Origin: Promethearchaeota archaeon
GTDB taxonomy: Archaea > Asgardarchaeota > Lokiarchaeia > Sigyniarchaeales > SOKP01
Assembly (NCBI GenBank): GCA_019057795.1
Contig: JAHLWS010000069.1
Location: forward strand, 32,001-96,000
Reading direction: 5' to 3'
Length of the DNA stretch: 64,000 bases
The first letter of the stretch is position 1; the number at the start of each line of letters is the position of its first letter. The notes beneath the pieces were generated by a model, which saw only the letters and a list, made by a program, of their open reading frames with translations, was not told the DNA's origin and made no database searches. The position numbers were made by a program, and so were the translations under genes. Positions 1 to 64,000 of the stretch are shown here, piece by piece.

Positions 1-1
1 A

Positions 2-382
2 GAGTATTTTTGGGATTGCTCTTCGTAATTCTCCCTCTTCTTGGAATCCTTTAAAATCCGTAATTTCTCGTTCGTCCATCCATGTAAGCGCAGGATGCAA
101 TACTTCACCATTTATATCAATGATAGTCGTAGTTGCCCTTTGAAAGGCTGCTGAAATTCCAATTATGTCATTTGGGTCTATTACTCCACTTTTTATAATT
201 TTGTTACAAGTACTTTTGACAGCATTCCACCATATTATTGGGTCCTGCTCTGAGATTCCAATTGGTTGTTCTACAACGGGATACTCTTCATAAGCCCGAG
301 CTATTTCTTTCCCGTTTATATCGAAAATCATTGTTCTTGTACCTGTTGTTCCAACATCAAAAACACATATTAAATCGCTCAT
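2..382 (-). CDS. FGGY-family carbohydrate kinase (xylulokinase/glycerol kinase-like), 5' part; runs off the window edge
   Basis: Manual translation from the ATG at 382 gives MSDLICVFDVGTTGTRTMIFDINGKEIARAYEEYP...EQDPIIWW...ISAAFQRATT...PALTWMDER. This carries the FGGY motifs DxGTT, EQDP and WxDxR. Confidence 0.88.
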   Translation of the reverse strand, partial: MSDLICVFDVGTTGTRTMIFDINGKEIARAYEEYPVVEQPIGISEQDPIIWWNAVKSTCNKIIKSGVIDPNDIIGISAAFQRATTTIIDINGEVLHPALTWMDEREITDFKGFQEEGELRRAIPKIL

Positions 383-437
383 TTAATCACTTTAAAAATA
401 TATTTTAAATAAATTAATTAAAAATAATTTTTTCATA

Positions 438-1712
438 TTAAAGTACTTTATTTAATAATTCAGACACGTCTACTATTTTAATCTTTTCTTTTTCATCTTC
501 TTCAAGTCCATAAGCCAAGCCTAATTCACATAATGGACATGCAGAAACAAAAACTTCTGCTCCCGTTTCCTTTAACTCATTGACTCTATTAGAAGCCTGT
601 TTAATCGCTAAATCTTTATCGGCCCAATGAGCTGTACCACTCCAACCACAACAATGTACGTATTCTTTAGTATATGTTGGTTCTACCAATTCCAGACTTG
701 GAATCTTACCAAGGATGTCTCTAATAGATGAAGTATCGTTCATATTTCTAGCAATAAGACAAGGATCGTGGATCGTTACTTTTTTCAAATCATCAGGTAT
801 ATTTTTTGTTGGCTCGATTTTACCTTCGTCTAACAATTTTTTGATGTATTTTGCTATATGAATTATTTTTTTATCGATTTTAATTCCCGCGCTTTCGTAT
901 CTTTTGGTTAATGTTAAAATACAACCAGGGCAATCTGATACAACAACATTGGCGCCCGTAGATTCAATCAATTCCTTGTTTTTATTAGCAAATCCTTTCG
1001 CTGTTTCAAAATCTCTTATATTAAATGCTGGGCCCCCACAACATACTTTTTTATCGAGATTGGTGGAAAATTTTACTCCTGCTTTTTTAAGAATTTCAAT
1101 GTTTGCCTTTATTACTTCTGGGAACTTCATTGACTCGCAACCAATATAATAATAAACCTCGTCATTACCGTCAGTTTCAACATTTTCAATCCCTTTTTCT
1201 TTATAGGTTTCGTAAATGTTGTACCCTTCAATTGTGTTTGAGCTTTTTAATTTATCAATTTGCTCCTTACAATAATCAGGCATTAATCCTTTATCGTTTA
1301 GATCGTCTCTTACAGTTTCTAACAAAGAAACAACTGAAAAGTCAAAAGGACACCAAATTTTACAACTCTCTTCGTTGGAACACATATACATAAGATCAAT
1401 AAATGCTTTATTTTCTTCCTTTGTAGGATCTATTTTCCCTATTGACAGATAATATCCAATTCGTGCTTTATAAGCGGGACTCATAGTTTCTGATTGCGAA
1501 GCTTGAAGCGTACCACAGTCAAACCTGCACATATTTGGACAAAGCATACATTTAATTAAATTACCAATATCTGCTTTATATTCTCCTTTAGGGTAAAAGT
1601 TCTTCTTTGTTGAGCGCATATTTTTCATTAGAATTGCTTTAATATCCCTATCTGCTTTACTAAGGAGTGGAAGCATCCATTTATACTTTTTTAATGTTTC
1701 GAAAGCACCCAT
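438..1712 (-). CDS. Fe-S oxidoreductase, GlpC/GlcF/HdrD-like (CCG domains)
   Basis: Ferredoxin-like CMLCPNMCRFDC and CSNEESCKIWCP motifs, plus CCG-domain motifs VCCGGP, SDCPGC, HDPC, HCCG and SACPLC. Confidence 0.85.
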   Translation of the reverse strand: MGAFETLKKYKWMLPLLSKADRDIKAILMKNMRSTKKNFYPKGEYKADIGNLIKCMLCPNMCRFDCGTLQASQSETMSPAYKARIGYYLSIGKIDPTKEENKAFIDLMYMCSNEESCKIWCPFDFSVVSLLETVRDDLNDKGLMPDYCKEQIDKLKSSNTIEGYNIYETYKEKGIENVETDGNDEVYYYIGCESMKFPEVIKANIEILKKAGVKFSTNLDKKVCCGGPAFNIRDFETAKGFANKNKELIESTGANVVVSDCPGCILTLTKRYESAGIKIDKKIIHIAKYIKKLLDEGKIEPTKNIPDDLKKVTIHDPCLIARNMNDTSSIRDILGKIPSLELVEPTYTKEYVHCCGWSGTAHWADKDLAIKQASNRVNELKETGAEVFVSACPLCELGLAYGLEEDEKEKIKIVDVSELLNKVL

Positions 1713-3191
1713 TCATTTTTCGCCTCTCTTCCATGTATCCACATAAATTTTACCTGGATTTAAAATATTATTAGGATCTAAGAGTTTTTTAATTTCTTTC
1801 ATAGTTTTCAGAGATTCCCCCCATTCTTCAGCCATCCAATGAGATCTATTAATACCTACTCCATGATGGTGCCCAATGGAACCCCCAGCGTCTAAAACTG
1901 CTTTAATTGTTGAATTCCAACAATTTTGATAAAATTCAAGATCAGATGTACCTTTAGGAGGGACACCTCCAAACGTAAAATAGATACCAATGCCATTTGG
2001 ATAAAAGTGTGAAACATGAGCCGTTATTAGTAGATTACCTTTTACCTTGCCCGTTGCTTCTAATACGGAATAATATAACTTTGTTGCGTTCTCCCATAAA
2101 GAAGCGACTTCAATAGTATCAAAGACTAATTTATAAGCAGGCATCGAAGAAGTTTCGGTAACTTTAAATCTAGTTTCAAACCAATGTTCTACCGGAGCCT
2201 CTCCGCAATCTATCCCAAGATTTTTCTCACATTTTTCTCTTGTGATTATCTCTTCTAAATCAACTAGTTTTTGGTTTCCTTCACAAACGAAAATAACCAT
2301 TACTTTATCTTTCGCATTTTCAACTTCGCCAAAATGCCTATTAGTTTCTGATTGGTCGTAAATTCTGATAACCGCAGGATTCATATTCTCCCTTAAAATT
2401 TCTCTTACAGCTTCAAAAGAGGCTTCAATTGAAGGAAATGTGTATGATATTAATGTTCTTTTTTCCGGAATAGGCCATATTTTCAATGTTGCTTGTGTAA
2501 CTATCCCTAAGGTTCCTTCTCCTCCTATAAATAATTTATCAAGTAAAGGTCCTGTTGATGCTCCTGCAATCGTTTTGAATTTGATAAGGTCGCCTTGTGG
2601 TAATATTACATCCATACCTAAAACTATATCTTCAATTTTACCATATTTGGTTGAAAATTGACCCGCTGCTCTATGAGCAATCCAACCACCTAGTGAAGAT
2701 GTGTAAAGAGATTGTGGTATGTGCCCCGTAGTATATCCTTTAGCCTCCAAAAACCTTTCTAAATTCATTCCATTAATTCCAGCTTGAGCGGTTACCGTTA
2801 AATTTTTCTCGTTTATATCCACGATCTTGTTAAACTTTTTCATATCAAGAATTATACCCCCATAAATAGGTATAGCGCCTCCAACAACTCCAGAACCCTC
2901 AGCAAATGGAATTACAGGGATTTTCTCTAGATTTGCTAGCTTTAAAATTTCTGAAATTTGAATGACATTTTCTGGCCAAGTTATAAAATCAGGTAAACCT
3001 GCAATTATTCCTTGTATTGTCCAATTCAAAGCTATCATCGAAGTGTCTTTTGTATAAGCCAATAAGTCCACTTCTTCAGTCGAAACATTTTTTTCTCCGA
3101 TAATCTCAATTAGTTTTAACTTAATGTTTGACTTATTTTTAATTTCAGAGCGATTTTCCTTATATATTATTTCAAAATCTTTAAAATCCAT
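1713..3191 (-). CDS. FAD-linked oxidoreductase, VAO/PCMH family, alkyl-DHAP synthase (AGPS)/YgcU-like
   Basis: Motifs PFAEGSGVVGG, GHIPQS..SSLGGW, GGEGTLGIVT, GGSIGHHHGVG and C-terminal LDPNNILNPGK. It abuts the Fe-S gene with no gap. Confidence 0.85.
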   Translation of the reverse strand: MDFKDFEIIYKENRSEIKNKSNIKLKLIEIIGEKNVSTEEVDLLAYTKDTSMIALNWTIQGIIAGLPDFITWPENVIQISEILKLANLEKIPVIPFAEGSGVVGGAIPIYGGIILDMKKFNKIVDINEKNLTVTAQAGINGMNLERFLEAKGYTTGHIPQSLYTSSLGGWIAHRAAGQFSTKYGKIEDIVLGMDVILPQGDLIKFKTIAGASTGPLLDKLFIGGEGTLGIVTQATLKIWPIPEKRTLISYTFPSIEASFEAVREILRENMNPAVIRIYDQSETNRHFGEVENAKDKVMVIFVCEGNQKLVDLEEIITREKCEKNLGIDCGEAPVEHWFETRFKVTETSSMPAYKLVFDTIEVASLWENATKLYYSVLEATGKVKGNLLITAHVSHFYPNGIGIYFTFGGVPPKGTSDLEFYQNCWNSTIKAVLDAGGSIGHHHGVGINRSHWMAEEWGESLKTMKEIKKLLDPNNILNPGKIYVDTWKRGEK

Positions 3192-3316
3192 ATAAAATCA
3201 GTATTTAATTTATGGTTTGTTATCATAGTAAAATGATTAGAATTAATTTAAAATTTCTACTTTTATTAATATTCTAACACTATTTGTAACAAAAACTACG
3301 AGAAAAAGCGTGTAAA

Positions 3317-4801
3317 TTAATAAAATGTTTCTCCTGTAATTCTATTCACCTTTAAATGTCTAAACCTAGCTTGAGTTTTAATCAGCTCCATATTTAAAGA
3401 TACTTTCTCTACAACCTCGGGGGGAAATAAATATTTAGCCAGTTGAATAATCATCTGTCGAGTTTCAATACAATTAAATAATTTAAGAATTTCTAATGCG
3501 TAAAACAGCTCGGAAATTAAATCAAAATTCATATCTGCTGAAAACTCAAGAAGTTCTAAATTTCTATAAATTCTAGATATTATACTTGATAAAAGGTCGT
3601 AGTCTTTTACCCTTTCTAAAGTATTTCTCATATAATTACAAAATAATACGTAATAAGTCGCTTCAGATGAAATAAAGCCATCTCTATATTGCTTTATTCC
3701 TTCCGGTGTTATTCTATGTTCTAATTCTTCCAATATTGCATAAATATTGTCTTCTATGTTACGAGCACGAATAAGATTATAAATTTTTAAGATTACAACT
3801 AGTTGAGATGTTTCTAAATTCTTTAGATAAGATTGCTCGAAATATTTAGAATCAGCTTCTATTAAACTATTAAGTTGAGAATTTGTAAGCCACAATTTCA
3901 TAAATTGTGTAGCTTTTAATAGGTAATATACTCCATCAGTAGCTTGTACTAAGGGTGCTTCAAACTCATCTATCCCTTCTTCATATAAATCCATTAAAAA
4001 ATTCTTAATTTTATCTTTGTCTAATTTTAGATTAAAAAGGTTTGCTAAATAAATCCCACAAAAATAGAGGTCAGGATTTTTTAAAGTAACAAGCGGAATT
4101 GTAACCAACCACTCACTCATATTATTCAAAATGTATTCTTTAATATGAGAAAAATCAAATCTCCTTTCTAAGTGGAAAAAGCTAATTATACGGTCTATTA
4201 AATATAAAAGTTGTAATTTTTCTTTTGGATCCTCTAAATCTTCTAAAACCTCAATTCTTTTTTTATTTCCAATTAATTTCTTTACGAATCGCTCTTGAAT
4301 TTGAAGATATTTCTTCAAATTTTCTTTTTTTTCTGGATGTTTATTAATTAGATCTTTTAAATTTCTCAATTCAACTATAAATTCTAAACTCAGAAAATCT
4401 TTTGATTTCAAATTTAGTATAATTGGATTAACATTAATATCAACTAAATAATCTACAACTTTTTCTAAAAAAATCTCATACATAATAGGTGCTATTTTTA
4501 TATCGTAAATTTCATGAATAGAAGAAATTTTACAATTACCATTAGGATTAATCTCAAAGAAAAGGTCTAAAAATTTATTTTCTATTTCTTCTAGCTCAAA
4601 TTCCATTTCTAGTAAATCTGCTTTGATAAAATCTAAAATTTCAGCAAATCTATTATCCAAATTATCTATTTCAATTTTCTTCATTTTAACATAATTATAA
4701 ATTCTTTCGCGAAAAAATTGGTCTACCCTATTATAAAAAGAATCAACATTGTCGAGGTATAAACTAAAAATGTTAAATAATCCTTGAAAAATCATTGACA
4801 A
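3317..4801 (-). CDS. Hypothetical protein, possibly with C-terminal alpha/alpha-toroid (prenyltransferase-repeat-like) helices
   Basis: 494-aa ORF with helical motifs ATDGVYYLLKA, SEATYYVLFC and SELFYALEILKLF that resemble prenyltransferase/squalene-cyclase repeats. The fold call is weak. Confidence 0.55.
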   Translation of the reverse strand: MSMIFQGLFNIFSLYLDNVDSFYNRVDQFFRERIYNYVKMKKIEIDNLDNRFAEILDFIKADLLEMEFELEEIENKFLDLFFEINPNGNCKISSIHEIYDIKIAPIMYEIFLEKVVDYLVDINVNPIILNLKSKDFLSLEFIVELRNLKDLINKHPEKKENLKKYLQIQERFVKKLIGNKKRIEVLEDLEDPKEKLQLLYLIDRIISFFHLERRFDFSHIKEYILNNMSEWLVTIPLVTLKNPDLYFCGIYLANLFNLKLDKDKIKNFLMDLYEEGIDEFEAPLVQATDGVYYLLKATQFMKLWLTNSQLNSLIEADSKYFEQSYLKNLETSQLVVILKIYNLIRARNIEDNIYAILEELEHRITPEGIKQYRDGFISSEATYYVLFCNYMRNTLERVKDYDLLSSIISRIYRNLELLEFSADMNFDLISELFYALEILKLFNCIETRQMIIQLAKYLFPPEVVEKVSLNMELIKTQARFRHLKVNRITGETFY

Positions 4802-5171
4802 CTACCCGAAATTTTAATACCAGTTTTAATTATAGCTATACTCAATATATTTTATAGAATATATGGAAGAACAGAAATTAATATTTTATTCTTATTTCAA
4901 TAAAATGAAAATATTTGCCGATTATTATTTAATTAGGCGGTTATATTTAAGTATGAAATTTATCAAAAAAAAATTAAAAATGATAATAGGTTCTTAATGT
5001 CTTTAATTTAAAATTTATAATTTTAACTCGTAATAAAAATCCTTCTATGAAATTAAAGATTTGACCATTTGAATTTTAACCTTAATGGATACTTAAAATT
5101 CGAAAAAATTACTTCATAAAATTTAAAATTAAAGAATAATCTATATATATAAGATAATTTTTAAGGAAACG

Positions 5172-6608
5172 ATGAAAAATATGACTTCAAATATATTTGG
5201 TACTTCAGGCATAAGAAAGGTGTTCCAAAATTATAGCGAGACAGATCTCATGTTTACGCCGCAAATGGCTTTAGATGTGGGATTGGCGTTGGGCACATAT
5301 TTAAAAGGTAAAGGAATCGTAGTTATCGGGAAGGATATTAGAACTTCTGCTTTACCAATAGAATATTCATTAATCTCAGGGATTTTAAGTACGGGATGTA
5401 ATGTGAAAACATTAGGAATTGTAACTACGCCCACATTAGCAATGTCTTTACGATATCTAAAAGGGGATGCTGGTGTTGAAATCACAGCCTCTCATAATAC
5501 TCCCGAATACATCGGGCTCAAGTTATGGAATCCTTCAGGTATAGGGTATTCCCACGAGCAAGAAGATGAAATTTCGCGAATATATGACGAGAAGGATTTT
5601 CTTGATATCAAATGGGATCAAATTGGAAGAGTTACTCAGGTTAATGATATTAACGATAAACACATTTCAGATATAATGGATCGTATAGCATTTGATGGGA
5701 GTAAACTTAATGTTATAGTTGACCCTGGAAACGGAGCAGGATGTGAAATTGTCCCAAGGTTATTAAGTGCTTACAATGTAAATATTATTACCATAAATGC
5801 GCAGATGGATGGTAAATTCCCTGGAAGAAATTCAGAACCTAGCGAAAAAAATTTGATTCAGATTTCCAAATTTCTGAAAATATCAACACAAGAAGATATT
5901 GGAATAGCGCTAGACGGGGATGCTGATAGAGTTATTTTCTTAGATGAAACTGGTGAGATTGTCGATCCAGTTAGGTTATTAGCCCTCTTGGCGAAATATT
6001 ATATACAAAATAATAAAAATAAAATTTCATTGAATGATATGAAAATATCTACTCCAGTAAACTCATCTAGCTTAATTGAAGATGTGTTACAACCGCTAGG
6101 TTGCGAAGTAATAAGAACTGAGGTCGGAGATATTCAAGTAGCTCAAGCTTTACAGAAGAATGGGGGATTCTTAGGTGGAGAAACTTCAGGTACTTATATT
6201 TGGCCCAGCTTCCATTTAGGTCCAGATTCAATAGTCACAATTGGATTAGTATTGCAAATGATAGTCAAAACAGGAAAAAATTTAATAGAATTATTGAAAG
6301 AAATACCAAAATATCCCTACTACCGTAAACAATTTCAGCTTATAAAAGACATTCCCTTTACTGATGAGATAAACCAAAAAATTATTACTGAGATGAAAGA
6401 GAGCTTCGAATCTATGGGAAAAGTTTTAAAATCTATTAATAAAATGGACGGTTGTCGATTCGATTACGATAATGGATGGATTTTAATAAGACGTTCAGGA
6501 ACTAGCCCATATTTAAGAATTTCTGGTGAATCTAGTGTCGATATAAATCAATCAATTGAAATGAATAAAATAGCAGAAGAAAAAATGAAGAAATTAAATT
6601 TAATATAA
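5172..6608 (+). CDS. glmM: Phosphoglucosamine mutase / alpha-D-phosphohexomutase
   Basis: FGTSGIR, catalytic TASHN, metal loop DGDADR, GGETSG and RRSGTSP. It lies beside glmS and glmU. Confidence 0.85.
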   Translation: MKNMTSNIFGTSGIRKVFQNYSETDLMFTPQMALDVGLALGTYLKGKGIVVIGKDIRTSALPIEYSLISGILSTGCNVKTLGIVTTPTLAMSLRYLKGDAGVEITASHNTPEYIGLKLWNPSGIGYSHEQEDEISRIYDEKDFLDIKWDQIGRVTQVNDINDKHISDIMDRIAFDGSKLNVIVDPGNGAGCEIVPRLLSAYNVNIITINAQMDGKFPGRNSEPSEKNLIQISKFLKISTQEDIGIALDGDADRVIFLDETGEIVDPVRLLALLAKYYIQNNKNKISLNDMKISTPVNSSSLIEDVLQPLGCEVIRTEVGDIQVAQALQKNGGFLGGETSGTYIWPSFHLGPDSIVTIGLVLQMIVKTGKNLIELLKEIPKYPYYRKQFQLIKDIPFTDEINQKIITEMKESFESMGKVLKSINKMDGCRFDYDNGWILIRRSGTSPYLRISGESSVDINQSIEMNKIAEEKMKKLNLI

Positions 6609-6642
6609 AGCTTTTCTAAAGCATCTATTTTTTTATGTGGAA

Positions 6643-7605
6643 TTAACTGTTTCTAATTTCTATTTCTATTCCTTTTTGTTCAAGCTTTTTTTTGTTAGCA
6701 AGAAGTTCTCGACCAGCGATTTTGTCTAATACATAGGTCAGATTACCACCATTATTTGAATATATCTGCCCATAAGAAATTGGAATATCTGGAGTTGGAT
6801 CATTTAATAACGATTTGGTGACTGATTCAACCTTACGTTCGCCATTAGCCAACAGAATTACTGCCTTTGCTTTATATACTAATTCAGCCCCCATACTGAT
6901 TGCATACTGAGGGGACTCTTCTTTTGTAGCGAAATGACCATCTGTCACAGCATTTTCTACAGTGTTATCGTCAAGTTTTACTAATAAAACGTTACTCCCT
7001 TCAAAAGGGATTCCTGATTCATGAAAAGCAACATGACCACGACCTCCAACGCCTATTATATGTAAATCAATACCACCAGCATCTGTAATTTTTTGAACAT
7101 ACCCTTCTAGTATTGTTTTTTGAATCCACTTTAAATAATCTGACACCGGATTTTCTTTAATAGATATCGATTTACCTGCATCTGTACCCAATTCACTCCA
7201 GTCTTCTGGATTTGCGTCAAGTTCATTTATTAATTGTTTTTGATCAATCAAACAACCATAAGGGACCGAGGTCTCGATGAATTTTTTATCAAGAAGCCCA
7301 AAAAATTCTTGAATCATAAAATAACAATAACTCTCTGGATGTAGCATTCGTTGTTGAGCATTTTCACCAGGGAGACCTACATATTCATCAAGATTAAAGC
7401 TACGAATTCGAGTACTATCAAATTCACCAGAATTAGCCATCCGAGCTAAATTTTTATACATCCCGGTAGGTGAATTTCCTGTTGCAAGCCCTAAAACATA
7501 TTCACCCTTGTCTTGTAATCCTTGGATGATATGTTCTTTTACGATTTCTGCTGCAACCTTACTTAGTTGTTCAAAATTATCTGTTACAAATACTTTAATC
7601 GCCAT
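6643..7605 (-). CDS. nagB: Glucosamine-6-phosphate deaminase (NagB) family protein
   Basis: VLGLATGNSP, FNLDEYVGL, GVGGRGHVAFHE and AISMG motifs. Confidence 0.75.
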   Translation of the reverse strand: MAIKVFVTDNFEQLSKVAAEIVKEHIIQGLQDKGEYVLGLATGNSPTGMYKNLARMANSGEFDSTRIRSFNLDEYVGLPGENAQQRMLHPESYCYFMIQEFFGLLDKKFIETSVPYGCLIDQKQLINELDANPEDWSELGTDAGKSISIKENPVSDYLKWIQKTILEGYVQKITDAGGIDLHIIGVGGRGHVAFHESGIPFEGSNVLLVKLDDNTVENAVTDGHFATKEESPQYAISMGAELVYKAKAVILLANGERKVESVTKSLLNDPTPDIPISYGQIYSNNGGNLTYVLDKIAGRELLANKKKLEQKGIEIEIRNS

Positions 7606-7750
7606 TAAAAATACTTCTAAAATTTATTTTAAACTAAAAAAAGGTTTACATAATAAAAATTTAATTATATGAACTTCTTGGATTATATTTGTTATATCTT
7701 CGTTCGGGAACAAAAATATTTTTATTCCTTTCATTCTTTTCTATTTTTAA

Positions 7751-9601
7751 ATGTGTGGTATTTTTGGAATAATTACTAATCAAGAAATTCCTTTAGGAAA
7801 AGTTGTCTTAGAAGGAATTAAACGATTAGAATACCGTGGATATGATTCATGTGGTATTGTTTCACTCTGTAATTCTAAATTATTTGTTAAAAAAGAGGCT
7901 GGAAAAATTGCTGATATCTGTAAAAAAGTTAAATTAGATGAGTTTCCTGATGGTTCGAAACTTGCGTTGGCCCATACAAGATGGGCAACTCATGGGGCAC
8001 CTACTAAACAAAACAGTCATCCGCATTTAGATTGTTTCAACAAAATTGCAGTTGTGCATAATGGGATAATAGAAAATTTTATGGAATTACGGAATGAACT
8101 CTCTTCTACAGGACACTCGTTTAAATCAGATACTGATACTGAAGTTATTCCCCATTTAATTGAAGATTTTATGAAAAAAGGTTTTAATCTTAAGCTTGCT
8201 ACCATAAGCGCATTAAAAAAATGTAAAGGAGCATACGCAATAGCAGTCTGTCAGGTTGATAATCCTGATACGATTATAGTTGCTCGAAAGGAATCTCCTT
8301 TAATAATTGGAATAGAAGAAGGAAAAACAACTTATTGTTCTTCAGATATTCCTGCTTTTCTACCTCTTACTCGTAAATGTTATATAATGGAAGATAACGA
8401 ACTTGCTGTTTTGAAAGCGGGAGAAGTAAAATTTTTTGATCTTAAAAACGATAATGAATTGATTAAAAAAAAAATACAAAATATTGAATGGAATATAGAT
8501 GCTGCTGAAAAATGTGGTTATGAGCATTTTATGCTAAAAGAAATTTTCGAACAACCAAATGCATTAAGGTATACTATGAAAATTTCAGAGCAACTTTTAA
8601 GTAAGTTCGCAAACGCTTTATTATCAGCAGATAACATATATATTACTGCTGCGGGTACATCTTATCACGCAGCACTAGCAGGAAAATTTATAATTACTAG
8701 ATTTCTTGGTAAAAACATTCAAGATATAGAATGCTCTGAATTTGAGACTCAACTAACAGGTAGTTTACAAGATGATTCCGTGATTATTGCAATCTCTCAA
8801 TCAGGTGAAACGATTGATACGATTGAAGCGATTAGATGGGCAAAAAAGGCAAAGTCTGTTAAAATCTTAACGATTACTAATGTTGTAGGCTCATCGATTA
8901 CTAGGTATTCCGATCACGTGATCGTAACAAATGCAGGACCTGAGATTGGTGTAGCCGCAACAAAAACGTATAGCACACAAGTTCTTGCTCTTGCTTTGAT
9001 AGCAGTTTCAATCGCAAAAATTAGAAAAATAATATCAGACGAAGATATAATAAAATACTACGGTGCTTTAACTGGAATTCCTAATATCATTGAAAATTTC
9101 CTTAAAAAAAATGTTGATTTAATTAAATATATCGTAAATAATTTAGAAAAAAATCTGAATTATTTCTTTTTAGCAAGAGGTATTTCAATCGCAACTGCCA
9201 AAGAAGGAGGATTAAAATTGAAAGAAGTTGCTTGTCGATTTATCGAAGGTTATTCAGCAGCTTCTGCTAAACATGGGCCAATTTCTTTAGTAAGAGAAGG
9301 ATTTCCTATAATTTTTATTGCTCCACCTGACGAGACATATAATAGATTAGTTGGGAACGTAATGGAGTTCAAATCTAGAGGAGGAAGAATTATTTCCGTC
9401 GTTGTGGAAAGCGATGTAAAAATAACAAAATTAAGTGACATAACAATTCGAATTCCTCAACCCGCTGATAAATATCATAATCTTTTCAGCCCAATTACTT
9501 TCATGCCTGCCTTACAATTATTAGCCTATTATGCTGCCTTAGCTCATGATCTAGACCCCGATAAACCATTAAATCTTAGTAAGACTGTGACCGTTCATTA
9601 A
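7751..9601 (+). CDS. glmS: Glutamine-fructose-6-phosphate aminotransferase (isomerizing)
   Basis: N-terminal MCGIFG, LEYRGYDS, HTRWATHG, HNGIIEN, SQSGET, LKLKE, KHGP and C-terminal NLSKTVTV. Confidence 0.96.
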   Translation: MCGIFGIITNQEIPLGKVVLEGIKRLEYRGYDSCGIVSLCNSKLFVKKEAGKIADICKKVKLDEFPDGSKLALAHTRWATHGAPTKQNSHPHLDCFNKIAVVHNGIIENFMELRNELSSTGHSFKSDTDTEVIPHLIEDFMKKGFNLKLATISALKKCKGAYAIAVCQVDNPDTIIVARKESPLIIGIEEGKTTYCSSDIPAFLPLTRKCYIMEDNELAVLKAGEVKFFDLKNDNELIKKKIQNIEWNIDAAEKCGYEHFMLKEIFEQPNALRYTMKISEQLLSKFANALLSADNIYITAAGTSYHAALAGKFIITRFLGKNIQDIECSEFETQLTGSLQDDSVIIAISQSGETIDTIEAIRWAKKAKSVKILTITNVVGSSITRYSDHVIVTNAGPEIGVAATKTYSTQVLALALIAVSIAKIRKIISDEDIIKYYGALTGIPNIIENFLKKNVDLIKYIVNNLEKNLNYFFLARGISIATAKEGGLKLKEVACRFIEGYSAASAKHGPISLVREGFPIIFIAPPDETYNRLVGNVMEFKSRGGRIISVVVESDVKITKLSDITIRIPQPADKYHNLFSPITFMPALQLLAYYAALAHDLDPDKPLNLSKTVTVH

Positions 9602-9715
9602 AGATATTCTTTATTCTTATTAAAGTTCAAAATTCTTCCTATTATTGCTATTTTAACAATATTAAAAATATAATAAGAATAAGAAAAAAAGTAGTATTAA
9701 ATGAAAAGATGATTT

Positions 9716-10957
9716 CTAAATAAAGGATGGAAGATACTTCAATATTGCATTTCTTGTATTTTCAACGATACTCAAAAGCCAAGAAGTTCCAACTTTTAAA
9801 TTGTGCTCGTCCAAATTTTGTATTACATTGATATAATCCTTATTTGTTGTATCTATGTTATTTATAAATTCATCCTTCATTTTCTCGTCACCAGAATACG
9901 ATAGACATTCATTAAAGCATTTTTCGATTTTTTGTATGTTTTCAAGTAGTTCTCTTTTTTGATTTATCAACTCATTTGACACTTCATTACCCTTAATCGA
10001 TTTATACAATTCAATGGATTTTTCCATCTTACTAGCTAATTGTTTGAATCTTTTAATTCTCTCGTTGAAAATAATCTCAAGTTTTTCAAGTGCACCTTCA
10101 TAAAGTAGTTTTTCCATATCACTTCCTTGAAAAAACTTAGAACGTACAATTAGATACCATTGTTTAAGAGCTATTATGTTTGCTATATATTCAATACAAT
10201 TTATAACCCTTCTTTTAACGCTCCAATATAATCCCGGATAGAAATCCATATCCCCTTTTTGAGGCTCTTTACCCATTAAAAGTTTATGGCCTTGGGGACA
10301 ATCTCCACGGTAAATAACTCCAGCTGCAATTACTGTCTTATAACCTATCCGACTAGGTCCTACTATTCCGCCTTGGCCCCCTAAAAAGATGGGAGGTTGA
10401 TTGAGCATAACACCATATGCTACATCTCCAATTAAAGATGCAGTTGCTTTATCCTGATTAGGTGTATAATTAAAATGAATATACGAACTACCCACTTCAC
10501 TATGGTTTATTCTGCTCGTCCCGCCTGCCATTAAAACATCACAAAAATTAATAATGCTCCCTAATGTCACAAATGGAAAAAGAATTGTTTGTTTAAGACC
10601 TACTGTATGGGCACCATTTGCTTTCTCCTCCAGCAGGCATCCCTCCCGTACTTCAGCACCATCCTGAAACATTGATCCTTTAAGAAATGTTGATCCTTCA
10701 AAATATCCACCTTTTAATTCAACTTTTCTCCCTAATTGACAATTTTTAATAGTAACTGGAGACCTACTGCCCAGCTTAACTCCCGGCATAATAAGTGTCT
10801 TTTTGCCAAATATTTTACATCCTGAGTGTATTGTAACATCCTCAGATGATATCAGATTAATGTTGACTTCCTCGCCTATTTCAACCGAAGAAGGATTTGG
10901 TATTTTGACTCCTTTTTCAATTAAAGCAGTAATTAATGAGTTTTTATTATTTACCAT
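9716..10957 (-). CDS. GlmU-related left-handed beta-helix (hexapeptide-repeat) protein, putative acetyltransferase
   Basis: The N-terminus GVKIPNPSSVEIG and the hexapeptide periodicity resemble the GlmU C-terminal LbH domain. There is no nucleotidyltransferase LAAG motif, and the C-terminus is a helical extension. Confidence 0.6.
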   Translation of the reverse strand: MVNNKNSLITALIEKGVKIPNPSSVEIGEEVNINLISSEDVTIHSGCKIFGKKTLIMPGVKLGSRSPVTIKNCQLGRKVELKGGYFEGSTFLKGSMFQDGAEVREGCLLEEKANGAHTVGLKQTILFPFVTLGSIINFCDVLMAGGTSRINHSEVGSSYIHFNYTPNQDKATASLIGDVAYGVMLNQPPIFLGGQGGIVGPSRIGYKTVIAAGVIYRGDCPQGHKLLMGKEPQKGDMDFYPGLYWSVKRRVINCIEYIANIIALKQWYLIVRSKFFQGSDMEKLLYEGALEKLEIIFNERIKRFKQLASKMEKSIELYKSIKGNEVSNELINQKRELLENIQKIEKCFNECLSYSGDEKMKDEFINNIDTTNKDYINVIQNLDEHNLKVGTSWLLSIVENTRNAILKYLPSFI

Positions 10958-11136
10958 ATAATCTTATCTCTTTTCTGGTTCATATTTCTTATTTTTTTAA
11001 TAAAAATAATTTCTAACTTCTAATAAACCTTTTTTAGTAAATTATTGTCTAATTCATTTATTCCCTCAATTCAACTTCTAACATATTATTACTATTACAC
11101 ACTCTGCTGAAGTGTCCCAACAAGATGTGAGAATTA

Positions 11137-12423
11137 TTATAAACTCTTCTTAATAATCCCTTTATTTGGATCATGGTAATAAAGAGTATTTGGAGGGATA
11201 TCCTCACTTACTATTGTATGGGCTCCGATTCTTGAATTTTCACTAATGATTTTACCTGTCATTATGCTTACATTTATTCCGGTTTTAACGTTTGGTCCGA
11301 TAATAGTACCTAATTTTCTTCTTCTTGAATCAACTAACTGACCTTTAATAGACACCTTAACGCTTTTTTCATCAAGTCTTAAATTTGCAACTTTAGTTCC
11401 TGCTCCCAGATTTACATTCTCACAAATAATTGAATCTCCTACGTAATTAAAGTGAGGAATTGTAGTATTTGATAAAATAATAGAATTTTTAATTTCACTC
11501 GTGCCAATGTGGCAATCATTAGCAATGAAAGTATATGGTCTTATAAACGAATTAGGCCCGATTAAATTGTTATTTCCGATATAACAAGGCCCCTGAATAT
11601 AGGAGCCAGAACGAACATTAGTTCCTTCGCCAATATACACTTTCCCTGAGATTTGAACATTATCTTCAATCTTGCCTATTATTTTATTTTCTATTTTGTC
11701 TAAAAGATAACTATTGGCATCTAAAAATTGCCAAGGTAATCCTATATCGCTCCAGAAATAGTTTTTTATCGTGTAACCTGCAATATTTCCTTTAAATTGG
11801 TTTATCAGAATTTCCATAGAATCTGTAAATTCATATTCCCCTCGAATAGATTTTTCAGTTTTTTCAATTGCTTGAAAGATTTTAGATTCGAATATAAAAA
11901 TTCCTGCATTTGCTAGATTTCCTACATTCATCTCTGGTGTGGGTTTTTCAATAATTTTTTCAACAAAACCGTTAGGATTTAAAGAGATGATACCAAATTC
12001 TTCAGGATTTTTTACTTCCATTAATAAAATTATACCTTCCACCTTGTTTTCATTAAATTTTTGAACAATTTCTTGATAAACTTTAGGTTCTACTAATAAA
12101 TCTCCATACATCATTAAGAAAGGCTCGTCTTTAATAAAGTCCTTGGCAAAACCAAAAGCATGTGCTGTACCTAAATATTCTTCTTGGGTTTTATATTCTA
12201 TTTTAATTTGAAATTTATCAATTCCATTGCCAAAATAATTTCTAATTATATCTTCTTTATATCCAACTATTAATAAAATTTCATTAATCCCTGCGTCCTT
12301 TAACCCTAAGATTGTATGTTCAAGTAAAGGCTTGCCAGCGATAGGAATCAGAGGTTTTGGGCGAGAAAAAGTTATAGGCATCAATCTCTTTCCCTTTCCT
12401 GCTGCAATTATTACCGCTTTCAT
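11137..12423 (-). CDS. glmU: Archaeal bifunctional sugar-1-phosphate nucleotidylyltransferase/acetyltransferase
   Basis: AAGKGKRLMP..RPKP, EKP, RGEYE, then an LbH domain with HFNYVGDS, NLGAGT..AN and RRKLG. Confidence 0.88.
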   Translation of the reverse strand: MKAVIIAAGKGKRLMPITFSRPKPLIPIAGKPLLEHTILGLKDAGINEILLIVGYKEDIIRNYFGNGIDKFQIKIEYKTQEEYLGTAHAFGFAKDFIKDEPFLMMYGDLLVEPKVYQEIVQKFNENKVEGIILLMEVKNPEEFGIISLNPNGFVEKIIEKPTPEMNVGNLANAGIFIFESKIFQAIEKTEKSIRGEYEFTDSMEILINQFKGNIAGYTIKNYFWSDIGLPWQFLDANSYLLDKIENKIIGKIEDNVQISGKVYIGEGTNVRSGSYIQGPCYIGNNNLIGPNSFIRPYTFIANDCHIGTSEIKNSIILSNTTIPHFNYVGDSIICENVNLGAGTKVANLRLDEKSVKVSIKGQLVDSRRRKLGTIIGPNVKTGINVSIMTGKIISENSRIGAHTIVSEDIPPNTLYYHDPNKGIIKKSL

Positions 12424-12653
12424 ATAAGATATTAGTTTAAGATTATATTAAAAACTTCCTCTATAATGCCATTTAGGGCAATAGGACTATTAAACATCTC
12501 TAATAATGAGTGAAGTCAAGATCTTTAATGAAGATTCATTGTTCGCAAAATAATTATAATATCATTACAGTATCTTAACTAAAAATCCTTTCTAGTGCCT
12601 TGCATTTATTTATTATTTATATTTATACATTAAAACTAGAATTGATATGATGA

Positions 12654-15404
12654 TTATTCTATCTTCTTAGGAAGGGAGAAATAAAACGTGCTTCCCATGT
12701 TCTTCCCTTCTGATTCCATCCAAATTTTCCCCCCGTGTGATTCCACAATTCTCTTTGAAATAAATAGCCCTAAACCAGTACCATCAATTTCTAAATCAAG
12801 ACCTTGACCATAACGTTCTATTTTTCCAAATTGTTGAAAAAGTTTCTTTTTCTGATCTTCATTAAAGCCAATTCCGTTATCTTTTACTGAAACAACAACA
12901 AGCTCTTCTTTTAATTCTGTCTTTATTTCAATTTTCCCCCTGGGTGGAGTGTACTTAATCGCATTAGATAGTAAATTAGAAAGAACATCGTGAATCTCCT
13001 CTTTTTCAATATTTGCGTACAACTGGTCATGTATATCTAATTTAATTGAGTGCTTTCTTTTTTCTGCCATAGGTTCTAATTCAAGCACGCAAAAATTTAT
13101 GAGAAATGATAAGTCTTCCCTTTGCTTACTCGGTCTTAATTCGGGTGATTCTAATCTAGAAGATTTTAAAAGGTTGTTAATAATATTCTGAAGTCTATCG
13201 CAACCAGCATTTATCTCTCGTAGTTTTGAAATAATAGATGAATCTAATTGATCTTCATGTAAAGATAATATGAGTTCAGAATATCCCTTAATTGAAATGA
13301 GGGGGGTTTTTAATTCATGAGAAGATCTTCTAAGAAACTCAGATTTTAGTTTACTTACTTCTCTTAAATTTTCCTCAACATGCTTTCTCTCAGTAATATC
13401 CATGCCATATATGTTTACATAATTAGTACCTCTTATGGGTGTAAAAGTAAAGGAGTAAAAATTCTCACCAAATCTCACTTCTGATTCAGTAATTTGATTG
13501 CTTTCAAACGAATGTTTCACGTTTTCCTTTATGATATTTGGGATTTGATTATAATCTATTATGTTAAATAATTTTTGACCTGCATAGTTTATATAAATAA
13601 CTTCATCTCTATTCACTCTTAAAACGGGATAGGGATTCTCTGATGGAAATTGAGCTAAATCAAAGATTTCTTTCTCCTTTTTCTTGCGCTCGGTGATATC
13701 TGTAAATATAATTCCAAGATTATCTCCTACTTTGAACGCTCTTATCGAGAGTTGAGAGGAAGATTGTCCATCTATTCTATTAAAAATACCATCTTCTGTA
13801 GAAAACGGTTTTCCAGTTTTAATGACTTCAATATATTTGTCATATCTCCCAGTTTCTTTAAGATTTGGTACGATATCTAAGATGTTTTTTCCGATTATTT
13901 CCTCTTTAGTCATCCCTATAGTTTGTAGCGTTACCTTGTTCACATCAATATAATTCAATTGTGCATCATAAAGGACGAACCCATCGGTAGCTGAATTCAT
14001 GAAACTCGCTAATCGCTGTTCTGATTCTTTTAATTTTTGTTCTGATATCTTTTGTTTGGTAACATCTCTAAAACTCCATACACGTCCCTTAATCTCTCCT
14101 GCGTGAATTAGTGGACTAGATAAGCGATCAAAAATCCTTCCATCTTTAAATAAGAGAGTATCAAAACCTTCGCTAGCAGATCTATAAAGTTGATTTACTT
14201 TTGAAAGAAAAGCTTCTGGGTCTGTTAATTGACTTAATACATAATCTAATAATTTTTGATCATCTCTTTTTTCGATTAAATCCTGTGGAATACGCCACAT
14301 GTCCGCAAATTTAGAATTAGTGTGCGTTACTTGACCATATTCATCAACAACAAGAATCCCATCTGCAGTAGATTCTAGGGTTGACCTCAAAATTTCTTCG
14401 GATTCTCTTAATTTTTGTTCTGATATTATTTTTTCGGTAACTTCTCTAGCGAAACCGTAAAATCCGATCTTATTTCCTTCAGAATCGTGTATTAAATCGA
14501 TAAATCCTTCCAAAAATACTTGTTTTCCCCTATTCGTTAACCCTTTAGCTCTATTAGTATGAGGAAGGGGAATTCCTGATTTATAAAGTTGGTTAAACAT
14601 TTTAAATAACTCTTTAGATGTCTTTTCGTCGAAAATCAAGCGAAAATTCTTTCCTAATAGTTCTTCCTTTGAATATCCTACTGTTTTACACCAATAATCA
14701 TTCACGAAGGTAAAATTTCCCTTAAGATCGAGAGCATAATATCCTTCCATCATGTTTTCGAGAAGCTCTCTATATTTTTTCTCGGATTTTTTTAATTTGT
14801 GTTTGAATTTAGTCTGATCTGAGCCTTTGAATATCTCCCAGGTGCCCTCTCGCCTAAAAAGAGCACATTGATGATTGCGAACAGCATCCAAAATCTTAAA
14901 AGATCCGCATATTTCAAGGGAATAGGCGCAAACAGCAATTATATTATAGGAAGTGATTATATTACTTATTTCTTCCTCAAAATCGTTGAAAACTTTCCAA
15001 TCTTTATCTTCTTGCCAAAAAGTATTTCCTGTTAATCTTAATCCATTAAATCCATTATCTAACGCACCATTATATTTATCTACCCATCGATTGAGAACGC
15101 TTTGCAGGTCAAATTCGTTATTTTCCTGATACAATTCTGTATATGGAATAATCTCTATCTGATTTTTCTGTACATACGTATCAAACTTAGGTATAGCCAT
15201 TCTCATAGCCTTCTCGGCATCTTTTTCATTTAACGGTTCAGAAGTTATCCACATGCAATATTCATTATTCTCTAAACCTGCTTTAAAATAGGACACTAAA
15301 ATCTCGAGAAGATCGCCTTGTGTTTGATAAAACATACAGAAATGAGTGCCCCATGGTATAGTGCCTAAAACTTCAATCCCAGATTTTCTTTCTGATGATT
15401 TCAT
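12654..15404 (-). CDS. MEDS + multi-PAS sensor histidine kinase
   Basis: N-terminal MEDS domain (WGTHFCMFY, GLRLTG), PAS/PAC repeats ending DITE, H-box SHELKTPL, N-box NLLSNAIKY and G-boxes DNGIG and GTGLGL. Confidence 0.92.
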   Translation of the reverse strand: MKSSERKSGIEVLGTIPWGTHFCMFYQTQGDLLEILVSYFKAGLENNEYCMWITSEPLNEKDAEKAMRMAIPKFDTYVQKNQIEIIPYTELYQENNEFDLQSVLNRWVDKYNGALDNGFNGLRLTGNTFWQEDKDWKVFNDFEEEISNIITSYNIIAVCAYSLEICGSFKILDAVRNHQCALFRREGTWEIFKGSDQTKFKHKLKKSEKKYRELLENMMEGYYALDLKGNFTFVNDYWCKTVGYSKEELLGKNFRLIFDEKTSKELFKMFNQLYKSGIPLPHTNRAKGLTNRGKQVFLEGFIDLIHDSEGNKIGFYGFAREVTEKIISEQKLRESEEILRSTLESTADGILVVDEYGQVTHTNSKFADMWRIPQDLIEKRDDQKLLDYVLSQLTDPEAFLSKVNQLYRSASEGFDTLLFKDGRIFDRLSSPLIHAGEIKGRVWSFRDVTKQKISEQKLKESEQRLASFMNSATDGFVLYDAQLNYIDVNKVTLQTIGMTKEEIIGKNILDIVPNLKETGRYDKYIEVIKTGKPFSTEDGIFNRIDGQSSSQLSIRAFKVGDNLGIIFTDITERKKKEKEIFDLAQFPSENPYPVLRVNRDEVIYINYAGQKLFNIIDYNQIPNIIKENVKHSFESNQITESEVRFGENFYSFTFTPIRGTNYVNIYGMDITERKHVEENLREVSKLKSEFLRRSSHELKTPLISIKGYSELILSLHEDQLDSSIISKLREINAGCDRLQNIINNLLKSSRLESPELRPSKQREDLSFLINFCVLELEPMAEKRKHSIKLDIHDQLYANIEKEEIHDVLSNLLSNAIKYTPPRGKIEIKTELKEELVVVSVKDNGIGFNEDQKKKLFQQFGKIERYGQGLDLEIDGTGLGLFISKRIVESHGGKIWMESEGKNMGSTFYFSLPKKIE

Positions 15405-15677
15405 ATATTATTTTACCCATTTAATATTAACTTTTGGAAATAATTCTACTATTTGAGCCTATTAAATATCTTTTATTTTTTATTATTTAGAACTAGTTTT
15501 TTTATATAATTTTATTGTTTTAAAAAAACCTTAAAACAACTACGAAAAATTTATATTTTACGCTCAACTAAAAATTAAATAAATTTATAAAATTCAAAAG
15601 TCTTTTTAAATAAAGAATTTACACCTAATAATACCAGCTTTCATATAAGAGATTTGTTAACGTCTATTGAAAGCTTT

Positions 15678-17168
15678 TCACGCTTTTTCTACACGAAATA
15701 TATGGCTATTCCAACCCTCTAATTCGATATATAATCCATTTTCACGAAGATCTTTTCCTTTATAAATATACTCGTTCCTTGTAAGCAGATCTGTAAACTT
15801 CCAGTTAAATAGTCCAAAATCTATATCTTCTATTATTAAATGCGCTTTGGAAGCAATTAAACTATAATTGACAACAATTAATAGTCGATCCTTATCTGTC
15901 CACCACTGATACGAAATAATATTATTGAAAGAGTTATCACTTGAACTGATAGGTTTAACTTTACATAAAGACCATTTTGCATTATCAAACTCTCTTCCGG
16001 GAATAATTTCCAACAAATTGTCATAGAATTCCATCAGAGCTAAGTCATCTTCTTCTGTCGTCGCCCTTCCTAATTGAACAGGTAATTTTATTTCGTATCC
16101 TCGTGTTTGCCCTTCAAAAATCAATCGAGCGCCAGGTAGTGTTGATGTAATAACAACAGCAGCTTTTGAAGCTTCAGTTCCGAACACCGTTATAGCTCTT
16201 GGTTCATCGTGATTTTCAATAAAGCGGAGCAATTTTCTTTGGTAATCCAAATCTGCTTTAAGATGTTCGTTTACTCTCTGAGCATTATCATTAGCTAAGC
16301 GTTCGTATAGTTTCTTATCATAACAATAATCAAATCCTTGCTGCATCAATTCCCATTCCATATCCCAATACACTTCAGCTATAAACTTAAAATCGGGGAA
16401 TTCATTTTTTACAGCAACAATAATTTCTTCCCAAAATTCTTTTTCAAGAGCTGGACCTACTTTTACCTCCCATGTGCGGTTAAAAACGCTATTAGTCATT
16501 AACATTGCCATATCACATCTAACACCATCACATTGTTGGGCGATCGAAAGTAGCGTGTGAATGGCTTTTGAACGAGCTTCAGGCGAAAACGCATTGATTT
16601 GCACGGTGTCGGTCCATGCAGGAAAATTGGGATCGCGACCATGAGCATAAACAATATCTCCTAAAGAGAAAAAGTCGTATGGTTTAGCTATTAAATCATC
16701 TATAGTTCCTTTTATAAAAACATCTGATTTTTCAAGCGTCCATAGATGGTCTACTGAAACATGGTTGGGAACATAATCTAAAAGTAGCAATATTCCATGG
16801 TCAGCTAATTCTTTGCGGAAGAAATCTAAACCATCTGAACCCCCAAGGTGAGAACTAACGTGATAATAATATACTGAATATGGCGAACCAATAACATCAT
16901 CGGTATTAAAATAATGTAACGCCTTACGATATTCTTCTTGTAAACCTTCGTGGTTAATCGCAATTTCTCTTCCTATAGGACTTCTTTCCCATACTCCCAT
17001 TAACCAAATTGCATCATAAGGAGTTAATTCTTGGTCAATTAATTCAACAGGTAATGTATCTAACTTAATTGAATGGCCATATATCTCAGATAAATTGTTT
17101 AACCATGGCCACGTGTTAATTTCGTAAATTTTAGGGTGTTTAGGCCATATAATCTTTTTTATTGACAT
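15678..17168 (-). CDS. GH13 alpha-amylase family glycoside hydrolase
   Basis: DYVPNH, nucleophile GVRCDMA, acid/base AEVYW and ENHDE. Confidence 0.9.
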   Translation of the reverse strand: MSIKKIIWPKHPKIYEINTWPWLNNLSEIYGHSIKLDTLPVELIDQELTPYDAIWLMGVWERSPIGREIAINHEGLQEEYRKALHYFNTDDVIGSPYSVYYYHVSSHLGGSDGLDFFRKELADHGILLLLDYVPNHVSVDHLWTLEKSDVFIKGTIDDLIAKPYDFFSLGDIVYAHGRDPNFPAWTDTVQINAFSPEARSKAIHTLLSIAQQCDGVRCDMAMLMTNSVFNRTWEVKVGPALEKEFWEEIIVAVKNEFPDFKFIAEVYWDMEWELMQQGFDYCYDKKLYERLANDNAQRVNEHLKADLDYQRKLLRFIENHDEPRAITVFGTEASKAAVVITSTLPGARLIFEGQTRGYEIKLPVQLGRATTEEDDLALMEFYDNLLEIIPGREFDNAKWSLCKVKPISSSDNSFNNIISYQWWTDKDRLLIVVNYSLIASKAHLIIEDIDFGLFNWKFTDLLTRNEYIYKGKDLRENGLYIELEGWNSHIFRVEKA

Positions 17169-17389
17169 GATTAATTTAGGGTCGATTCATTCTTAGTATT
17201 AATGAATATTAAATATGCCTCCTAATATAAAAAATAAATCCTATTTTAGTTTCAAATTTCGAACAGAAGTTAACGAGTAATTTATTGTTAAGTTATTTTT
17301 TGTCAACTTTTTTAAAAATAAATATATATAAATTATTAGACAATCATATCTATAATATCTATAATAAAGAAAAATAAAAGAAGTAAGTA

Positions 17390-17953
17390 TTGAAAATGAG
17401 TGAAGAGAAAGAAGCAATTCGAAAGCTTATAATGCTGATTTCAGATTTACGTGCTAAAGACGAGGAGCGTTACGAGGCTCACGTTAATTTTATGAACGAA
17501 ACCATTAAAATGATTAGTGCAATTGAGTCTCAGATGAATAAACACTGGTCTACTGTGTTAGAATCCCTTAAGGAATTAAATGAGGACATAAACAATAATT
17601 TAGACAGTTTACTTACAGGAATAAACCCGAAAGGTCTAAGAGAAACGTCCAAATCGCTTCAAGAAATCATGGATACAATGAACAAGAGCGTTCAATCGAT
17701 GAATTTGGAAAAGGTTTTAAGCGAACTTAAAGTTTTAAAAGCTTCAACAATACCAATAACAGCAATTCCTGGGGCGGTTTCTGTAGGACAGCAACCAGAA
17801 CAAATTACAGCTAATCTTAATCTGAACCCTCCGGGGGGTGCAGTAGCTTCACAAGAACCTGAAGTATACGGATTTGTCCCCGGAAAAAAGAAGAAGAAAG
17901 AAGACGAAAATGACGAGCCGCACCTTATGAAGCCAAGTGACCTTTTTAAGTAA
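17390..17953 (+). CDS. Hypothetical protein (helical/coiled-coil N-terminus, disordered C-terminus)
   Basis: 187-aa ORF in its own intergenic space, likely starting at ATG 17396. No family recognised. Confidence 0.7.
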   Translation: MKMSEEKEAIRKLIMLISDLRAKDEERYEAHVNFMNETIKMISAIESQMNKHWSTVLESLKELNEDINNNLDSLLTGINPKGLRETSKSLQEIMDTMNKSVQSMNLEKVLSELKVLKASTIPITAIPGAVSVGQQPEQITANLNLNPPGGAVASQEPEVYGFVPGKKKKKEDENDEPHLMKPSDLFK

Positions 17954-18025
17954 TTTGGGAGATTTACTGGCTCAAAAAATCAATATAAGTCCACCTGCTG
18001 CCCGGGGATTAATTACTTAATCAAT

Positions 18026-19384
18026 CTAATACATATTTTTCAATCTTTCCATAAAAGGTTCTACACTTTTTTTGACTCCGTTTACATTTTCGCCTATTTT
18101 TTTGAAATTAATAACTATTGATGGTATATTTAATTCCGTTTTCATTTTATCCTTTAATGTATCGTATGTTTTTGATATTGAAGGGCACCCAAATACCTGG
18201 TTGAAGATTAAACCATCTATGTTCATTCTTTTTGCTGCTGCTAAGTAGGAATTCGTCATATTTTCTCTGTTGCATCCAATTCCTTTTGTTGATGCGTTCA
18301 ATAGAAAACGAGAGTAATCTTCAATGGGGTCGGAATTTTTTGATAAAGGGATTTCTTCCAATAAACCTAGTAAGTCCCAATCAGCATAAATTATCCTTCC
18401 ACCCAATTTATAAATAATTTCGTGTACTTCTGGTTCCCACCCTTGGTACATTGGGGCAAATAACACCCTTGGCATGTGAGAAACATCCATTCCTATACCT
18501 TTTTTGATCCTCTCTCTCATTTCTTTAACTAATTGACTCATATTATTTAAGTATCTTTGAGCGTTAGAATTATAATCTTGAAATGTTATTGTTAGAAGCG
18601 CTAGAATTTCCGCAAAGGATGCAGGATTACAAGGATAGAAATTTGAAGTACTGATCTCATAAAGGATTGTTTTATAAAATCGCTTTACCTGGTTTCCTAT
18701 TCGGAATTGTTTTTGTAAGCTACTATCTGTGACAAAATTTCCTGTTATACCCTCTAAATCACTGATCCCCCTTTTTACACTGTTTATTATTTGTTCTAGT
18801 GCCTTATTTTCATTTTCTAGATTTTTAGGAGGAACCTCAATCGTTATTTGATTAGGGACTGTTGTTTTTAACGATTCAGAAAACTTATTCCATTCACCAC
18901 AACGCATAGCAAAGTTAAGATTAGCGTCTAAATTTTTGCCCTTTGATAAATGCATTCCATAAAGAGCGTTAATTCCATAACATAATTCAGAGGGAACGCC
19001 ATTATTAACACCTAATTCGTACATTTCATTATATTTACTATGAATCGAGGTAATAACATCTTCAAGAATTTTATCGACTATTTTTAATATATCAAATTGA
19101 CGAGCGAAATCTAGAAATTTTGATGTTAAACTCCAACCTAATACACTAGTGGCGGAATTTAACATTGCTAAGTACTTATTAACTTCAAACGATTCCATTC
19201 GAATTGGAAAAACTGGAATCCCTCCAACGGCAAAAGCTAAATCTGGGAAACCTAAGGCAACTGAAATTAATTTTTTCTTTTCTTTAAACTTTTTCTTTTT
19301 TAGATACTCTCTACCTGTTAAAAAATTATAAGCCATTTTAAGAACAGACGTGAAACTTACGACATCGTCAGCGTATATACTCGT
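18026..19384 (-). CDS. 2-hydroxyacyl-CoA dehydratase subunit (HgdA/B-like), paralogue 2; probable ACG start at 19384 (first ATG at 19336)
   Basis: Clear paralogue of 25275..26630 with the three Cys ligand motifs ELCYG, MRCGE and FGCPS. The 16 codons upstream of the ATG align with the paralogue's N-terminus. Confidence 0.8.
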   Translation of the reverse strand, partial: TSIYADDVVSFTSVLKMAYNFLTGREYLKKKKFKEKKKLISVALGFPDLAFAVGGIPVFPIRMESFEVNKYLAMLNSATSVLGWSLTSKFLDFARQFDILKIVDKILEDVITSIHSKYNEMYELGVNNGVPSELCYGINALYGMHLSKGKNLDANLNFAMRCGEWNKFSESLKTTVPNQITIEVPPKNLENENKALEQIINSVKRGISDLEGITGNFVTDSSLQKQFRIGNQVKRFYKTILYEISTSNFYPCNPASFAEILALLTITFQDYNSNAQRYLNNMSQLVKEMRERIKKGIGMDVSHMPRVLFAPMYQGWEPEVHEIIYKLGGRIIYADWDLLGLLEEIPLSKNSDPIEDYSRFLLNASTKGIGCNRENMTNSYLAAAKRMNIDGLIFNQVFGCPSISKTYDTLKDKMKTELNIPSIVINFKKIGENVNGVKKSVEPFMERLKNMY

Positions 19385-19486
19385 TTTAAAACCAACTCTA
19401 GCTGCTATTATAAAATAAGAATTTTCTACAACTATAATTTAAAAATAGTCATCTAATTGTAATAAAATTTATGAGGTAAAGTATAA

Positions 19487-19503
19487 GGGTTTATGATTTT
19501 ATT
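19487..19503. repeat. 17-bp direct repeat A, copy 1 (GGGTTTATGATTTTATT)
   Basis: Identical to 21934..21950. Confidence 0.85.
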
Positions 19504-19630
19504 TGAACATCTTCATAAAAACTCCAAGATGAGTTTTTATTTCTTCGATTTTTTCGCCAATTTTATTATATATCATTGTTATTGATGGTATTTCAACTAC
19601 TCGACATAATTTTTCTTTTAATATAACATA
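19499..19630 (-). pseudogene. Isolated 3' fragment of a 2-hydroxyacyl-CoA dehydratase subunit gene
   Basis: Manual translation gives YVILKEKLCRVVEIPSITMIYNKIGEKIEEIKTHLGVFMKMFK*. It aligns ungapped (24/43 identical) with the C-terminus of 25275..26630, and an in-frame stop lies shortly upstream. Confidence 0.85.
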
Positions 19631-19777
19631 TACTCTTAGAAGTTTTATTCTAATACTCGAATATTATCTCGGATTTGAAAATATTTATATTTCATGGTTT
19701 ACTTCTTGAAATTCGAATTTTTCCGCAAACATAAGAGTTAAGCAAGATTTAATTGTATATAAAATGTATTATAAACC

Positions 19778-19797
19778 AAGAAAATGAAAATATGAAA
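19778..19797. repeat. 20-bp direct repeat B, copy 1 (AAGAAAATGAAAATATGAAA)
   Basis: Identical to 21980..21999. Confidence 0.8.
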
Positions 19798-19810
19798 AAA
19801 TCTGATCAAG

Positions 19811-20797
19811 ATGACTAAGGAAAAAATAAAAATTTGCGTACTTGAGAAAAAACGAGGAAATTTTTCAATACAAGAGAAATTTGCTAAAAACGAAAATATT
19901 ATCGATACAACTAATCAAGAAGTAGAACATCATTTAAGTGCTTTAAATGAAGCGGGTTATGATGTAAAAATATTAAAATGGAATGACAATATAATTTATG
20001 ATTTAAAAAGTCTTGACATTGATATCGTATTTAATATATCCAGCATTGTTGAAACAGCTATTTTAGAAGAATTAGAGATACCTTATGTAGGGTCTGATGT
20101 TTTTGGATGCGTTATAGCAACCGATAAGGTTCTTACTAAAGACTTGTGGTTTAAAAAAGGATTACCAACATCACCTTATATTTTAGCAAGATCAAAAGAG
20201 GATTGTGAAATTTTTAAGAAAAACAAGCCATTTGATTATCCTTTATTTATAAAACCCTCTCAAGGGAGAGGAAGTTCTGGAATCGATGAATCCTCACTTA
20301 TCTGTTCATATAACGAATTAATTAAAGGAGTTGAAAAAAGATTAAACACAATAAATCAACCTGTTCTTATTGAAAAATTTTTAAAAGGTAGGGAAATAAC
20401 ATGTGGAATTATTGGTAATGGAAATCAGATTAAAGCCTTACCTTTATTAGAAATAATACACAAGGAAAAGGAAAAATTCTTGACATTTAATAAAAAAGAG
20501 TTAGATGACGATCAATTCCAATGCCCTGCAAAATTAACTCCGAAACAGTCTAAAGAATTACAGAAATTAGCTATTTCAGCATTTCAAGCGATAAATCTTA
20601 GAGATTATGGTCGTGTAGACATGATCTTATCAGAAGAAGGTCCTTTTTTATTAGAAATAAATTGTTTTGCAGGATTAATGTGTACACCAAAAGATAAACC
20701 TCATAGTTACATGGGCTTTATGGCAATTGCAGAAAACAAAAAAAGTAGTGAATTCTTAGATGAAATTATAAAAGAAGCATTAAAAAGAATTGGATAA
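19811..20797 (+). CDS. ATP-grasp ligase, D-Ala-D-Ala ligase-like
   Basis: IPYVGS, DK, IKPSQGRGSSG, EKFLKGREITCG, GRVD and LEINCFAGL. It lacks the Ddl N-terminal GGxSxE motif and the YDYxAKY loop. Confidence 0.85.
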   Translation: MTKEKIKICVLEKKRGNFSIQEKFAKNENIIDTTNQEVEHHLSALNEAGYDVKILKWNDNIIYDLKSLDIDIVFNISSIVETAILEELEIPYVGSDVFGCVIATDKVLTKDLWFKKGLPTSPYILARSKEDCEIFKKNKPFDYPLFIKPSQGRGSSGIDESSLICSYNELIKGVEKRLNTINQPVLIEKFLKGREITCGIIGNGNQIKALPLLEIIHKEKEKFLTFNKKELDDDQFQCPAKLTPKQSKELQKLAISAFQAINLRDYGRVDMILSEEGPFLLEINCFAGLMCTPKDKPHSYMGFMAIAENKKSSEFLDEIIKEALKRIG

Positions 20798-20839
20798 CTT
20801 TCGTTCAAACTAAAAACAAATTGTATTATGTGAATTAAA

Positions 20840-21925
20840 ATGCCAATACTTGAAATAAATTTGAGAAAAATTAGACATAACGCAAAATTATTAAAGAATC
20901 TTTTAACTCAGCGAAATGTATCTATTATTGGAATTACAAAACTTGTCTTAGGAAACCCTACTATTGCAATGACGTTGGTTCAAGGAGGAATAGAGTATTT
21001 AGGAGATTCACGAATTAACAATATTATTAAAATGAAAAAAAATAATATTAGAGCTCAATTTGTTTTAATTCGTATTCCAAGCATTACTGAAATTCCTCTT
21101 GTTGTTAAATACGCAAATTATAGCCTAAATTCAGAATTAAAGACCATAAGAATGCTTTCAAATGAAGCCGTTAAACAAAAAAAGATACATAATATAATTC
21201 TAATGGTAGATATGGGAGATTTAAGAGAAGGAATAAATATATTCAATATTGAATTTTTTGTCGAAGAGATTTTAAAACTAAAAAATATAAATTTAAGTGG
21301 AATTGGTACAAATTTCAAATGTTTTGGTGGTATCATCCCGACAGATGAAAATATGAATGAATTTTCAAAATTAGTCTTTAGGATCAAGGATAAATTTGAA
21401 TTGGAATTAGAATTTGTTTCAGGAGGAAATTCTGCAAATTTTAACTGGTTTAAATCGTGTAAAAACATTGGTGAAATAAATAATTTTAGAATTGGGGAAG
21501 CCATGTTTCTAGGAAAAGAAACGATAAATTATGAACCAATTCCAAATCTATATACAGACGCTTTTAAGTTAATAACAGAGATTGTTGAGTTAAAACAAAG
21601 ATCTGTAATCCCCAAAGGGATTATTGTATCAAATGCATTTGGGGAACGTGTCCAAACTTACCATAAAAAAATTAACAACGGTAAAAAAAGCGATATAATT
21701 AGAACACAAGCACTTTTAAATATAGGTAGACAAGATATTGCAGTAAAAGGATTAAATCCGAAAGAAAGTATTAATATTCTTGGAGCTTCAAGCGACTACT
21801 TAGTTGTAGATATAAGAGATAATCAATTTCAGATTGGACAAAAATTGCATTTTGATTTAAATTATGAAGCTCTTTTAAGAGCAATGACTAGTCCCTATAT
21901 CCATAAGAAATTTATCGATATTTAA
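20840..21925 (+). CDS. PLP fold-type III amino-acid racemase, ornithine racemase (Orr)/YhfX-like
   Basis: GITK (PLP Lys), GDSR, SLNSE, MVDMGDLREG, GTNFKCFGG, SGGNS, RIGEA, GRQD and GASSD. Confidence 0.85.
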   Translation: MPILEINLRKIRHNAKLLKNLLTQRNVSIIGITKLVLGNPTIAMTLVQGGIEYLGDSRINNIIKMKKNNIRAQFVLIRIPSITEIPLVVKYANYSLNSELKTIRMLSNEAVKQKKIHNIILMVDMGDLREGINIFNIEFFVEEILKLKNINLSGIGTNFKCFGGIIPTDENMNEFSKLVFRIKDKFELELEFVSGGNSANFNWFKSCKNIGEINNFRIGEAMFLGKETINYEPIPNLYTDAFKLITEIVELKQRSVIPKGIIVSNAFGERVQTYHKKINNGKKSDIIRTQALLNIGRQDIAVKGLNPKESINILGASSDYLVVDIRDNQFQIGQKLHFDLNYEALLRAMTSPYIHKKFIDI

Positions 21926-21933
21926 ATTTACAT

Positions 21934-21999
21934 GGGTTTATGATTTTATTCTGAATGGTAACGAAACACATTTTAGAAGAAGAAAATGAAAATATGAAA
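21934..21999. repeat. Direct repeats A (21934..21950) and B (21980..21999), copy 2
   Basis: Exact matches to 19487..19503 and 19778..19797, in the same order and orientation. Confidence 0.8.
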
Positions 22000-22335
22000 T
22001 TTATTTTTATTACAGTAAGGATAATTTTTAGTTTATTAAAAAAAGTTCTAAAAAACATCTACATAATTGTAGAATTAAAATTTGCCTCTTAATCTATATA
22101 AATGACGCAAAATTTTAAATGTAATAATTGATATAATAAGATAGGAAGAATTTTGCATTGAAACTTAAAACGGTATTAATTATCTAAATATTAGAATATA
22201 TTTTTGTATCCAATAAATTAGGGATATAATTAGAGCAACTGGTTATTCACTGTTATTATTCTATCGAATTTTAATAATCACTACTCTGCAATCCAGTAAG
22301 TTTCTTTAATGCTTATTTCAAATATTGTTTGAAGG

Positions 22336-24090
22336 GTGTTTTATTCAATAATGATGACTAACTCTTATTTAGAGAAAAAAAAAAATAGAAGAATTTTAAC
22401 AGCATGTATAGGACAATGCGTGCATGTAGCAGGTACATATAATTTCATTCAAATTTCAAAACAGTTAGGTTATAATAATATATTTTTAGGACCTGCTACC
22501 CCTATTTCAATTGTTATCGATCAAATTAAAAAGTATGACCCTAACATTGTAGGGCTAAGTTATCGTTTAACGGCAGACACTGTTAGACCTTTACTAAATG
22601 AATTTTTTAAAAATTTTATAAAATTAGAGAAAAAACCAAAAAAATTATTTTTTGCTGGAACACCTGAAGTAGTTGAGATTGCAAGAAAATATGAAGGGTT
22701 CGATGAATATTTTGTTGGAGGGGAATCAAAATTTGAATTAATTTCTATCTTGAGAAATGAGAAAGTAAAATCAGAAAGTAAAACAGAAATCCCTATGGAC
22801 ATTATTTCTCGAATACAATGGAAGAAACCTTATCCTGTAATTAGAGCGCACTTTGGATTACCTAATTTCAATGAAACAATAGAAGGAATAAAAAAAATTG
22901 CTAAAGCTAAAGTCTTAGATGTTATTTCAATTGCGCCCGATCAAAATACGCAAGCAAATTATTTCCACCCTGAAAATCAAGATAAAGAATTATCTGGAGC
23001 GGGCGGGGTTCCTTTGCGCACTCAGCAAGATTTCGAAAAGCTCCATCAGGCAAGATTAACCGGAAACTATCCGATGTTAAGGGTATATGCTGGAACACGC
23101 GATTTCATTAAATTAGGAAAATTGTATCGAGATACAATTCAAAATGCTTGGGCAGCAATTCCTATTTTTTGGTTTAATCAAATGGATAGTAGGGGGCCTT
23201 TAACTTTAAAAGAATCGATTAAACAGCATCTAAACGCAATAAAGTGGCACGGAAAGCACAATATTCCCGTTGAAGTAAACGATCCACATCATTGGAGCCT
23301 TCGAGACGCTCCTGATGCTATAGCTGTTGCTGATATGTATTTATGTGGAATAATAGCCAAAAAATTAGGCGTCAAAAATTTTATAGCACAATATATGTTT
23401 AATACACCTCCATCAAGTTCACTTGATATGGACTTAGCAAAAATTCTCGCTAAAGATGAGTTACTTCAAACGCTAGCCAATGAGAACTTTACGATAATTA
23501 AGCAAGTTCGAACGGGAATAACAAGTTTCCCATTAGATTTGGATAAAGCAAAAGGACAGCTTGCTACAGCGACATTTGTTCAATTAGCTATTAGACCAGA
23601 CATTGTTCATGTAGTTAGTTCTTCTGAAGCTAGTCATGCAGCTCGTCCAGAAAATGTAATAGAAAGTTGTAAAATAGTGGATCAAGTCATAGATAAAGTT
23701 TATTCCTGTAAAATTAATATTATAGATAAAAAAATTGAGGAAAGGAAAGAAGAATTAATAAGACAAGCCAAATGGATAGTTAATTTAATACCTCATCTAA
23801 CAAAAAATGAAGAAGAAACGATAAGTCCATACACCAATTATGAAGTTTTAAGTCGACTCGTAAAATATGGTATATTTGATGCCCCACATTTAAAAAACAA
23901 TAAATTTGCGTTGGGTAAAATTAAAACAAAAGTAATTAACGGTGCTTGTTATTCGTGGAATGAATCTCAGCAAAAAATTTACGATGAAATTGAAAGAATA
24001 AAAGACATTATCTTTAATAGCCCATTTAAAAATTTTTCTGATTCATTACAACAAAAAGAAAAATCCATCACAAAGGTGATGGATGAATGA
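22336..24090 (+). CDS. Cobalamin-binding domain protein with a large C-terminal catalytic (probably TIM-barrel) domain; B12 enzyme of unknown function
   Basis: Base-off/His-on B12 domain: GQCVHVAG (DxHxxG variant), FLG, VGLSYRL and FAG. There is no radical-SAM CxxxCxxC. Likely start is ATG 22351. Confidence 0.8.
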   Translation: MFYSIMMTNSYLEKKKNRRILTACIGQCVHVAGTYNFIQISKQLGYNNIFLGPATPISIVIDQIKKYDPNIVGLSYRLTADTVRPLLNEFFKNFIKLEKKPKKLFFAGTPEVVEIARKYEGFDEYFVGGESKFELISILRNEKVKSESKTEIPMDIISRIQWKKPYPVIRAHFGLPNFNETIEGIKKIAKAKVLDVISIAPDQNTQANYFHPENQDKELSGAGGVPLRTQQDFEKLHQARLTGNYPMLRVYAGTRDFIKLGKLYRDTIQNAWAAIPIFWFNQMDSRGPLTLKESIKQHLNAIKWHGKHNIPVEVNDPHHWSLRDAPDAIAVADMYLCGIIAKKLGVKNFIAQYMFNTPPSSSLDMDLAKILAKDELLQTLANENFTIIKQVRTGITSFPLDLDKAKGQLATATFVQLAIRPDIVHVVSSSEASHAARPENVIESCKIVDQVIDKVYSCKINIIDKKIEERKEELIRQAKWIVNLIPHLTKNEEETISPYTNYEVLSRLVKYGIFDAPHLKNNKFALGKIKTKVINGACYSWNESQQKIYDEIERIKDIIFNSPFKNFSDSLQQKEKSITKVMDE

Positions 24091-25193
24091 GGTTCTGCGT
24101 TATTGGAGCAGGAAATGGTGGCCGAGCGTTTGCGGCATATTTATCATCAGAAGGATATCCTGTAAATCTATATAATCGCTCATATACCAGAATTTATGAC
24201 ATCAAAAAGAAAGGAGGAATAAAAGCAAAAGGGAAGTTAAAAGGCTTTTTCCCAATTGATCTGATTACACAAAATCTAAATTTGGCAGTTAAGAATGTAG
24301 ATGTTATTTTAATAGTAACTCCTGCTTCAGCACATAAAAGTATTGCAAAGAACATTGCACATTTTTTAACAAACGATCAGATAATATTGTTGAATCCAGG
24401 TAGAATTTTTGGAGCTGTAGAGTTTAGAAGTATAATAGAAAAGGAAAGAGGGAATCTCCCTATTTTTATTGCTGAAACCCAAACATTACTTTTTACATCA
24501 AGACAATTGAAAAAAAATGAAGTTCAAATTCTTACAATTAAGGATTCTGTTAGTTTTTCTGCTTTTCCAGAGAAGCATACGTTTTTCATTAGTGATACAT
24601 TGAGAGATGTTTTTCCCCAAATGAATCCTATTGATAATTATCTGCAAGTTACATTAAATAACATGGGGATGTTATTGCATCCAACTCTCTCATTATTGAA
24701 TGCTAGTGCTATGGATTATGGAAGAAAGTTCAATTTTTATGCACAAGGGGCATCTACACATACTTGTGAAATTCTTGAGGCTCTTCAAATGGAATTCAGA
24801 AAGATTTTTGAAAAGTTAAATTTAAAGCAAATAAATTTTTGTGAATGGGTGGAGAAATCTTATGGATTTAAAGCAAACAATATCTATAATGCTATTCAAA
24901 AAATAGAGGCATATAAAAATATTGTTGCTCCAAAAGAATTAATAACTAGATATTTCACTGAGGATGTTCCAACTGGACTTGTACCTATGGCGTCATTAGG
25001 AGAATTCTTAGAAATTTCTACACCAATAATTGATTCTATAATAAATTTATCTTCGATTTTATGTGGAATTGATTTTAGAAAAGAGGGAAGAAGCATTATG
25101 AACTTAAATTTAGCTAGCCATATAACTAAACAAATGAAAGGAGAAGATATGTTGGGAATACTAGAAAGTCAAAAAACACAAATCGATGCTTAA
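24087..25193 (+). CDS. NAD/NADP opine (octopine/nopaline) dehydrogenase family protein
   Basis: Rossmann motif VIGAGNGG, LNPGR, AETQTL, NMGMLLHP and RYFTEDVPTGLVP. It overlaps the B12 gene by ATGA. Confidence 0.9.
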   Translation: MRFCVIGAGNGGRAFAAYLSSEGYPVNLYNRSYTRIYDIKKKGGIKAKGKLKGFFPIDLITQNLNLAVKNVDVILIVTPASAHKSIAKNIAHFLTNDQIILLNPGRIFGAVEFRSIIEKERGNLPIFIAETQTLLFTSRQLKKNEVQILTIKDSVSFSAFPEKHTFFISDTLRDVFPQMNPIDNYLQVTLNNMGMLLHPTLSLLNASAMDYGRKFNFYAQGASTHTCEILEALQMEFRKIFEKLNLKQINFCEWVEKSYGFKANNIYNAIQKIEAYKNIVAPKELITRYFTEDVPTGLVPMASLGEFLEISTPIIDSIINLSSILCGIDFRKEGRSIMNLNLASHITKQMKGEDMLGILESQKTQIDA

Positions 25194-25274
25194 ATTGTTT
25201 TAATTTATGAAGATATTATTAAGCTTTAATTTCTTCTATATTAGGAGATTATATCTAAAATCTCTATTTTTTAA

Positions 25275-26630
25275 TTACTTAAACATTTCCATGAATGCAC
25301 CGAGCCTTGTCTTCATTTGTTCGATGTTCTCTCCAATTTTATTAAAAGTAATTGCAGTTGTTGGTATCTCAAGCTCGCGTCTTACTTTCTCTCTCAGCAT
25401 TGTATAACAATTTGAAATAGAATGACATCCAAACAATTGAAAAAATATAAGACCATCGGCATTTAATTTTTTTGCCACTCTCAAATATGAGTCAGTTAAC
25501 GTGTCGTTATCACACCCAATCCCTGATACTGTTGCATTTAAAAGAAATCGAGCGTATTCTTCAACAGGATTTAAATGATTAGCCACGGGAATTTCCTCTG
25601 AGAATTTTATTACTTCCCAGTCAGCATAAATCGCTCTCCCGCCTAGTTCATATATAATATCGTGGGTTTTTGGTTCCCATCCTCCGAATATTGGCGTTAC
25701 AAAAATACGCGGCATTTTAGACACATCCATTCCAATTCCCTTTCTTATTCTTTCCCGCATTTCGTCTACGAGTGAAATTAAATTATCCCTATATCGTATC
25801 GAATTAGAATTATAGTCTTGAAATGTAAGGCTTAATAACGCCAGAATTTCACTAAATGTTGCTGGATTACACGGATAAAAATCAGAAGCACTAATATCGT
25901 AGATTATTGTTTTATAAGATTTTTTTACTTGATTACTAATTTTAAAATGCTCTCTCAATTGATTATCCGTTATTGTGTTGCCAGTTAAATTCTCCAATTC
26001 TCTTATGGCGTTCGATACATTATCAGTTATAATTTCCAAAGCATTTCCAATATTTCTGGGAGGAATATCAACCCATATTTGCTTTGGGTCTTGATTGATT
26101 ATTTTTAAGGATTCCATATATTTATTATACGCGCTACATCGAATTGTAACGTTGAGACATGCGTCTAAATTACGACCTTTGGAAATATGCGCACCAACTA
26201 AACTTTTCAACCCGTAACAGAAGTCACTTGAAATTCCATTCTCAATTCCAAGATCATACATTTCGTTGTATTTTTTGTTAATCGTGTCAATTACATCCTC
26301 AATAATTCCGTCAACAATTTTACTGATTTCAGATATTCCAAGGTTCTTAACAAAACTTAAGAAGCTAGAAACATTTTTCCAGCCAAAAATACTAGACGCG
26401 GAGCCTAAGTACGCGAGGTATTTACTAATTTCAAAAGTGTGCATCCTTATCGGAAACACTGGTACAGCACCTGCCGCGAAAGCTAGATCTGAAAATGCTA
26501 AGGATACTCCAACTAGCTTTTTTTTCTCTCGGAACTTTTTCCTTTTTAGATACTCTCTGCCTGTTAAAAGATTATAAGCCATTTTTAATACAGAACTAAA
26601 AGTTATTATTTCCTCAGCAATTAAACTCAT
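25275..26630 (-). CDS. 2-hydroxyacyl-CoA dehydratase subunit (HgdA/B-like), paralogue 1
   Basis: Cys motifs DFCYG, IRCSA and DGLIFFQLFGCH; in an operon with a second subunit and an activase. Confidence 0.8.
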   Translation of the reverse strand: MSLIAEEIITFSSVLKMAYNLLTGREYLKRKKFREKKKLVGVSLAFSDLAFAAGAVPVFPIRMHTFEISKYLAYLGSASSIFGWKNVSSFLSFVKNLGISEISKIVDGIIEDVIDTINKKYNEMYDLGIENGISSDFCYGLKSLVGAHISKGRNLDACLNVTIRCSAYNKYMESLKIINQDPKQIWVDIPPRNIGNALEIITDNVSNAIRELENLTGNTITDNQLREHFKISNQVKKSYKTIIYDISASDFYPCNPATFSEILALLSLTFQDYNSNSIRYRDNLISLVDEMRERIRKGIGMDVSKMPRIFVTPIFGGWEPKTHDIIYELGGRAIYADWEVIKFSEEIPVANHLNPVEEYARFLLNATVSGIGCDNDTLTDSYLRVAKKLNADGLIFFQLFGCHSISNCYTMLREKVRRELEIPTTAITFNKIGENIEQMKTRLGAFMEMFK

Positions 26631-27766
26631 TTCATCATCTCCAAATACGCTTCTATTCTTGTTGAGAGCTGCCCTCGATTAGCTCGAGAATAGTCTCGCT
26701 CTAAATTCAATACTTGTATTCCTTTTTCTTGTAACTCATTTTTCAAGAAAGAAGACATTAACGATATGTGGTCGCAAAATTTAATAATATGATTGAAAAC
26801 GCCTAATTTTTTACCAGTTTTTTTTGTATAGTTCTTAGAATAATTATCAATCAAAGAAACTTTTTGTTGCAAGAAGTTAGGTACTGAATGGTCTCCACAC
26901 GTATTATTTTTAAATCTCAGCACCAATAAATCTAAAGGATTTTTGTTTGAATTTATCGAGTCATCATCTATAACTTGTGAATAATAGTGATTTCCAATCC
27001 ATGTATCGAAATAAACAATATTTCCCCCTCCTTCTTCGATTAAATCAATTAGGTTATCATTAATGAAGATAGAACATCCTGTAAATAAAATATCTTTAGA
27101 TAAACCAAGGTTTTGAGGTGGATTGTTTTTTACTTCTTCAATGTACTTTTCTAAATCAGGTAGGAATGTTGGACCATATAATATTGCTTTTTGAATTATA
27201 TTTAATTTTTCTGAGCCCAAAATCTCTAAATCATTAACTTGCGATATTTTTTTTTTAAAATCATTATACTTCTTAATACTCTCAAATAATTTTTCGTCAG
27301 AAATTTTTTTACCTATAATATCTTCAAGCTTCTCCTTTAAATTTTGTAGCTCTATCTTGAAATATTTTAAACTACTTTCATTAGTCATATATGGGACATA
27401 AAAATTTAAACGAGAGATATTGAAATATTTAGTTATTATTTCTGAAGCACAAATATCTGATACGCAGTGGTTTGAAACAATAAAATAATCCACCAAATCT
27501 AAAAATCTGTAGTTATTTGGTTTAGTAGAAAATAATCCAATACATGATTGAGCAAATGCACATGTAGATGGAGGTAAAAAATCGTGACTAGCTTCCATTA
27601 ACTCGTCATCCCCTCCAAACATCATCCTTAAAGGAAAGAAACCCGCTGCATCTATCAACTCTTCGGGGATATTGTCGTGAGCTAAAAAAGCAACGATTTT
27701 AACACCTTCTTGCTTTTTTTCTTTAAGAAATAACGAAAACTCTGGGAGAAGAATGGGATCGGTCAT
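26627..27766 (-). CDS. 2-hydroxyacyl-CoA dehydratase / benzoyl-CoA reductase-type subunit
   Basis: IPEELIDAAGFFP, STCAF, NHCVSD, KFCD, LERDY and GQLSTRIEAYLEM. Confidence 0.85.
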   Translation of the reverse strand: MTDPILLPEFSLFLKEKKQEGVKIVAFLAHDNIPEELIDAAGFFPLRMMFGGDDELMEASHDFLPPSTCAFAQSCIGLFSTKPNNYRFLDLVDYFIVSNHCVSDICASEIITKYFNISRLNFYVPYMTNESSLKYFKIELQNLKEKLEDIIGKKISDEKLFESIKKYNDFKKKISQVNDLEILGSEKLNIIQKAILYGPTFLPDLEKYIEEVKNNPPQNLGLSKDILFTGCSIFINDNLIDLIEEGGGNIVYFDTWIGNHYYSQVIDDDSINSNKNPLDLLVLRFKNNTCGDHSVPNFLQQKVSLIDNYSKNYTKKTGKKLGVFNHIIKFCDHISLMSSFLKNELQEKGIQVLNLERDYSRANRGQLSTRIEAYLEMMK

Positions 27767-27880
27767 AATATTAGCTTGAGTAGTATGAAATTATCTATCT
27801 GAAAAGACTTATTTCCTTAAAAAAGTTTCCCGATTTAAAATATAGATAAAAATATTAAAATTAGCTGAAATAAAATTAAT

Positions 27881-28660
27881 CTAATTAGAATTGTTTTCTT
27901 GAGCTATTAAAGCGGCACCAATAGCTCCCGTGAGTTGAGGAAATTCGGGTGTTTCGATGCCATATCCAAGTTCATCTTCTAAAAATTTTTTTACAGCAGG
28001 GTTTTTGGCGACTCCACCACAGAAAATAAGTTTAGGTCCTACTCCAATACGTTTTGCCATTCCGGCAACTCTTCTCGCAATTGATTTATGTATGCCGCTT
28101 GCGATCTCTTCTTTAGAAGCCCCTCTCGCGAATAAACTTATTACTTCGCTTTCTGCGAAAACTGTACATGTTGAACTTATTGAAGCCGATTTGTTAGATC
28201 GTAAAGCTAAATCTCCAAATTGATCAATAGGAACTTCCAACGCGTGAGCCATGACTTCCAAAAACCGGCCCGTTCCTGCTGCGCATTTGTCATTCATTTG
28301 AAAGTCAATAACATTTCCAGTTTTTGCAGACATTACAATTGCTTTACTATCTTGACCCCCAATATCTATTACGGAATTAGCATCTGGAAAGAAATATTGC
28401 ACCCCCCTAGCGTGAGCTGTAATTTCAGTCACTCGATCGTCTGCAAAGTCTACTGTATTTCTTCCGTAACCGGTGCTCATAATGTGTACATCTTCCTTCT
28501 TCAAACTGTGTTTATTTAATATTTCATTAAATAAATTATGACCAATTCTTTTGAAATCATATGTGGATCTTTCTGTTCGGTGATCAATTAACTTCCTATC
28601 GTTAATAAGCACTATCTTTGTTGCCAAAGAACCAATATCTATACCAATAAAATTCTTCAA
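27881..28660 (-). CDS. hgdC: CoA-substrate-specific enzyme activase (HgdC/BadF/BcrA-D family ASKHA ATPase, 4Fe-4S)
   Basis: GIDIGS, TGYGR, EITAHARG, DIGGQDSK, MNDKCAAGTGRFLE, STCTVFAESE and GGVAKN. Confidence 0.9.
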   Translation of the reverse strand: MKNFIGIDIGSLATKIVLINDRKLIDHRTERSTYDFKRIGHNLFNEILNKHSLKKEDVHIMSTGYGRNTVDFADDRVTEITAHARGVQYFFPDANSVIDIGGQDSKAIVMSAKTGNVIDFQMNDKCAAGTGRFLEVMAHALEVPIDQFGDLALRSNKSASISSTCTVFAESEVISLFARGASKEEIASGIHKSIARRVAGMAKRIGVGPKLIFCGGVAKNPAVKKFLEDELGYGIETPEFPQLTGAIGAALIAQENNSN

Positions 28661-28781
28661 TTTAAATCATTTAAAAATATAATTTTATATCTTAAAATTT
28701 TTTAAAAAATTTTAAATTTTCGATAAAACCAAATAATTACTTCCTTTATTCATTACAAATTTATTTTAGTTGAAGGCTAAA

Positions 28782-29651
28782 TTAAGTAGGAATTACTAAT
28801 TGTAGCAATAGAGAAACTAGTAATGTCGTAACACCCGCTGTAACTAAATGAATTGCGTACTTAGCATGTCCCCCGCCAGAGATTTTTCCTAAAAATATAC
28901 CTAAATAAATCAATATAGCTACCAAAACTCCATAAGAAACTAAAAAATGAAATATGGATAAAGTATCTCCAAAGAAAAACGGAATTAATGGAAGGATCGA
29001 TCCTAAAACAGGAGCGCCCCCGTCGACTAAAGACGCGACTATGGTGGCAAATTTTTCTGATCGTTCAATTATTGATTTATTATTTTTTCTTATTTTTTTC
29101 TTTGGTTTTCCCTTTAAAGAAAAAAATCTTTTGTTATTAGTATGATTTAAATTTATGGGAGTTACCATTGCTTTTTGAATCTCTTGTTCTTCTAAAATTT
29201 CTTTCTCATCATTACTTAAGCCTTTTTTCTCTCTATTATTCGGTTTTTCTTCCTTTTCTTCTTCAAAAATTACCATCTCTTTTTTTAGATCAATCATTTT
29301 TTTCTTTCTTTCGGCTTCTTCAGAGAGAAAGGCGCCCCATAAGCCACTAATACCAATTGCTAAAGCAGTGGAAAAACCAGTTATTATAATGATAGTTGAA
29401 CTTAAAGTTTGAGCTGTATTTAAAAGAAAATTTGGAAGAAATATGATGAAACTTCCGCTAACTATTCCCGCACAAGTTAAGGCTCCGTCAAAGGCGTTAT
29501 TAAAAAATTTACGGCGAACTATTATGCCTAAATTAGACAGTTCAGAATATTTACGCCATTTCTTGGTTAAATCTTTTAAACCCATTTTATTTAAAAAAAC
29601 CCCATTTTTCGCATTTTGTACATACAATAAATCTCTTATCTTTAATAACAC
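28782..29651 (-). CDS. VIT1/CCC1-like membrane protein with a charged cytoplasmic insert
   Basis: RRKFFNNAFDGALT, SGLWGAFLSEEAER and PLIPFF with hydrophobic helices. The true start is probably the internal MGLK (about 29585). Confidence 0.7.
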   Translation of the reverse strand: MLLKIRDLLYVQNAKNGVFLNKMGLKDLTKKWRKYSELSNLGIIVRRKFFNNAFDGALTCAGIVSGSFIIFLPNFLLNTAQTLSSTIIIITGFSTALAIGISGLWGAFLSEEAERKKKMIDLKKEMVIFEEEKEEKPNNREKKGLSNDEKEILEEQEIQKAMVTPINLNHTNNKRFFSLKGKPKKKIRKNNKSIIERSEKFATIVASLVDGGAPVLGSILPLIPFFFGDTLSIFHFLVSYGVLVAILIYLGIFLGKISGGGHAKYAIHLVTAGVTTLLVSLLLQLVIPT

Positions 29652-29813
29652 ATACTTATATTTTAAATTTAAGGGGGAATCTATTATAATCTTTGTAATT
29701 ATTTGATGCTGTTAATCTTTTTGAATTAAATTTCAGTAAAAACTGATGATTTTTATTTATTTAATCATATAATATTCATAGAATATTAAAAATTATGGAA
29801 TTGAATACTAATT

Positions 29814-30455
29814 TTGACAAACAGAAAAATCAAAGAAGAAATAATTTCATTACTCATAGATCATGTTCGGATTATTTACTCTATTATTAGCGACATGGGC
29901 GTGTATTATACCACCTGGGCAGAAGACTTTGAGGCTAATAAGAAAAGTTTAGAAAAGAAAAAAAGTAAAATGCAATTATCAGAAGAAGAAGGTGACGAGC
30001 TAAAAATTCGCTTAATACAGAACTTTTCAGAGGCTGAAGCTTTCAATCTCGGAGATTATGTAGCATTAATGTTGAAGATGGATAATGTTATTAATTATCC
30101 CCTCGAATTTGTCGATATGTTAGCAAAAATTAACTTAACTGGTAAAAGTGCAAATAAGATTAAGAAGAAATATCATAAGTTAATAAACCAAATTATGGAA
30201 ATGGCTGGTATCTTGAAAATAGCTATAAAAAACTTAAGGGATAATCAGGATAATGTCTTTGATAACACAACTACAATTCATGAACTTGAATCTAAAATTG
30301 ACAGAACTTATAGGCAATTTCTTGAGTTTTTATATTCTAATGTTGAAGACATAAGAATTTTACTACGTATCAGGGATAGTATTGTGTTACTGGAGCAGTT
30401 GGCAGATCGTATCCACGATATTGCTGATTTAATGAGAGTTTTGCTGTATCAATAA
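29814..30455 (+). CDS. DUF47 / PhoU-like phosphate transport regulator
   Basis: Duplicated helical motifs EEEGDELK and ELESKID, plus EQLADRIHDIAD. Confidence 0.8.
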   Translation: MTNRKIKEEIISLLIDHVRIIYSIISDMGVYYTTWAEDFEANKKSLEKKKSKMQLSEEEGDELKIRLIQNFSEAEAFNLGDYVALMLKMDNVINYPLEFVDMLAKINLTGKSANKIKKKYHKLINQIMEMAGILKIAIKNLRDNQDNVFDNTTTIHELESKIDRTYRQFLEFLYSNVEDIRILLRIRDSIVLLEQLADRIHDIADLMRVLLYQ

Positions 30456-30653
30456 ATAATCTCATCCTATATTACATCAAATTCGTTCTTTTTTAAACCA
30501 AACATCATATTCTTTCTTAAAATCGAAACAACTCAATATTTTTTTAGCAAATTCCTTAAAACCATAAAAAATATGGAAAAATTTATACCTATTTTTACAT
30601 TATTCTATTTAAAATAACTTTAATTGAGTTAAAATATAAAACAAGTACAATTT

Positions 30654-31025
30654 GTGAATACTATGAACGGAAAAATGAAATTTTATTCATTGTTAGGATT
30701 TTTCCAATTAGTGCTTATATTAATTGTGTTTTTTAGTGTAGATGGAATTATCACTATGGTTGCAGCACAAACAGAGAGTTTTGATTACTATAATTCTCCA
30801 ACAGCGGCGATTTTAGCGATTTCAGCAGCAATCTCCCTTTCAGCAGCAGTATTAGGAAGTGCAATCGCTTTAAAAACAGTAGGTACAGCAGCAATATCAT
30901 CTTTATCCGAAAGAGAAGAAAGTTTTTTTAAAGCATTCTTAGTTGTTGCATTGTGTGAGGCTTTAGCCGTATATGGTTTAATTGTTGCCATCCTCCTCTG
31001 GACAAAAATCCCCACGCCAGGATAA
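30654..31025 (+). CDS. atpK: A/V-type ATPase proteolipid subunit K (c)
   Basis: Single hairpin with the conserved Glu in VALCEALAVYG, preceded by an N-terminal hydrophobic segment. Confidence 0.9.
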   Translation: MNTMNGKMKFYSLLGFFQLVLILIVFFSVDGIITMVAAQTESFDYYNSPTAAILAISAAISLSAAVLGSAIALKTVGTAAISSLSEREESFFKAFLVVALCEALAVYGLIVAILLWTKIPTPG

Positions 31026-31065
31026 TCTTGATTTACATTTAAAATCGTTAAGAAGGTGTTTTTTT

Positions 31066-32127
31066 ACGAGTGAAATTATTCCGTCTTATGCTTATACATA
31101 TATTAAAATCGATTATTTAAAACTATTAATAATTGATGATGACACTTTACTAAAACTTAAAAGAATCTACGATATTGATGACTTCATGGAATCTATTAGA
31201 CCTTACTATCCTAATTTAGATTTCAAAGAAAATACTATTGAAGATATTGAAGTAGCTCTTAATAATAATTATATTAAGCTAATTGGTAAAATTTTACATT
31301 ATTCCCCCCAAAACATGAGAATATTCTTAAGAAATTATCTCATGAAATTTGAAATACAAAATCTCAAACAAATAATCATCAGTTTAATTTTAGGAATTAA
31401 TCTAGAAGAAAAAAGAAAATACATTAATTTTTTAGTTGAAGAATATTTAGATAACACGGAATTCATTGAAGAATTGCTTAAATTTACTTCTTTAGACGAA
31501 ATACAATTATTTCTTAAAAGAACTAAATACAATATAGCTATTAGAGAAGGGATTCTTTACTTTAAGAAAAATAAAGAAATTTTTATTCTGGAAGCTTTTT
31601 TAGATCAATTATATTATAAGCAACTTAATGCTCAACTGGAACGTTTAAATAAAAAAGAGAAAACAATGATATCGTTGTTTGTGAAATATAAAACTGAAAT
31701 TTATAATATAAATGTGATTTATAGGGGAATAAAAAATAAAATTGAAGGAAAATTATTATCTCAATTTCTTGTAAATAATTATTTATTCCTAAATGAAAGT
31801 AAATTAGAACAATTGTTAAATCTTGATAATGTTGATGAATTTATATCAATTATTAAAGAATATTTGAAGAATATTAAGGAAACAAAACCATTTTTTATCA
31901 AGCTAAAAATTAATCAAAAACACTTAATTAGGTCAATTGAACAATTTTATATAACTTATTATTTTAAGAAATTTAAGATTAAAATTGACGATATTGATTT
32001 TTTCACCATTTACAAAATTTTAGAAATACTTATAAAAAAAGGGGGAGAAATCCGATTTATTATATTACCCCAGGTAATTAAGATCCTTCACTATAAGTTT
32101 AAAGCGTTAAAAACGCAGAAATTTTAA
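31066..32127 (+). CDS. atpC: A/V-type ATPase subunit C (d); probable ACG start
   Basis: N-terminal YAY motif, FEIQNLK, LEAFLDQLYY and EIYNINVIYRG; operon position fits. The ORF-track TTG start at 30982 lies inside atpK. Confidence 0.8.
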   Translation, partial: TSEIIPSYAYTYIKIDYLKLLIIDDDTLLKLKRIYDIDDFMESIRPYYPNLDFKENTIEDIEVALNNNYIKLIGKILHYSPQNMRIFLRNYLMKFEIQNLKQIIISLILGINLEEKRKYINFLVEEYLDNTEFIEELLKFTSLDEIQLFLKRTKYNIAIREGILYFKKNKEIFILEAFLDQLYYKQLNAQLERLNKKEKTMISLFVKYKTEIYNINVIYRGIKNKIEGKLLSQFLVNNYLFLNESKLEQLLNLDNVDEFISIIKEYLKNIKETKPFFIKLKINQKHLIRSIEQFYITYYFKKFKIKIDDIDFFTIYKILEILIKKGGEIRFIILPQVIKILHYKFKALKTQKF

Positions 32128-32187
32128 AGTTAATTATGAAATTATGAAATAAAATATTTAATAGATAATAATATGTGAGTTGTAATA

Positions 32188-32499
32188 ATGCCAATTTTTA
32201 AATGGGTTGAAGAAATCGAAAATATTTATGAAAATTTGATTGAAAACGCTAAAAAAGAAAGTTTAGAAGACATTGAGAAATTAAAAGCTTCATTAGAAAA
32301 AAATATGGAAAAAAAACTTCATAATAATCAAGAAATTATTAATTCTGCCTTAAAAACACTTTCAAAAGAAATTGATGAAAAATCATTAAAATTCGGAGAG
32401 TCAATATCAAAATTATATAGCAAAATAGAAAAAAATTATTATGAAAATAAGGAAGGATTAATGAATTTAATATTTGAGAAATTAGGATTTGATTTTTAA
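32188..32499 (+). CDS. A/V-type ATPase subunit H/G (peripheral stalk)
   Basis: 103-aa Glu/Lys-rich helix (IENAKKES) within the ATPase operon. Confidence 0.65.
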   Translation: MPIFKWVEEIENIYENLIENAKKESLEDIEKLKASLEKNMEKKLHNNQEIINSALKTLSKEIDEKSLKFGESISKLYSKIEKNYYENKEGLMNLIFEKLGFDF

Positions 32500-32816
32500 T
32501 GCCTGATAAAAAAATACATGTATTAGGTTACGACGAAATAGTTTCATTGTTTGGTCTTTTAGGTATTGAAGGAACGATAATTAAACATAATGAAGATTTT
32601 TTAAAAATTTTTAAAAATTTAATAAAAAAATCTTCTGTTGCTATGATAATTATATACATGGATTTATCAGACGAAAATCTCGAATTTCTAACAGATTTTA
32701 AAATAAATAATAGGACACCATTTGTATATTTATTACCAAATATTTTTCAACAAGATATAAAGAATCAAGATAAGGTATTAAACAAAATTTACGAATTGAT
32801 AGAAGAAATTATATAA
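32499..32816 (+). CDS. atpF: A/V-type ATPase subunit F
   Basis: IHVLGYDEIVSLFGLLGI resembles the IAVIGD.DTV.GF.LAG motif; size and position fit. Confidence 0.8.
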   Translation: MPDKKIHVLGYDEIVSLFGLLGIEGTIIKHNEDFLKIFKNLIKKSSVAMIIIYMDLSDENLEFLTDFKINNRTPFVYLLPNIFQQDIKNQDKVLNKIYELIEEII

Positions 32817-32850
32817 AAAAAGATGATCGGCCATTAGTGAAGGAAATGAC

Positions 32851-33555
32851 ATGAAAGAGAGATTTGGAAAACTAAGTTTGTATTTAATAAATCAAGCTGA
32901 AAATGAGATAAAGAAGATCAATCAACAATCCCTCTTTCAAATGGCAGAAGTTAGAAAAAAAGCTAGGGAAAGAACTTCAGAAAGCTCTTTAAAATTGAAA
33001 GCGCATTTTAACGAAACATACAATAAACTATTAAATAATTCTCTATCTTCTTATCTCTTGAAAATTAAAGAAGAAGTATTAAAATCTAAAAACAAATTAA
33101 TGTTGGAACTTATTTCAGATTTAACAGACTTAATAAAAGACAAAATAAAAAATAATTATTCGAGCTACATTAGTTTTTTACTAAAAAATCTTGAAAATAT
33201 CAAGGATTTTGTGGATAAACCCCCGGAGATTATCATTCACTTAAATTCAATAGATTTTAAATATTTCAGCAATAATATGGGAAAGATTGAAAGTATATTA
33301 AGAAATAAAATAAGTTTAGTCAAGTCAGAAGAAGAATTTACGGGAGGTTTTAAGTGTGTAATTATGGCCGGACATTTATCTTACGATTATACGATTGAAA
33401 ATCAATTAAAGAAGATCACACCGATTATAGAAATTGAGTTTTCAAAGATTTTTTCTGACTCCGAGACTGATATTAGAGCTCTAGAAAATAATTATATTGA
33501 ATTTATCCAAAATCAAAAATTAGCTGTAAACGAATATTTAAAGAAATATGAATGA
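32851..33555 (+). CDS. atpE: A/V-type ATPase subunit E
   Basis: N-terminal coiled coil and C-terminal GGF...DYTIE motif; overlaps the atpA start. Confidence 0.8.
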   Translation: MKERFGKLSLYLINQAENEIKKINQQSLFQMAEVRKKARERTSESSLKLKAHFNETYNKLLNNSLSSYLLKIKEEVLKSKNKLMLELISDLTDLIKDKIKNNYSSYISFLLKNLENIKDFVDKPPEIIIHLNSIDFKYFSNNMGKIESILRNKISLVKSEEEFTGGFKCVIMAGHLSYDYTIENQLKKITPIIEIEFSKIFSDSETDIRALENNYIEFIQNQKLAVNEYLKKYE

Positions 33556-35389
33556 AATTAAAGAAAAAATTAAGTCCGGATATATCTCATCTATAAACGG
33601 ATCCTTAATAGAAATAAAAGGCTTAGAAAACTATGTACGGCTAAATGATTTAATTAAGGAGTCTAAACATAAAATTTTAGGCGAAGTAATCCAAATTTAT
33701 TCAGATCATGTTACTGCTCAATGTTTTGAAAATACTTCTAATTTAAAATTAAATGAAGAAGTTATTAGTTTACAAGAACCCTTATCAATGGAATTAGGTC
33801 CTGGTTTATTAGGACATATCTTTGATGGTATTCAAAGACCATTGGAAGCAACTTTTTTGAGTTCTAAAGGCGAAGGATTTTTAAAGAGAGGAGTTGATTT
33901 ACCTGCTTTATCAAGAGCGAAAAATTGGCATTTTAAACCAGTAAAAAAGATAAATGATTATGTAAGTACGGGGTATGTAGTTGGAACCGTTCAGGAAACA
34001 GAACTCATTGAACATAAGATTATGATTCCATTAGGAATTTCCGGAAAAATAACCTATATTGCAGAAGAAGGAGAATATACTGTTAGTGACGAAATTTACC
34101 GCTTGAAAAATGGTTCCAAAGAAAAATCGTTTAATATGATTCAAAAATGGCCAATCACCAAAAATAGGCCTTATAAAGAGCGAGGCTTTCCTAATGAACC
34201 ACTAATTACAGGAATGAGGGTAATCGATTTACTATTTCCAATAGTAAAGGGAGGTACAGTTGCCGTTCCTGGAGGATTTGGAACGGGCAAAACGGTAATC
34301 CAACAATCTCTAGCAAAATGGTGTAACGCAGATATAATTATTTTTGTTGGATGTGGAGAACGAGGAAACGAGATTGCAGACGTCTTAAAACAGTTTTCTG
34401 AAATAAAAGATCCAAAAAGTGGACGCCCGTTATTAGAACGAATTGTTATCCTAGCTAATACATCTAATATGCCCGTATCTGCGCGAGAAGCAAGTATATT
34501 TTCTGGAGTTACAATTGGTGAATATTTTAGAGATATGGGGTATGATGTAGCAGTTTTAGCAGACAGTACTTCAAGATGGGCAGAATCATTACGGGAAATA
34601 TCAGGGTTATTAGAAGAAATGCCGGCCGAAGAAGGATATCCGGCTTATTTACCCTCTAAAATTTCTAGCTTTTATGAAAGAGCTGGTGTTGTTAAGATAT
34701 TGGGAGAAAAAGATTCTGGAAAAGAGAAATTCGGGTCTATAACAATTATTGGTTCAGTATCACCGCCTTCAGGAGATTTCAGTGAGCCCGTTACTTCAAC
34801 TACAAAGCGTTTTGTTCAGGCTTTTTGGGCATTAGATGCGAGTTTAGCATATTCTAAACATTATCCTGCGATTAATTGGTTAAATTCATATTCAAAATAT
34901 CCTGAATTCATCTCAGATTGGTGGTTTGAAAGAGATATTTATTGGCCTGAGATAGATATAGATTGGTACGAGTGTAGAAAACAAATAAATAGCATCCTAT
35001 CTCAAGAAAACGAACTAAAAAATGTCACCCAATTAGTTGGTGAAGAAAACTTACCAGAAAATCAACAATTTATCCTATTCATTTCACGATTGATTAGAAA
35101 TGGTTTATTAATTCAAAATGCCTTTGATTCTATAGATTGTTTTACAGACGTTAAAAAATTAATTGGAATAGTAAAACTCATTCTATTACTATTTAAAGAA
35201 GGCAATCAACTCTTAAAGCAAGGTTTTCTAATTGAAGATATCAAAGAACTCGATGTTGTAAATGATATTCTTAGGACTTGCCGTACTGTTCCTAATAATA
35301 ATTTTGTTCAAATAGAGAAATTAAGAAAGAAAATGCTAAACGAAATAGAGTCATTAAAATTAACATATGGTATTTTTAGGAAAAAATGA
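33548..35389 (+). CDS. atpA: A/V-type ATPase catalytic subunit A
   Basis: ELGPGL, DGIQRPL, P-loop [39 protein letters not shown] and FYERAG. Confidence 0.96.
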
Positions 35390-36777
35390 GCGTAATTTAT
35401 AGAAAAATAAAACAAATTGTTGGACCTTTAATATTTCTAGATAATAGACACGATGTACAATATGGTGAAATCGTTAAAATTCATTCTGATGATGGAAAAG
35501 AACGTATAGGCCAAGTCGTAAAAATGGATGAAAAGATTATAACAATTGAAGTATTTGAAAATACAGCTGGACTTTCTTCAGAAAATTCTACAATTACTTT
35601 TACTGAAGATTCTTTTAAGATAAAAATTTCAAGTGATATGATTGGAAGAGTTTTTAACTCCTTAGGAAAACCTATTGATATTAATACGAAACAAGTGTTA
35701 GATTCAGACATTTTTACCGAAATTGAACGGGATATAAACGGTTTACCAATTAATCCTTTTGCAAGAGAATATCCAACGCAAGTCATCCAAACGGGAATAT
35801 CGGTAATAGACGGTCTTTTTACCTTAATAAGAGGACAAAAACTCCCAATATTTAGTGGTCAAGGATTACCCCATAATCTATTAGCTGCTCAAATTGTTAC
35901 TCAAGCAAAAGTTTTGACAGAAGAACCATTCTTAATAATTTTTTGTGGAATTGGAATTATCCAAGATGAAGCAATTTTTTTTATGAATCGTTTTAAAGAA
36001 AGTGGAAACATACAAAATATCATTTCTTTTATCAATTTTGCTGACGATCCAATAATGGAAAGACTAATAATTCCGCGCGTAGCATTAACTACTGCGGAAT
36101 ATTTTGCATTTGAAAAAGATATGCATGTTCTTGTTGTTTTAATAGACATGACGAATTATGCTGAAGCTTTAAGAGAACTAAGCTCCGCCAAAGAAGAGAT
36201 TCCTAGCAGAAAGGGGTATCCGGGTTATTTATACACTGATTTCGCATCGATCTATGAAAGAACTGGTAAAATTAAAGGTAAAAAAGGGACAATAACCCAA
36301 TTACCGATTTTGACGATGCCTAACGACGACATTTCTCACCCAATTCCGGATACAACAGGGTACATAACTGAAGGTCAGTTAGTTCTAAATCGTAACTTAG
36401 AAAAAAAAGGAATATATCCCCCTTTTGAAGTCTTAGCGTCTATATCACGACTTATGAAAGACTCAATCGGTAAAGATACTACTAGGGAAGACCATGCTGA
36501 TGTTAACTCTCAACTATTAGCATCGTATTCAGCTGCCCTTGAAGTTAGAGATCTTATATCGATTGTGGGGGAAGATGGATTAAACTTAAATCAAAAATCG
36601 TTATTAAGATTTGGTAACTTTTTCGAACAAAATTTTTTAAATCAAGGGTACACAGAGGAAAGGGATTTTTCAACGACTCTCAATATTGCATGGAAAGCTT
36701 TATCTAATTTACCAAAAAATCAATTATTTAGAATACATGACGATTTTATTGATAAGTATTACATTGAAGAGGTGTAA
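35386..36777 (+). CDS. atpB: A/V-type ATPase subunit B
   Basis: [44 protein letters not shown] and arginine-finger SRLMK. Confidence 0.96.
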
Positions 36778-36783
36778 GTATCA

Positions 36784-37422
36784 ATTAGTTTTAGAGAGTT
36801 TAAGCCCACAAAAACAAATTTAATGAGTCTACAGAAAAGGTTAACTTTTGCTGTTAAAGGCGAAAATTTTCTAAAATTTAAATTAGAACAAATAATATTT
36901 GAAATCAAAAAAAATTGGGATAATTATTTAAAACAACGTGAAATCTTTTTAGAATTATTCAAAGAAACTATGATTAAACTTAATCAAACATATAAAGAAA
37001 TGGGTAAACGAGAATTTAATTTAATTAGCAAATTAAGTAAAATCCAATATAACCCAATGATTTCTATAAATTATATAAAGAAGATTGGAACATTAGTGCC
37101 AATAATAGATTACAAACTGATACGGGAGGAATCGCTTCCAGCTTACTCTTTTGAAAATACATCTCATTATCTTGATGATTTGATTATTCTTTTAATAAAG
37201 TTTTTTGAAAGCCTTATAATTTTTTCACAGTCTGAAGATCTATTATTGAAACTCTCCCTAACTTTTAAAAAAATAAATCGTAGGATAAATGGTCTAAAGA
37301 ATGTAATAATTCCTGAACTACAAATAGACATTAAAAAAATTAAAGCTATATTAGAAGAAATTGAAAGAGAGAATTATGTTCGGTTAAAAAATACAAAAGA
37401 TCTTATTACAAAAAATGTTTAA
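36784..37422 (+). CDS. atpD: A/V-type ATPase subunit D; probable non-ATG start upstream of ATG 36823
   Basis: INRRINGLKNVIIP and LEEIERENYVRLK. The conserved N-terminal PT motif (KPTKTNL) is encoded in frame upstream of the first ATG. Confidence 0.85.
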   Translation: MSFREFKPTKTNLMSLQKRLTFAVKGENFLKFKLEQIIFEIKKNWDNYLKQREIFLELFKETMIKLNQTYKEMGKREFNLISKLSKIQYNPMISINYIKKIGTLVPIIDYKLIREESLPAYSFENTSHYLDDLIILLIKFFESLIIFSQSEDLLLKLSLTFKKINRRINGLKNVIIPELQIDIKKIKAILEEIERENYVRLKNTKDLITKNV

Positions 37423-37439
37423 GTGAGGAATGAAAAAAA

Positions 37440-39728
37440 ATGACAAAGAAAAGCCCAATGGAATTATTTAAGGTAAATATTAATCGTAATTACAAGGATC
37501 TTCTATTACAACACCTATCCCAGCTTAATCTAGTTCACATTAAAACGAAACCTGAAATAAGCGACATAATTGAAAAAGATAAAGTTTTGTTTGATAGAAT
37601 TAAGAAATTAAGCCAAAATTTAGAAACCTTATTCAAAAACCTTAATATTACTGAATCTGACTTCCAGAAATTAATATTTGAAAAAGAAGAGAGAAAAGAA
37701 TTTGATGCTAAAGATATAGACGATTTGTTAAATCAAATATTGAGTGAAATTAATTTTTATTCAAACCGTGTTAATGAGTTAAAAAGATATATGATCACTA
37801 TCAAAGTGGAATTGGATAAAATAAATTTGATTCATGTAAGTTACATATTTTTGGAAAAATATGATTTAACGCGAACTAAATTATCGAAGTTTAATCGATT
37901 AGAATTTAAAGCCTTTACAACCTTCTCAAAGAACCTCGAAAATATAGAGAATCTTTTTGAATTTTCTTATTTTCCGAATTTTTTTCAGTATGATTTTTTA
38001 AGCGATGAAAGAATTGCCTTTTTCGTAATCTATCCAAAGGAAAAAGAAGAGGCATTTAGAGAGAGAATACGCCTCATTCATGCCGAAGAAGTACCGATTC
38101 TTAAAAAATATTTGCAGTCAAATGGGATAAACTTTCCTCGTATAGCAGATGAAATCAAGTTTATTGTGTCGTCCTTAAATAAATATCAAAAGGAATTAGA
38201 ACGATTAAGAGACAATAACATACTATTATTTGCTGCTACGAATGAGATCATGCAAAATATAGAAGAATATAATTGGGCTTCACATCAATTCGAAGAATTA
38301 TCTTTAAATCGATTAAGTTTGAGTTTTTTTATTCCACAAGAAAAAAAACAAGAAATACAAAAGGGGTTGATTGAAAAGTTCCAAGATCAAATAACGATTG
38401 AATCAATCGCTATTACAAAAGATAGATCTGTTAGTTTAAAAGAAGATAAGAGCCATATACGCCCAAGAAAGTCACCAGACTCCAAAAGGAAAGACTCTTC
38501 ATTAAAGGAAGAACCGACCAATAATAATAAAGAAATTAAAAAGGATTTAAGAAATACAGCTCCTACAATTATGAAGAATAATTTCTTTATGAGACCCTTT
38601 GAAACTATTACTAAAATGTACGGTGTTCCTGCTTATTCAGAAATTGATCCCACTCCCTTTTTGGCAATAACATTCCCAATTTTGTTTGGATTGATGTTTG
38701 GGGATATTGGACATGGTATCACATTAATTATCTCCGGTTTAATTGGAGCATTTGTCTTTAGGAACAAAAAAAGTACCGATTTCTTAAATTTTTGCTGGAT
38801 CATTCTGTATTGTGGAATCGGTTCTATACTAGTTGGGATTTTATATGGCGAATTTTTTGGGATGCATGACATTGAATTATTTGGAACGATTTTTTTACAC
38901 TTAGAACCTGTTACCATTCCATTTTTGAATATCACTTTACACAATCCATTGGAAAATATAATGGTTGTTTTTAAGTTTGCTATATTAATTGGGGTAGTAC
39001 ATATTAATTTGGGCTGGTTCATACAATTTTTGAATTATTGGAAGCAGCATAGAAAATACTTAGGTTTTACTGACTCTTTAGTTAAAATCTGGTTATTAAC
39101 TGGGGGAACTATTTTAATTTTTACTTTTGGTTTTGATATCTATGTATGGATGGCACCTCCTTACCCAATTTTGTTGCCCTTGCTCCCAGGTATATTATTA
39201 ATACTCTTAAAACCATTTGGCAAAATTTTCCACATTTCTTATTTGAAAGAAGAGACAATTGGAGGCCTTATAGGGGAAGGTACAATGGAGTCATTTGAAA
39301 CATTATTATCGATAATGAGCAATGTAGCATCTTATATAAGATTACTAGCTTTAGCTTTAGCACATATCTCTTTAATGGTCGCAATTCAAGCAATGGGGAA
39401 TTTATTTCAAGGTGGGGCGTTTATTAACGAGATAATTAATATAGTAGGATTGATATTAGGTAATACGCTTGTTATTTTACTAGAAGGATTACTTGTTTTT
39501 ATAAATACCATCAGGCTCCATTTTTATGAATTTTTCTTCAAATTCTATCAAGGAACTGGAGTTACATATATCCCTTTTTATTTAGACGATGAATATTCTA
39601 TCGTTTCCTTTAAATTAAGCGCCATAAAAGATGTTATTTCCGAAGAAATAGATAAAGAGATTGAATCAAAGAAAACTCATGAGGATATAATTAAAGCAGA
39701 AAAATACATTTATAAAAAATATTTATAA
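37440..39728 (+). CDS. atpI: A/V-type ATPase subunit I (a)
   Basis: PTIMKN, YGVPAYSEIDPT, FGLMFGDIGHG, essential Arg in SYIRLLALALAH, and IRLHFYEFFFKFY. Confidence 0.95.
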   Translation: MTKKSPMELFKVNINRNYKDLLLQHLSQLNLVHIKTKPEISDIIEKDKVLFDRIKKLSQNLETLFKNLNITESDFQKLIFEKEERKEFDAKDIDDLLNQILSEINFYSNRVNELKRYMITIKVELDKINLIHVSYIFLEKYDLTRTKLSKFNRLEFKAFTTFSKNLENIENLFEFSYFPNFFQYDFLSDERIAFFVIYPKEKEEAFRERIRLIHAEEVPILKKYLQSNGINFPRIADEIKFIVSSLNKYQKELERLRDNNILLFAATNEIMQNIEEYNWASHQFEELSLNRLSLSFFIPQEKKQEIQKGLIEKFQDQITIESIAITKDRSVSLKEDKSHIRPRKSPDSKRKDSSLKEEPTNNNKEIKKDLRNTAPTIMKNNFFMRPFETITKMYGVPAYSEIDPTPFLAITFPILFGLMFGDIGHGITLIISGLIGAFVFRNKKSTDFLNFCWIILYCGIGSILVGILYGEFFGMHDIELFGTIFLHLEPVTIPFLNITLHNPLENIMVVFKFAILIGVVHINLGWFIQFLNYWKQHRKYLGFTDSLVKIWLLTGGTILIFTFGFDIYVWMAPPYPILLPLLPGILLILLKPFGKIFHISYLKEETIGGLIGEGTMESFETLLSIMSNVASYIRLLALALAHISLMVAIQAMGNLFQGGAFINEIINIVGLILGNTLVILLEGLLVFINTIRLHFYEFFFKFYQGTGVTYIPFYLDDEYSIVSFKLSAIKDVISEEIDKEIESKKTHEDIIKAEKYIYKKYL

Positions 39729-39748
39729 AGTAGGTTTATTGTAAAAAT

Positions 39749-40273
39749 ATGAAAACCGAAAACACGAAAGAAAACTCATCCAAGAAAAATATTTTTCTCA
39801 AAATATTACTACCAATTGTTTGTCTAGTTGTGATAATCTTTTTATATATTATTTTGATGGAATTTGGAGTACATCCACTTCTCATTATTTTAATACTAGG
39901 ATTTGTGCTGTTACTGTTTGTAGGATCCTTTTTTATGGAAAAAAAGCAAAGCCCAATTTATTCAAAAATTTTTCCTTATAAAAAAAGAAGAAGTCAAGAT
40001 TTTCATCGAAAATTGGAAATAAAGATAGAAACGGAACCTGAGAAACCGGTTCAAAAAGATTTTAAAGAAGTGAATCTAAACTTTAAGTATCGCAAATCCC
40101 TTATGAATAAATGCGAAAATTGCGGGATGCTTATAACAAGCTACAGGAAAAATTGCCCTACATGTGGTCAAGCACTTGAAATGAAAGAAATTGTGAAGAA
40201 ATGTAAAAATTGCGGAATGTTAATTACAAAGTCTGTGAAAATATGTCCAATTTGTAGAAAGCGAACAATATAA
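39749..40273 (+). CDS. Two-TM membrane protein with a C-terminal double zinc ribbon
   Basis: Two hydrophobic helices followed by CENC..CPTC and CKNC..CPIC. Confidence 0.8.
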   Translation: MKTENTKENSSKKNIFLKILLPIVCLVVIIFLYIILMEFGVHPLLIILILGFVLLLFVGSFFMEKKQSPIYSKIFPYKKRRSQDFHRKLEIKIETEPEKPVQKDFKEVNLNFKYRKSLMNKCENCGMLITSYRKNCPTCGQALEMKEIVKKCKNCGMLITKSVKICPICRKRTI

Positions 40274-40315
40274 TAAAAAACATAATGTTAACTTACATGG
40301 TAGGATTAGTAAAAA

Positions 40316-42127
40316 ATGGTCACAGAAACAAATAATTCTAATTTGGGTTTTATATCTGCCGTCAATGGATCATTAGTGGAGGTTAAAGGATTAGAAAATC
40401 AGGTTCGGCTTCACGATTTAATTAAGATTAGTAAATATAACATTATTTGTCAGGTAATTCAAATCTACGCGAATCGAGTAATAGCCCAATCTTTTGAAAG
40501 TACTAATAGTATAAAGTTACACGATAAAGTAATTAATCTCAACGAACCTTTATCCATGGAGTTAGCACCAGGATTGTTAGCAAATGTTTTTGATGGAATT
40601 CAGAGACCTTTAGATCTTACTTTCAGCCAGTTTAAAGAAGGAAGATTAGGAAGAGGCCTTGAATTTCCCTCTTTATCAAGAACAAAAAAATGGCATTTTA
40701 TTCCATCAAGCAAAATAAATGATTCTTTAAGTAGTGGAGATGAAATTGGTACCGTTCAAGAAACATCCTTTTTTGAACATAAAATAATGATTCCTCCTGA
40801 AAATTCTGGTATTTTATCGTTTATTGTTGACGAAGGTGATTATACAATCATCGAAGAGATATATACCTTGAAAAAGCAGAATGTAGAAAAATCTTTTTGT
40901 ATGTTACAAAAATGGCCAGTCACTATGAGCAAACCTTATAGCTCAAAAGAGCAACCTAGCGAACCTTTACTAACTGGCTTGCGTATTGTAGATTTATTGT
41001 TCCCCATAGCTAAAGGTGGTACTTTTGCGGTTCCAGGAGGGTTTGGAACTGGTAAAACAATTATTTCACAACATATAGCTAAATTTTGTAACGCAGAAAT
41101 TTGCGTTTTTATAGGATGTGGAGAGCCTGGCAATGAAATTGCAAATTTTCTAAAACAATTCACGGAAACTATCGATCCCAAAACGGGAAGACCTTTAATA
41201 GAACATATTGTTCTTATTGCTAATACTTCAAATATGCCCGTATCTGCTCGCGAAGCAAGCCTTTTTTCAGGAATTACAATAGCAGAATATTATAGAGATA
41301 TGGGTTACGATGTTGCCGTTGTAGCAGATAGTATTTCGAGATGGGCAGAATCATTAAGGGAGATCTCAGGGTTATTAGAGGAAATGCCTGCTGAAGAGGG
41401 TTATCCTGCGTATTTGCCATCGAAACTATCAAGTTTCTTTGAACGAGCCGGTGTTATTACAACTTTAGGGAAAAAAAAAGGATCAATTACAATCATAGGA
41501 TCGTTATCTCCACCAGCTGGTGATTTTAGCGAACCGGTTACCGCAGCTACTAAACGTGTTGTTCAGGGGATTTGGGCTTTAGACCCTAAATTAGCATATC
41601 TAAAACATTATCCTGCAATTAGTTGGATCAGTTCATATTCCAATTATCCTGAGTATGTAGCAGAATGGTGGAGCGAGAGAGACATTGTTTGGCCTGAGAT
41701 AAATTTAAACTGGTTTGAGTGTAGAAAACAAGTAAATGAGATTTTAGCAAAAGAAAACGAGTTGAAATATCTTACCCAGCTACTAGGGCTAAAGAATTTA
41801 GCTGAAGATCAAAGGTTAGAAATTTTTACGGCAAATCTAATAAGAAATGCTTTTTTAGTTCAAAACGCTTTCAACGAAGTAGATAGTTATACGAGTAGTA
41901 GAAAATTGCTAGGGTTAGTAAAAGTAACACTTTTATTATATAATAAAACTAAATCACTCGTAAAGCGAGGCTTTCTAATTGATGAGAAGAGGTGTGATGA
42001 AATTCTCAATGAGATTATGAAAATTAGCCATTATGCTCCTAATGAAAATTTTGAACAAATTGAAGAGCTAAGGGATAAAATTAATAATGAATCTTTAGGT
42101 TTAGTTTTTAAAGTTCATCGAAGATAG
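40316..42127 (+). CDS. atpA: Second A/V-type ATPase subunit A paralogue with an altered catalytic motif
   Basis: Full-length similarity to 33548..35389. The P-loop is intact, but it has GCGEPGNE in place of GCGERGNE. Confidence 0.92.
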   Translation: MVTETNNSNLGFISAVNGSLVEVKGLENQVRLHDLIKISKYNIICQVIQIYANRVIAQSFESTNSIKLHDKVINLNEPLSMELAPGLLANVFDGIQRPLDLTFSQFKEGRLGRGLEFPSLSRTKKWHFIPSSKINDSLSSGDEIGTVQETSFFEHKIMIPPENSGILSFIVDEGDYTIIEEIYTLKKQNVEKSFCMLQKWPVTMSKPYSSKEQPSEPLLTGLRIVDLLFPIAKGGTFAVPGGFGTGKTIISQHIAKFCNAEICVFIGCGEPGNEIANFLKQFTETIDPKTGRPLIEHIVLIANTSNMPVSAREASLFSGITIAEYYRDMGYDVAVVADSISRWAESLREISGLLEEMPAEEGYPAYLPSKLSSFFERAGVITTLGKKKGSITIIGSLSPPAGDFSEPVTAATKRVVQGIWALDPKLAYLKHYPAISWISSYSNYPEYVAEWWSERDIVWPEINLNWFECRKQVNEILAKENELKYLTQLLGLKNLAEDQRLEIFTANLIRNAFLVQNAFNEVDSYTSSRKLLGLVKVTLLLYNKTKSLVKRGFLIDEKRCDEILNEIMKISHYAPNENFEQIEELRDKINNESLGLVFKVHRR

Positions 42128-42163
42128 AAAACCTATTATCTATTTTTAAGGTTTGTCTGCGTC

Positions 42164-42766
42164 TCATGGTTTGAACCATTCAAAGAAGTAATAACTCATT
42201 GTTAATGGATTGGCGATTACAAATTTCTTCCTTACAGAGGTTGCCAACCTTCCAGCTCGAACCATATCAATCGCAGTTATTTTTGCATCATGAGGTAATA
42301 CATGAGCAATAAACGCTGAATGCTCTAACCCTGGTCCTTTCTTATACACTACAAAATCAGCGCCAAATTTTAGCCCCGGACGAGGAATGTATCCCTTTTT
42401 CCTTAAATCTTGGTAAATAATATATTTTTCTTCAAATTTATGATGTATTTTTTTTCCTATTTCGTGAAATTCTTTGGTAGAAAGGTATTTATCGCTCTTC
42501 GCGTCAAATATAGTAATTTTTTCTTTTTCTAACAAGAAAAGTGCTTCAATTAGGGATAATTCCGATGGTTTAGAGAAATATTCTAAACGTGGTTTACTAA
42601 TCCCGAGAGGAGCCCCAAAAAACTTTTGTTTAACATATAAATAGGAAGCATGCAGTGGATTAAACACAATTACGCGATTATTAATAAATTTAGTTGGAAT
42701 CTTTTTAGGGATGTCGTCGTCGTTTAAATCCTCCAGCGAAATGGGAGTCTCTTTTTCTTTACTCAT
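42164..42766 (-). CDS. endA: tRNA-splicing endonuclease
   Basis: LSLIEALFL, YQDLRKKGY, GLKFGADFVVY (Tyr), GPGLEHS (His) and RLATSVRKK (Lys). Confidence 0.93.
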   Translation of the reverse strand: MSKEKETPISLEDLNDDDIPKKIPTKFINNRVIVFNPLHASYLYVKQKFFGAPLGISKPRLEYFSKPSELSLIEALFLLEKEKITIFDAKSDKYLSTKEFHEIGKKIHHKFEEKYIIYQDLRKKGYIPRPGLKFGADFVVYKKGPGLEHSAFIAHVLPHDAKITAIDMVRAGRLATSVRKKFVIANPLTMSYYFFEWFKP

Positions 42767-42891
42767 CTAATTAGATGTATAACGGATAATTTAATAATTC
42801 TTCCAATTTAACTAGCAATAGATAAAATTATATAAATTTTTAATACAATTGTTTTAATAGAATAATTTAAATCATTCACTCAAAATTAAAT

Positions 42892-43815
42892 TTGGTATTA
42901 AGAGAATCTTCTGCCGCGGGAATTTATTATCCACGATCCAAATCGGATTTAATTAAAATGTTGGATGAATCCTTTTTAGATAAAGAATTTGGCCCAAATG
43001 AAAAATTCGACTCTTTAAACGAAAAAACAAGAACAGTATTTGGTGGAATATCTCCACACGGGGGTTACGTTTATTCTGGTAGCTGTGCGGCGCATATGTA
43101 TTTACATTTGTTTAAGGAAAAAATCCCGGATACAGTTGTAATATTAGCCACTGAAGATTTAGGATATAACAACATTGCTTTATTAGAAGTAGGTGAATGG
43201 GAAACTCCTTTAGGTAACTTAGAGGTTGATAGCGATTTGTCTCAAAAATTGCTAAAAACGAGTAGCATGGTTAAAGGAGATGATTCTGCATTTGTTGGAT
43301 TTCCCTTTGGAAGAGAATACTACATTGATGTACAATTGCCGTTTATTAAATATTGTGCGTTAAAGAGAGAGATAAAAATCTTGCCAATTATTATTTCTAT
43401 AATGGATTATGATAAATTAGATAAATTATCTGAAAATATCGCGAGAGCAGTCCAATCCTTAAACAAAGATATAGTATTTATAGGTTCTACAGATATGAGT
43501 CATATTATTTGTAAAGATGAATTTACTGCTGAACTTAAAGTGCAAGAAATGCTCTTAGCAGATAAAACTGTAATCAAATCGTTTACAGAATTTAATCCAA
43601 AGAAGATTTTTTTTGATGCGTCAAAATCTTCTATAAAAGGGCCACAAATTCTTACCACATTAATGCTAATATGTAAAAGGATGGGTGCTAACGAATGTAG
43701 AGCTCTAAGTTATTACACTAGTTATGACAAAGGTGGAGGAGCTGGTCCATGTAAATATAATGTAGGATATTTTTCGGGGATTATTATAAAAGATTTAATA
43801 GAAAAAGAACAATAA
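42892..43815 (+). CDS. MEMO1 / AmmeMemoRadiSam protein B paralogue, degenerate metal site
   Basis: AGIYYP, SPHGGYVYSG, WETPLG, VQLPF, TDMSH and VGYFSG are present, but several conserved His/Cys residues are missing. Confidence 0.85.
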   Translation: MVLRESSAAGIYYPRSKSDLIKMLDESFLDKEFGPNEKFDSLNEKTRTVFGGISPHGGYVYSGSCAAHMYLHLFKEKIPDTVVILATEDLGYNNIALLEVGEWETPLGNLEVDSDLSQKLLKTSSMVKGDDSAFVGFPFGREYYIDVQLPFIKYCALKREIKILPIIISIMDYDKLDKLSENIARAVQSLNKDIVFIGSTDMSHIICKDEFTAELKVQEMLLADKTVIKSFTEFNPKKIFFDASKSSIKGPQILTTLMLICKRMGANECRALSYYTSYDKGGGAGPCKYNVGYFSGIIIKDLIEKEQ

Positions 43816-43829
43816 TTATTTAGAAGAAG

Positions 43830-44720
43830 GTGACAAAATTGGTTATAAGAAAAGCATCACATGCGGGAAGTTGGTACCCTGGCAAAAAAGAAGATTTAAT
43901 AAAAAACCTTGATTATTTGTTTTCTGATAAAGAGTTTGGGCCAGGTAAATTACCTGAGACGCTAAACCAAGATAGTAGGACTATAATTGGAGGTGTATCT
44001 CCTCATGCGGGATATACCTTTTCTGGAAGATGTGCCGCCTTTACGTATTTGAACTTATTTAAAGAAAAAATCCCGGATACAGTTATCGTATTAGGGACTG
44101 ATCATGTTGGCTATGGAAAGGTGGCTCTATTAGGAGATGGCGCTTGGGAAACGCCTTTAGGAAACTTACTAATTGACGATGAATTATCTAAAAAGATTTT
44201 AGATACAAGTGAAATTATTGTTGAAGATCGTTCTGCCTTCACTGGCTTCATGGAACAAGAACACAATATTGAAATACAATTACCTTTCATTAAATATTGC
44301 GCTAAAGATAAAGATGTAAAAATAGTAACGCTAAAAATTGGAATTAGAAGGGATTATAACATATTTGAGAAAATAGCTTCTGATATATCTGCAGCAATTA
44401 AGGCGTTAAATAAAGATATTGTTATTGTAGCATCGTCTGATATGTCACATAAAGAGGTTTTTGATACAAATCAATTAAGTGAGTTTAAGAAATTTGATCA
44501 AGATGTTATTGATGCTTTTATAGAATTAAATCCTAATAAAACTCTTTCAGCTGCTTCAAAAACAACCGTATGCGGAGCCCAAACAATAACGACTTTAATG
44601 TTAATTTGTGAAAAATTAAACGCAACTAAAGGTGAGTTGTTAAAATATTATACTAGTAGCGATATTAGGGGAGGATATGGATATTGTGTTGGATATTTTT
44701 CGGGAATTATAGTAAAATAA
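43830..44720 (+). CDS. MEMO1 / AmmeMemoRadiSam protein B
   Basis: HAGSWYP, SPHAGYTFSG, GTDH, EHNIEIQLPF, SSDMSH, TVCG and VGY. Confidence 0.92.
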   Translation: MTKLVIRKASHAGSWYPGKKEDLIKNLDYLFSDKEFGPGKLPETLNQDSRTIIGGVSPHAGYTFSGRCAAFTYLNLFKEKIPDTVIVLGTDHVGYGKVALLGDGAWETPLGNLLIDDELSKKILDTSEIIVEDRSAFTGFMEQEHNIEIQLPFIKYCAKDKDVKIVTLKIGIRRDYNIFEKIASDISAAIKALNKDIVIVASSDMSHKEVFDTNQLSEFKKFDQDVIDAFIELNPNKTLSAASKTTVCGAQTITTLMLICEKLNATKGELLKYYTSSDIRGGYGYCVGYFSGIIVK

Positions 44721-44756
44721 TATAAAAATAAAAAAACTAAAATTAAAGAAAAAATT

Positions 44757-45869
44757 TTGAGAAATATGTCAGAGGAAAACGAGGAGAAAGTTGAAGACTT
44801 CATCTCTCTTTGGAAAAAAAAAATCACAACAGAAAATAAATCTTCTGTACTTGGTGAGGCACTAAAAAAAATTGAATCATTACAAAAAGAAAACGAAGAT
44901 TTAAGAAAAAAAATTGCTACTGATATTAATTTGATAACCCGGTCTGAGGAAATCCTTAAAAATATTGTTGCTGAAAAAGAAAAATTAAAAGTAGAGAAAG
45001 AAGAGGCAGTAATTGAAATAAACATAAAAGTTAACGAATTAGGAGTCGAAAATTCAGAGCTTAGTAGTAAAGTAAAAAGTATGATAAAACTATTGTTAGA
45101 AAAGGACGAAGAAATTAAAGCTAAAGATAGTTTAATATCTGATCTGCAAAAAACGAGAATTTCTACTTCAGGATCCACAACTCCAGTAAATAATGCGTTG
45201 GTTGAGGAGCTGCAATCTGATTTAAATAAAAGAAAATCTAATGTAACAAATCTAGAGTCAAAAATTTCATTATTATCGGAAGAGATTAACTCACTAAATA
45301 AGCAATTAGTTGAAAAAATGAAAAACGAGCCTGTAGATTATGTACTTCAAGTAGAACCTCCTAAACCTCCAGAACCTCCCGTTATCAAACCGCTCCATCC
45401 TGAACCGTCGTTAATGCCGCTTGAAGCGTTATGTAAAGATCTGCAATTGGATTTAACCAAATATAAACGAGTGATTGATAAATTAACCAAAGAGAAATCG
45501 CAACTTAAGAATGCTTTAGAAGAAAAAGGATTCCAATTTAGCTCTCAAGATTTGGAATCATTGAAAGAAGAAAATGAATCCCTTAAAAAAGATCTTGAAG
45601 AAATACAAAGTTCTCTTGAGGTTAAGAAAATAGAAGCAACGCAGATTGCTACCCAAAACATCGAACAAAAAATCCAAAACCTTGAAAGTAAAATACGAGA
45701 AAAGGAAGATGTAATAGCAGACTTAAAATTATCACAGATAACCCCAACTACGGTTTCTGCGGGCTCAATGCCAGAATTAGTCGAAAATCTACAGAAAAAT
45801 ATAAACAAATTAAAATCAATTATTGCTGAGAAAGACAAAAAGATTTCAGAATTAAGTAAACAAGTTTAG
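44757..45869 (+). CDS. Long coiled-coil protein with a central proline-rich hinge
   Basis: Heptad-rich E/K/L composition throughout, with a central EPPKPPEPPVIKPLHPEP. Likely start is ATG 44766. Confidence 0.8.
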   Translation: MRNMSEENEEKVEDFISLWKKKITTENKSSVLGEALKKIESLQKENEDLRKKIATDINLITRSEEILKNIVAEKEKLKVEKEEAVIEINIKVNELGVENSELSSKVKSMIKLLLEKDEEIKAKDSLISDLQKTRISTSGSTTPVNNALVEELQSDLNKRKSNVTNLESKISLLSEEINSLNKQLVEKMKNEPVDYVLQVEPPKPPEPPVIKPLHPEPSLMPLEALCKDLQLDLTKYKRVIDKLTKEKSQLKNALEEKGFQFSSQDLESLKEENESLKKDLEEIQSSLEVKKIEATQIATQNIEQKIQNLESKIREKEDVIADLKLSQITPTTVSAGSMPELVENLQKNINKLKSIIAEKDKKISELSKQV

Positions 45870-46000
45870 CAAATGTAGTTAATTGATTTTTTGCAAATTT
45901 ATTAAGTCTTGTCTCATTTTTAAGAATGAAGTTCTTTCTTAAATAGATTTTATTTTAAACCATAACCAAAAGTTTCAAATATTATAATTAAGTAAGTTCT

Positions 46001-47011
46001 TTGTGCGATAAGAAATTAAATGTAGAAAAGATGGCTATTCATATGAAAAATTCGTTATCATTTTTATTCATTGGACACATAGCTATCGACAGTATTATTC
46101 GATTTAAACAAAAACGAAAACCATCTTTAGGTGGAAGCGTTACTTTTGGCTCGTTAGGGCTTAGAAAGTATACAAAGTCAACGAAGATTGGTATTATCTC
46201 AAATTTAGGAACTTTAAATTTTGATAAATCGTTGTTAAAACATTTTGATAACAAGTCAATAGATATTAGCGGTGTAAAATCGTTTGAGACCGAGAATACT
46301 AATTTTGTATTAGATTATTCAAATCATTCAAGAACACTAACCCTCAAATCTCGAAGTCCTAATCTAAGATTCGAAGATATACCTGAATTTTATAAAACAA
46401 ACCTTCCGAATATTATCGTGTTAGTTCCTTTGTGTAATGAAGTTTCTTATGAATATGTATCAAAAATATTAGTAGAATTTCCAAATGCTTTTATTGGAAT
46501 TGATTTGCAAGGATTTATTAGAAATATTGATGACGATGGGAAAATATCTTACATCTCAGATGAAGTAATTATTGCTAACATGAAAAAAATAATTAGCTTA
46601 ATAGGTGATCGATTAATTCTAAAAGGGTCTGAAATTGAAATGAAATTATTATCTGGTGAATCAGACCTACAAAAAGTAATGGAATCCTTTAAGAGATTTG
46701 AAAATAAAGCTATATTTATCATGACACTGGGAGAAGGAGGATCAATGATATTAAAGAATGGAGAACAACTATTAAAAATCCCGGCTTTTAAACCAAAAAC
46801 GGTTGTAGATGAAACTGGAGCAGGCGATGTATATCTAGCAATTTTTATATATGAACTAATCAATTCTGATAAGTCATGGAAAGCGGTTGAAAGTGCAGGA
46901 TACATCGCATCAGCGGCAGCATCTTTTTTGATTGAAAAGAAAGGCCCAACGGGAGTCGAAACGAAAAATAAAGTTTTAAAAAGGTTAGAAAATAAAAATT
47001 ATATCAACTAA
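46001..47011 (+). CDS. PfkB/ribokinase-family carbohydrate kinase
   Basis: GHIAID, GGS, DLQG, TLGEGG and DETGAGD. Confidence 0.9.
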   Translation: MCDKKLNVEKMAIHMKNSLSFLFIGHIAIDSIIRFKQKRKPSLGGSVTFGSLGLRKYTKSTKIGIISNLGTLNFDKSLLKHFDNKSIDISGVKSFETENTNFVLDYSNHSRTLTLKSRSPNLRFEDIPEFYKTNLPNIIVLVPLCNEVSYEYVSKILVEFPNAFIGIDLQGFIRNIDDDGKISYISDEVIIANMKKIISLIGDRLILKGSEIEMKLLSGESDLQKVMESFKRFENKAIFIMTLGEGGSMILKNGEQLLKIPAFKPKTVVDETGAGDVYLAIFIYELINSDKSWKAVESAGYIASAAASFLIEKKGPTGVETKNKVLKRLENKNYIN

Positions 47012-47031
47012 TTCACTTTAAGTATAATAAC

Positions 47032-47625
47032 ATGCATATTAATTCACATTTTGCTGTAGGAATAATCTTTAGTTCAATATTGAATTACTTTTTCAATTTT
47101 TCTTTGTTTGAATATTTCCTCATCGTTTTACTTTCTTTTATCTGTGATTTCGACGTTTTATTTTCTCAATTTGCTAAAAATCATAATCACAGAATGCTTA
47201 TTTCACATTCAATAATACCTAGTTTCTTTATCATCGTAATTGGAGTAATTACTAATTGGCCCGCATTGTTCTTCAGTGGTATCGCATATTCTACGCATAT
47301 CGTTATAGATACTTTTGATTGGGGTACAAATTTTTTCTACTTTCAAAAAAAACAAGTTGGATTAAAACTATTAATATCAAAAGAAGAATTTAACAATCTT
47401 CCTAAATACTTGGCTAAATATAAAAAACCCGAATCCTTTTTTGATGAAAAATATTATAGTAGTAAGATTTGTTTAGGAATTGAAGTTATTTTATTTGTAC
47501 TTATGGTAATATTTATGATTATTTTTGCGTTTCAATATATTTTTCTTATATTCATTTATTTTATTTTTTTATGTTTCCATTTGTATAGACACTTTCGATT
47601 AACAAGAACTGAATCTTCAGATTAA
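47032..47625 (+). CDS. Membrane-bound metal-dependent hydrolase-like protein (YdjM-like)
   Basis: MHxxSH, DFD, HRMLISHS and HIVIDTF motifs between TM helices. Confidence 0.7.
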   Translation: MHINSHFAVGIIFSSILNYFFNFSLFEYFLIVLLSFICDFDVLFSQFAKNHNHRMLISHSIIPSFFIIVIGVITNWPALFFSGIAYSTHIVIDTFDWGTNFFYFQKKQVGLKLLISKEEFNNLPKYLAKYKKPESFFDEKYYSSKICLGIEVILFVLMVIFMIIFAFQYIFLIFIYFIFLCFHLYRHFRLTRTESSD

Positions 47626-47771
47626 TTTTAGTCAGAATATAATCGATTCCTACACCTTATAAATTAAATGAAAAAAATTTAAGAGTTAAATGTTAGTTTT
47701 AAATTATATCCCACAAAGTGGATGCAAATTAAACTAACAACCTAAAAAATTTAATAAAAATGTGATCTTAT

Positions 47772-48209
47772 ATGTCTGAAGGAATGAAAACCAAAGTTGG
47801 ATTGTCTTTAGAACAAGAAATGATATTCTCGTGCGACCTTGGGGATATGAAAGTAAAAGATTGCTATGTGGACGATACAAATAAGGATGAGGTTGACATG
47901 CTTGGCCCTAATCCTACAAGAATGTTAGGATTAGCCTTATTAGGATGTTTGAGCGCCAGTTTTATCTTTTGTTTAAAAAAAAGAAATCTTACTTTAGATG
48001 ATTTGAAAGCTGAAGCAGAACTAACAATTACTCGAAACAAAAAAGGTTTCTGGAGAGTTAAAAAGATCGATGTCAATATTGATATTAAAATTAGCGATCC
48101 TGACACTCGTAAAAGAGCAGATCAATGTAGAAAGATGTTCGAAGAATACTGTATTGTAACTCAAGCCGTTCGAGAAGGTATTGATGTTGAAGTGAACGTT
48201 AATTATTAA
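47772..48209 (+). CDS. OsmC/Ohr family protein
   Basis: GPNPTRML..ALLGCL and EEYCIVT Cys pair. Confidence 0.88.
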   Translation: MSEGMKTKVGLSLEQEMIFSCDLGDMKVKDCYVDDTNKDEVDMLGPNPTRMLGLALLGCLSASFIFCLKKRNLTLDDLKAEAELTITRNKKGFWRVKKIDVNIDIKISDPDTRKRADQCRKMFEEYCIVTQAVREGIDVEVNVNY

Positions 48210-48286
48210 TTTTATTTATTATTTCTTTATAACTTTTTAAATGCGTGTATAAATTATTTTTTTGAATAATAAATTAAGTGCATAAT

Positions 48287-49300
48287 TTAATCGGTTATAC
48301 CACCATCAGTTATTGAGAATACAGCTTCTCCTTCGGGTAAATGGGGTGCATCAACCATTTTTGCTACTCTCTGTTCTCCTTTTCCCTTTCTTAAATAAAT
48401 TCTTATCGTAGCACCGTGGGCCATAATATGTCCTCCAGTATGAGTTGTTGGGTTTCCATAAAAAACATCAGGTTTTGAAGAAACTTGGTTTGTAATCATT
48501 ATTGCCAACTCGTCAAATATTTCTGTTAACCTTAATAAATCATGTATGTGAGTGTTGAGTATTTGTTGTCGATTTGCCAAAGTGCCCCTCCCGACATATT
48601 CGCTTCGAAAGTGCCCAATTATTGAATCTACAACGATTAGTTTGATATTCTTTTCTTTAATTATCTTTGAAGCTTCTTGTGCTAGCAGGACTTGGTGATC
48701 AGAATTATAAGCTCTCCCAACAGTAATATTCCGTAAAACTTGATTATGATCTAAATCTTTTCCTTCGGCCATTTGGACTATTCTTTCAGGTCTAAAAGTT
48801 CCTTCCGAATCGATATAAAGGGCATTACCTTCAAGACCTCCTTCTTCGTAGGGTAATTGAACATTTACACAGAGTTGGTGCGCAATTTGGGTTTTTCCCG
48901 TCCTATATTCTCCATAAAACTCAGTTAAAGCACCCGGTTCAATCCCCCCTGCTAATAATTCATCTAATGTATGACTACTTGTTGTTAACCGATTCAAATG
49001 CTTTCTTTTTTCCCATATAATGTCAGCGCTTTTAAATCCCATTTTTTCAATGTCTTGAGCAGCTTTAACAATTTTTTGAGCAGTTTTTTCTCCAATTCCT
49101 GCTTTCTCCATTAATTTAGCAATTGGATAAATTGCAAGATATTTGATCGAGATAATTCCTGCGTCCTTTAACTTTTTTATCGTAACATCTCCTACTCCCG
49201 GTAAATCCTTTAGTTCGTATTTTACATCCGTTTTTATTGCGTCTTCACTGCTATTTTCTTTTAAATCAACTTTTTTTTTTGCCATGATTTTACCAATCAC
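48287..49300 (-). CDS. radA: DNA repair and recombination protein RadA
   Basis: N-terminal HhH (LPGVG), Walker A GEYRTGKT, DSEGTFRPER, VVDS, FRSEYVGRGTLANRQ and DAPHLPEGEAVF. Confidence 0.96.
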   Translation of the reverse strand: MIGKIMAKKKVDLKENSSEDAIKTDVKYELKDLPGVGDVTIKKLKDAGIISIKYLAIYPIAKLMEKAGIGEKTAQKIVKAAQDIEKMGFKSADIIWEKRKHLNRLTTSSHTLDELLAGGIEPGALTEFYGEYRTGKTQIAHQLCVNVQLPYEEGGLEGNALYIDSEGTFRPERIVQMAEGKDLDHNQVLRNITVGRAYNSDHQVLLAQEASKIIKEKNIKLIVVDSIIGHFRSEYVGRGTLANRQQILNTHIHDLLRLTEIFDELAIMITNQVSSKPDVFYGNPTTHTGGHIMAHGATIRIYLRKGKGEQRVAKMVDAPHLPEGEAVFSITDGGITD

Positions 49301-49392
49301 AAAATTAGTTTAATTTAAATTATAATGTCAATAATGTATTGTCCAATATATATAAAAATAATAACAAAAAAATAAAAAATATAAAGTTATTT

Positions 49393-50076
49393 TTATTTCT
49401 GAACTTCCTTGCCGCTCTTAGTTATTAGTAGTAGTAGAATAAATAATAGCACACTCATAAGAAATGTCAATAATGCCATCGCTCCCGGCAACCAAACGAA
49501 GCTTAAATAGAGAAAAGGGGGGATAAATAAACCAATAACGATAATAAATACCGGTAAGGGCACGTCCTCACCCTTTAGATCTACGAGTAATGGAACAATT
49601 ACTAATCCAATCAAAATAGATATTGTAACTCTAAAAGCAATCAATATGGTGGAGTTTACCCAACTTTCAATTCCAAAAGTATCTGTGTAAGTGTCCGGTA
49701 AATAAAAAAACCAATATTCAGTAGTGTTAGTTTGCATTGCAGTAATAGAAACTGGTAAAATCGCAGTAAGAATTAATTGTATTATAATTGCTAAGACCAA
49801 GTATAAAACAATATCATTAATTTCCTTTTTCTCTTTTGTTACGCCATATAAATCTCGTAATAAACAGAAAATCCAAAGAATAAATAATACTAAATATACG
49901 CCAAGAGCATCAAATTGAAGAAACCATAAGACATTAATGGGTATTAGAGCCACGATGTACGCTAGATAACCATATCTTTCGTTCCTTTTGAATAGATCGA
50001 AAAATAAAAAAATTCCATATATTATAAAAAGTGTAGCCACAATGATTGTAGCATTTATTACTTCATATTCAGCCAC
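49393..50076 (-). CDS. Multi-pass membrane protein of unknown function
   Basis: About seven hydrophobic segments; GTG start. Confidence 0.7.
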   Translation of the reverse strand: MAEYEVINATIIVATLFIIYGIFLFFDLFKRNERYGYLAYIVALIPINVLWFLQFDALGVYLVLFILWIFCLLRDLYGVTKEKKEINDIVLYLVLAIIIQLILTAILPVSITAMQTNTTEYWFFYLPDTYTDTFGIESWVNSTILIAFRVTISILIGLVIVPLLVDLKGEDVPLPVFIIVIGLFIPPFLYLSFVWLPGAMALLTFLMSVLLFILLLLITKSGKEVQK

Positions 50077-50207
50077 TATTAAAACTTCCCTTTTAATTAA
50101 TTATTTTAATTTTATTAATAAGTATATAACAACATATTATTTTAAATATAATTCCATTAGAAAGGATTTAAGTTTTAAAATAGTTTATTTTTTCTCCTTC
50201 TGATTTA

Positions 50208-51593
50208 TTATAGTTTCGAAATTATTTCAGATAACTCATTTACCATTTTTATTGATTTGTTCTTATCTTCTGACTCTGCCGATAACAGGATTGCATTTCT
50301 GTTTAAGGCTACTTTAATGTTTACATACACATCTTCACCAATAATTTTTAACTCATTTATGATATCTTGGTACTTTAATTCGTGTTCATCGACGAATTCA
50401 ATTAACCTATTATGAATGGTTTCTATGATTTCTGCTGGTACGGGTATTGTTTTATTAACTTTTATCCCAGTAGGAAAACCAATTGTAAGAGAACTAATTA
50501 AATCTTTTTGGTGTGCCATTATTTCTAAAATTTTCAACAGAATATAATTTCCGTCTGAAAATGGTGCATAATGTGGAAAATAAAATTTAAGCGACTCAGA
50601 GGCGGCAAAACAAGCTCTCTCTTGTCTAATTTGCCTTGAAAGCTCTCCTGGATAATTCTCTACAAGTTTAGTTGGATGTCCACTTTCTTCTATAAAACCT
50701 TTAACGACGGGAGAAATCGAGGGTGTTAGAATAACCGTACTATTTCTAGATTTTTGAATTCTCTCATCATGTGCAACAAATAACATTAATAAATTTTCAT
50801 AGCTAATTTCTAATCCATTTTCATCCACTACTAATATCCTTGATCCATCGACGTCAAAACACACTCCTAAATGGCTATTTGAGGCTTTTACGATGTCCGC
50901 AGTATTTTTTATGGTATTTATACTTGGGACGGGTACTAAAGATCTTTCCCGGTAATGAGTGTTTAGCGCAATTACTTCAACTCCTATTTCGTTAATTAAT
51001 ATTGGAGTAATATTTCCAGTTGGACTAAATGAGCAATCAACTACTATCTTTAAACGCGCTTCTTTTATTATTTTTTTATTAACAAATTGTTCTAATGATT
51101 TGATGTACACATCTTGAGTTTGAGGGATCGCAATTATGCGCCCTATCCTTCGCGGTTCTGCCCGCCTAATTTGCGCGGGGAAATTGCGGTATGAATCAAT
51201 GATTTTTTTTATATCGACAAGGGACAATTCAATTCCTCCAGCATCTACAAATCTAATACCCACATCTTCGCTATATAGATGTCCTCCTGAAAAATATGCC
51301 CCTCCACTTGCTCCAAATCTTCTAATCGTAAATTCTAATAAAGGAAATGTGCAACTGGAAAGATTTAAAACATTTACTCCTGTACTCATAACACCCGAAG
51401 TATATGCTCTTTTTAACATGCGGCTGTCGTTATGGTAATCGCGTCCAATTACGATTGTTTCATCTAATTGAAATGAACTTCCATGAATAGATCCAATAGA
51501 GCTGGCTATTTCAGGAGTAAATATATAATTTGCTCTTCCTACAATTCGTCCGTTTTTGTTCAGTTCATCTAGATTTTGGACGCGCGCACACAT
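50208..51593 (-). CDS. Phosphohexomutase-fold protein lacking the catalytic Ser (pseudo-PMM/PGM)
   Basis: The fold motifs GRDY, RMLK and VVDCS are present. It has FSGGHL in place of TASHN and DVDGSR in place of DGDADR. Confidence 0.8.
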   Translation of the reverse strand: MCARVQNLDELNKNGRIVGRANYIFTPEIASSIGSIHGSSFQLDETIVIGRDYHNDSRMLKRAYTSGVMSTGVNVLNLSSCTFPLLEFTIRRFGASGGAYFSGGHLYSEDVGIRFVDAGGIELSLVDIKKIIDSYRNFPAQIRRAEPRRIGRIIAIPQTQDVYIKSLEQFVNKKIIKEARLKIVVDCSFSPTGNITPILINEIGVEVIALNTHYRERSLVPVPSINTIKNTADIVKASNSHLGVCFDVDGSRILVVDENGLEISYENLLMLFVAHDERIQKSRNSTVILTPSISPVVKGFIEESGHPTKLVENYPGELSRQIRQERACFAASESLKFYFPHYAPFSDGNYILLKILEIMAHQKDLISSLTIGFPTGIKVNKTIPVPAEIIETIHNRLIEFVDEHELKYQDIINELKIIGEDVYVNIKVALNRNAILLSAESEDKNKSIKMVNELSEIISKL

Positions 51594-51849
51594 TTCACAT
51601 CATTATAATTTCGTTTTAAAAAAAATAATTAAAAAACTAATTAATATACCTAGTTTTGATTTAATAACTTTAACTGTTAAAAATTAGGAATGATTTATGT
51701 TATTAAATATTATCAAAAAATTAGTAATTTCGAATTAGTTAAACTCGATTATCGCTCCCTTTTAGAATGAAATCTTTTAATAACTGTTCATTAGATAATT
51801 AATATTAACAGAAAATAAAAAAATTCTAAGGCAAAAAAGTGAAATACCT

Positions 51850-54800
51850 ATGAAAATTTCGAGAGATGCAAGAAATCGATATATATTTGATGAATTCAAA
51901 TTTTCTGAAAATGGAAGTATTGAATTTGATGGTGATATACATTTAGTTAGATTATTTGTGCAGAAATTGAATCAAAAGAAAGACTTAGTAAATTATCCAG
52001 AAATGGCAATCCGAATAGGAGAATTTAACGGGATGGCCTTAATATATGAAATTAAAAAATATTTGCTTGATTTGTATAAAGAAGAAACAAAGAATCCATC
52101 TTTAAACCGTGAACTTTTTGATTACTTGAAAAAAAGAATAGGGGCTCCTAAACTTAATATTGCAATTTACTCATTAATCGAAGAATTTCCTCCCGAAAGT
52201 ATCTATCATCAAGAGAAAGTTGATATCGATCAATTCTTGAAAGAAAAAATTGATGGTGTTGAAAATGAAATCCAATTTGTTGAGGAATTTTTAAATCTAT
52301 GGCTTGGAAATATAAACCCTTCTTTCTCACCATACATTGAACTCTTCGATGATGGTTTGCTAGAAAAGAAGACGGTATACAGGGAAATAATTAACGAAAC
52401 AAAGGAATTTTTCAATGGTAAATCTAAATTTGGTCCAAATAATCAAAATTTAATTGAGATGTTAAATGAGCCTACACTCAAATATCCACATTCAATTCGC
52501 GAACAATTAGAATATATACATGAGCATTGGGGCGAACAATTAGGGAAATATTTATTTAGAATCTTGGTCGCCATCGATATTATACGAGAAGAAGAGATGC
52601 TAAGAGGATTAGGACCTGGTAAGTCAAAAGCTTATGAATACGACATAATGGAGCTTGAAAATTACACTCGCGATAAAGAATGGATGCCTAAAGTTGTGAT
52701 GATCGCTAAGAATGTTTATGTTTGGATGGACCAACTTTCTAAAAAGTATCAAAGATCTATAACAAAGCTATATGAAATACCAAATGAAGAATTAGATCAA
52801 TTAAAGGAATGGGGGTTTACAGGACTTTGGCTTATTGGACTATGGGAAAGAAGTCAGGCATCTAAAACAATTAAACGTTGGTGCGGCAATCCAGAAGCGG
52901 AAGCTAGCGCTTATTCCACGTACGATTACGCAATCGCGCATGACTTAGGTGGTTACGAATCCTATAAAAATTTAAGAGATAGAGCAATGGCGAGGGGTAT
53001 CCGTCTTGCTTGTGATATGGTTCCAAACCATACGGGCATCGTTTCAAAATGGATAATAGAACATCCTGATTGGTACATTTCTTTACACTATCCTCCATTT
53101 CCTTCTTATAGTTTTTCAGGAGAAAATTTATCTGGTGATCCTAATAAAGGGATATTTTTAGAAGACAAATATTTTTCTAGAACTGATGCTGCAGTTACGT
53201 TTAAACATGTAGACTTTAGAACGGGAGAAATTAAATATATTTACCACGGAAATGACGGAACTAGTTTTCCGTGGAATGATACCGCTCAATTAAACTTTTT
53301 GGAGCCTGAAGTGAGAGAGGCAGTTATACAAACCATACTTCATGTTTCCAGAATGTTTCCAATTATTCGTTTTGATGCTGCTATGACACTTACGAGAAAG
53401 CATTATCAACGTTTGTGGTTTCCAGAACCGGGAACTGGAGGGGCTATTCCTTCAAGAGCTGAACAAGGCATATCAAAAGAAGATTTCTATAAAGCAATGC
53501 CGAAGGAGTTTTGGCGTGAAGTTGTAGATAGGATCAATAAAGAAAACCCAGACACTTTACTATTAGCAGAAGCATTCTGGCTGCTTGAAGGATTCTTTGT
53601 GAGAACTCTAGGAATGCATCGTGTATATAATTCTGCCTTTATGAATATGCTTCGCGACGAAGATAACGCTATGTACCGATTAGTCTTAAAAAACACTTTA
53701 GAATTTGATCCTGAAATTCTTAAACGATTTGTTAATTTCATGAATAATCCAGACGAAGAAACTGCTATTAAACAATTTGGAGATGGCGGTAAATATTTCG
53801 GTGTTTGCTTAATGCTCATAACTATGCCTGGCTTACCAATGTTTGGACACGGTCAAATAGAAGGATTTCATGAAAAATACGGCATGGAATATAGACGTGC
53901 TTATTGGGATGAAACGGTTAATTTGGGTTTACTTCAACGGCACGAAGATATAATTTTTCCTATAATAAAGAAACGCTACTTATTTGCTAATGTGAATAAT
54001 TTTTTATTATATGATTTTTGGAGTGGTAATGTGGTTAATGAAGATGTATTTGCTTACTCAAACAGAGTTAATAATGAACGAGCTTTGGTTATTTATCACA
54101 ATAAGTTCGCTGAAACAAAAGGTTTTGTTAAAAATTCAGTTGGATTTGCTGATAAACTAACAGAAGATAAAGTTGTAATTCAAAAAACTTTAATAGACGG
54201 TTTAGCCTTACCTAAAGAGGGATATTGCATCTTTAAAGATTATCTAACTGGGTTAGAGTATATTAGACGAAATAGAGACCTACATGAACAAGGGTTGTAT
54301 TTAGAGCTTCAAGCATATCAAATGTTTTTATTTATGGACTTCCAATTAGTCCAAGATAATGAATTTTTTCACTATGCTCAATTGTATGATTTATTAGGGG
54401 GAAAAGGAGTTTATAATATTAATGAAACTCTGCACGAGATAATCTATCAACCATTACACGAGAAATTTAGAGAAATAGTTAATACACCTAATTTTAAAAA
54501 TTTATTAAACCCTCAAAAAACAGAACAGGTAATAGAAGCTATTAGCGATAAATTAAATTCATTTTTAATAGAAGTTAAAAACTATTCTTCGAGTAAAAAA
54601 GACGTTACAAGAGTTAAAAGAGAAATAATTGAAAAATTAAAAGCAATATCGAGATTGGAACAAAATTTAAAACATATAAAAGTTAATCAGGAATTAACAT
54701 TTATTTATGAGAAAATACTTCCTAATTCTGAATTTGAATGGGGGATCCTCTTATCTTGGCTATTTATTCATCAATTAGGAAGGGTAGTTTCAGATAAAAA

Positions 54801-55257
54801 TTATGAACTGCAAAGTCGTAGTTGGTTTGACGAATGGAGGCTCTCCAAATATATTAAAAATATCCTAGAAGAGTTATCCATAAAAGAAGAGAAAATGCAA
54901 GATGGAATTTCTATTATTAAACTGATGGTAACTCTACAAAACTGGTCTGCTTCAAATAAATATACCGAGAAAAACTTATATTCTATCTTTCAATCATTTT
55001 TCAGCGAGCCCGAAGTACAACTATATCTAAATATCAATAGATATCACAATCTTTTATGGTTTAGCGCAGAATCGTTTGACACGTTCGTAAGATGGATGTT
55101 TTTAATTGCTGTAGTAGATAGGTTAGCCCAATCTAAAGAAAGTGCGGTTAATGAAATAGAAGCGTTATTAGAAGACTATCAAAAACTTATAAAAATCGCG
55201 AAAACTTCGAAATATCAAGTTAATAAGTTTCTAGAGAGTCTGCAAAGTTTATCATAG
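51850..55257 (+). CDS. Large GH13 alpha-amylase family protein with N- and C-terminal extensions
   Basis: WLIGLWERS, DMVPNH, WNDTAQL, IRFDAAM, AEAFW and NNPDEE. Same subfamily signature as 15678..17168. Confidence 0.88.
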   Translation: MKISRDARNRYIFDEFKFSENGSIEFDGDIHLVRLFVQKLNQKKDLVNYPEMAIRIGEFNGMALIYEIKKYLLDLYKEETKNPSLNRELFDYLKKRIGAPKLNIAIYSLIEEFPPESIYHQEKVDIDQFLKEKIDGVENEIQFVEEFLNLWLGNINPSFSPYIELFDDGLLEKKTVYREIINETKEFFNGKSKFGPNNQNLIEMLNEPTLKYPHSIREQLEYIHEHWGEQLGKYLFRILVAIDIIREEEMLRGLGPGKSKAYEYDIMELENYTRDKEWMPKVVMIAKNVYVWMDQLSKKYQRSITKLYEIPNEELDQLKEWGFTGLWLIGLWERSQASKTIKRWCGNPEAEASAYSTYDYAIAHDLGGYESYKNLRDRAMARGIRLACDMVPNHTGIVSKWIIEHPDWYISLHYPPFPSYSFSGENLSGDPNKGIFLEDKYFSRTDAAVTFKHVDFRTGEIKYIYHGNDGTSFPWNDTAQLNFLEPEVREAVIQTILHVSRMFPIIRFDAAMTLTRKHYQRLWFPEPGTGGAIPSRAEQGISKEDFYKAMPKEFWREVVDRINKENPDTLLLAEAFWLLEGFFVRTLGMHRVYNSAFMNMLRDEDNAMYRLVLKNTLEFDPEILKRFVNFMNNPDEETAIKQFGDGGKYFGVCLMLITMPGLPMFGHGQIEGFHEKYGMEYRRAYWDETVNLGLLQRHEDIIFPIIKKRYLFANVNNFLLYDFWSGNVVNEDVFAYSNRVNNERALVIYHNKFAETKGFVKNSVGFADKLTEDKVVIQKTLIDGLALPKEGYCIFKDYLTGLEYIRRNRDLHEQGLYLELQAYQMFLFMDFQLVQDNEFFHYAQLYDLLGGKGVYNINETLHEIIYQPLHEKFREIVNTPNFKNLLNPQKTEQVIEAISDKLNSFLIEVKNYSSSKKDVTRVKREIIEKLKAISRLEQNLKHIKVNQELTFIYEKILPNSEFEWGILLSWLFIHQLGRVVSDKNYELQSRSWFDEWRLSKYIKNILEELSIKEEKMQDGISIIKLMVTLQNWSASNKYTEKNLYSIFQSFFSEPEVQLYLNINRYHNLLWFSAESFDTFVRWMFLIAVVDRLAQSKESAVNEIEALLEDYQKLIKIAKTSKYQVNKFLESLQSLS

Positions 55258-55279
55258 GAGTCTTTACTATAAGCTTAAC

Positions 55280-55732
55280 TTAGAAAGGAGTAAATAGATA
55301 AAAACCTTCAGTAAATATTACTCTAAAGAAAAAAAAAATGCTTATAAATATAATTAACATTATTACTCTTTCACTTATCACCACAATAATAGTTACTACT
55401 GAAGAACCCCAATATTCTTTCTCATAAAAAGAATGCACGATAAAAATTCCAATTATTACATTTATTATGAAAATTAAAAAACCAATTATTATATAAATAA
55501 AAGTTATCTCATTCATAGTCAAACTTAATCCAATAAATAGAGGAGGTGCGATGAAAATAATTAACAAGTTTATAACAACTAAGAAGATTATCCATACTAA
55601 ATTAACTAGAAACCCCCTTCTAAAAGAGCTTTCCCATTTCAGCTTTGTCGCAAGCCAGTTAGTATACAGTGCTCTTAAAATTAATATTATTATTAAAATT
55701 ACGATATCTACAAGAATACTAATAGGATCCAT
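55280..55732 (-). CDS. Small 4-TM membrane protein (paralogue of the next gene)
   Basis: Hydrophobic; shares LVNLVW/LVNVIW and SFYE/AFYK with 55786..56262. Confidence 0.65.
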   Translation of the reverse strand: MDPISILVDIVILIIILILRALYTNWLATKLKWESSFRRGFLVNLVWIIFLVVINLLIIFIAPPLFIGLSLTMNEITFIYIIIGFLIFIINVIIGIFIVHSFYEKEYWGSSVVTIIVVISERVIMLIIFISIFFFFRVIFTEGFYLFTPF

Positions 55733-55785
55733 AATCTCATACCTTTATTGATTTTTAATTTTTGTTTAATTTTAATTATTTGTAG

Positions 55786-56262
55786 TTAAAAGAATTGAAA
55801 AACATAAAATGAAAAATATCCCCCTGTTGTTAAAATAAAAATAATGTTTAATACATTAGCCACTATAATTCGAATGAAAACCTGGATGGAAATTACAGTT
55901 AAACTTATAAAAATCGAGTCTTTAAGTCCAGTTTTGTAAAAAGCCTTGATTAGCAGTGCGATAACTAAAAAATTTATAATTAATATTATTATCGAATTGA
56001 TAACACCAACAATTGAAATTAAAACCATATCTGCGCCAATAGTAATTAAATAACCCGTTATCAAACCGCTCAAAAAACTTAAAACAAAGAACGTAATTAA
56101 AAACCAGATCACATTAACTAATACTGCAGTTTTATATGGTTTACGACACTCGAATTTGTCCGTAAAAAATTTAGTTAAAAAAATACCTCCAAAAAGGATT
56201 ATATAACTAAAAATAACATAAATAGTATATAATATATATCGTATAATAATTATATCTGACAT
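55786..56262 (-). CDS. Small 4-TM membrane protein
   Basis: Hydrophobic; tandem paralogue of 55280..55732. Confidence 0.65.
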   Translation of the reverse strand: MSDIIIIRYILYTIYVIFSYIILFGGIFLTKFFTDKFECRKPYKTAVLVNVIWFLITFFVLSFLSGLITGYLITIGADMVLISIVGVINSIIILIINFLVIALLIKAFYKTGLKDSIFISLTVISIQVFIRIIVANVLNIIFILTTGGYFSFYVFQFF

Positions 56263-56441
56263 AAATTTATAAATAATTTGTATGCGTTATTTGAATTCTC
56301 TTCTTTAAGTAAATATAAAAATATTTATAAAGATTTTCGTAATCAAATCACATAAAGAGACTTTTAAATTCCCTATTACATTTTAGCGTATTAATTTTGA
56401 GATAATATTCTTATTAAATAAAAATAGATGTTTACTTTTAA

Positions 56442-57590
56442 TTATATATTTGTACCCAGATCAAGAGTTTTATCTCGGATTTGAATATCATCACTAATTT
56501 TGCTATTTGGGCCTAATATTGCATTATGTAGAACAACATTATCACCTATTTCACAATTATTACAAACGATCGAACCATCAATATGACAACCAGCTCCAAT
56601 CTTTACGTTATCCCAGATAACGCTTTTCTCGATTACCGTATCCTCTCCGATTTTAACATGGGCTCCAATTGAACATAACGGTTTTATTTTTACTCGATTA
56701 AGTAATTCTACAAATTCCCCAAAACAAGACGGTTTTTCGATAGATACATTTTGTCCCGAATTAATAACGCCCATTACATAAATTCCATCGTATTCTTCAC
56801 CATTGGGGGTGATCGGCCACGAATATTTACGTAATAAGTCCCAATTTGCCCACAAATAAGTTTCAGCGTTTCCACAGTCAAGCCAATAATAATTTTTAAC
56901 AAATCCATATAAATCGTAATTATTATCGAGGAGATAAGGGAAAACTTCCCCCCCAAAATCCATTAAACCCGTTTCTTGTAAGATACTACCAATCTCTTTA
57001 TTTAAACAATAAATTCCTGTGTTTATTATGTTTGTATGTAAAAACAAATCAGTTCTTTGAGCCATACTACTTAAATACAGTTCCATAGGAGCAGGTTTTT
57101 CTAAAAAGAGATAAATTTTTCTATTTTGATCGAGAAGCACAACTCCATATTGACTCGTATGACTTTCGCTGGTTTTCATGGAAATAGTAGTAGTTCCCAT
57201 TTTCTCCGTGTGGAAATCCATAAACTCCTTCATTGGGAGATTTGTTACGATATCTGCCATGCTAACAACAATCTTTTCGGAATCAATGTTATTAATCAAT
57301 AATCGGTAAGCGTCAGCCGTACCCTTGCTCTCTTGAATTACGCATTCAAGTTCAACATCTCCTAACTTATCGGGAGTCCATGTTTTTTCCACATATTCTC
57401 TTAATTCTTTACCCATATAAGCTAAAGCAAGAATTATGTGCTTAATATCTGCAAATATTAAATGAGCAATAGAATAATCCACCATAGCTTTATTAGTTAC
57501 TTTTACAAGCGGTTTTGGAACGAGTGATGTTAAAGGCATCAACCTCGACCCCTTTCCTCCAGCTAATATTATGGCAGACCATTCTCGCAT
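56442..57590 (-). CDS. NDP-sugar pyrophosphorylase (mannose-1-P guanylyltransferase / GlgC-like) with LbH tail
   Basis: ILAGGKGSRLMPLT..PKP, GTAD, EKP, NTGIY, DFG.EVFP and YWLDCG. Confidence 0.88.
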   Translation of the reverse strand: MREWSAIILAGGKGSRLMPLTSLVPKPLVKVTNKAMVDYSIAHLIFADIKHIILALAYMGKELREYVEKTWTPDKLGDVELECVIQESKGTADAYRLLINNIDSEKIVVSMADIVTNLPMKEFMDFHTEKMGTTTISMKTSESHTSQYGVVLLDQNRKIYLFLEKPAPMELYLSSMAQRTDLFLHTNIINTGIYCLNKEIGSILQETGLMDFGGEVFPYLLDNNYDLYGFVKNYYWLDCGNAETYLWANWDLLRKYSWPITPNGEEYDGIYVMGVINSGQNVSIEKPSCFGEFVELLNRVKIKPLCSIGAHVKIGEDTVIEKSVIWDNVKIGAGCHIDGSIVCNNCEIGDNVVLHNAILGPNSKISDDIQIRDKTLDLGTNI

Positions 57591-57675
57591 GTTGAATCTC
57601 TCAGAAAATTACTCTTTCATTATATGGTGAGTAATAGATATAAAATTTAAATATTTACACAAATGAAGATTATAC

Positions 57676-58956
57676 TTATTTGTTTAGATATTTTTCTAAC
57701 GATTTCCTAACTTCTGCTGCCGCTATATGGGGTAATTTTCTTGCAACTCTCATGTCATCTGCCATTTCTGCCCCACCAATAATTTCGTGTGGAATTATAT
57801 CAACAAACATATGAAAATCCGCATCATAACCATACGGACAACAATTAAATAAAATATTTCGGTTCTTATCAATTGAAGTATCATCTAAAGCTTGGAAGAC
57901 CATCTTAATCGCGTTTGCAAAATCGTTGATTTGGTTTATTTTCAATTGGGTAAACCGCCTAATATGCTCGTGTGGATACGCGCGAATGTGATAATTTCTT
58001 ACAGGACTTCCCGTTGCATAAAACGTCCAAAAATTAGTCTTTAAAATTATCCGATCACTATCCCCATGAGTGGTTTGACATAAATGACAATTATCCCCCA
58101 TTTCTTTAAATGCTTCGAGGTGTCCTTCTAACCGACTTCCATGCCCGTCCATGTTTAAATCGATATATACCTGACCATGAATACGAGGTTGAGAACCACC
58201 AACCTTAGTTCCTATGTTAAAAAACGGTGAAACGGTAATATCGTAATAGTCTTTATCAATGGCTTCTTGGACACAATAGAGAATTGCCGCTTTCATAGAT
58301 AAAAAAATACCAGCTAAAACATCTTCTGGAATTAAATTAAAACACAAAGCAGGATAAAAATGCCTTGAGAGTGTAACTAAATTAATGCCCCGTGAGAGCT
58401 TTAAATGAGAAGGCATATTGTCCTTAATCTCTTTTTCAATATCAGAATCCACTATTCGAGCCATAGAAGGGTATCTATTTATTAATGTTATTGCTTTGCA
58501 GGAATCAGGAATTCTTTCTATTTGATGCGGTGTTTCTAAAAAGGGATTGTCTCTCTTTTTTTCGTCTTCAGTAATAATTATTGTAAAACCATCACCAATC
58601 TGTTTCCCCCAATCATCGTATATTGGTTTTCCCTCTGTTACCGATGTAAAAACGTCCTTGTACTTGGATTTTATTTTCCTTGAACAATCATAAAATTGGT
58701 TTTTCTCTTCTTCAGTTTTAAAACCTTTAGGTCTCTTTCCACGAATAGGGCTTAAATAAGCGTAGTGACCGTAGTATCTTACTCGTTCTTTTCTAAAGCC
58801 AAATCCCTTAGTTTGAATGATAACTGTAGATAAAGGGTCCCATCTCTTAATAGGTACATCATAAGAGGTTTTATCTATAAAATTTTCCTTATTTATTATA
58901 CCCCATTCCATAAAATCGGGAAAAATTCTTTTGTTTGAAATTATATCAACACCCAT
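57676..58956 (-). CDS. GalT/HIT-superfamily nucleotidyltransferase-like protein
   Basis: RGKRP, NPF, NRYP, FFNIGTKVGGSQPRIHGQ (HxHxQ variant), CHLC, YH and HMFVDIIP. Confidence 0.75.
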   Translation of the reverse strand: MGVDIISNKRIFPDFMEWGIINKENFIDKTSYDVPIKRWDPLSTVIIQTKGFGFRKERVRYYGHYAYLSPIRGKRPKGFKTEEEKNQFYDCSRKIKSKYKDVFTSVTEGKPIYDDWGKQIGDGFTIIITEDEKKRDNPFLETPHQIERIPDSCKAITLINRYPSMARIVDSDIEKEIKDNMPSHLKLSRGINLVTLSRHFYPALCFNLIPEDVLAGIFLSMKAAILYCVQEAIDKDYYDITVSPFFNIGTKVGGSQPRIHGQVYIDLNMDGHGSRLEGHLEAFKEMGDNCHLCQTTHGDSDRIILKTNFWTFYATGSPVRNYHIRAYPHEHIRRFTQLKINQINDFANAIKMVFQALDDTSIDKNRNILFNCCPYGYDADFHMFVDIIPHEIIGGAEMADDMRVARKLPHIAAAEVRKSLEKYLNK

Positions 58957-59278
58957 AGTTTCTTCATCATATTTTGACTAGAATATACTATTATTTAATA
59001 TTTAACTTATAACTTCATAGTAATTTATCACATTATTTGCGTATTAATTCATCAAAACTAATTAGTCAAAAACATATTTATATAAATTACAATAATGTTT
59101 AGTAAATGTTAAAATTTGTTCAATCTAACAGTATTCAATTTATATACAAAAAAGTAATGAATTTGTTATATTTTAATTCATTTTCAAACCAGTAAATTAA
59201 AAAAAGAAAAGAAAGTTAAGAACTCTATTCTGCTAATGGTTAAATTAAATATTTTACGATACCTATTATTAAAAGTTG

Positions 59279-59569
59279 TTAGTGTTCTAACCTCTTAATA
59301 ATTTTATATGTTTTAAATGCGCGTACCGGTTCAGACTTCTCATTTATGCTTTCTATTGGTACGCGTACAAAATTTTCATCGTCAAAATCATCAATTTCAG
59401 GCTCATTATATTTAGCCATATTGTTTGCCAACTTAAGTTCTTTGAGAAGAAAATCTCGGACGGCACACCTAATCAATTCTGAGCGGCTGGGATACAATCC
59501 ATTTTCCCCTATTAATTTATTTATAGCACCTATATAACTTTCAGGTACATTAACGGTAACAATCTTCAT
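59279..59569 (-). CDS. Ribbon-helix-helix (CopG/Arc/MetJ) transcription regulator
   Basis: MKIVTVNVP...GLYPSRSELIRCAVRDFL. Confidence 0.88.
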   Translation of the reverse strand: MKIVTVNVPESYIGAINKLIGENGLYPSRSELIRCAVRDFLLKELKLANNMAKYNEPEIDDFDDENFVRVPIESINEKSEPVRAFKTYKIIKRLEH

Positions 59570-60116
59570 TCAATCGCCTTAACCTTAATTTTTTTAGATT
59601 TTACTTTATATAATTATTTATTTTTTCTTGATATATAAACATTGTTTTTTAGTGGGTTAATATATTTTCATAAATATGATTTTTACCCGATTATAGATTA
59701 AAGAGAAGAATACCACCAATCTCCCGTTTTAGGCGTAATTCTAGAAAGGAATTGATGATTCTCAAATTTAATACTTTTTATGAAAATATTTTTGAAAATT
59801 CTTTAAAGTATCTGAAAAATTTTTATAAAAATTATAATAAATAAAAATAATAAATAGTTAATTTTTAAATTTGAAAAAAAAAAAATATGTCCTTTTTTTC
59901 ACAAGAATATCTGGAAATCATTATACAATGTTAATGTATGTACAAAATCTTAAAATTCTAATTTATATACATGTTTTTAAAATAAACTCTTTAAAATTTA
60001 AAAAATTATTTTTTAAAACATTAAATCCTAACAAAAAATTTGTTTTTAATTAAAATATTACAACATTTTTCTATTCGAAAATTATTTACGCTAATTATTT
60101 TTATACAACACAAAAC

Positions 60117-61142
60117 TTAATACTCTTCTTCGAACCTAACAACATTAATCAACTCTTCTCGCCCCTTTGCCATACGAGTAATATTTTCTATCACTTCATT
60201 CCACCTGAACAGATCACTGAAAGGAGAGTATCCTCTATGCGGCGAAAGAATAATGTTATCAAGAGAATGAAAAGGGAATTTATAAGGGCGCTTAACACCG
60301 TCTTTATCCAGATTTGGATGATAATCATACCAGACATCTATAGCTGCACCCGAAATTATTCTATTTTTCAAAGCTTTGTAAAGATCTTTTTGATTGAGAA
60401 TGGCTCCTCTTGCTATATTGACAATCAGTCCATTTGGGCCTAATAAACTTATCTCTTTGGCATTTATTAATCCAGATGTTAAAGAAGTTACTGGAACGGC
60501 GATTATTAAAATATCTATTTCTTTCAAAAATTCATAAAGTTGGTTATATTTATATTTCTTTGCTGGAGTTGGTAAATCATCCTTTTGTTTATTCCAATTA
60601 TTTCTTAAGATGTGGAATTTTACATCAAAACCCGAAAGAAATCGATGAACCTTCTGATTAATCGCACCATAACCCAAAAGCCCTACTTCCCTAAAACGCA
60701 GGGGAATTGACATCGCATCATCATCACCAGTCCGCCATCTTCCTTTTTTCATCCAATTATGATGGGGGACTGTTTTATTCATAAGAGTTAAAAGTAAAGC
60801 AACAGCATGTTGAGCGACAAGATAGGAATTTCCATGACCATTAATCAGTGCTATCTTTCTTGTTTTATTTAAGCCAATAAATAAATCTAAAAGATGATTA
60901 ACACCAGCACCGGGATTAATGAATACTTTTAGATTAGTTGCGTGATTTAAAATGCTTTTCGAAGGTCTCCATCCAATTAAAACTTCCGCATCTGGAACAA
61001 TTTTTTCTAAATATTCTTCAGAAGTGTTTTCAGGAAATATAATCTTTACATTTGAAAGGTTTTTTAAATTCTCTGTTAAGTAATTTTGAACTTCTTCAGA
61101 TACAATAGAAATAAAACAGACAGTGATATTATTTGCATTCAA
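60117..61142 (-). CDS. D-isomer-specific 2-hydroxyacid dehydrogenase family protein
   Basis: GAGVN, GLLGYGAI, NIARG, AAIDVW and SPHRG. Confidence 0.9.
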   Translation of the reverse strand: MNANNITVCFISIVSEEVQNYLTENLKNLSNVKIIFPENTSEEYLEKIVPDAEVLIGWRPSKSILNHATNLKVFINPGAGVNHLLDLFIGLNKTRKIALINGHGNSYLVAQHAVALLLTLMNKTVPHHNWMKKGRWRTGDDDAMSIPLRFREVGLLGYGAINQKVHRFLSGFDVKFHILRNNWNKQKDDLPTPAKKYKYNQLYEFLKEIDILIIAVPVTSLTSGLINAKEISLLGPNGLIVNIARGAILNQKDLYKALKNRIISGAAIDVWYDYHPNLDKDGVKRPYKFPFHSLDNIILSPHRGYSPFSDLFRWNEVIENITRMAKGREELINVVRFEEEY

Positions 61143-61277
61143 ATTATCTTCACATTAATCTTAAATTTATAATGTGTAATAACTACTAGTGAAATGACTA
61201 TGTTTTAAATAAATTTTTATATTCATTTCGTTGATATATTTATAAAAGAATTTAATCAAAATAGGTAGGTTTAGAAA

Positions 61278-62708
61278 TTGTCTGAAACAAAATTGTTTGA
61301 AATCTTTGTAAATAGCCTTAACTTCGATGTGAGCGAATACTTAGTCGAAGAACTTACAGAACTTCAAAAAGAAATCGTTGATGACGCAAGTTTCGTTCTA
61401 AAAGAAAACATCGTAGGAGAATTGAAATCATTTGGAGGTTCTGTTAAAAAAAATGAGGAAAAGTTCAAGGAATTAATGAAACAAGCTGAACTAGAACTAG
61501 AGAAAAATAAGTACAAAGATATTAAGAAGAATTTAAAGGATTATCTTAAAAAACTATCAGAATTGATTATTAAAACCTGTATAACAATTATTCCAGTAAA
61601 AGAATTGCCATGGAGCGATGTTGTTTTTCGAACTATTCCACGGATTACATTCGACGATAAAGTCCACCTCTTAGATAACGCAATTGCCTATTATGGTGAA
61701 ATTAATTGTTTCATTGGTAGAACAACTATCTTTGGAAAGATGAAAGATCCTTCTAGTGAACCACTCTTTGCCCCTTTCATGGGAAATATTGATTTAGGAG
61801 TATATAAGTTGGAAGAATCTCAAGATAAGCCTAAGTCTCAAGTGTTTTCTTATGTAAATGCCATTATTAATTCATTAGATTCCGCAATAACTAAAAACCA
61901 ATTAGTTAAGTATCACGAAGGATACCAAAGACATGGCGATCCAATCTGCGATTTCTTAATGAAAGATGAGGAATTGCTTAATTCCATGGGAAAAATTACT
62001 ACTGCTTTAGAATCAGAAAGAAGTAAGTCAGATATCGCAGTCTGCAGCATTGCTGTTCCTTTACCCTCCGATAAAAGAAGTTTAATTATTACTATTGAAG
62101 AAGGTCAGGGAGATAGCCGATTTGGTAATTGTTTCGAAGCTTTGTTAAAATTTTCTGCTGCGTGTTGTCAAGTGCCTTCACCAAGCCAAGAAGCTACGTC
62201 TCAAGCAGGGTCTACCCCTGGACAAACTGGAGGCCCGATTCGAACACCTGGAGGACAAGAATTAAAAGTTTGGACGGCAGAAGACCTCGCTAATGAAGCT
62301 CAAAAAAGGTTAGCGGCGCAACCAAATATCCCTTCCTGGTCAGAAGAAGAATTAACCAAACTTGCTGAAAGTCGCGGATCTGGAATTCCTGAAGGCATGG
62401 AAGTTTGGAAAGAAGAAGATTTGCTGGAGTTAGCCGAAAAAAGGCGAAGCGGAGGATTGAATATACCTGAATGGCAACCTGACCAAGATATTACAGAATG
62501 TTCTAACTGTGGATATGGTTTGAGACCTGGTTGGGCGAAATGCCCTGTGTGTGACGCTCCTGTTGGAGAAAAAACCTCTGAAGAAGATAAAGAGGAACCA
62601 AAGGAAACAGAAGAACCAGAGGAATCACTTGATGAAAATCAAAACGAAGATAAAAACCAAGAACCAGAGAGTAAGGAAGAAGAAGAAGAAGAAGAACCTG
62701 ATCTATAA
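61278..62708 (+). CDS. Hypothetical protein with Trp-anchored ~22-aa repeats, a C4 zinc finger and an acidic tail
   Basis: WTAEDL, WSEEEL and WKEEDL repeats, CSNC..CPVC and a poly-Glu C-terminus. Confidence 0.8.
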   Translation: MSETKLFEIFVNSLNFDVSEYLVEELTELQKEIVDDASFVLKENIVGELKSFGGSVKKNEEKFKELMKQAELELEKNKYKDIKKNLKDYLKKLSELIIKTCITIIPVKELPWSDVVFRTIPRITFDDKVHLLDNAIAYYGEINCFIGRTTIFGKMKDPSSEPLFAPFMGNIDLGVYKLEESQDKPKSQVFSYVNAIINSLDSAITKNQLVKYHEGYQRHGDPICDFLMKDEELLNSMGKITTALESERSKSDIAVCSIAVPLPSDKRSLIITIEEGQGDSRFGNCFEALLKFSAACCQVPSPSQEATSQAGSTPGQTGGPIRTPGGQELKVWTAEDLANEAQKRLAAQPNIPSWSEEELTKLAESRGSGIPEGMEVWKEEDLLELAEKRRSGGLNIPEWQPDQDITECSNCGYGLRPGWAKCPVCDAPVGEKTSEEDKEEPKETEEPEESLDENQNEDKNQEPESKEEEEEEEPDL

Positions 62709-62882
62709 ATAACTTCTTTAAATTTTATAAATTAGTATAAAATACTTTTTTCTATCTATTTATTAAAGGCTCAAAAGGATAAAGTTTATAAGAAAGGATA
62801 TCCGCCTAATTCCAAACTTTTTTTAAGCATTTCTTATTAACATCCATATCATACATCATAAATAAATGATTAGGAAGATTTT

Positions 62883-63914
62883 TTGTTATCAAAAATATTT
62901 TTGTTAAAACGGAAAAATTCCCATGAGCTAAACCGTTTCGATATTTATAGCTATCCCGAAGATATTTCTTCTTCTGATAACAAAGATATCGTTTCAAAAA
63001 TCATCTATGGTCACGATCACGGCTCTCTAATAGAACCTTGTAGTGAAAGCAGTAAACAATTAGATGAGTCTAATGGTATAAGCAACAATTCTAATCCGTT
63101 TGAAATTGGTAGCCCTATTCCGCAAATTATTGGCGACCAGAACATATATACCATTTGTATTAATTCAGAAATGCTAATTGGATTAATTTTTGAAAAAGAA
63201 GATAATCCTTTTGATTACAAAGAAATTTTTGAAGATTTATCGAATGAATTATTAAATACGGAGAAAAGTTGCTCTTTCGAAGATGAGATGGAAATTGAGA
63301 ATTTTTTGATAACACTTTTCATTGATATAAAAAGGTACGGGGACGAAATTCTTGAAAAAGTTACAGAAACTTCCTTCCGACCGGCAGGATTATTTACAAA
63401 AGTATTCCTATTTGGAATTGACGAAGTCGGAAAGACCTCCTTAACAAGGAGATTAAAAACCGGTCAATTTAACGATAATTTTTTTACTCCAACAAGAAAA
63501 TTCAACATAGAATACCTTCAAAAAAAGGAAGGTTTGTTGTCTTGGTGGGATATGCCTGGACAATCTTTATTCAGAAAAAAATGGCTAATTGGCCTACAAG
63601 ACTCAAATATCATAGTTTACATGATAGATATAGCTAATCAATTACGATTTGAGGAGTCTAAAAAAGAATTTTGGGACATTATAACGCGAAATGGTATAAA
63701 AGACATCCCACTCTTGATTTTAGGTAATAAAGTTGATTTGATTAATAACCTTAATCACGACAACAAAGAACCGCTTGAGAGGATAAAAAAAGAAATTATT
63801 GAATTTTTTGAGTTTGATAAATTACCTAATTGGGAATTTTTGTTTACCTCTGTTAAAACTAATTATAATATTGAAAAATTATTAAATTCAATTTTCACCT
63901 TAATTTCAACTTAA
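62883..63914 (+). CDS. Arf-like small GTPase fused to an N-terminal ~170-aa (longin/DENN-like?) domain
   Basis: G1 GIDEVGKT, G2 TPT, G3 WDMPGQ, G4 NKVD and G5 TSVK. Confidence 0.9.
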   Translation: MLSKIFLLKRKNSHELNRFDIYSYPEDISSSDNKDIVSKIIYGHDHGSLIEPCSESSKQLDESNGISNNSNPFEIGSPIPQIIGDQNIYTICINSEMLIGLIFEKEDNPFDYKEIFEDLSNELLNTEKSCSFEDEMEIENFLITLFIDIKRYGDEILEKVTETSFRPAGLFTKVFLFGIDEVGKTSLTRRLKTGQFNDNFFTPTRKFNIEYLQKKEGLLSWWDMPGQSLFRKKWLIGLQDSNIIVYMIDIANQLRFEESKKEFWDIITRNGIKDIPLLILGNKVDLINNLNHDNKEPLERIKKEIIEFFEFDKLPNWEFLFTSVKTNYNIEKLLNSIFTLIST

Positions 63915-64000
63915 TTAATCTAACAATAATTTGTATCATCATCATTAAATTTATATCTTAACCAAATAAATTTCTATTATTATTATTAAAGATGTAAGAT

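Follow-up and report, generated by a model that had tools for sequence, protein, structure and literature searches.

A predicted B12-dependent mutase and opine dehydrogenase beside a Ddl-like ligase and an Orr-like racemase in a Promethearchaeota archaeon: probable parts of one biosynthetic unit

Do four neighbouring genes of a Promethearchaeota archaeon, for an ATP-grasp ligase, a racemase, a B12 protein and an opine dehydrogenase (OpDH), serve one pathway, or are they neighbours by accident? The preliminary description of the window, by which we mean the whole stretch of 64,000 nucleotides that was analysed, had placed the four families in a single undescribed pathway, and this central claim holds, since the same four genes form a packed operon in at least seven other loci. 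According to the list of open reading frames, the four genes lie on the + strand between flanking genes on the - strand:

18026-19336, - strand, left flanking gene
19811-20797, + strand, Ddl-like ATP-grasp ligase, 328 aa; PF07478
20840-21925, + strand, Orr-like fold-type III PLP racemase, 361 aa; PF01168, NF040742
21926-22335, no strand, non-coding gap of 410 bp from the racemase to the mutase gene
22336-24090, + strand, B12 protein, a predicted single-chain AdoCbl-type isomerase (mutase), 584 aa counted from GTG
24087-25193, + strand, CENDH-like opine dehydrogenase (OpDH), 368 aa; PF02317
25275-26630, - strand, right flanking gene

The co-orientation of the four genes against their flanks, the 42-nt spacer between ligase and racemase, and the ATGA stop/start overlap by which mutase and OpDH are translationally coupled had been described before, and are confirmed by the coordinates and by the sequence itself. 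The gap between racemase and mutase had gone unmentioned, and because of its 410 bp the four + strand genes are to be read as two pairs. It is probably the promoter region of the mutase-OpDH unit; in relatives this pair stands by itself with its own upstream region. The mutase likely starts at ATG 22351 rather than at GTG 22336. Scanning with a sigma-70 promoter model, which is not applicable to archaea, gave fewer sites than in shuffled sequences. In RNA libraries of two studies, contigs cover each of the four genes in part, at an identity of 95-97%, a weak sign of their expression; no such contig covers 21952-22359, and a blank of this kind is not evidence of two transcripts.

The B12 protein has an N-terminal B12-binding domain (about 22384-22758, ligand loop CVHVAG), and fused behind it a GlmE/KamD-like TIM barrel (about 22783-24015). 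Pfam returned a weak PF02310 match together with PF06368, which scores 30 bits against a cut-off of 26.6 yet spans just 165 of 441 positions, and the glutamate mutase E model TIGR01503 gave 21 bits, far below its family cut-off of 390. In the structure model (pLDDT 84), the barrel matches GlmE with Z 29.5 (rmsd 3.3, 377 residues), KamD with Z 28.2, OraE with Z 25.4 and MCM with Z 19, generic TIM barrels reaching Z 19 or less. The B12 domain aligns with corrinoid proteins on the ligand histidine, has the DxHxxG...SxL...GG pattern, and its His, SYRL and Gly positions are invariant; the Asp of DxHxxG is Cys in the Asgard clade (clade I), and clades II and III have the motif in its canonical form. 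When PDB sequences were searched with HMMER profiles, built either from the full-length mutase or from its barrel, only B12 domains or noise came up and no solved mutase, and the presumed kinship with GlmE is one of fold alone. Canonical GlmE genes were looked for in this archaeon's genome, in those of 201 Asgard archaea and in five bacterial ones, and none was found. Taken together, sequence and model predict a single-chain, His-on radical isomerase of the adenosylcobalamin (AdoCbl) type that belongs to a previously undescribed family, and AdoCbl chemistry is very probable. This family comprises 249 clusters at 50% identity (E <= 1e-30) and thousands of metagenomic members in three clades, from archaea and many bacterial phyla, at present labelled "methionine synthase", "cobalamin-binding protein" or hypothetical.

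Glutamate mutase of Clostridium cochlearium (GlmS/GlmE, with GlmL) resembles the mutase in its His-on B12 Rossmann domain and in a TIM barrel of the same fold. In that enzyme an arginine claw and Glu171 hold the glutamate. A further likeness to that system is the MutL/GlmL domain (PF13941) fused onto three mutase relatives (P0264, P0266, P0268); neither a MutL/GlmL gene nor a PduO-type adenosyltransferase was found in the genome of this archaeon. As with GlmES, the substrate would presumably be a free acid and not a CoA ester. Unlike GlmE, to which it is 16-17% identical, the mutase combines both domains in one chain, the B12 domain first, and it is paired with OpDH instead of methylaspartase.

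OpDH scores 133 bits against PF02317 (cut-off 30) and 260 bits against N-(1-D-carboxyethyl)-L-norvaline dehydrogenase (CENDH, PDB 1bg6), of which it is a full-length homologue. The Rossmann motif, His202, Arg292 and Asp297 are kept, and the catalytic His/Arg/Asp are invariant among 22 relatives; some bacterial ones carry an N-terminal PTS_EIIA_2 domain. These features mark it as a true opine dehydrogenase, which differs from the stand-alone CENDH in being co-translated with a B12 isomerase. The predicted complex of mutase and OpDH scored 0.00, which counts neither for nor against their interaction.

The ligase matches PF07478 with 104 bits and the best Ddl model of NCBIfam with 150 bits, under the cut-off of 243. 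Aligned to 3lwb and 4zqi, it keeps K144, S150, K215, R255, D257, E270 and N272, and with them the residues for ATP, Mg and the acyl phosphate. The omega-loop Tyr216 of D-Ala-D-Ala ligase, which reads the second D-Ala, is Glu in all nine of the nine subfamily members aligned, so that Lys-Glu replaces Lys215-Tyr216; furthermore, Pfam finds no match for the N-terminal domain. The enzyme belongs to a distinct Ddl-like ATP-grasp subfamily. The racemase scores 88 bits against PF01168 and 370 bits against the Orr model NF040742, under its cut-off of 480, and has a lysine aligned with the PLP-lysine of Alr; it is a close relative of Orr that falls short of the Orr score. A racemase beside an ATP-grasp ligase recalls Ddl/Alr and VanC/VanT, with the differences that this racemase is Orr-like rather than Alr and that the hosts include wall-less archaea.

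Mutase and OpDH occur in 78 and 80, respectively, of the 201 Asgard genomes sampled, in the same families, where they are always adjacent in an order that varies by family. They also adjoin in 46 of 53 bacterial loci of clade II and in 51 of 76 loci of clade III. Mutase and OpDH are one unit, and since most loci hold this pair alone, ligase and racemase are optional. A full, packed OpDH-mutase-ligase-racemase operon is present in at least seven metagenomic loci (L104, L105, L108, L109, L111, L162, L163), which look bacterial. The genes of L108 abut or overlap, and in L102, L107 and L117 the operon is cut by a contig end or has no detected OpDH. The ligase subfamily adjoins mutases of clade I (the window, L037, L001), of clade II (L101/L042, with a ligase 47.5% identical) and of clade III (13 loci), and in the ligase tree these ligases belong to three distinct clades, each well supported; in P0250 the mutase is even fused to an ATP-grasp domain, with an OpDH gene alongside.

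The racemase always adjoins the ligase in relatives. A tblastn search found no remnant of it in L037 or L001, nor did the bacterial loci of clade II yield an Orr-like gene. In other Asgard genomes the ligase-racemase pair has only transporters and unrelated genes as neighbours. This pair is a second conserved unit, and the present locus a rearranged copy of a recurring operon. Elsewhere another ATP-grasp enzyme or an amidotransferase of AsnB type takes the place of ligase and racemase: in 12 clade III loci the mutase is followed by an AsnB-like gene, in three Asgard loci (L027, L028, L030) such a gene adjoins the mutase-OpDH pair, and in L002 the pair is accompanied by GCS2, GGACT and Peptidase_C26 genes.

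On balance we favour the view that the four genes are one biosynthetic unit made of two conserved modules, and we think a biosynthetic direction fairly likely. Most likely the operon makes an amide-capped, opine-type amino-acid conjugate. In the core module, the mutase would catalyse a 1,2-rearrangement, with a free amino or dicarboxylic acid (not a CoA ester) as its substrate; the best guess for this acid, a tentative one, is glutamate or an N-substituted glutamate, which would give a 3-methylaspartate-type skeleton. With NAD(P)H as reductant, the co-translated OpDH would reductively condense an amino group with a 2-oxo acid to an N-(1-carboxyalkyl) amino acid (opine), and this reduction would draw the reversible mutase step forward. 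In the accessory module, the Orr-like racemase would provide a D-amino acid, possibly a basic one, which the Ddl-like ligase would amide-link to a carboxylate of the opine, or vice versa. Elsewhere AsnB-like amidotransferases or other ATP-grasp enzymes would cap the carboxylate instead; in Bacteroidales such ATP-grasp enzymes are found within polysaccharide clusters. The product may be an osmolyte, a metallophore, a redox sink or an envelope decoration. A more specific and rather doubtful version is that the mutase represents a new class of AdoCbl carbon-skeleton mutase with an obligate OpDH partner, acting on the opine or its amino-acid precursor; it would yield a new branched polycarboxylate secondary-amine metabolite which many anaerobic sediment microbes, including Asgard archaea, would then cap with a D-amino acid or an amide, and which would serve as osmolyte or metal chelator.

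Synthesis of the osmolyte NAGGN uses the ATP-grasp ligase Ngg and the AsnB-like amidotransferase AsnO, which there, too, cap the carboxylates of a glutamate-derived compound; the likeness is in logic only, and the NAGGN pathway has neither mutase nor OpDH. The staphylopine system CntKLM, invoked earlier as an analogy, shares a racemase, an opine dehydrogenase and nearby exporters of MFS/EamA type. The two differ: no nicotianamine-synthase-like CntL gene was found among the scanned neighbours in the window and related loci, the racemase here is PLP-dependent and partners the ligase, and the B12 isomerase and ATP-grasp ligase have no counterpart there. The order of steps put forward before, with the racemase feeding the B12 enzyme, also finds no support, as the racemase partners the ligase and most loci have none; nor is the route specifically archaeal, because most relatives are bacterial. 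Counted against our favoured explanation were the relation to GlmE through fold only, the 410-bp separation, the recent insertion of the cassette described below, five Asgard genomes with the pairs on different contigs, the optional ligase and racemase, the lack of a MutL/GlmL or PduO gene in the genome, and the Asgard Cys for Asp.

Instead of being freed as a small molecule, the product could be attached to a surface glycan or protein. Such a use is suggested by Rikenellaceae, Alistipes, other Bacteroidales and Clostridia, where mutase and OpDH lie amid polysaccharide genes (glycosyltransferases, flippase, DegT, dTDP-sugar genes, sugar-transfer ATP-grasp genes, PGA_cap). However, neither in the window nor in 24 Asgard loci is the pair next to a glycosyltransferase or sugar-nucleotide gene; there, as in many bacteria, an MFS transporter is its commonest neighbour, and MFS or EamA transporters often adjoin the genes. 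We regard decoration of the cell envelope as improbable.

The four genes might also be chance neighbours, if a cassette of ligase and racemase had come to lie by a B12-OpDH operon without any tie to it, each module with substrates unrelated to the other's. Exact direct repeats of 16 and 20 nt do bracket the cassette:

19482-19503, + strand, direct repeat 1, left copy; exact 16-nt core GGGTTTATGATTTTAT at 19487-19502
21929-21950, + strand, direct repeat 1, right copy, just past the racemase stop
19768-19797, + strand, direct repeat 2, left copy; exact 20-nt core AAGAAAATGAAAATATGAAA at 19778-19797
21970-21999, + strand, direct repeat 2, right copy, just past the racemase stop

The left copy of repeat 2 ends 14 nt ahead of the ligase start, and the core of repeat 1 is found in the window in two exact copies, where chance alone would give 0.26. 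In the ligase tree, the window ligase sits inside a clade whose other members do not adjoin a mutase, and a genome of the same genus has the empty site (L029). The ligase-racemase cassette was thus inserted recently beside the mutase-OpDH pair in the lineage of this archaeon. Accident would also be consistent with the 410 bp between the pairs and with their location on different contigs in five Asgard genomes (G003, G133, G154, G157, G160). It is contradicted by the adjacency of this ligase subfamily to mutases of three clades, with three clades of the ligase tree involved, by four-gene operons with abutting genes elsewhere, by the mutase-ATP-grasp fusion, and by the finding that all seven of the seven sampled Asgard genomes with a ligase-racemase pair carry the B12-OpDH pair too. 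The juxtaposition of the two pairs is not accidental, and unrelated modules are quite unlikely. The neighbourhood search that the preliminary description had proposed finds the pairs together elsewhere, in the packed operons named above; its alternative of two independent insertions fails also on the ligase subfamily beside the mutase in all three clades.

An equally unlikely reading is a catabolic, Stickland-like route in which the racemase would supply D-ornithine or D-lysine to a B12 aminomutase and the dehydrogenase would deaminate the product oxidatively for energy. Asgard archaea of this group are amino-acid fermenters, the racemase resembles Orr (370 bits) and lies near in the window, the barrel fits KamD and OraE almost as well as it does GlmE, a dehydrogenase takes the next step as with KamDE/OraSE, and 2-hydroxyacyl-CoA-dehydratase-like genes lie on the flanks of the locus. 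The PLP-lysine of KamE/OraE, which we take to stand 11 residues past the cobalt-ligand histidine, is missing, however: the alignments have no Lys there in any mutase clade (Ser/Ala in clade I, an invariant Leu in clade III) and no invariant Lys within the B12 domain. Because the B12 protein has no such lysine, the earlier analogy with Orr feeding an aminomutase does not fit. The mutase also has no PF09043 match and no small S subunit, the genome's only PF09043 gene being a canonical KamD on another contig (C15), and the locus has no OraS, OrtAB or Kdd-type genes. Moreover, a catabolic route has no use for a ligase that consumes ATP, most loci have no racemase, the Bacteroidales genes sit in polysaccharide biosynthesis clusters, and OpDH retains opine-type catalytic residues. 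A pyrrolysine-like reading (mutase, ATP-grasp enzyme and dehydrogenase, as in PylBCD) was dropped, as the ligase scores best as Ddl, OpDH is a genuine opine dehydrogenase and no PylB-type radical-SAM gene was found.

Our searches of the literature turned up no relevant work on opine dehydrogenase in combination with Asgard, cobalamin, mutase, adenosylcobalamin or glutamate mutase, and no paper describing the four-gene operon. This uncharacterised operon recurs in many uncultured bacteria and archaea, and its product is probably an amino-acid-derived small molecule. Known adenosylcobalamin isomerases number, to our knowledge, only about a dozen, each of which defined new radical chemistry, and the mutase described here would delimit a further family. 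Its invariant OpDH partner and its defined optional partners make its function directly testable, and the presence of the core pair in three cultured Bacillaceae, amid neighbours unrelated to one another, provides a genetic entry point. For the Asgard archaea, these results would add an accessory B12-dependent pathway in about 40% of the genomes sampled.

The locus lies in a window of about 30% G+C, from an Asgard genome of Promethearchaeota/Lokiarchaeia type, and consists of four plus-strand ORFs with minus-strand genes on both sides:

19811-20797, plus strand, ligase: Ddl-like ATP-grasp by family scan
20840-21925, plus strand, racemase: Orr-like PLP racemase, 370 bits against a cut-off of 480
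22336-24090, plus strand, B12 protein (mutase): weak B12-binding and MutE matches in the family scan
24087-25193, plus strand, opine dehydrogenase (OpDH): Octopine_DH protein by family scan

The family scans upheld the gene labels of the preliminary description (ATP-grasp ligase, PLP racemase, B12 protein and opine dehydrogenase), and the ATGA overlap of the B12 and OpDH genes and the 42-nt ligase-racemase spacer that it reported were both seen directly in the sequence. It did not mention the interval between the racemase and B12 genes, which is 410 bp long and non-coding. RNA-library contigs from two studies span portions of all four genes with 95-97% identity, although transcription of the genes cannot be proved from such contigs.

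The N-terminal 140 residues of the B12 protein align to corrinoid-binding domains at the cobalt-ligand histidine. Proteins of the Asgard clade have CVHVAG as their ligand loop, those of the other two clades the canonical DxHxxG, and an SYRL motif is invariant. In an AlphaFold model built from 23 relatives (pLDDT 84) the remaining 430 residues form a TIM barrel. The top solved fold match of the model was glutamate mutase GlmE (Z 29.5 over 377 residues), followed by lysine 5,6-aminomutase KamD (Z 28.2) and ornithine 4,5-aminomutase OraE (Z 25.4), with CoA-mutases at Z of about 19 and generic barrels at about 14. By sequence the protein falls outside every curated family (TIGR01503 gives 21 bits against 390), and a profile of the barrel found no solved mutase. 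No lysine is present 11 residues after the histidine, the position that we take to be the PLP-lysine site of KamE and OraE, and three relatives (P0264, P0266 and P0268) are fused to a MutL/GlmL domain, described in Pfam as the glutamate mutase accessory protein. From the histidine alignment, the fold matches, the lack of a curated family and of the PLP-lysine, and these fusions, we read the B12 protein as a new family of predicted His-on AdoCbl-type radical isomerases acting on a free acid. A canonical KamD is encoded elsewhere in the same genome. The name "methionine synthase" given by PGAP/NCBI to 22336-24090 and its homologues finds no support in fold or family evidence and is a misannotation. 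In relative P0250 the mutase is joined to an ATP-grasp domain of GSH-S/RimK type, and its gene stands between an upstream OpDH gene and a downstream Peptidase_C26/GATase gene; in P0258 a Peptidase_M15-like domain matches weakly (20.6 bits, under the Pfam cut-off).

The partner of the mutase is a full-length homologue (260 bits) of N-(1-D-carboxyethyl)-L-norvaline dehydrogenase (CENDH), with His202, Arg292 and Asp297 conserved. In a sample of 201 Asgard genomes, 78 have the mutase and 80 the OpDH; both occur in the same families, and the two genes are adjacent in every case. The order is mutase-OpDH in the family of the window and OpDH-mutase in others, with stop and start usually overlapping. 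The distribution of this core pair is patchy even inside the genus of the window (10 of 16 genomes), and it is therefore an accessory module. The mutase family comprises three clades: I is Asgard and includes the window; II is hosted by Bacteroidales, Flavobacteria, Bacillota, Planctomycetota, Chloroflexota, Thermotogota and others, including three cultured Bacillaceae and two archaeal MAGs; and III is plentiful in metagenomes, with many bacterial labels. Of 53 clade II loci, 46 have an OpDH gene next to the mutase, as do 51 of the 76 in clade III; contig ends cut many of the others. The cultured Bacillaceae, the alkaliphilic or halophilic Halolactibacillus alkaliphilus, Amphibacillus marinus and Natronobacillus azotifigens (L068, L074 and L078), carry the OpDH-mutase pair without a ligase. 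Another locus of the same genus as the window (L028, G104:C23) holds two mutase-OpDH copies 8 kb apart, at 3136-6005 and 13865-16707, with an AsnB-like gene between them.

The ligase retains the Ddl catalytic residues, and the omega-loop Tyr216 is replaced by Glu across its whole subfamily. Seven of the 201 Asgard genomes have an orthologue with at least 57% identity. In all seven the racemase is its immediate neighbour, as is also the case on several metagenomic contigs. Among the sampled Asgard genomes, the two pairs stand side by side only in that of the window and in one that is 97% identical (G125). The synteny of amylase, 190-aa gene, HGD-D gene and mutase-OpDH is shared with L029, of the same genus, and L003, on a Thor-labelled contig, both of which are without the ligase-racemase cassette; two exact direct repeats, one of 16 and one of 20 nt, flank the cassette and have no further copies in the window; and the window ligase nests in a clade of racemase-paired ligases, the rest of which have no mutase beside them. 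Together, these observations indicate that the cassette was inserted secondarily. A 33-codon ORF in the racemase-mutase gap (21992-22093) starts within the right copy of the second repeat and may be a chance product of AT-rich DNA. The flanking minus-strand genes (18026-19336, 25275-26630, 26627-27766 and 27881-28660) encode three HGD-D/double-cubane-type dehydratase-like proteins and a BcrAD/BadFG activator ATPase; the same genes adjoin the B12-OpDH pair in L002, L003, L025 and L029, either as conserved synteny or through a possible link to the pair.

The preliminary description had proposed a single route through all four enzymes, to be given up if the two gene pairs never co-occurred elsewhere and acted on unrelated substrates. 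They do co-occur elsewhere, and the proposal withstands this comparison. A ligase of the same subfamily lies directly upstream of the mutase, without the racemase, in L037, 3 kb upstream of it in L001, and next to it in 13 clade III loci; a MAG labelled Methanosarcinales (L101/L042) has a clade II mutase adjoining a ligase 47.5% identical to that of the window. These mutase-adjacent ligases belong to three separate, well-supported clades of the ligase tree. All four genes, in the order OpDH-mutase-ligase-racemase, share a strand and abut or overlap each other in seven loci (L104, L105, L108, L109, L111, L162 and L163), of which L108 and L163 have flanks of bacterial appearance; in L102, L107 and L117 the set is cut by a contig end or has no detected OpDH. 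The juxtaposition of the two pairs is thus probably functional despite the secondary insertion.

Other carboxylate-amidating enzymes fill the place of the ligase. Directly after the mutase, 12 clade III loci have an AsnB-like amidotransferase gene; such a gene also lies beside three Asgard pairs and, in L103, beside a ligase-racemase pair; GCS2, GGACT and Peptidase_C26 genes are found beside the core pair in L002 and L025, and two kinds of ATP-grasp enzyme accompany it in Bacteroidales polysaccharide clusters. In L030, from the same genus as the window, the gene at 15444-17378 lies four genes downstream of the mutase-OpDH pair and encodes a 644-aa protein in which a SAM methyltransferase is joined to an ATP-grasp domain of Ddl_C type. 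The enzyme superfamilies are already known, and our literature search found no paper linking these families; the mutase family, its obligate partnership with OpDH and the four-gene operon are undescribed.

We propose that the mutase and OpDH would produce a carboxylate-rich secondary amine, a carboxylate of which would then be changed to an amide at the expense of ATP; the mutase reaction, which is reversible, would be drawn towards its product by coupling to OpDH. The presence of ligases that consume ATP and the occurrence of the genes in glycan biosynthesis clusters favour a biosynthetic over a catabolic direction, and transporters are frequent near these genes. Our best guess for the substrate is a glutamate-type compound, because GlmE heads the fold matches and the associated genes and domains have links to glutamate (the GSH-S/RimK-type fusion, GCS2, GGACT, Peptidase_C26 and PGA_cap). 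CENDH-type enzymes give a D-configured opine moiety, which may explain the recruitment of a Ddl-type ligase; the Orr-like racemase and the Glu that replaces Tyr216 in the ligase are hints that the D-amino acid might be a basic one. In some bacterial OpDHs of this system (L134:3020-4711 and L137:1922-3532) a regulatory domain of the PTS_EIIA_2 (PtsN-like) family precedes the dehydrogenase at the N-terminus, and TrkAH, Na+/H+ exchanger and CNNM genes adjoin in single loci; this domain and these neighbours hint faintly that the module might contribute to the homeostasis of ions or nitrogen.

Follow-up and report, generated by a model that had tools for sequence, protein, structure and literature searches.

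The window, a stretch of 64,000 nucleotides of DNA, raises the question of what kind of enzyme is encoded at 22336..24090 on the forward strand, where a first-pass annotation had recognised a single-chain B12 protein with an atypical ligand loop and a catalytic domain left unassigned. The open reading frame specifies 584 residues from a GTG start; the homologous proteins start level with the two ATG codons at 22351/22354, which makes ATG 22351 the probable true start. All the motifs named in the annotation were located in this frame: GQCVHVAG at residues 26-33 (nucleotides 22411-22434), RAHFG at 170-174, DVISIAPDQ at 195-203, EVNDPHHWSLRDAPD at 313-327 and QYMFNTP at 352-358. Its Cys residues are limited to positions 24, 28, 337, 445, 458 and 538, and CxxxCxxC is absent, which rules out a radical-SAM enzyme and agrees with the earlier remark that the radical-SAM triad is missing. 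At E ≤ 0.01, Pfam detected PF06368 and PF02310 only; the absence of an MCM or MetH catalytic domain from these matches is in line with the earlier failure to recognise motifs of methylmalonyl-CoA mutase or MetH. The family was found in 78 of the 201 sampled Asgard genomes and in cultured thermophilic Bacillota, and a full-text search, chiefly of literature outside subscription journals, returned nothing relevant on this family or its link to opine dehydrogenases.

Residues 17-141 (22384..22758, forward strand) form the N-terminal Rossmann-type cobalamin-binding domain. Searched against the PDB, the family profile matched 4jgi (E 4.9e-8) and 2yxb (E 8.5e-7), as well as the B12 domains of MetH, and VIA aligned the domain with 4jgi_B at Z 15.2 (rmsd 2.2, 115 residues). 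Within the ligand loop GQCVHVAG (22411..22434, forward strand), Cys28 aligned under the Asp, and His30 under the His, of the DxHxxG motif of the solved B12 domains 4jgi, 2yxb and 7xcn, His30 being the presumed lower axial Co ligand and Cys28 the replacement of the canonical Asp. Among 87 distinct full-length homologues, giving 86 informative rows, C-x-H-x-x-G is present in 82 rows and Asp occupies the Cys28 position in 4, while His30 and Gly33 are found in all 86. Because of this conservation, Cys28 is not a chance substitution. The Bacteroidota sister group retains Asp (DxHxxG). Ser75 follows His30 by 45 residues and a G/A-G108 pair lies further on, a spacing that we take to be the canonical one of MetH and MutS.

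The approximately 430 residues fused to this domain are, as judged from the AF2 model of the protein (pLDDT 91.8, pTM 0.88) and from profile comparisons, a glutamate-mutase-epsilon-type TIM barrel; the fusion and its motifs thus stand as first described, but the domain is no longer unassigned. The GlmE-like (beta/alpha)8 barrel and its C-terminal helical region cover residues 149-558 (22780..24009, forward strand), an assignment in which Pfam (PF06368, Met_asp_mut_E, 30.4 bits, cut-off 26.6), Foldseek (best matches glutamate mutase epsilon, E 2e-17), VIA (6h9e_B and 1cb7_B, Z 29.1, rmsd 3.0-3.4 over 374-380 aligned residues, with 6h9e_B at rmsd 3.0 over 374), hhalign against a GlmE profile (probability 75-81%) and conservation agree. 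The glutamate mutase of Clostridium cochlearium, GlmS/GlmE (MutS/MutE, EC 5.4.99.1; 1CB7, 1CCW, 1I9C, 6H9E), likewise combines a Rossmann B12 domain with a TIM barrel, and the barrels share one fold. The xHxxG loop, the Ser and the Gly-Gly motifs of that enzyme are retained here, its D88/D95 (E. coli numbering) correspond to D195/D202, and some members of the family are fused to accessory domains of the MutL type. Unlike GlmS/GlmE, the two subunits are here in one chain, and Cys stands for the Asp of DxHxxG.

Residues were mapped onto GlmE by a low-identity hhalign profile alignment and secondary-structure register. In that low-identity alignment, the arginine claw R66/R100/R149, which is invariant in 15 GlmE sequences and, as described for 1CCW, binds the two carboxylates of glutamate, is occupied by H172/Q206/Y251. 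Since the three claw positions are His, Gln and Tyr, the substrate pocket would be remodelled, and the substrate would not be glutamate bound as in GlmE. By contrast, Glu330 of GlmE, which we take to bind the adenosyl ribose, aligned to E431, present in 87 of 87 members. The catalytic Glu171 of GlmE aligned to A273 in one hhalign run and to the invariant D284 in two, the register being unstable at this place. Invariant or nearly so among the 87 homologues are H30, G33, R170, H172, D195, D202, Q206, R249, Y251, D284, R286, E313, R323, D327, R392, H425 and E431, and in the barrel approximately 25 residues remain unchanged from archaeal to bacterial members. The protein is not a canonical glutamate mutase, as indicated by a TIGR01503 (glutamate mutase epsilon) score of 21.2 bits against a cut-off of 390, by the replaced claw, and by its own 100%-complete genome, which gave no match to methylaspartate ammonia-lyase (PF07476) or GlmL/MutL (PF13941). 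No canonical MutE was found in the 201 sampled Asgard genomes. As for cofactor supply, the same genome encodes a CobA/BtuR adenosyltransferase along with three mutases of the MCM type and 20 B12-binding domains.

A further property that sets this enzyme apart from glutamate mutase is its partner, a translationally coupled opine dehydrogenase of the CENDH type (24087..25193, forward strand, 368 aa), whose gene overlaps the stop of the B12 gene by 4 nt (ATGA). The protein consists of an Octopine_DH helical domain (PF02317, 133 bits) and an N-terminal NAD(P) Rossmann domain, and residues 3-344 match 1bg6 (Arthrobacter CENDH) at E 2e-76. The homology to 1BG6, the N-(1-D-carboxyethyl)-L-norvaline dehydrogenase of Arthrobacter sp. 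1C, is full-length, and its His- and Arg-containing motifs, which we assume to be catalytic, align. The coupling proposed in the first-pass annotation extends well beyond this window: an opine dehydrogenase gene lies within 6 kb of the B12 gene in 78 of 88 homologous loci, from Asgard archaea, Bacillota, Chloroflexota and others, and the pair occurs in both gene orders across phyla. Unlike that of 1BG6, the dehydrogenase gene is here genetically locked to a B12 enzyme; to our knowledge, opine dehydrogenases have no link to B12 chemistry.

The intergenic region at 21926..22335 (410 bp, 22% G+C, no strand assigned), which precedes the B12 gene and presumably carries the promoter of the two-gene operon, gave no Rfam match. 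Outside the main Asgard clade, the c-di-AMP riboswitch RF00379 immediately precedes the operon in 22 of the 42 loci scanned (40 bacterial and 2 from Heimdallarchaeota), with 84-117 bits against a gathering score of 38. Its hosts include Caldanaerobacter, Thermoanaerobacter, Tepidanaerobacter and [Clostridium] ultunense, all in culture. c-di-AMP control in bacteria points to osmotic or K+ homeostasis or to envelope metabolism. No riboswitch or other known RNA was detected upstream of the Asgard gene, either in positions 17000-30000 of the window (E ≤ 1) or in eight Asgard loci, and the hint of regulation therefore derives from homologues of about 45% identity, which counts against the explanation that we favour. 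A BusR-like c-di-AMP regulator was dropped as a companion of the pair, having been seen once (L006).

Taken together, these data make it probable that the protein is an uncharacterised AdoCbl-dependent isomerase of glutamate-mutase architecture, working with an opine dehydrogenase in what is probably an undescribed amino-acid pathway. The first-pass annotation had proposed an uncharacterised class of AdoCbl mutase, aminomutase or methyltransferase; an uncharacterised cobalamin enzyme family survives from this proposal, most likely as an AdoCbl isomerase, while the methyltransferase is disfavoured and the PLP-aminomutase weakened. The protein would be a single-chain isomerase, with the sigma subunit of glutamate mutase leading and the epsilon subunit joined behind it. 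Its N-terminal domain would bind cobalamin base-off/His-on via His30, to which Cys28 would hydrogen-bond where other enzymes use Asp, and the C-terminal barrel would hold both the substrate and, via Glu431, the counterpart of Glu330 of GlmE, the adenosyl group. After Co-C homolysis, the 5'-deoxyadenosyl radical would abstract a hydrogen, a 1,2-rearrangement would take place, and the hydrogen would then be returned. Judging by the remaining invariant Arg and Asp residues, the substrate may be an amino acid that carries a charge, or else an opine (N-carboxyalkyl amino acid). The opine dehydrogenase, presumably an obligate partner, may either consume the product of the mutase or supply the mutase with its substrate by joining an amine to a 2-oxo acid in an NAD(P)H-dependent reductive condensation, and ATP-grasp ligases and AsnB-type amidotransferases may often lengthen the pathway.

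A further-reaching version of this proposal, which we put forward as possible though somewhat short of even odds, is that the protein is the first of a new class of AdoCbl isomerases with a Cys-His-Co arrangement, catalysing an undescribed rearrangement of an amino acid or opine. In this version, the isomerase, its obligate opine dehydrogenase and, in many cases, an amide-forming enzyme of the ATP-grasp or AsnB type would produce an undescribed small molecule that Asgard archaea have in common with anaerobic bacteria. This molecule would serve either as a stress solute under c-di-AMP control or as a building block of the envelope. A stress solute is our preferred guess for the pathway product, a guess that is more tentative again. 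Two known pathways may work in a similar way. In pyrrolysine synthesis, PylB acts on an amino acid as a radical carbon-skeleton mutase, PylC is a Ddl-like ATP-grasp ligase, and PylD is the NAD-dependent dehydrogenase that makes a C=N/C-N bond; PylB, however, is a radical-SAM enzyme that does not use B12, and PylD belongs to a different family. A B12-based replacement of PylB was dropped, the genome having no PylB, PylC, PylD or PylS above cut-off. In the NAGGN osmolyte pathway, the AsnB-type amidotransferase AsnO and the ATP-grasp peptide ligase Ngg make, under osmotic control, an amino-acid-derived compatible solute whose charge is neutralised, but this pathway has neither mutase nor opine dehydrogenase and offers an analogy of working only.

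The neighbouring genes bear on the direction of the pathway. The same chemistry could be catabolic, the pair degrading for fermentation either a secondary amine of the opine type or some unusual amino acid, with the dehydrogenase splitting it oxidatively and the mutase feeding or following this step. Such a role would suit hosts that are anaerobic fermenters of amino acids and peptides, the 2-oxoacid:ferredoxin oxidoreductase genes located upstream of the pair in [Clostridium] ultunense, the 2-hydroxyacyl-CoA-dehydratase-like (HGD-D) genes flanking it in 14 Asgard loci and the MFS transporter gene that follows it in about eight, and CENDH itself came from a strain isolated on synthetic opines. 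Nevertheless, amide-forming enzymes are found within or beside the operon: an ATP-grasp gene lies within it in three loci (L007, L069, L078), an ATP-grasp domain is fused to the mutase in one member (P0124), and an AsnB-like gene is near the pair in 13 loci, and between both genes in L051 and L077. In the window, a Ddl-like ATP-grasp ligase gene at 19811..20797 (forward strand), of a kind that recurs beside the pair elsewhere, is a possible accessory gene. Moreover, Bacteroidota relatives are located in polysaccharide biosynthesis loci, and the c-di-AMP riboswitch, an OFF-switch, better suits synthesis or uptake under osmotic need. We therefore regard the catabolic role as unlikely. That the accessory genes (MFS, HGD-D, AsnB, ATP-grasp) vary between loci is nonetheless a point against the isomerase pathway that we favour.

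A PLP- and AdoCbl-dependent aminomutase of the ornithine 4,5- or lysine 5,6-type, shifting an amino group within a basic amino acid, with the opine dehydrogenase in the role of the NAD-dependent dehydrogenase that comes after these mutases in Orn/Lys fermentation, appears a little less plausible still. The fold comparison of the AF2 model that had been suggested at the outset ranked GlmE first, with the alpha subunit of lysine aminomutase (Z 28.1, 27.0 and 25.9) and OraE (Z 25.4) close behind; the PLP-dependent aminomutases thus reach nearly the level of GlmE, which counts against our favoured reading. Lysine (LAM; 1XRS, 8T0V) and ornithine (OAM; 3KOW, 3KP1) aminomutases also combine an AdoCbl TIM barrel with a Rossmann domain, their pathways also proceed via an NAD-dependent C-N dehydrogenase, and the cationic claw of GlmE is gone here. 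In addition, an Orr-like (ornithine-racemase-like) PLP racemase gene, a possible accessory gene, lies upstream at 20840..21925 on the forward strand (NF040742, 370 bits against a cut-off of 480). The racemase was ruled out as a core member of the pathway, being found beside the pair only in the window and in a 95%-identical locus (L014). Unlike LAM and OAM, the protein gave no Pfam match to the aminomutase families at E ≤ 0.01, Met_asp_mut_E being found instead, and its two domains stand in the opposite order to those of OraE. Finally, the PLP lysine of these enzymes presumably lies 11 residues after the His ligand (Lys144-beta/Lys629), in a register only roughly checked against the family; here this residue, position 41, is Ala in 79 and Ser in 6 of the 87 members and Lys in none, position 42 being variable, and it is this that weakens the PLP-aminomutase.

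Doubt may also be cast on the use of AdoCbl itself, the change from Asp to Cys marking another cofactor or a non-catalytic role, for instance as a sensor or carrier of corrinoids, or as a scaffold under redox regulation on which the dehydrogenase sits. The Pfam PF02310 score of the B12 domain, 19.8 bits, is under the cut-off of 32.1 and counts against a cobalamin reading; the canonical Asp, which tunes the axial His in known enzymes and whose mutation cripples glutamate mutase, is missing; no MutL-like reactivase was found in the protein's own genome; and the His of the loop is lost in the two most divergent members of the family. Set against these points, the B12 motifs keep their His, Gly, Ser and Gly at canonical spacing, the invariant barrel residues include the counterpart of the Glu binding the adenosyl ribose, and some paralogues that carry C-x-H are fused to a domain of MutL, the family of accessory proteins of glutamate mutase, although this last support is indirect, the MutL-fused paralogue examined having no adjoining opine dehydrogenase. 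A protein that makes no use of AdoCbl is, on balance, quite improbable. A corrinoid methyltransferase or methionine synthase, finally, is scarcely credible despite the MetH- and corrinoid-protein-like B12 domain and the name "methionine synthase" that many members bear at NCBI, given that Pfam detected no homocysteine-, folate- or AdoMet-binding domain, that the barrel scores Z 17-29 (VIA) to AdoCbl isomerases and about 15 to pterin-binding barrels, that no methyltransferase partner was found in the gene context, and that some paralogues are fused to MutL.

In conclusion, the candidate AdoCbl isomerase and its opine dehydrogenase stand out by their wide spread, a very strongly conserved putative active site, a natural Asp-to-Cys change and the partnership itself. 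No more than about a dozen AdoCbl-dependent reactions are known, and every addition to them has revealed novel radical chemistry. The riboswitch in cultivable bacteria makes the function directly testable, and hints at an undescribed osmotic or envelope physiology. The label "methionine synthase" looks wrong, and its replacement would correct a systematic mis-annotation in the Asgard genomes that are used to reconstruct the metabolism of the archaeal ancestor of eukaryotes.

The first-pass annotation had placed a B12-binding protein at 22336..24090 (+) and quoted five motifs from it. This reading frame, 584 aa counted from a GTG start, was confirmed, with the ligand loop GQCVHVAG at aa 26-33, RAHFG at aa 170-174, DVISIAPDQ at aa 195-203, EVNDPHHWSLRDAPD at aa 313-327 and QYMFNTP at aa 352-358. 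A motif check of the whole protein found no CxxxCxxC, bearing out the reported lack of a radical-SAM triad. Because homologues begin at the ATG ATG at 22351/22354, translation more likely starts there than at the GTG at 22336. The stop codon overlaps (ATGA) the start of a gene of the octopine/nopaline dehydrogenase family (24087..25193, +; PF02317, 133 bits). Upstream, a spacer of 410 bp (22% G+C) separates the B12 gene from genes for a Ddl-like ATP-grasp enzyme and an Orr-like PLP racemase (19811-21925), and therefore the B12 and dehydrogenase genes are predicted to form a two-gene unit of their own.

The catalytic domain, previously left unassigned, can be placed as a barrel resembling the epsilon subunit of glutamate mutase (GlmE). 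The Pfam family Met_asp_mut_E (PF06368) matched aa 325-490 above threshold (30.4 bits, cut-off 26.6), and B12-binding matched aa 19-81 below it (19.8 bits, cut-off 32.1). An AlphaFold2 model built from an alignment of 58 sequences was confident (pLDDT 91.8, pTM 0.88), and the best-ranked Foldseek matches were the GlmE structures 6h9e_B and 1cb7_B (E 2e-17, 433 columns, 17-18% identity). The fold comparison suggested earlier ranked them first as well: VIA-align gave Z 29.1 for GlmE (rmsd 3.0-3.4, 374-380 aligned residues, model residues 149-558), followed by lysine 5,6-aminomutase alpha (25.9-28.1), ornithine 4,5-aminomutase (24.7-25.4) and acyl-CoA mutases (17-21). The N-terminal domain resembles corrinoid-binding domains (4jgi_B, Z 15.2, rmsd 2.2). 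On these matches, the catalytic domain is assigned as an AdoCbl-isomerase barrel nearest to GlmE, and the whole protein as a sigma-epsilon fusion. Many homologues (among P0003-P0108) are named "methionine synthase" by NCBI; no MetH catalytic domain was found, and the name is thus probably a propagated mis-annotation.

The ligand loop departs from the canonical DxHxxG, as first proposed. The family profile aligned to solved B12 domains (4jgi, E 4.9e-8; 2yxb; 7xcn; MetH), placing Cys28 under the Asp, His30 under the His, and Ser75 and the G/A-Gly108 pair under the remaining motifs. Conservation was counted over 87 distinct full-length homologues from the fetched loci, 86 of them informative at the loop columns and one gapped: position 28 is Cys in 82 rows and Asp in 4, and His30 and Gly33 are kept in all 86. 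In a census of 50%-identity cluster representatives, G-x-C-[VI]-H-x-x-G is the form of the loop across the main family, both archaeal and bacterial, whereas a sister group of 600-635 aa proteins, with a named member in Rikenellaceae (Bacteroidota), retains D-x-H-x-x-G. This distribution indicates that Cys28 is a derived, fixed substitution for Asp and no alignment artefact.

The substrate pocket also appears to differ. We aligned the family by hhalign (probability 75-81%) to a GlmE profile of 15 sequences, taking the E. coli O157:H7 Sakai protein (L011:29863-31308, -) as reference and matching its residue numbers to those of the C. cochlearium structure. The arginine claw of the latter (Arg66/Arg100/Arg149) falls on His172/Gln206/Tyr251, with Arg170 and Arg249 two residues upstream of claw positions on the same strands. 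Asp195/Asp202 correspond to Asp88/Asp95 (E. coli numbering), and Glu431 to Glu330, the adenosyl-ribose-binding residue of GlmE; Glu171 aligned with Ala273 in one run and with the invariant Asp284 in another. H172, Q206, Y251, R170, R249, D284, R286, E313, R323, D327, R392, H425 and E431 are kept in 86-87 of the 87 homologues. On our reading, the adenosyl-binding apparatus has been kept and the glutamate-binding apparatus replaced. A canonical glutamate mutase was rejected: beyond the altered claw, the protein reaches only 21 bits against the NCBIfam equivalog cut-off of 390, and neither the accessory protein MutL nor methylaspartate ammonia-lyase was found in the window's genome (100% complete, 87 contigs). 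Among the cobalamin-related genes of this genome are one for a CobA/BtuR adenosyltransferase and three for MCM-type large subunits; 20 B12-binding domains were counted, and no PduO-type transferase was found.

The coupling to an opine dehydrogenase, already proposed, extends across the family. Such a gene lies within 6 kb of the mutase gene in 78 of 88 loci and adjoins or overlaps it in 61; of the loci lacking it within that distance, at least six have a contig end beside the mutase gene. In loci of the main Asgard clade the mutase gene comes first, in most bacterial loci the dehydrogenase gene. That the pairing survives this change is good evidence, from gene neighbourhoods, for functional coupling. 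The partner is closely related to Arthrobacter N-(1-D-carboxyethyl)-L-norvaline dehydrogenase (1bg6; E 2e-76, residues 3-344), with which its His- and Arg-containing motifs align.

Other neighbours vary. Ddl-like ATP-grasp ligases occur near the pair in 13 loci, within the operon in L007, L069 and L078 and fused to the mutase in P0124; AsnB-type amidotransferases likewise in 13, lying between the two core genes in L051 and L077. An MFS transporter directly follows the dehydrogenase in about eight Asgard loci. The window's own ATP-grasp and racemase genes (the latter at 370 bits, under the ornithine-racemase cut-off of 480) form a pair of their own that adjoins the B12 gene in this locus and in the 95%-identical L014 but in no other; among the homologous loci compared, the racemase is thus no conserved neighbour. 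Around the B12-dehydrogenase pair lie three HGD-D/double-cubane-like paralogues and an activase (18026-19336, 25275-26630, 26627-27766 and 27881-28660, all -); this arrangement of 2-hydroxyacyl-CoA-dehydratase-like genes is seen in 14 Asgard loci, the window included, with varying inserts (MFS, GATase, GGACT, GCS2), and these genes may be functionally linked to the pair. An upstream MEDS-PAS-histidine kinase (916 aa; 12654-15404, -) and a downstream partial A/V-type ATP synthase operon (subunits C, A and B; 30982-36777, +) have no evident link to the pair. Downstream of the riboswitch-controlled pair of Caldanaerobacter subterraneus come genes for an AsnB-type amidotransferase and then a D-Ala-D-Ala carboxypeptidase (L064:9694-11196 and 11219-12472), and a Peptidase_M15-like tail is present in P0139, a member of the family, both hinting at a cell-wall connection in bacteria.

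Among 1.84 billion cluster representatives, searched exhaustively, only 643 matched at E ≤ 1e-3 and 132 at E ≤ 1e-30; a word-indexed search gave more than 3,700 close sequences, mainly from Asgard MAGs. The family occurs in 78 of 201 sampled Asgard genomes, none of which yielded a canonical MutE, in 38 of 85 high-quality ones and in 10 of 16 of the window's genus. A scan of species-representative genomes added members at 42-50% identity. Hosts include cultured Bacillota (Caldanaerobacter subterraneus, Thermoanaerobacter thermocopriae, Thermoanaerobacterium butyriciformans, [Clostridium] ultunense, Fervidicola ferrireducens) and MAGs of Tepidanaerobacter, Halanaerobiales, Chloroflexota, Bipolaricaulota, Poribacteria, Heimdallarchaeota and one of Thermococci. 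In a quick maximum-likelihood tree, the protein falls within an Asgard clade (SH-aLRT 100, 12 rows) separate from a bacterial one (SH-aLRT 85), so a recent transfer is not indicated. In some paralogues, among them P0142 (L092:3908-7588) and P0147 (1,226-1,266 aa), a B12 domain with a C-x-H loop and a GlmE-like barrel are joined to a MutL domain (PF13941); P0142, the one whose context was examined, has genes for oligopeptide ABC-transporter ATPases and an AAT/peptidase-C45-like protein as neighbours and no opine dehydrogenase beside it. Sister-group genes of Bacteroidota are found in polysaccharide loci, together with two ATP-grasp genes, an Octopine_DH gene and one for a DegT aminotransferase. 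The Rikenellaceae locus (L008/L009:5800-13000; a 620 aa protein with canonical DxHxxG) also encodes an aldo-keto reductase and PGA_cap, and may specify a B12-dependent step in the synthesis of a glycan substituent.

Taken together, these results suggest an AdoCbl isomerase whose ligand loop, pocket and partner are all new. We favour, with some confidence, a glutamate-mutase-type 1,2-rearrangement of another substrate, probably a charged or N-carboxyalkyl amino acid, which the dehydrogenase would couple to the reductive formation of a C-N bond, or to its cleavage in the opposite direction, often with amide formation as well; the order of the two enzymes, the identity of the substrate and the purpose of the pathway are matters of inference. 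That the pair is instead catabolic seems unlikely. A PLP aminomutase is slightly less probable still: in the aminomutases the PLP lysine lies 11 residues after the His ligand, where 85 of 87 homologues here have Ala or Ser and none has Lys, making such a mechanism unlikely. A non-AdoCbl or non-catalytic protein is improbable, and a methyltransferase very improbable indeed. The favoured rearrangement pathway resembles pyrrolysine biosynthesis in its logic of mutase, ATP-grasp ligase and dehydrogenase. The window's ATP-grasp protein is also a weak PylC match (25.7 bits), and no Pyl system (PylB/C/D/S above cut-off) was found in its genome. An Rfam match to PYLIS_3, the element for pyrrolysine insertion in mttB (L031:15217-15314; 49.9 bits, gathering score 38), on a Promethearchaeota MAG contig points to a trimethylamine methyltransferase there that contains pyrrolysine. 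The full-text literature covered, which leaves out most subscription journals, yielded no description of this family, nor of any link between B12 and opine dehydrogenases.

Regulation in bacteria offers a clue to the pathway's purpose. Of 42 loci scanned with Rfam from beyond the main Asgard clade, 40 of them bacterial and 2 from Heimdallarchaeota, 22 carry the c-di-AMP riboswitch RF00379 (84-117 bits, gathering score 38), on the same strand and directly upstream of the operon's first gene, be it dehydrogenase, ATP-grasp or mutase. It occurs in nearly all Bacillota loci outside Halanaerobiales and in one Chloroflexota locus; no such RNA was found in positions 17000-30000 of the window (E ≤ 1), nor in any of eight Asgard loci. 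In a single case among 91 loci, a metagenomic one (L006:1320-1985), a BusR-like GntR + TrkA_C regulator, potentially c-di-AMP-binding, lies immediately upstream of a 42%-identical pair. The c-di-AMP riboswitch turns expression off at high c-di-AMP and controls K+ and osmolyte transport and cell-wall genes. Given these roles and its position upstream, we tentatively assign the B12-dehydrogenase operon to osmotic or envelope physiology; its product may even be a c-di-AMP-controlled stress solute, a suggestion that we regard as doubtful but worth stating.

Follow-up and report, generated by a model that had tools for sequence, protein, structure and literature searches.

The window analysed here, a stretch of 64,000 nucleotides from a Lokiarchaeial genome, contains a single A-type ATP synthase operon, and the last gene of this operon encodes a second copy of the catalytic subunit A, hereafter called A'. 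In A', a proline takes the place of the arginine in the GER motif that binds the γ-phosphate of ATP and inorganic phosphate (Pi). Its conservation and gene context show A' to be a functional paralogue of subunit A that selection has maintained. It is probably a built-in non-working or regulatory subunit of the head. In our best reading, to which we give about an even chance, A' would bind nucleotide with crippled catalysis, pair with the single B subunit in the A1 head, and modulate or brake the enzyme.

The operon lies on the forward strand. Profile matches identified the genes for subunits K (30654-31025), C (30982-32127), F (32499-32816), and E (32851-33555), and a 103-residue H-like protein is encoded between C and F (32188-32499). 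These are followed by the canonical catalytic subunit A with the GER motif (33548-35389, 613 residues), subunit B (35386-36777, PF00006), subunit D (36823-37422), and subunit I (37440-39728). Between I and A' lies the gene for a membrane protein of 174 residues with hydrophobic N-terminal stretches and a double zinc ribbon (39749-40273). The A' gene (40316-42127, 603 residues) closes the operon and faces the convergent endA gene, encoding a tRNA-intron endonuclease, on the reverse strand (42164-42766). The source genome (G000, 4.95 Mb, 100% complete by marker genes) encodes only three PF00006 proteins, namely A, B, and A'. The B subunit of the operon is the sole B in the genome; therefore, any hexamer that contains A' must use that same B.

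The gene order K-C-H-F-E-A-B-D-I-Zn-A', followed by endA, is identical in six genera, and the endA boundary is kept in all of the loci examined. In one genome (G217), the genes from K to D are located elsewhere, while A' remains beside the I and zinc ribbon genes. We considered the zinc ribbon protein as an A'-specific partner or tether. However, its gene is also found directly after I in genomes of the sister family and in genomes of the same genus that do not have A'; the idea of a co-inherited pair was therefore rejected, and by this distribution the zinc ribbon gene is older than A'. A conserved ribosome binding site or promoter was sought upstream of A', where the 40 nucleotides preceding the gene are AT-rich and unconserved across the orthologues.

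The reading frames of A and A' were translated without any stop codon, and the two proteins are 62% identical over their full length. Both possess the P-loop (Walker A) sequence GGFGTGKT, which comprises residues 241-248 of A' (41036-41059). At the catalytic site, A reads GCGERGNE (GAA followed by CGA at 34361-34363), whereas A' reads GCGEPGNE. In the latter, the catalytic (general-base) glutamate, Glu270, is kept as GAG (41123-41125) and is followed by CCT, the codon of Pro271 (41126-41128). The preliminary description of this DNA had reported the CGA and CCT codons at 34361 and 41126 and an intact frame and P-loop for the second copy, all of which were confirmed.

Both proteins match all four Pfam domains of subunit A (PF02874, PF16886, PF00006, and PF22919), including the A-specific barrel-sandwich insertion, or bulge. 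A' scores 696.5 bits against the NCBIfam model NF003220, for which the cut-off is 470 bits, and A is likewise far above this value. With 685 bits, A' does not reach the cut-off (972 bits) of TIGR01043, the equivalog model for archaeal A, but neither does the canonical A encoded with it (757 bits). The shortfall is common to the two copies and therefore reflects divergence of the lineage, not of A' alone. A' aligned with the solved A subunits with E-values of 1e-147 to 1e-167, and it has the same four-domain architecture, including the bulge, as subunit A of the A1Ao and bacterial V/A-type enzymes from Pyrococcus horikoshii (1VDZ and 3I4L), Thermus thermophilus (3W3A), and Enterococcus hirae (3VR2).

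Like canonical A subunits, A' retains the complete fold of A, a Walker A motif (GxxGxGKT), the catalytic glutamate, and the Walker B aspartate (GGFGTGKT, Glu270, and Asp338 in 25 A' orthologues), and its gene resides in the ATPase operon together with those of B, D, I, and K. It differs from them in four respects. The arginine of the GER motif, which corresponds to R264 of P. horikoshii (by alignment) and R262 of E. hirae, is replaced by proline in all of the 115 A' sequences collected; the aspartate six residues after this arginine is mostly asparagine; the acidic residue in the rotor-facing loop G-x-[DE]-x-L-P-E is mostly lysine; and A' accompanies a normal A as an extra copy. The features of B and α subunits are not observed in A', which scores 135 bits with the B models versus 696 bits with that of A, keeps the P-loop and the glutamate, and nests among the A sequences in the tree. 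By architecture and score, A' is a member of the subunit A family and not a B/α-type subunit.

The role of the missing arginine has been described in related enzymes. In the V1 complex of E. hirae, the γ-phosphate of AMP-PNP is held by Lys238 and Arg262 of subunit A and Arg350 of subunit B (PMC5095293). Glu261 and Arg262 of the E. hirae enzyme are the ER pair of the GER motif. In F1 from Escherichia coli, the βR182Q and βR182K mutants, which have lost the equivalent residue, do not synthesize ATP, have low ATPase activity, and no longer bind Pi; nucleotide binding is kept, whereas the transition state is lost, and βR182 contributes to the binding of MgATP but not to that of MgADP (PMC3268026). 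The claim of the preliminary description that this arginine is a γ-phosphate ligand crucial to catalysis is thus backed by the literature (PMC5095293, PMC3268026). Taken together, the structural and mutational studies suggest that a site with proline should bind nucleotide yet be very slow or dead chemically. The mutants of βR182 are engineered and carry glutamine or lysine, whereas the replacement in A' is natural and selected, introduces proline, and is accompanied by changes in the rotor loop.

To describe what sets A' apart from A, we compared 115 A' sequences with 53 A sequences position by position and used 25 genomes containing both copies as a paired set. Position 271 is proline in every A' and arginine in every A. 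Position 277 (41144-41146), in the helix after the GER loop, is asparagine in 88% of A' and aspartate in 100% of A, and position 316 (41261-41263) is leucine in 99% of A' and isoleucine in 100% of A. Position 429 (41600-41602) is leucine in 100% of A' and serine or alanine in A. It is located three residues N-terminal to the adenine-stacking aromatic residue, Tyr432; these two positions of A' align with R424 and F427 of P. horikoshii, respectively. At position 211, lysine in A' corresponds to arginine in A, with about 90% conservation in each. The VIQQSLAKW helix that follows the P-loop, nearly invariant in A (three single exceptions, n = 25), is relaxed in A'.

A further change, which goes beyond the preliminary description, is found in the loop of residues 491-497 (41786-41806), which reads G-L-K-N-L-A-E in this A' and is the counterpart of G-E-E-N-L-P-E in A. 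The G-E-E-N-L-P sequence is invariant in the 25 A sequences, whereas the A' sequences follow the pattern G-[EQVLD]-[KRLGY]-N-L-[PALTS]-E. The invariant acidic pair is gone and is mostly replaced by E/Q-K, and the second acidic position is lysine or arginine in 16 of the 25 A' sequences and otherwise variable. We take this loop to be the equivalent of the shaft-facing DELSEED loop of F1 β because of the common pattern G-x-D/E-x-L-S/P-E and the coordinates of the atpD profile, in which residues 198-519 of A' correspond to positions 107-408 and residues 491-497 to approximately 380-386.

The residues around the nucleotide site are otherwise strictly kept in A'. Glu270 (25 of 25 paired A' sequences), the following GNE, Asp338 of Walker B, and Arg342 are invariant, as is the P-loop in seven of its eight residues among 25 orthologues; the eighth, Thr248, is threonine in 24 of them and serine in one. 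We searched the A/A' comparison for a basic residue that could compensate for the arginine, and none is fixed in A'. The differences between A' and A are thus few and coherent. In one genome of genus g12, the two copies share 81% identity, against approximately 60% elsewhere, which points to gene conversion or slow divergence. Even this pair differs at R271P, I316L, F415V, and S429L and in the loop (EE to VK). These differences are the minimal signature of A', and their persistence argues that selection maintains these sites.

A degenerate DNA pattern for GCGEPGNE was used to scan 400 Asgard genomes. It was found in 75 of them, with one match each, and all belong to the family of the window (f1), in which 74 of the 134 genomes besides the source genome carry it, in six genera. 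None of the 265 Asgard genomes outside this family matched. In the genus of the window, 16 genomes, including the source genome, have two A genes, in every case one with GER and one with GEP, and the two are approximately 6.7 kb apart where they are on one contig. The split into an arginine copy and a proline copy recurs in every two-copy genome of the family, well beyond what chance would produce. Among the best 122 database matches to A', 100 have GEP and the other 22 have GER and are orthologues of A; close relatives in the database come from metagenome-assembled genomes (MAGs) of Lokiarchaeota/Promethearchaeota, such as Loki_b31 and Loki_b32. All four proline codons are used at position 271 (14 CCT, 11 CCA, 4 CCG, and 1 CCC). 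Of approximately 30 loci examined, only one (G012) has an interrupted A' frame, with one in-frame TGA within the tblastn match. GEP is therefore neither an error nor a private mutation. The preliminary description had looked to conservation across Asgard A' orthologues and had raised the alternative that GEP is private to this assembly. The latter is rejected by the 75 genomes and the 115 sequences, and the former stands as far as conservation is concerned, but "across Asgard" was too broad for a gene confined to one family.

A' is absent from four genomes of the same genus (G019, G003, G001, and G006), in which endA directly follows the zinc ribbon gene. One of them (G019) is the sister of a genome with A' (G017), which indicates repeated loss of A', in at least three lineages of this genus. 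The repeated loss shows that A' is accessory and that the cell can manage without it. Conversely, we saw no case of A' as the sole A beside an assembled operon. Six genomes have a GEP match but no GER match. In three of the four that were checked, B is missing as well, and the contig of the fourth starts only at B. The remaining two are 69% and 74% complete. The possibility that A' serves as the sole catalytic subunit was therefore rejected, because the GEP-only cases checked (four of six) are assembly gaps.

The A' sequences are strongly conserved. Between orthologue pairs, the dN/dS ratio by the method of Nei and Gojobori (NG86) ranged from 0.08 to 0.22 for A' and from 0.06 to 0.15 for A. 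The ratio of about 0.1 for A', a quantity that the preliminary description had proposed as a check, is like that of A. In the 25 genomes with both copies, the per-site entropies of A' and A are correlated (Spearman coefficient of 0.74), with A' being somewhat more variable (mean of 0.97 bits versus 0.78 bits for A). In its N-terminal barrel, bulge domain, and nucleotide domain, A' has a conservation profile that matches that of A, whereas the C-terminal 60 residues are relaxed. The low dN/dS and the correlated entropies show that A' works as a protein and that its constraints closely resemble those on A.

Within the genus, A' forms one clade (SH-aLRT of 99), the branching of which mirrors that of A. 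When five more genera were added in a quick LG+G4 tree, the backbone was unresolved and A' was split into three groups; a single family-wide A' clade was not rejected by the AU test (p = 0.39). The four basal genomes sampled, which represent four genera without GEP (g14, g16, g20, and g23), fall outside the grouping in which all A and A' sequences of the A'-bearing genomes are united. The segment WWxERDIxWPEI, already noticed in both copies of the window, was found in A and A' of the family and corresponds to an insertion of six or seven residues relative to A of P. horikoshii and of the sister family. The nesting of A' among the A sequences of the family and the common private insertion argue for duplication and against transfer, and a horizontal origin was rejected on these grounds. 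The phylogeny and the insertion indicate that the resident A was duplicated once, within one Lokiarchaeial family, to give A', and the lineage-specific duplication suggested earlier is thus borne out.

Degenerate A-like proteins are not unique to this family of paralogues, as indicated by a wider survey of 150 representative A-like relatives, of which 146 could be aligned locally. The arginine is present in 129 of these, and 17 lack E or R of the ER pair; none has EP. Like A', the degenerate metagenomic proteins lack one member of the pair; unlike A', most of them have lost the glutamate and not the arginine. For example, the only A of another genome of the same family (G194) reads GCGIRGNE. 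This protein and that of P0183, both of which have lost the glutamate, are each the sole A of the operon, not an added copy.

The preliminary description had suggested asymmetric A2A'B3 heads, a brake on ATP hydrolysis, or an assembly factor. The following mechanism can be proposed for A' as a brake or modulator. A' would keep the binding of Mg-nucleotide but would have lost Pi binding and the normal stabilization of the transition state, and its site would be very slow or dead, for synthesis and hydrolysis alike. It would pair with B and fill one or more of the A positions in the A3B3 head; we infer this pairing because B, D, F, E, I, and K are each encoded only once in the genome. The rotor loop of A' would no longer need its acidic pair. 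Mixed heads would have fewer working sites and would stall in the hydrolysis direction. A' would thus brake or modulate the enzyme as an accessory part, one that could be spared and was repeatedly lost. Among laboratory constructs, hybrid F1 carrying one slow β subunit offers a comparison for such an enzyme.

Several observations weigh against this proposal. Only its conservation and the absence of any other partner lead us to infer that A' enters the head. The catalytic glutamate is strictly kept, although a purely inert subunit would not need it; therefore, some residual chemistry or tight binding of ATP must matter. A' is also less constrained than A and has been lost repeatedly in the genus. 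Finally, a brake is one among several uses of a crippled subunit that fit the data equally. One form that such a use could take is the natural asymmetric head, A2A'B3 or AA'2B3, in which the arginine-less site would hold ATP without turnover and act as a latch against wasteful hydrolysis, while proton-driven rotation would force it open. We put this forward only tentatively, as a possibility of modest weight. A "gear-shift", by which fewer ATP would be handled per turn at low ion-motive force, was also considered and was dropped, because a dead 120-degree step dissipates torque.

It is rather unlikely, in our view, that A' acts outside the rotary head, for instance as a free or B-bound nucleotide sensor, as an assembly or storage chaperone for B, or as a partner of another protein such as the zinc ribbon membrane protein. 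The relaxation of the rotor-facing loop and of the C-terminal 60 residues is what would be expected of a protein that does not transmit torque, and such a role agrees with the dispensability of A' in several lineages and with the genome in which A' stays with I and the zinc ribbon gene, apart from K to D. However, the three domains other than the C-terminal region are conserved as in A, and A' has kept its membership in the operon in six genera. The zinc ribbon gene predates A' and persists without it, and its product is therefore not an A'-specific partner.

We consider it unlikely that A' is a catalytically competent isoform that tolerates the proline or compensates for it and forms an isoenzyme whose affinity or kinetics differ. 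The strongest argument for this view is the retention of the glutamate, together with the invariance of the P-loop, the GNE, the Walker B aspartate, and the arginine of the SRW motif, and dN/dS is as low in A' as in A. In addition, alanine mutants of other catalytic residues of F1 still rotate, only 10^3-10^4 times slower (PMC5380711). However, even the conservative βR182K mutant of E. coli is unable to synthesize ATP (PMC3268026), and A' has no fixed basic residue in place of the arginine. The presence of only one B makes partner-specific compensation impossible, and wherever the operon was assembled, A' is accompanied by A. That A' is a decaying duplicate, or an artefact of sequencing or assembly, has next to no probability; the missing essential catalytic residue is the sole point in its favour. 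This possibility was rejected because GEP recurs in 75 genomes that are independent of one another and in about 100 clusters of the database, the frame is nearly always intact, dN/dS is low, and the synonymous proline codons vary.

The proposed brake or modulator can be compared with the non-catalytic subunits of the rotary ATPases. Subunit B of the A/V-ATPases and α of the F-ATPases arose when the catalytic subunit was duplicated; they are no longer catalytic, yet they have the same fold and still sit in the hexamer (PMC10656485). A' looks as if this event had been repeated recently and only in part. B and α are ancient, have their own alternating positions, and have lost the catalytic glutamate (and, in B, the P-loop as well). 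In contrast, A' is young and restricted to one family, groups with A, keeps both the glutamate and the P-loop, and would compete for the positions of A. In the full-text literature searched, we found no description of A'.

The existence of A' also matters for annotation and phylogeny. The A' genes are labelled "V-type ATP synthase subunit A" in the database, and such labels may inflate ATPase counts or mimic a second type of ATPase. A survey of transporters gave both an A-type and a V-type ATPase for one Loki MAG (PMC7997004), and A' may lie behind this finding.

In this study, we describe what appears to be a third type of head subunit, recently evolved and retained across the radiation of a family (approximately 75 species in our sample). 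It combines a single, precise lesion at the phosphate-binding arginine with another alteration in the loop that faces the rotor. The usual description of rotary ATP synthases gives them three identical catalytic subunits and, to our knowledge, the only departure from this identity is the ancient divergence of catalytic from non-catalytic subunits, which predates LUCA. If asymmetric heads were indeed formed, A' would provide a genetically encoded one-way brake from a third type of head subunit, the first natural departure from the rule of three identical catalytic sites, and a living intermediate of the route to the B and α subunits. A' occurs in energy-limited relatives of the eukaryotic ancestor, and, should it be part of the head, it would amount to a natural experiment on the asymmetry of sites, the regulation of hydrolysis, and the evolution of pseudoenzymes.

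The genome G194 (genus g20), a 97% complete member of the family to which the window belongs, carries a single A and a single B gene for the ATPase head. In its A subunit (L081, about 11136-12929 on the minus strand; G194:C32:43135-44955), the P-loop reads GAVGTGKT, and the catalytic motif reads GCGIRGNE, in which Ile replaces the catalytic Glu and the Arg is retained. Neither the Zn-ribbon gene nor A', the second A copy, was detected at this locus. Judged from its sequence, this is a lone catalytic subunit without the general base.

Among the aligned representative A-like proteins, 17 of 146 lack the Glu or the Arg of this pair, and the variants are GR, AR, DR, LS, IC, AN, ES, EK, KR, EQ, and KQ. 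The degenerate representatives include P0178, P0183, P0189, P0213, P0215, P0229, P0231, P0235, P0244, P0253, P0262, and P0266. P0183 (SCGARGNE; L091:10001-11842, a metagenome contig) is the A subunit of an I-K-E-A-B operon that is ordinary in other respects and is adjoined by gap-pgk-tpi-secG.

The long A subunit frames of G186 (G186:C188:30097-33552) and G034 (G034:C65:18543-21920) are open for about 1140-1150 residues with a split match, which is consistent with an intein within the A gene. Many representative A-like proteins of 900-1130 residues resemble them.

In G217, a single-contig metagenome-assembled genome of 3.3 Mb, the operon is split between two places on C1 (L065, about 3.05 Mb; L083/L088, about 2.19 Mb). 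The part at 2.19 Mb holds A and B, and the part at 3.06 Mb holds I-Zn-A'-endA. G008 is 100% complete and assigned to the genus of the window; its sole A is very divergent (about 47% identity, long branch), and its locus (L050/L064, G008:C24, about 187-196 kb) has I-K-K on one strand and B and A on the opposite strand. The divergent A and the different gene arrangement suggest that the ATPase operon was replaced. G031, from the sister family f4, has two separate ATPase loci (L048 and L053), each with an A subunit that keeps the Glu-Arg pair. These subunits are 54% and 47% identical to A', and the loci appear to encode two complete enzymes, not one enzyme with an A' added.

Beyond endA, the window contains two tandem genes of the MEMO1/AmmeMemoRadiSam-B family (42892-44720), compared with one in most related loci. 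Downstream of atpI, it encodes a 174-residue protein (39749-40273) that has hydrophobic stretches near its N-terminus and a double zinc ribbon formed by four CxxC pairs. The protein evolves fast (25-87% identity). The position of its gene after atpI is constant across the family of the window and in two sister-family genomes, whether A' is present or absent. This Zn-ribbon membrane protein may serve the Lokiarchaeial A1Ao complex as an accessory that has gone unrecognised.
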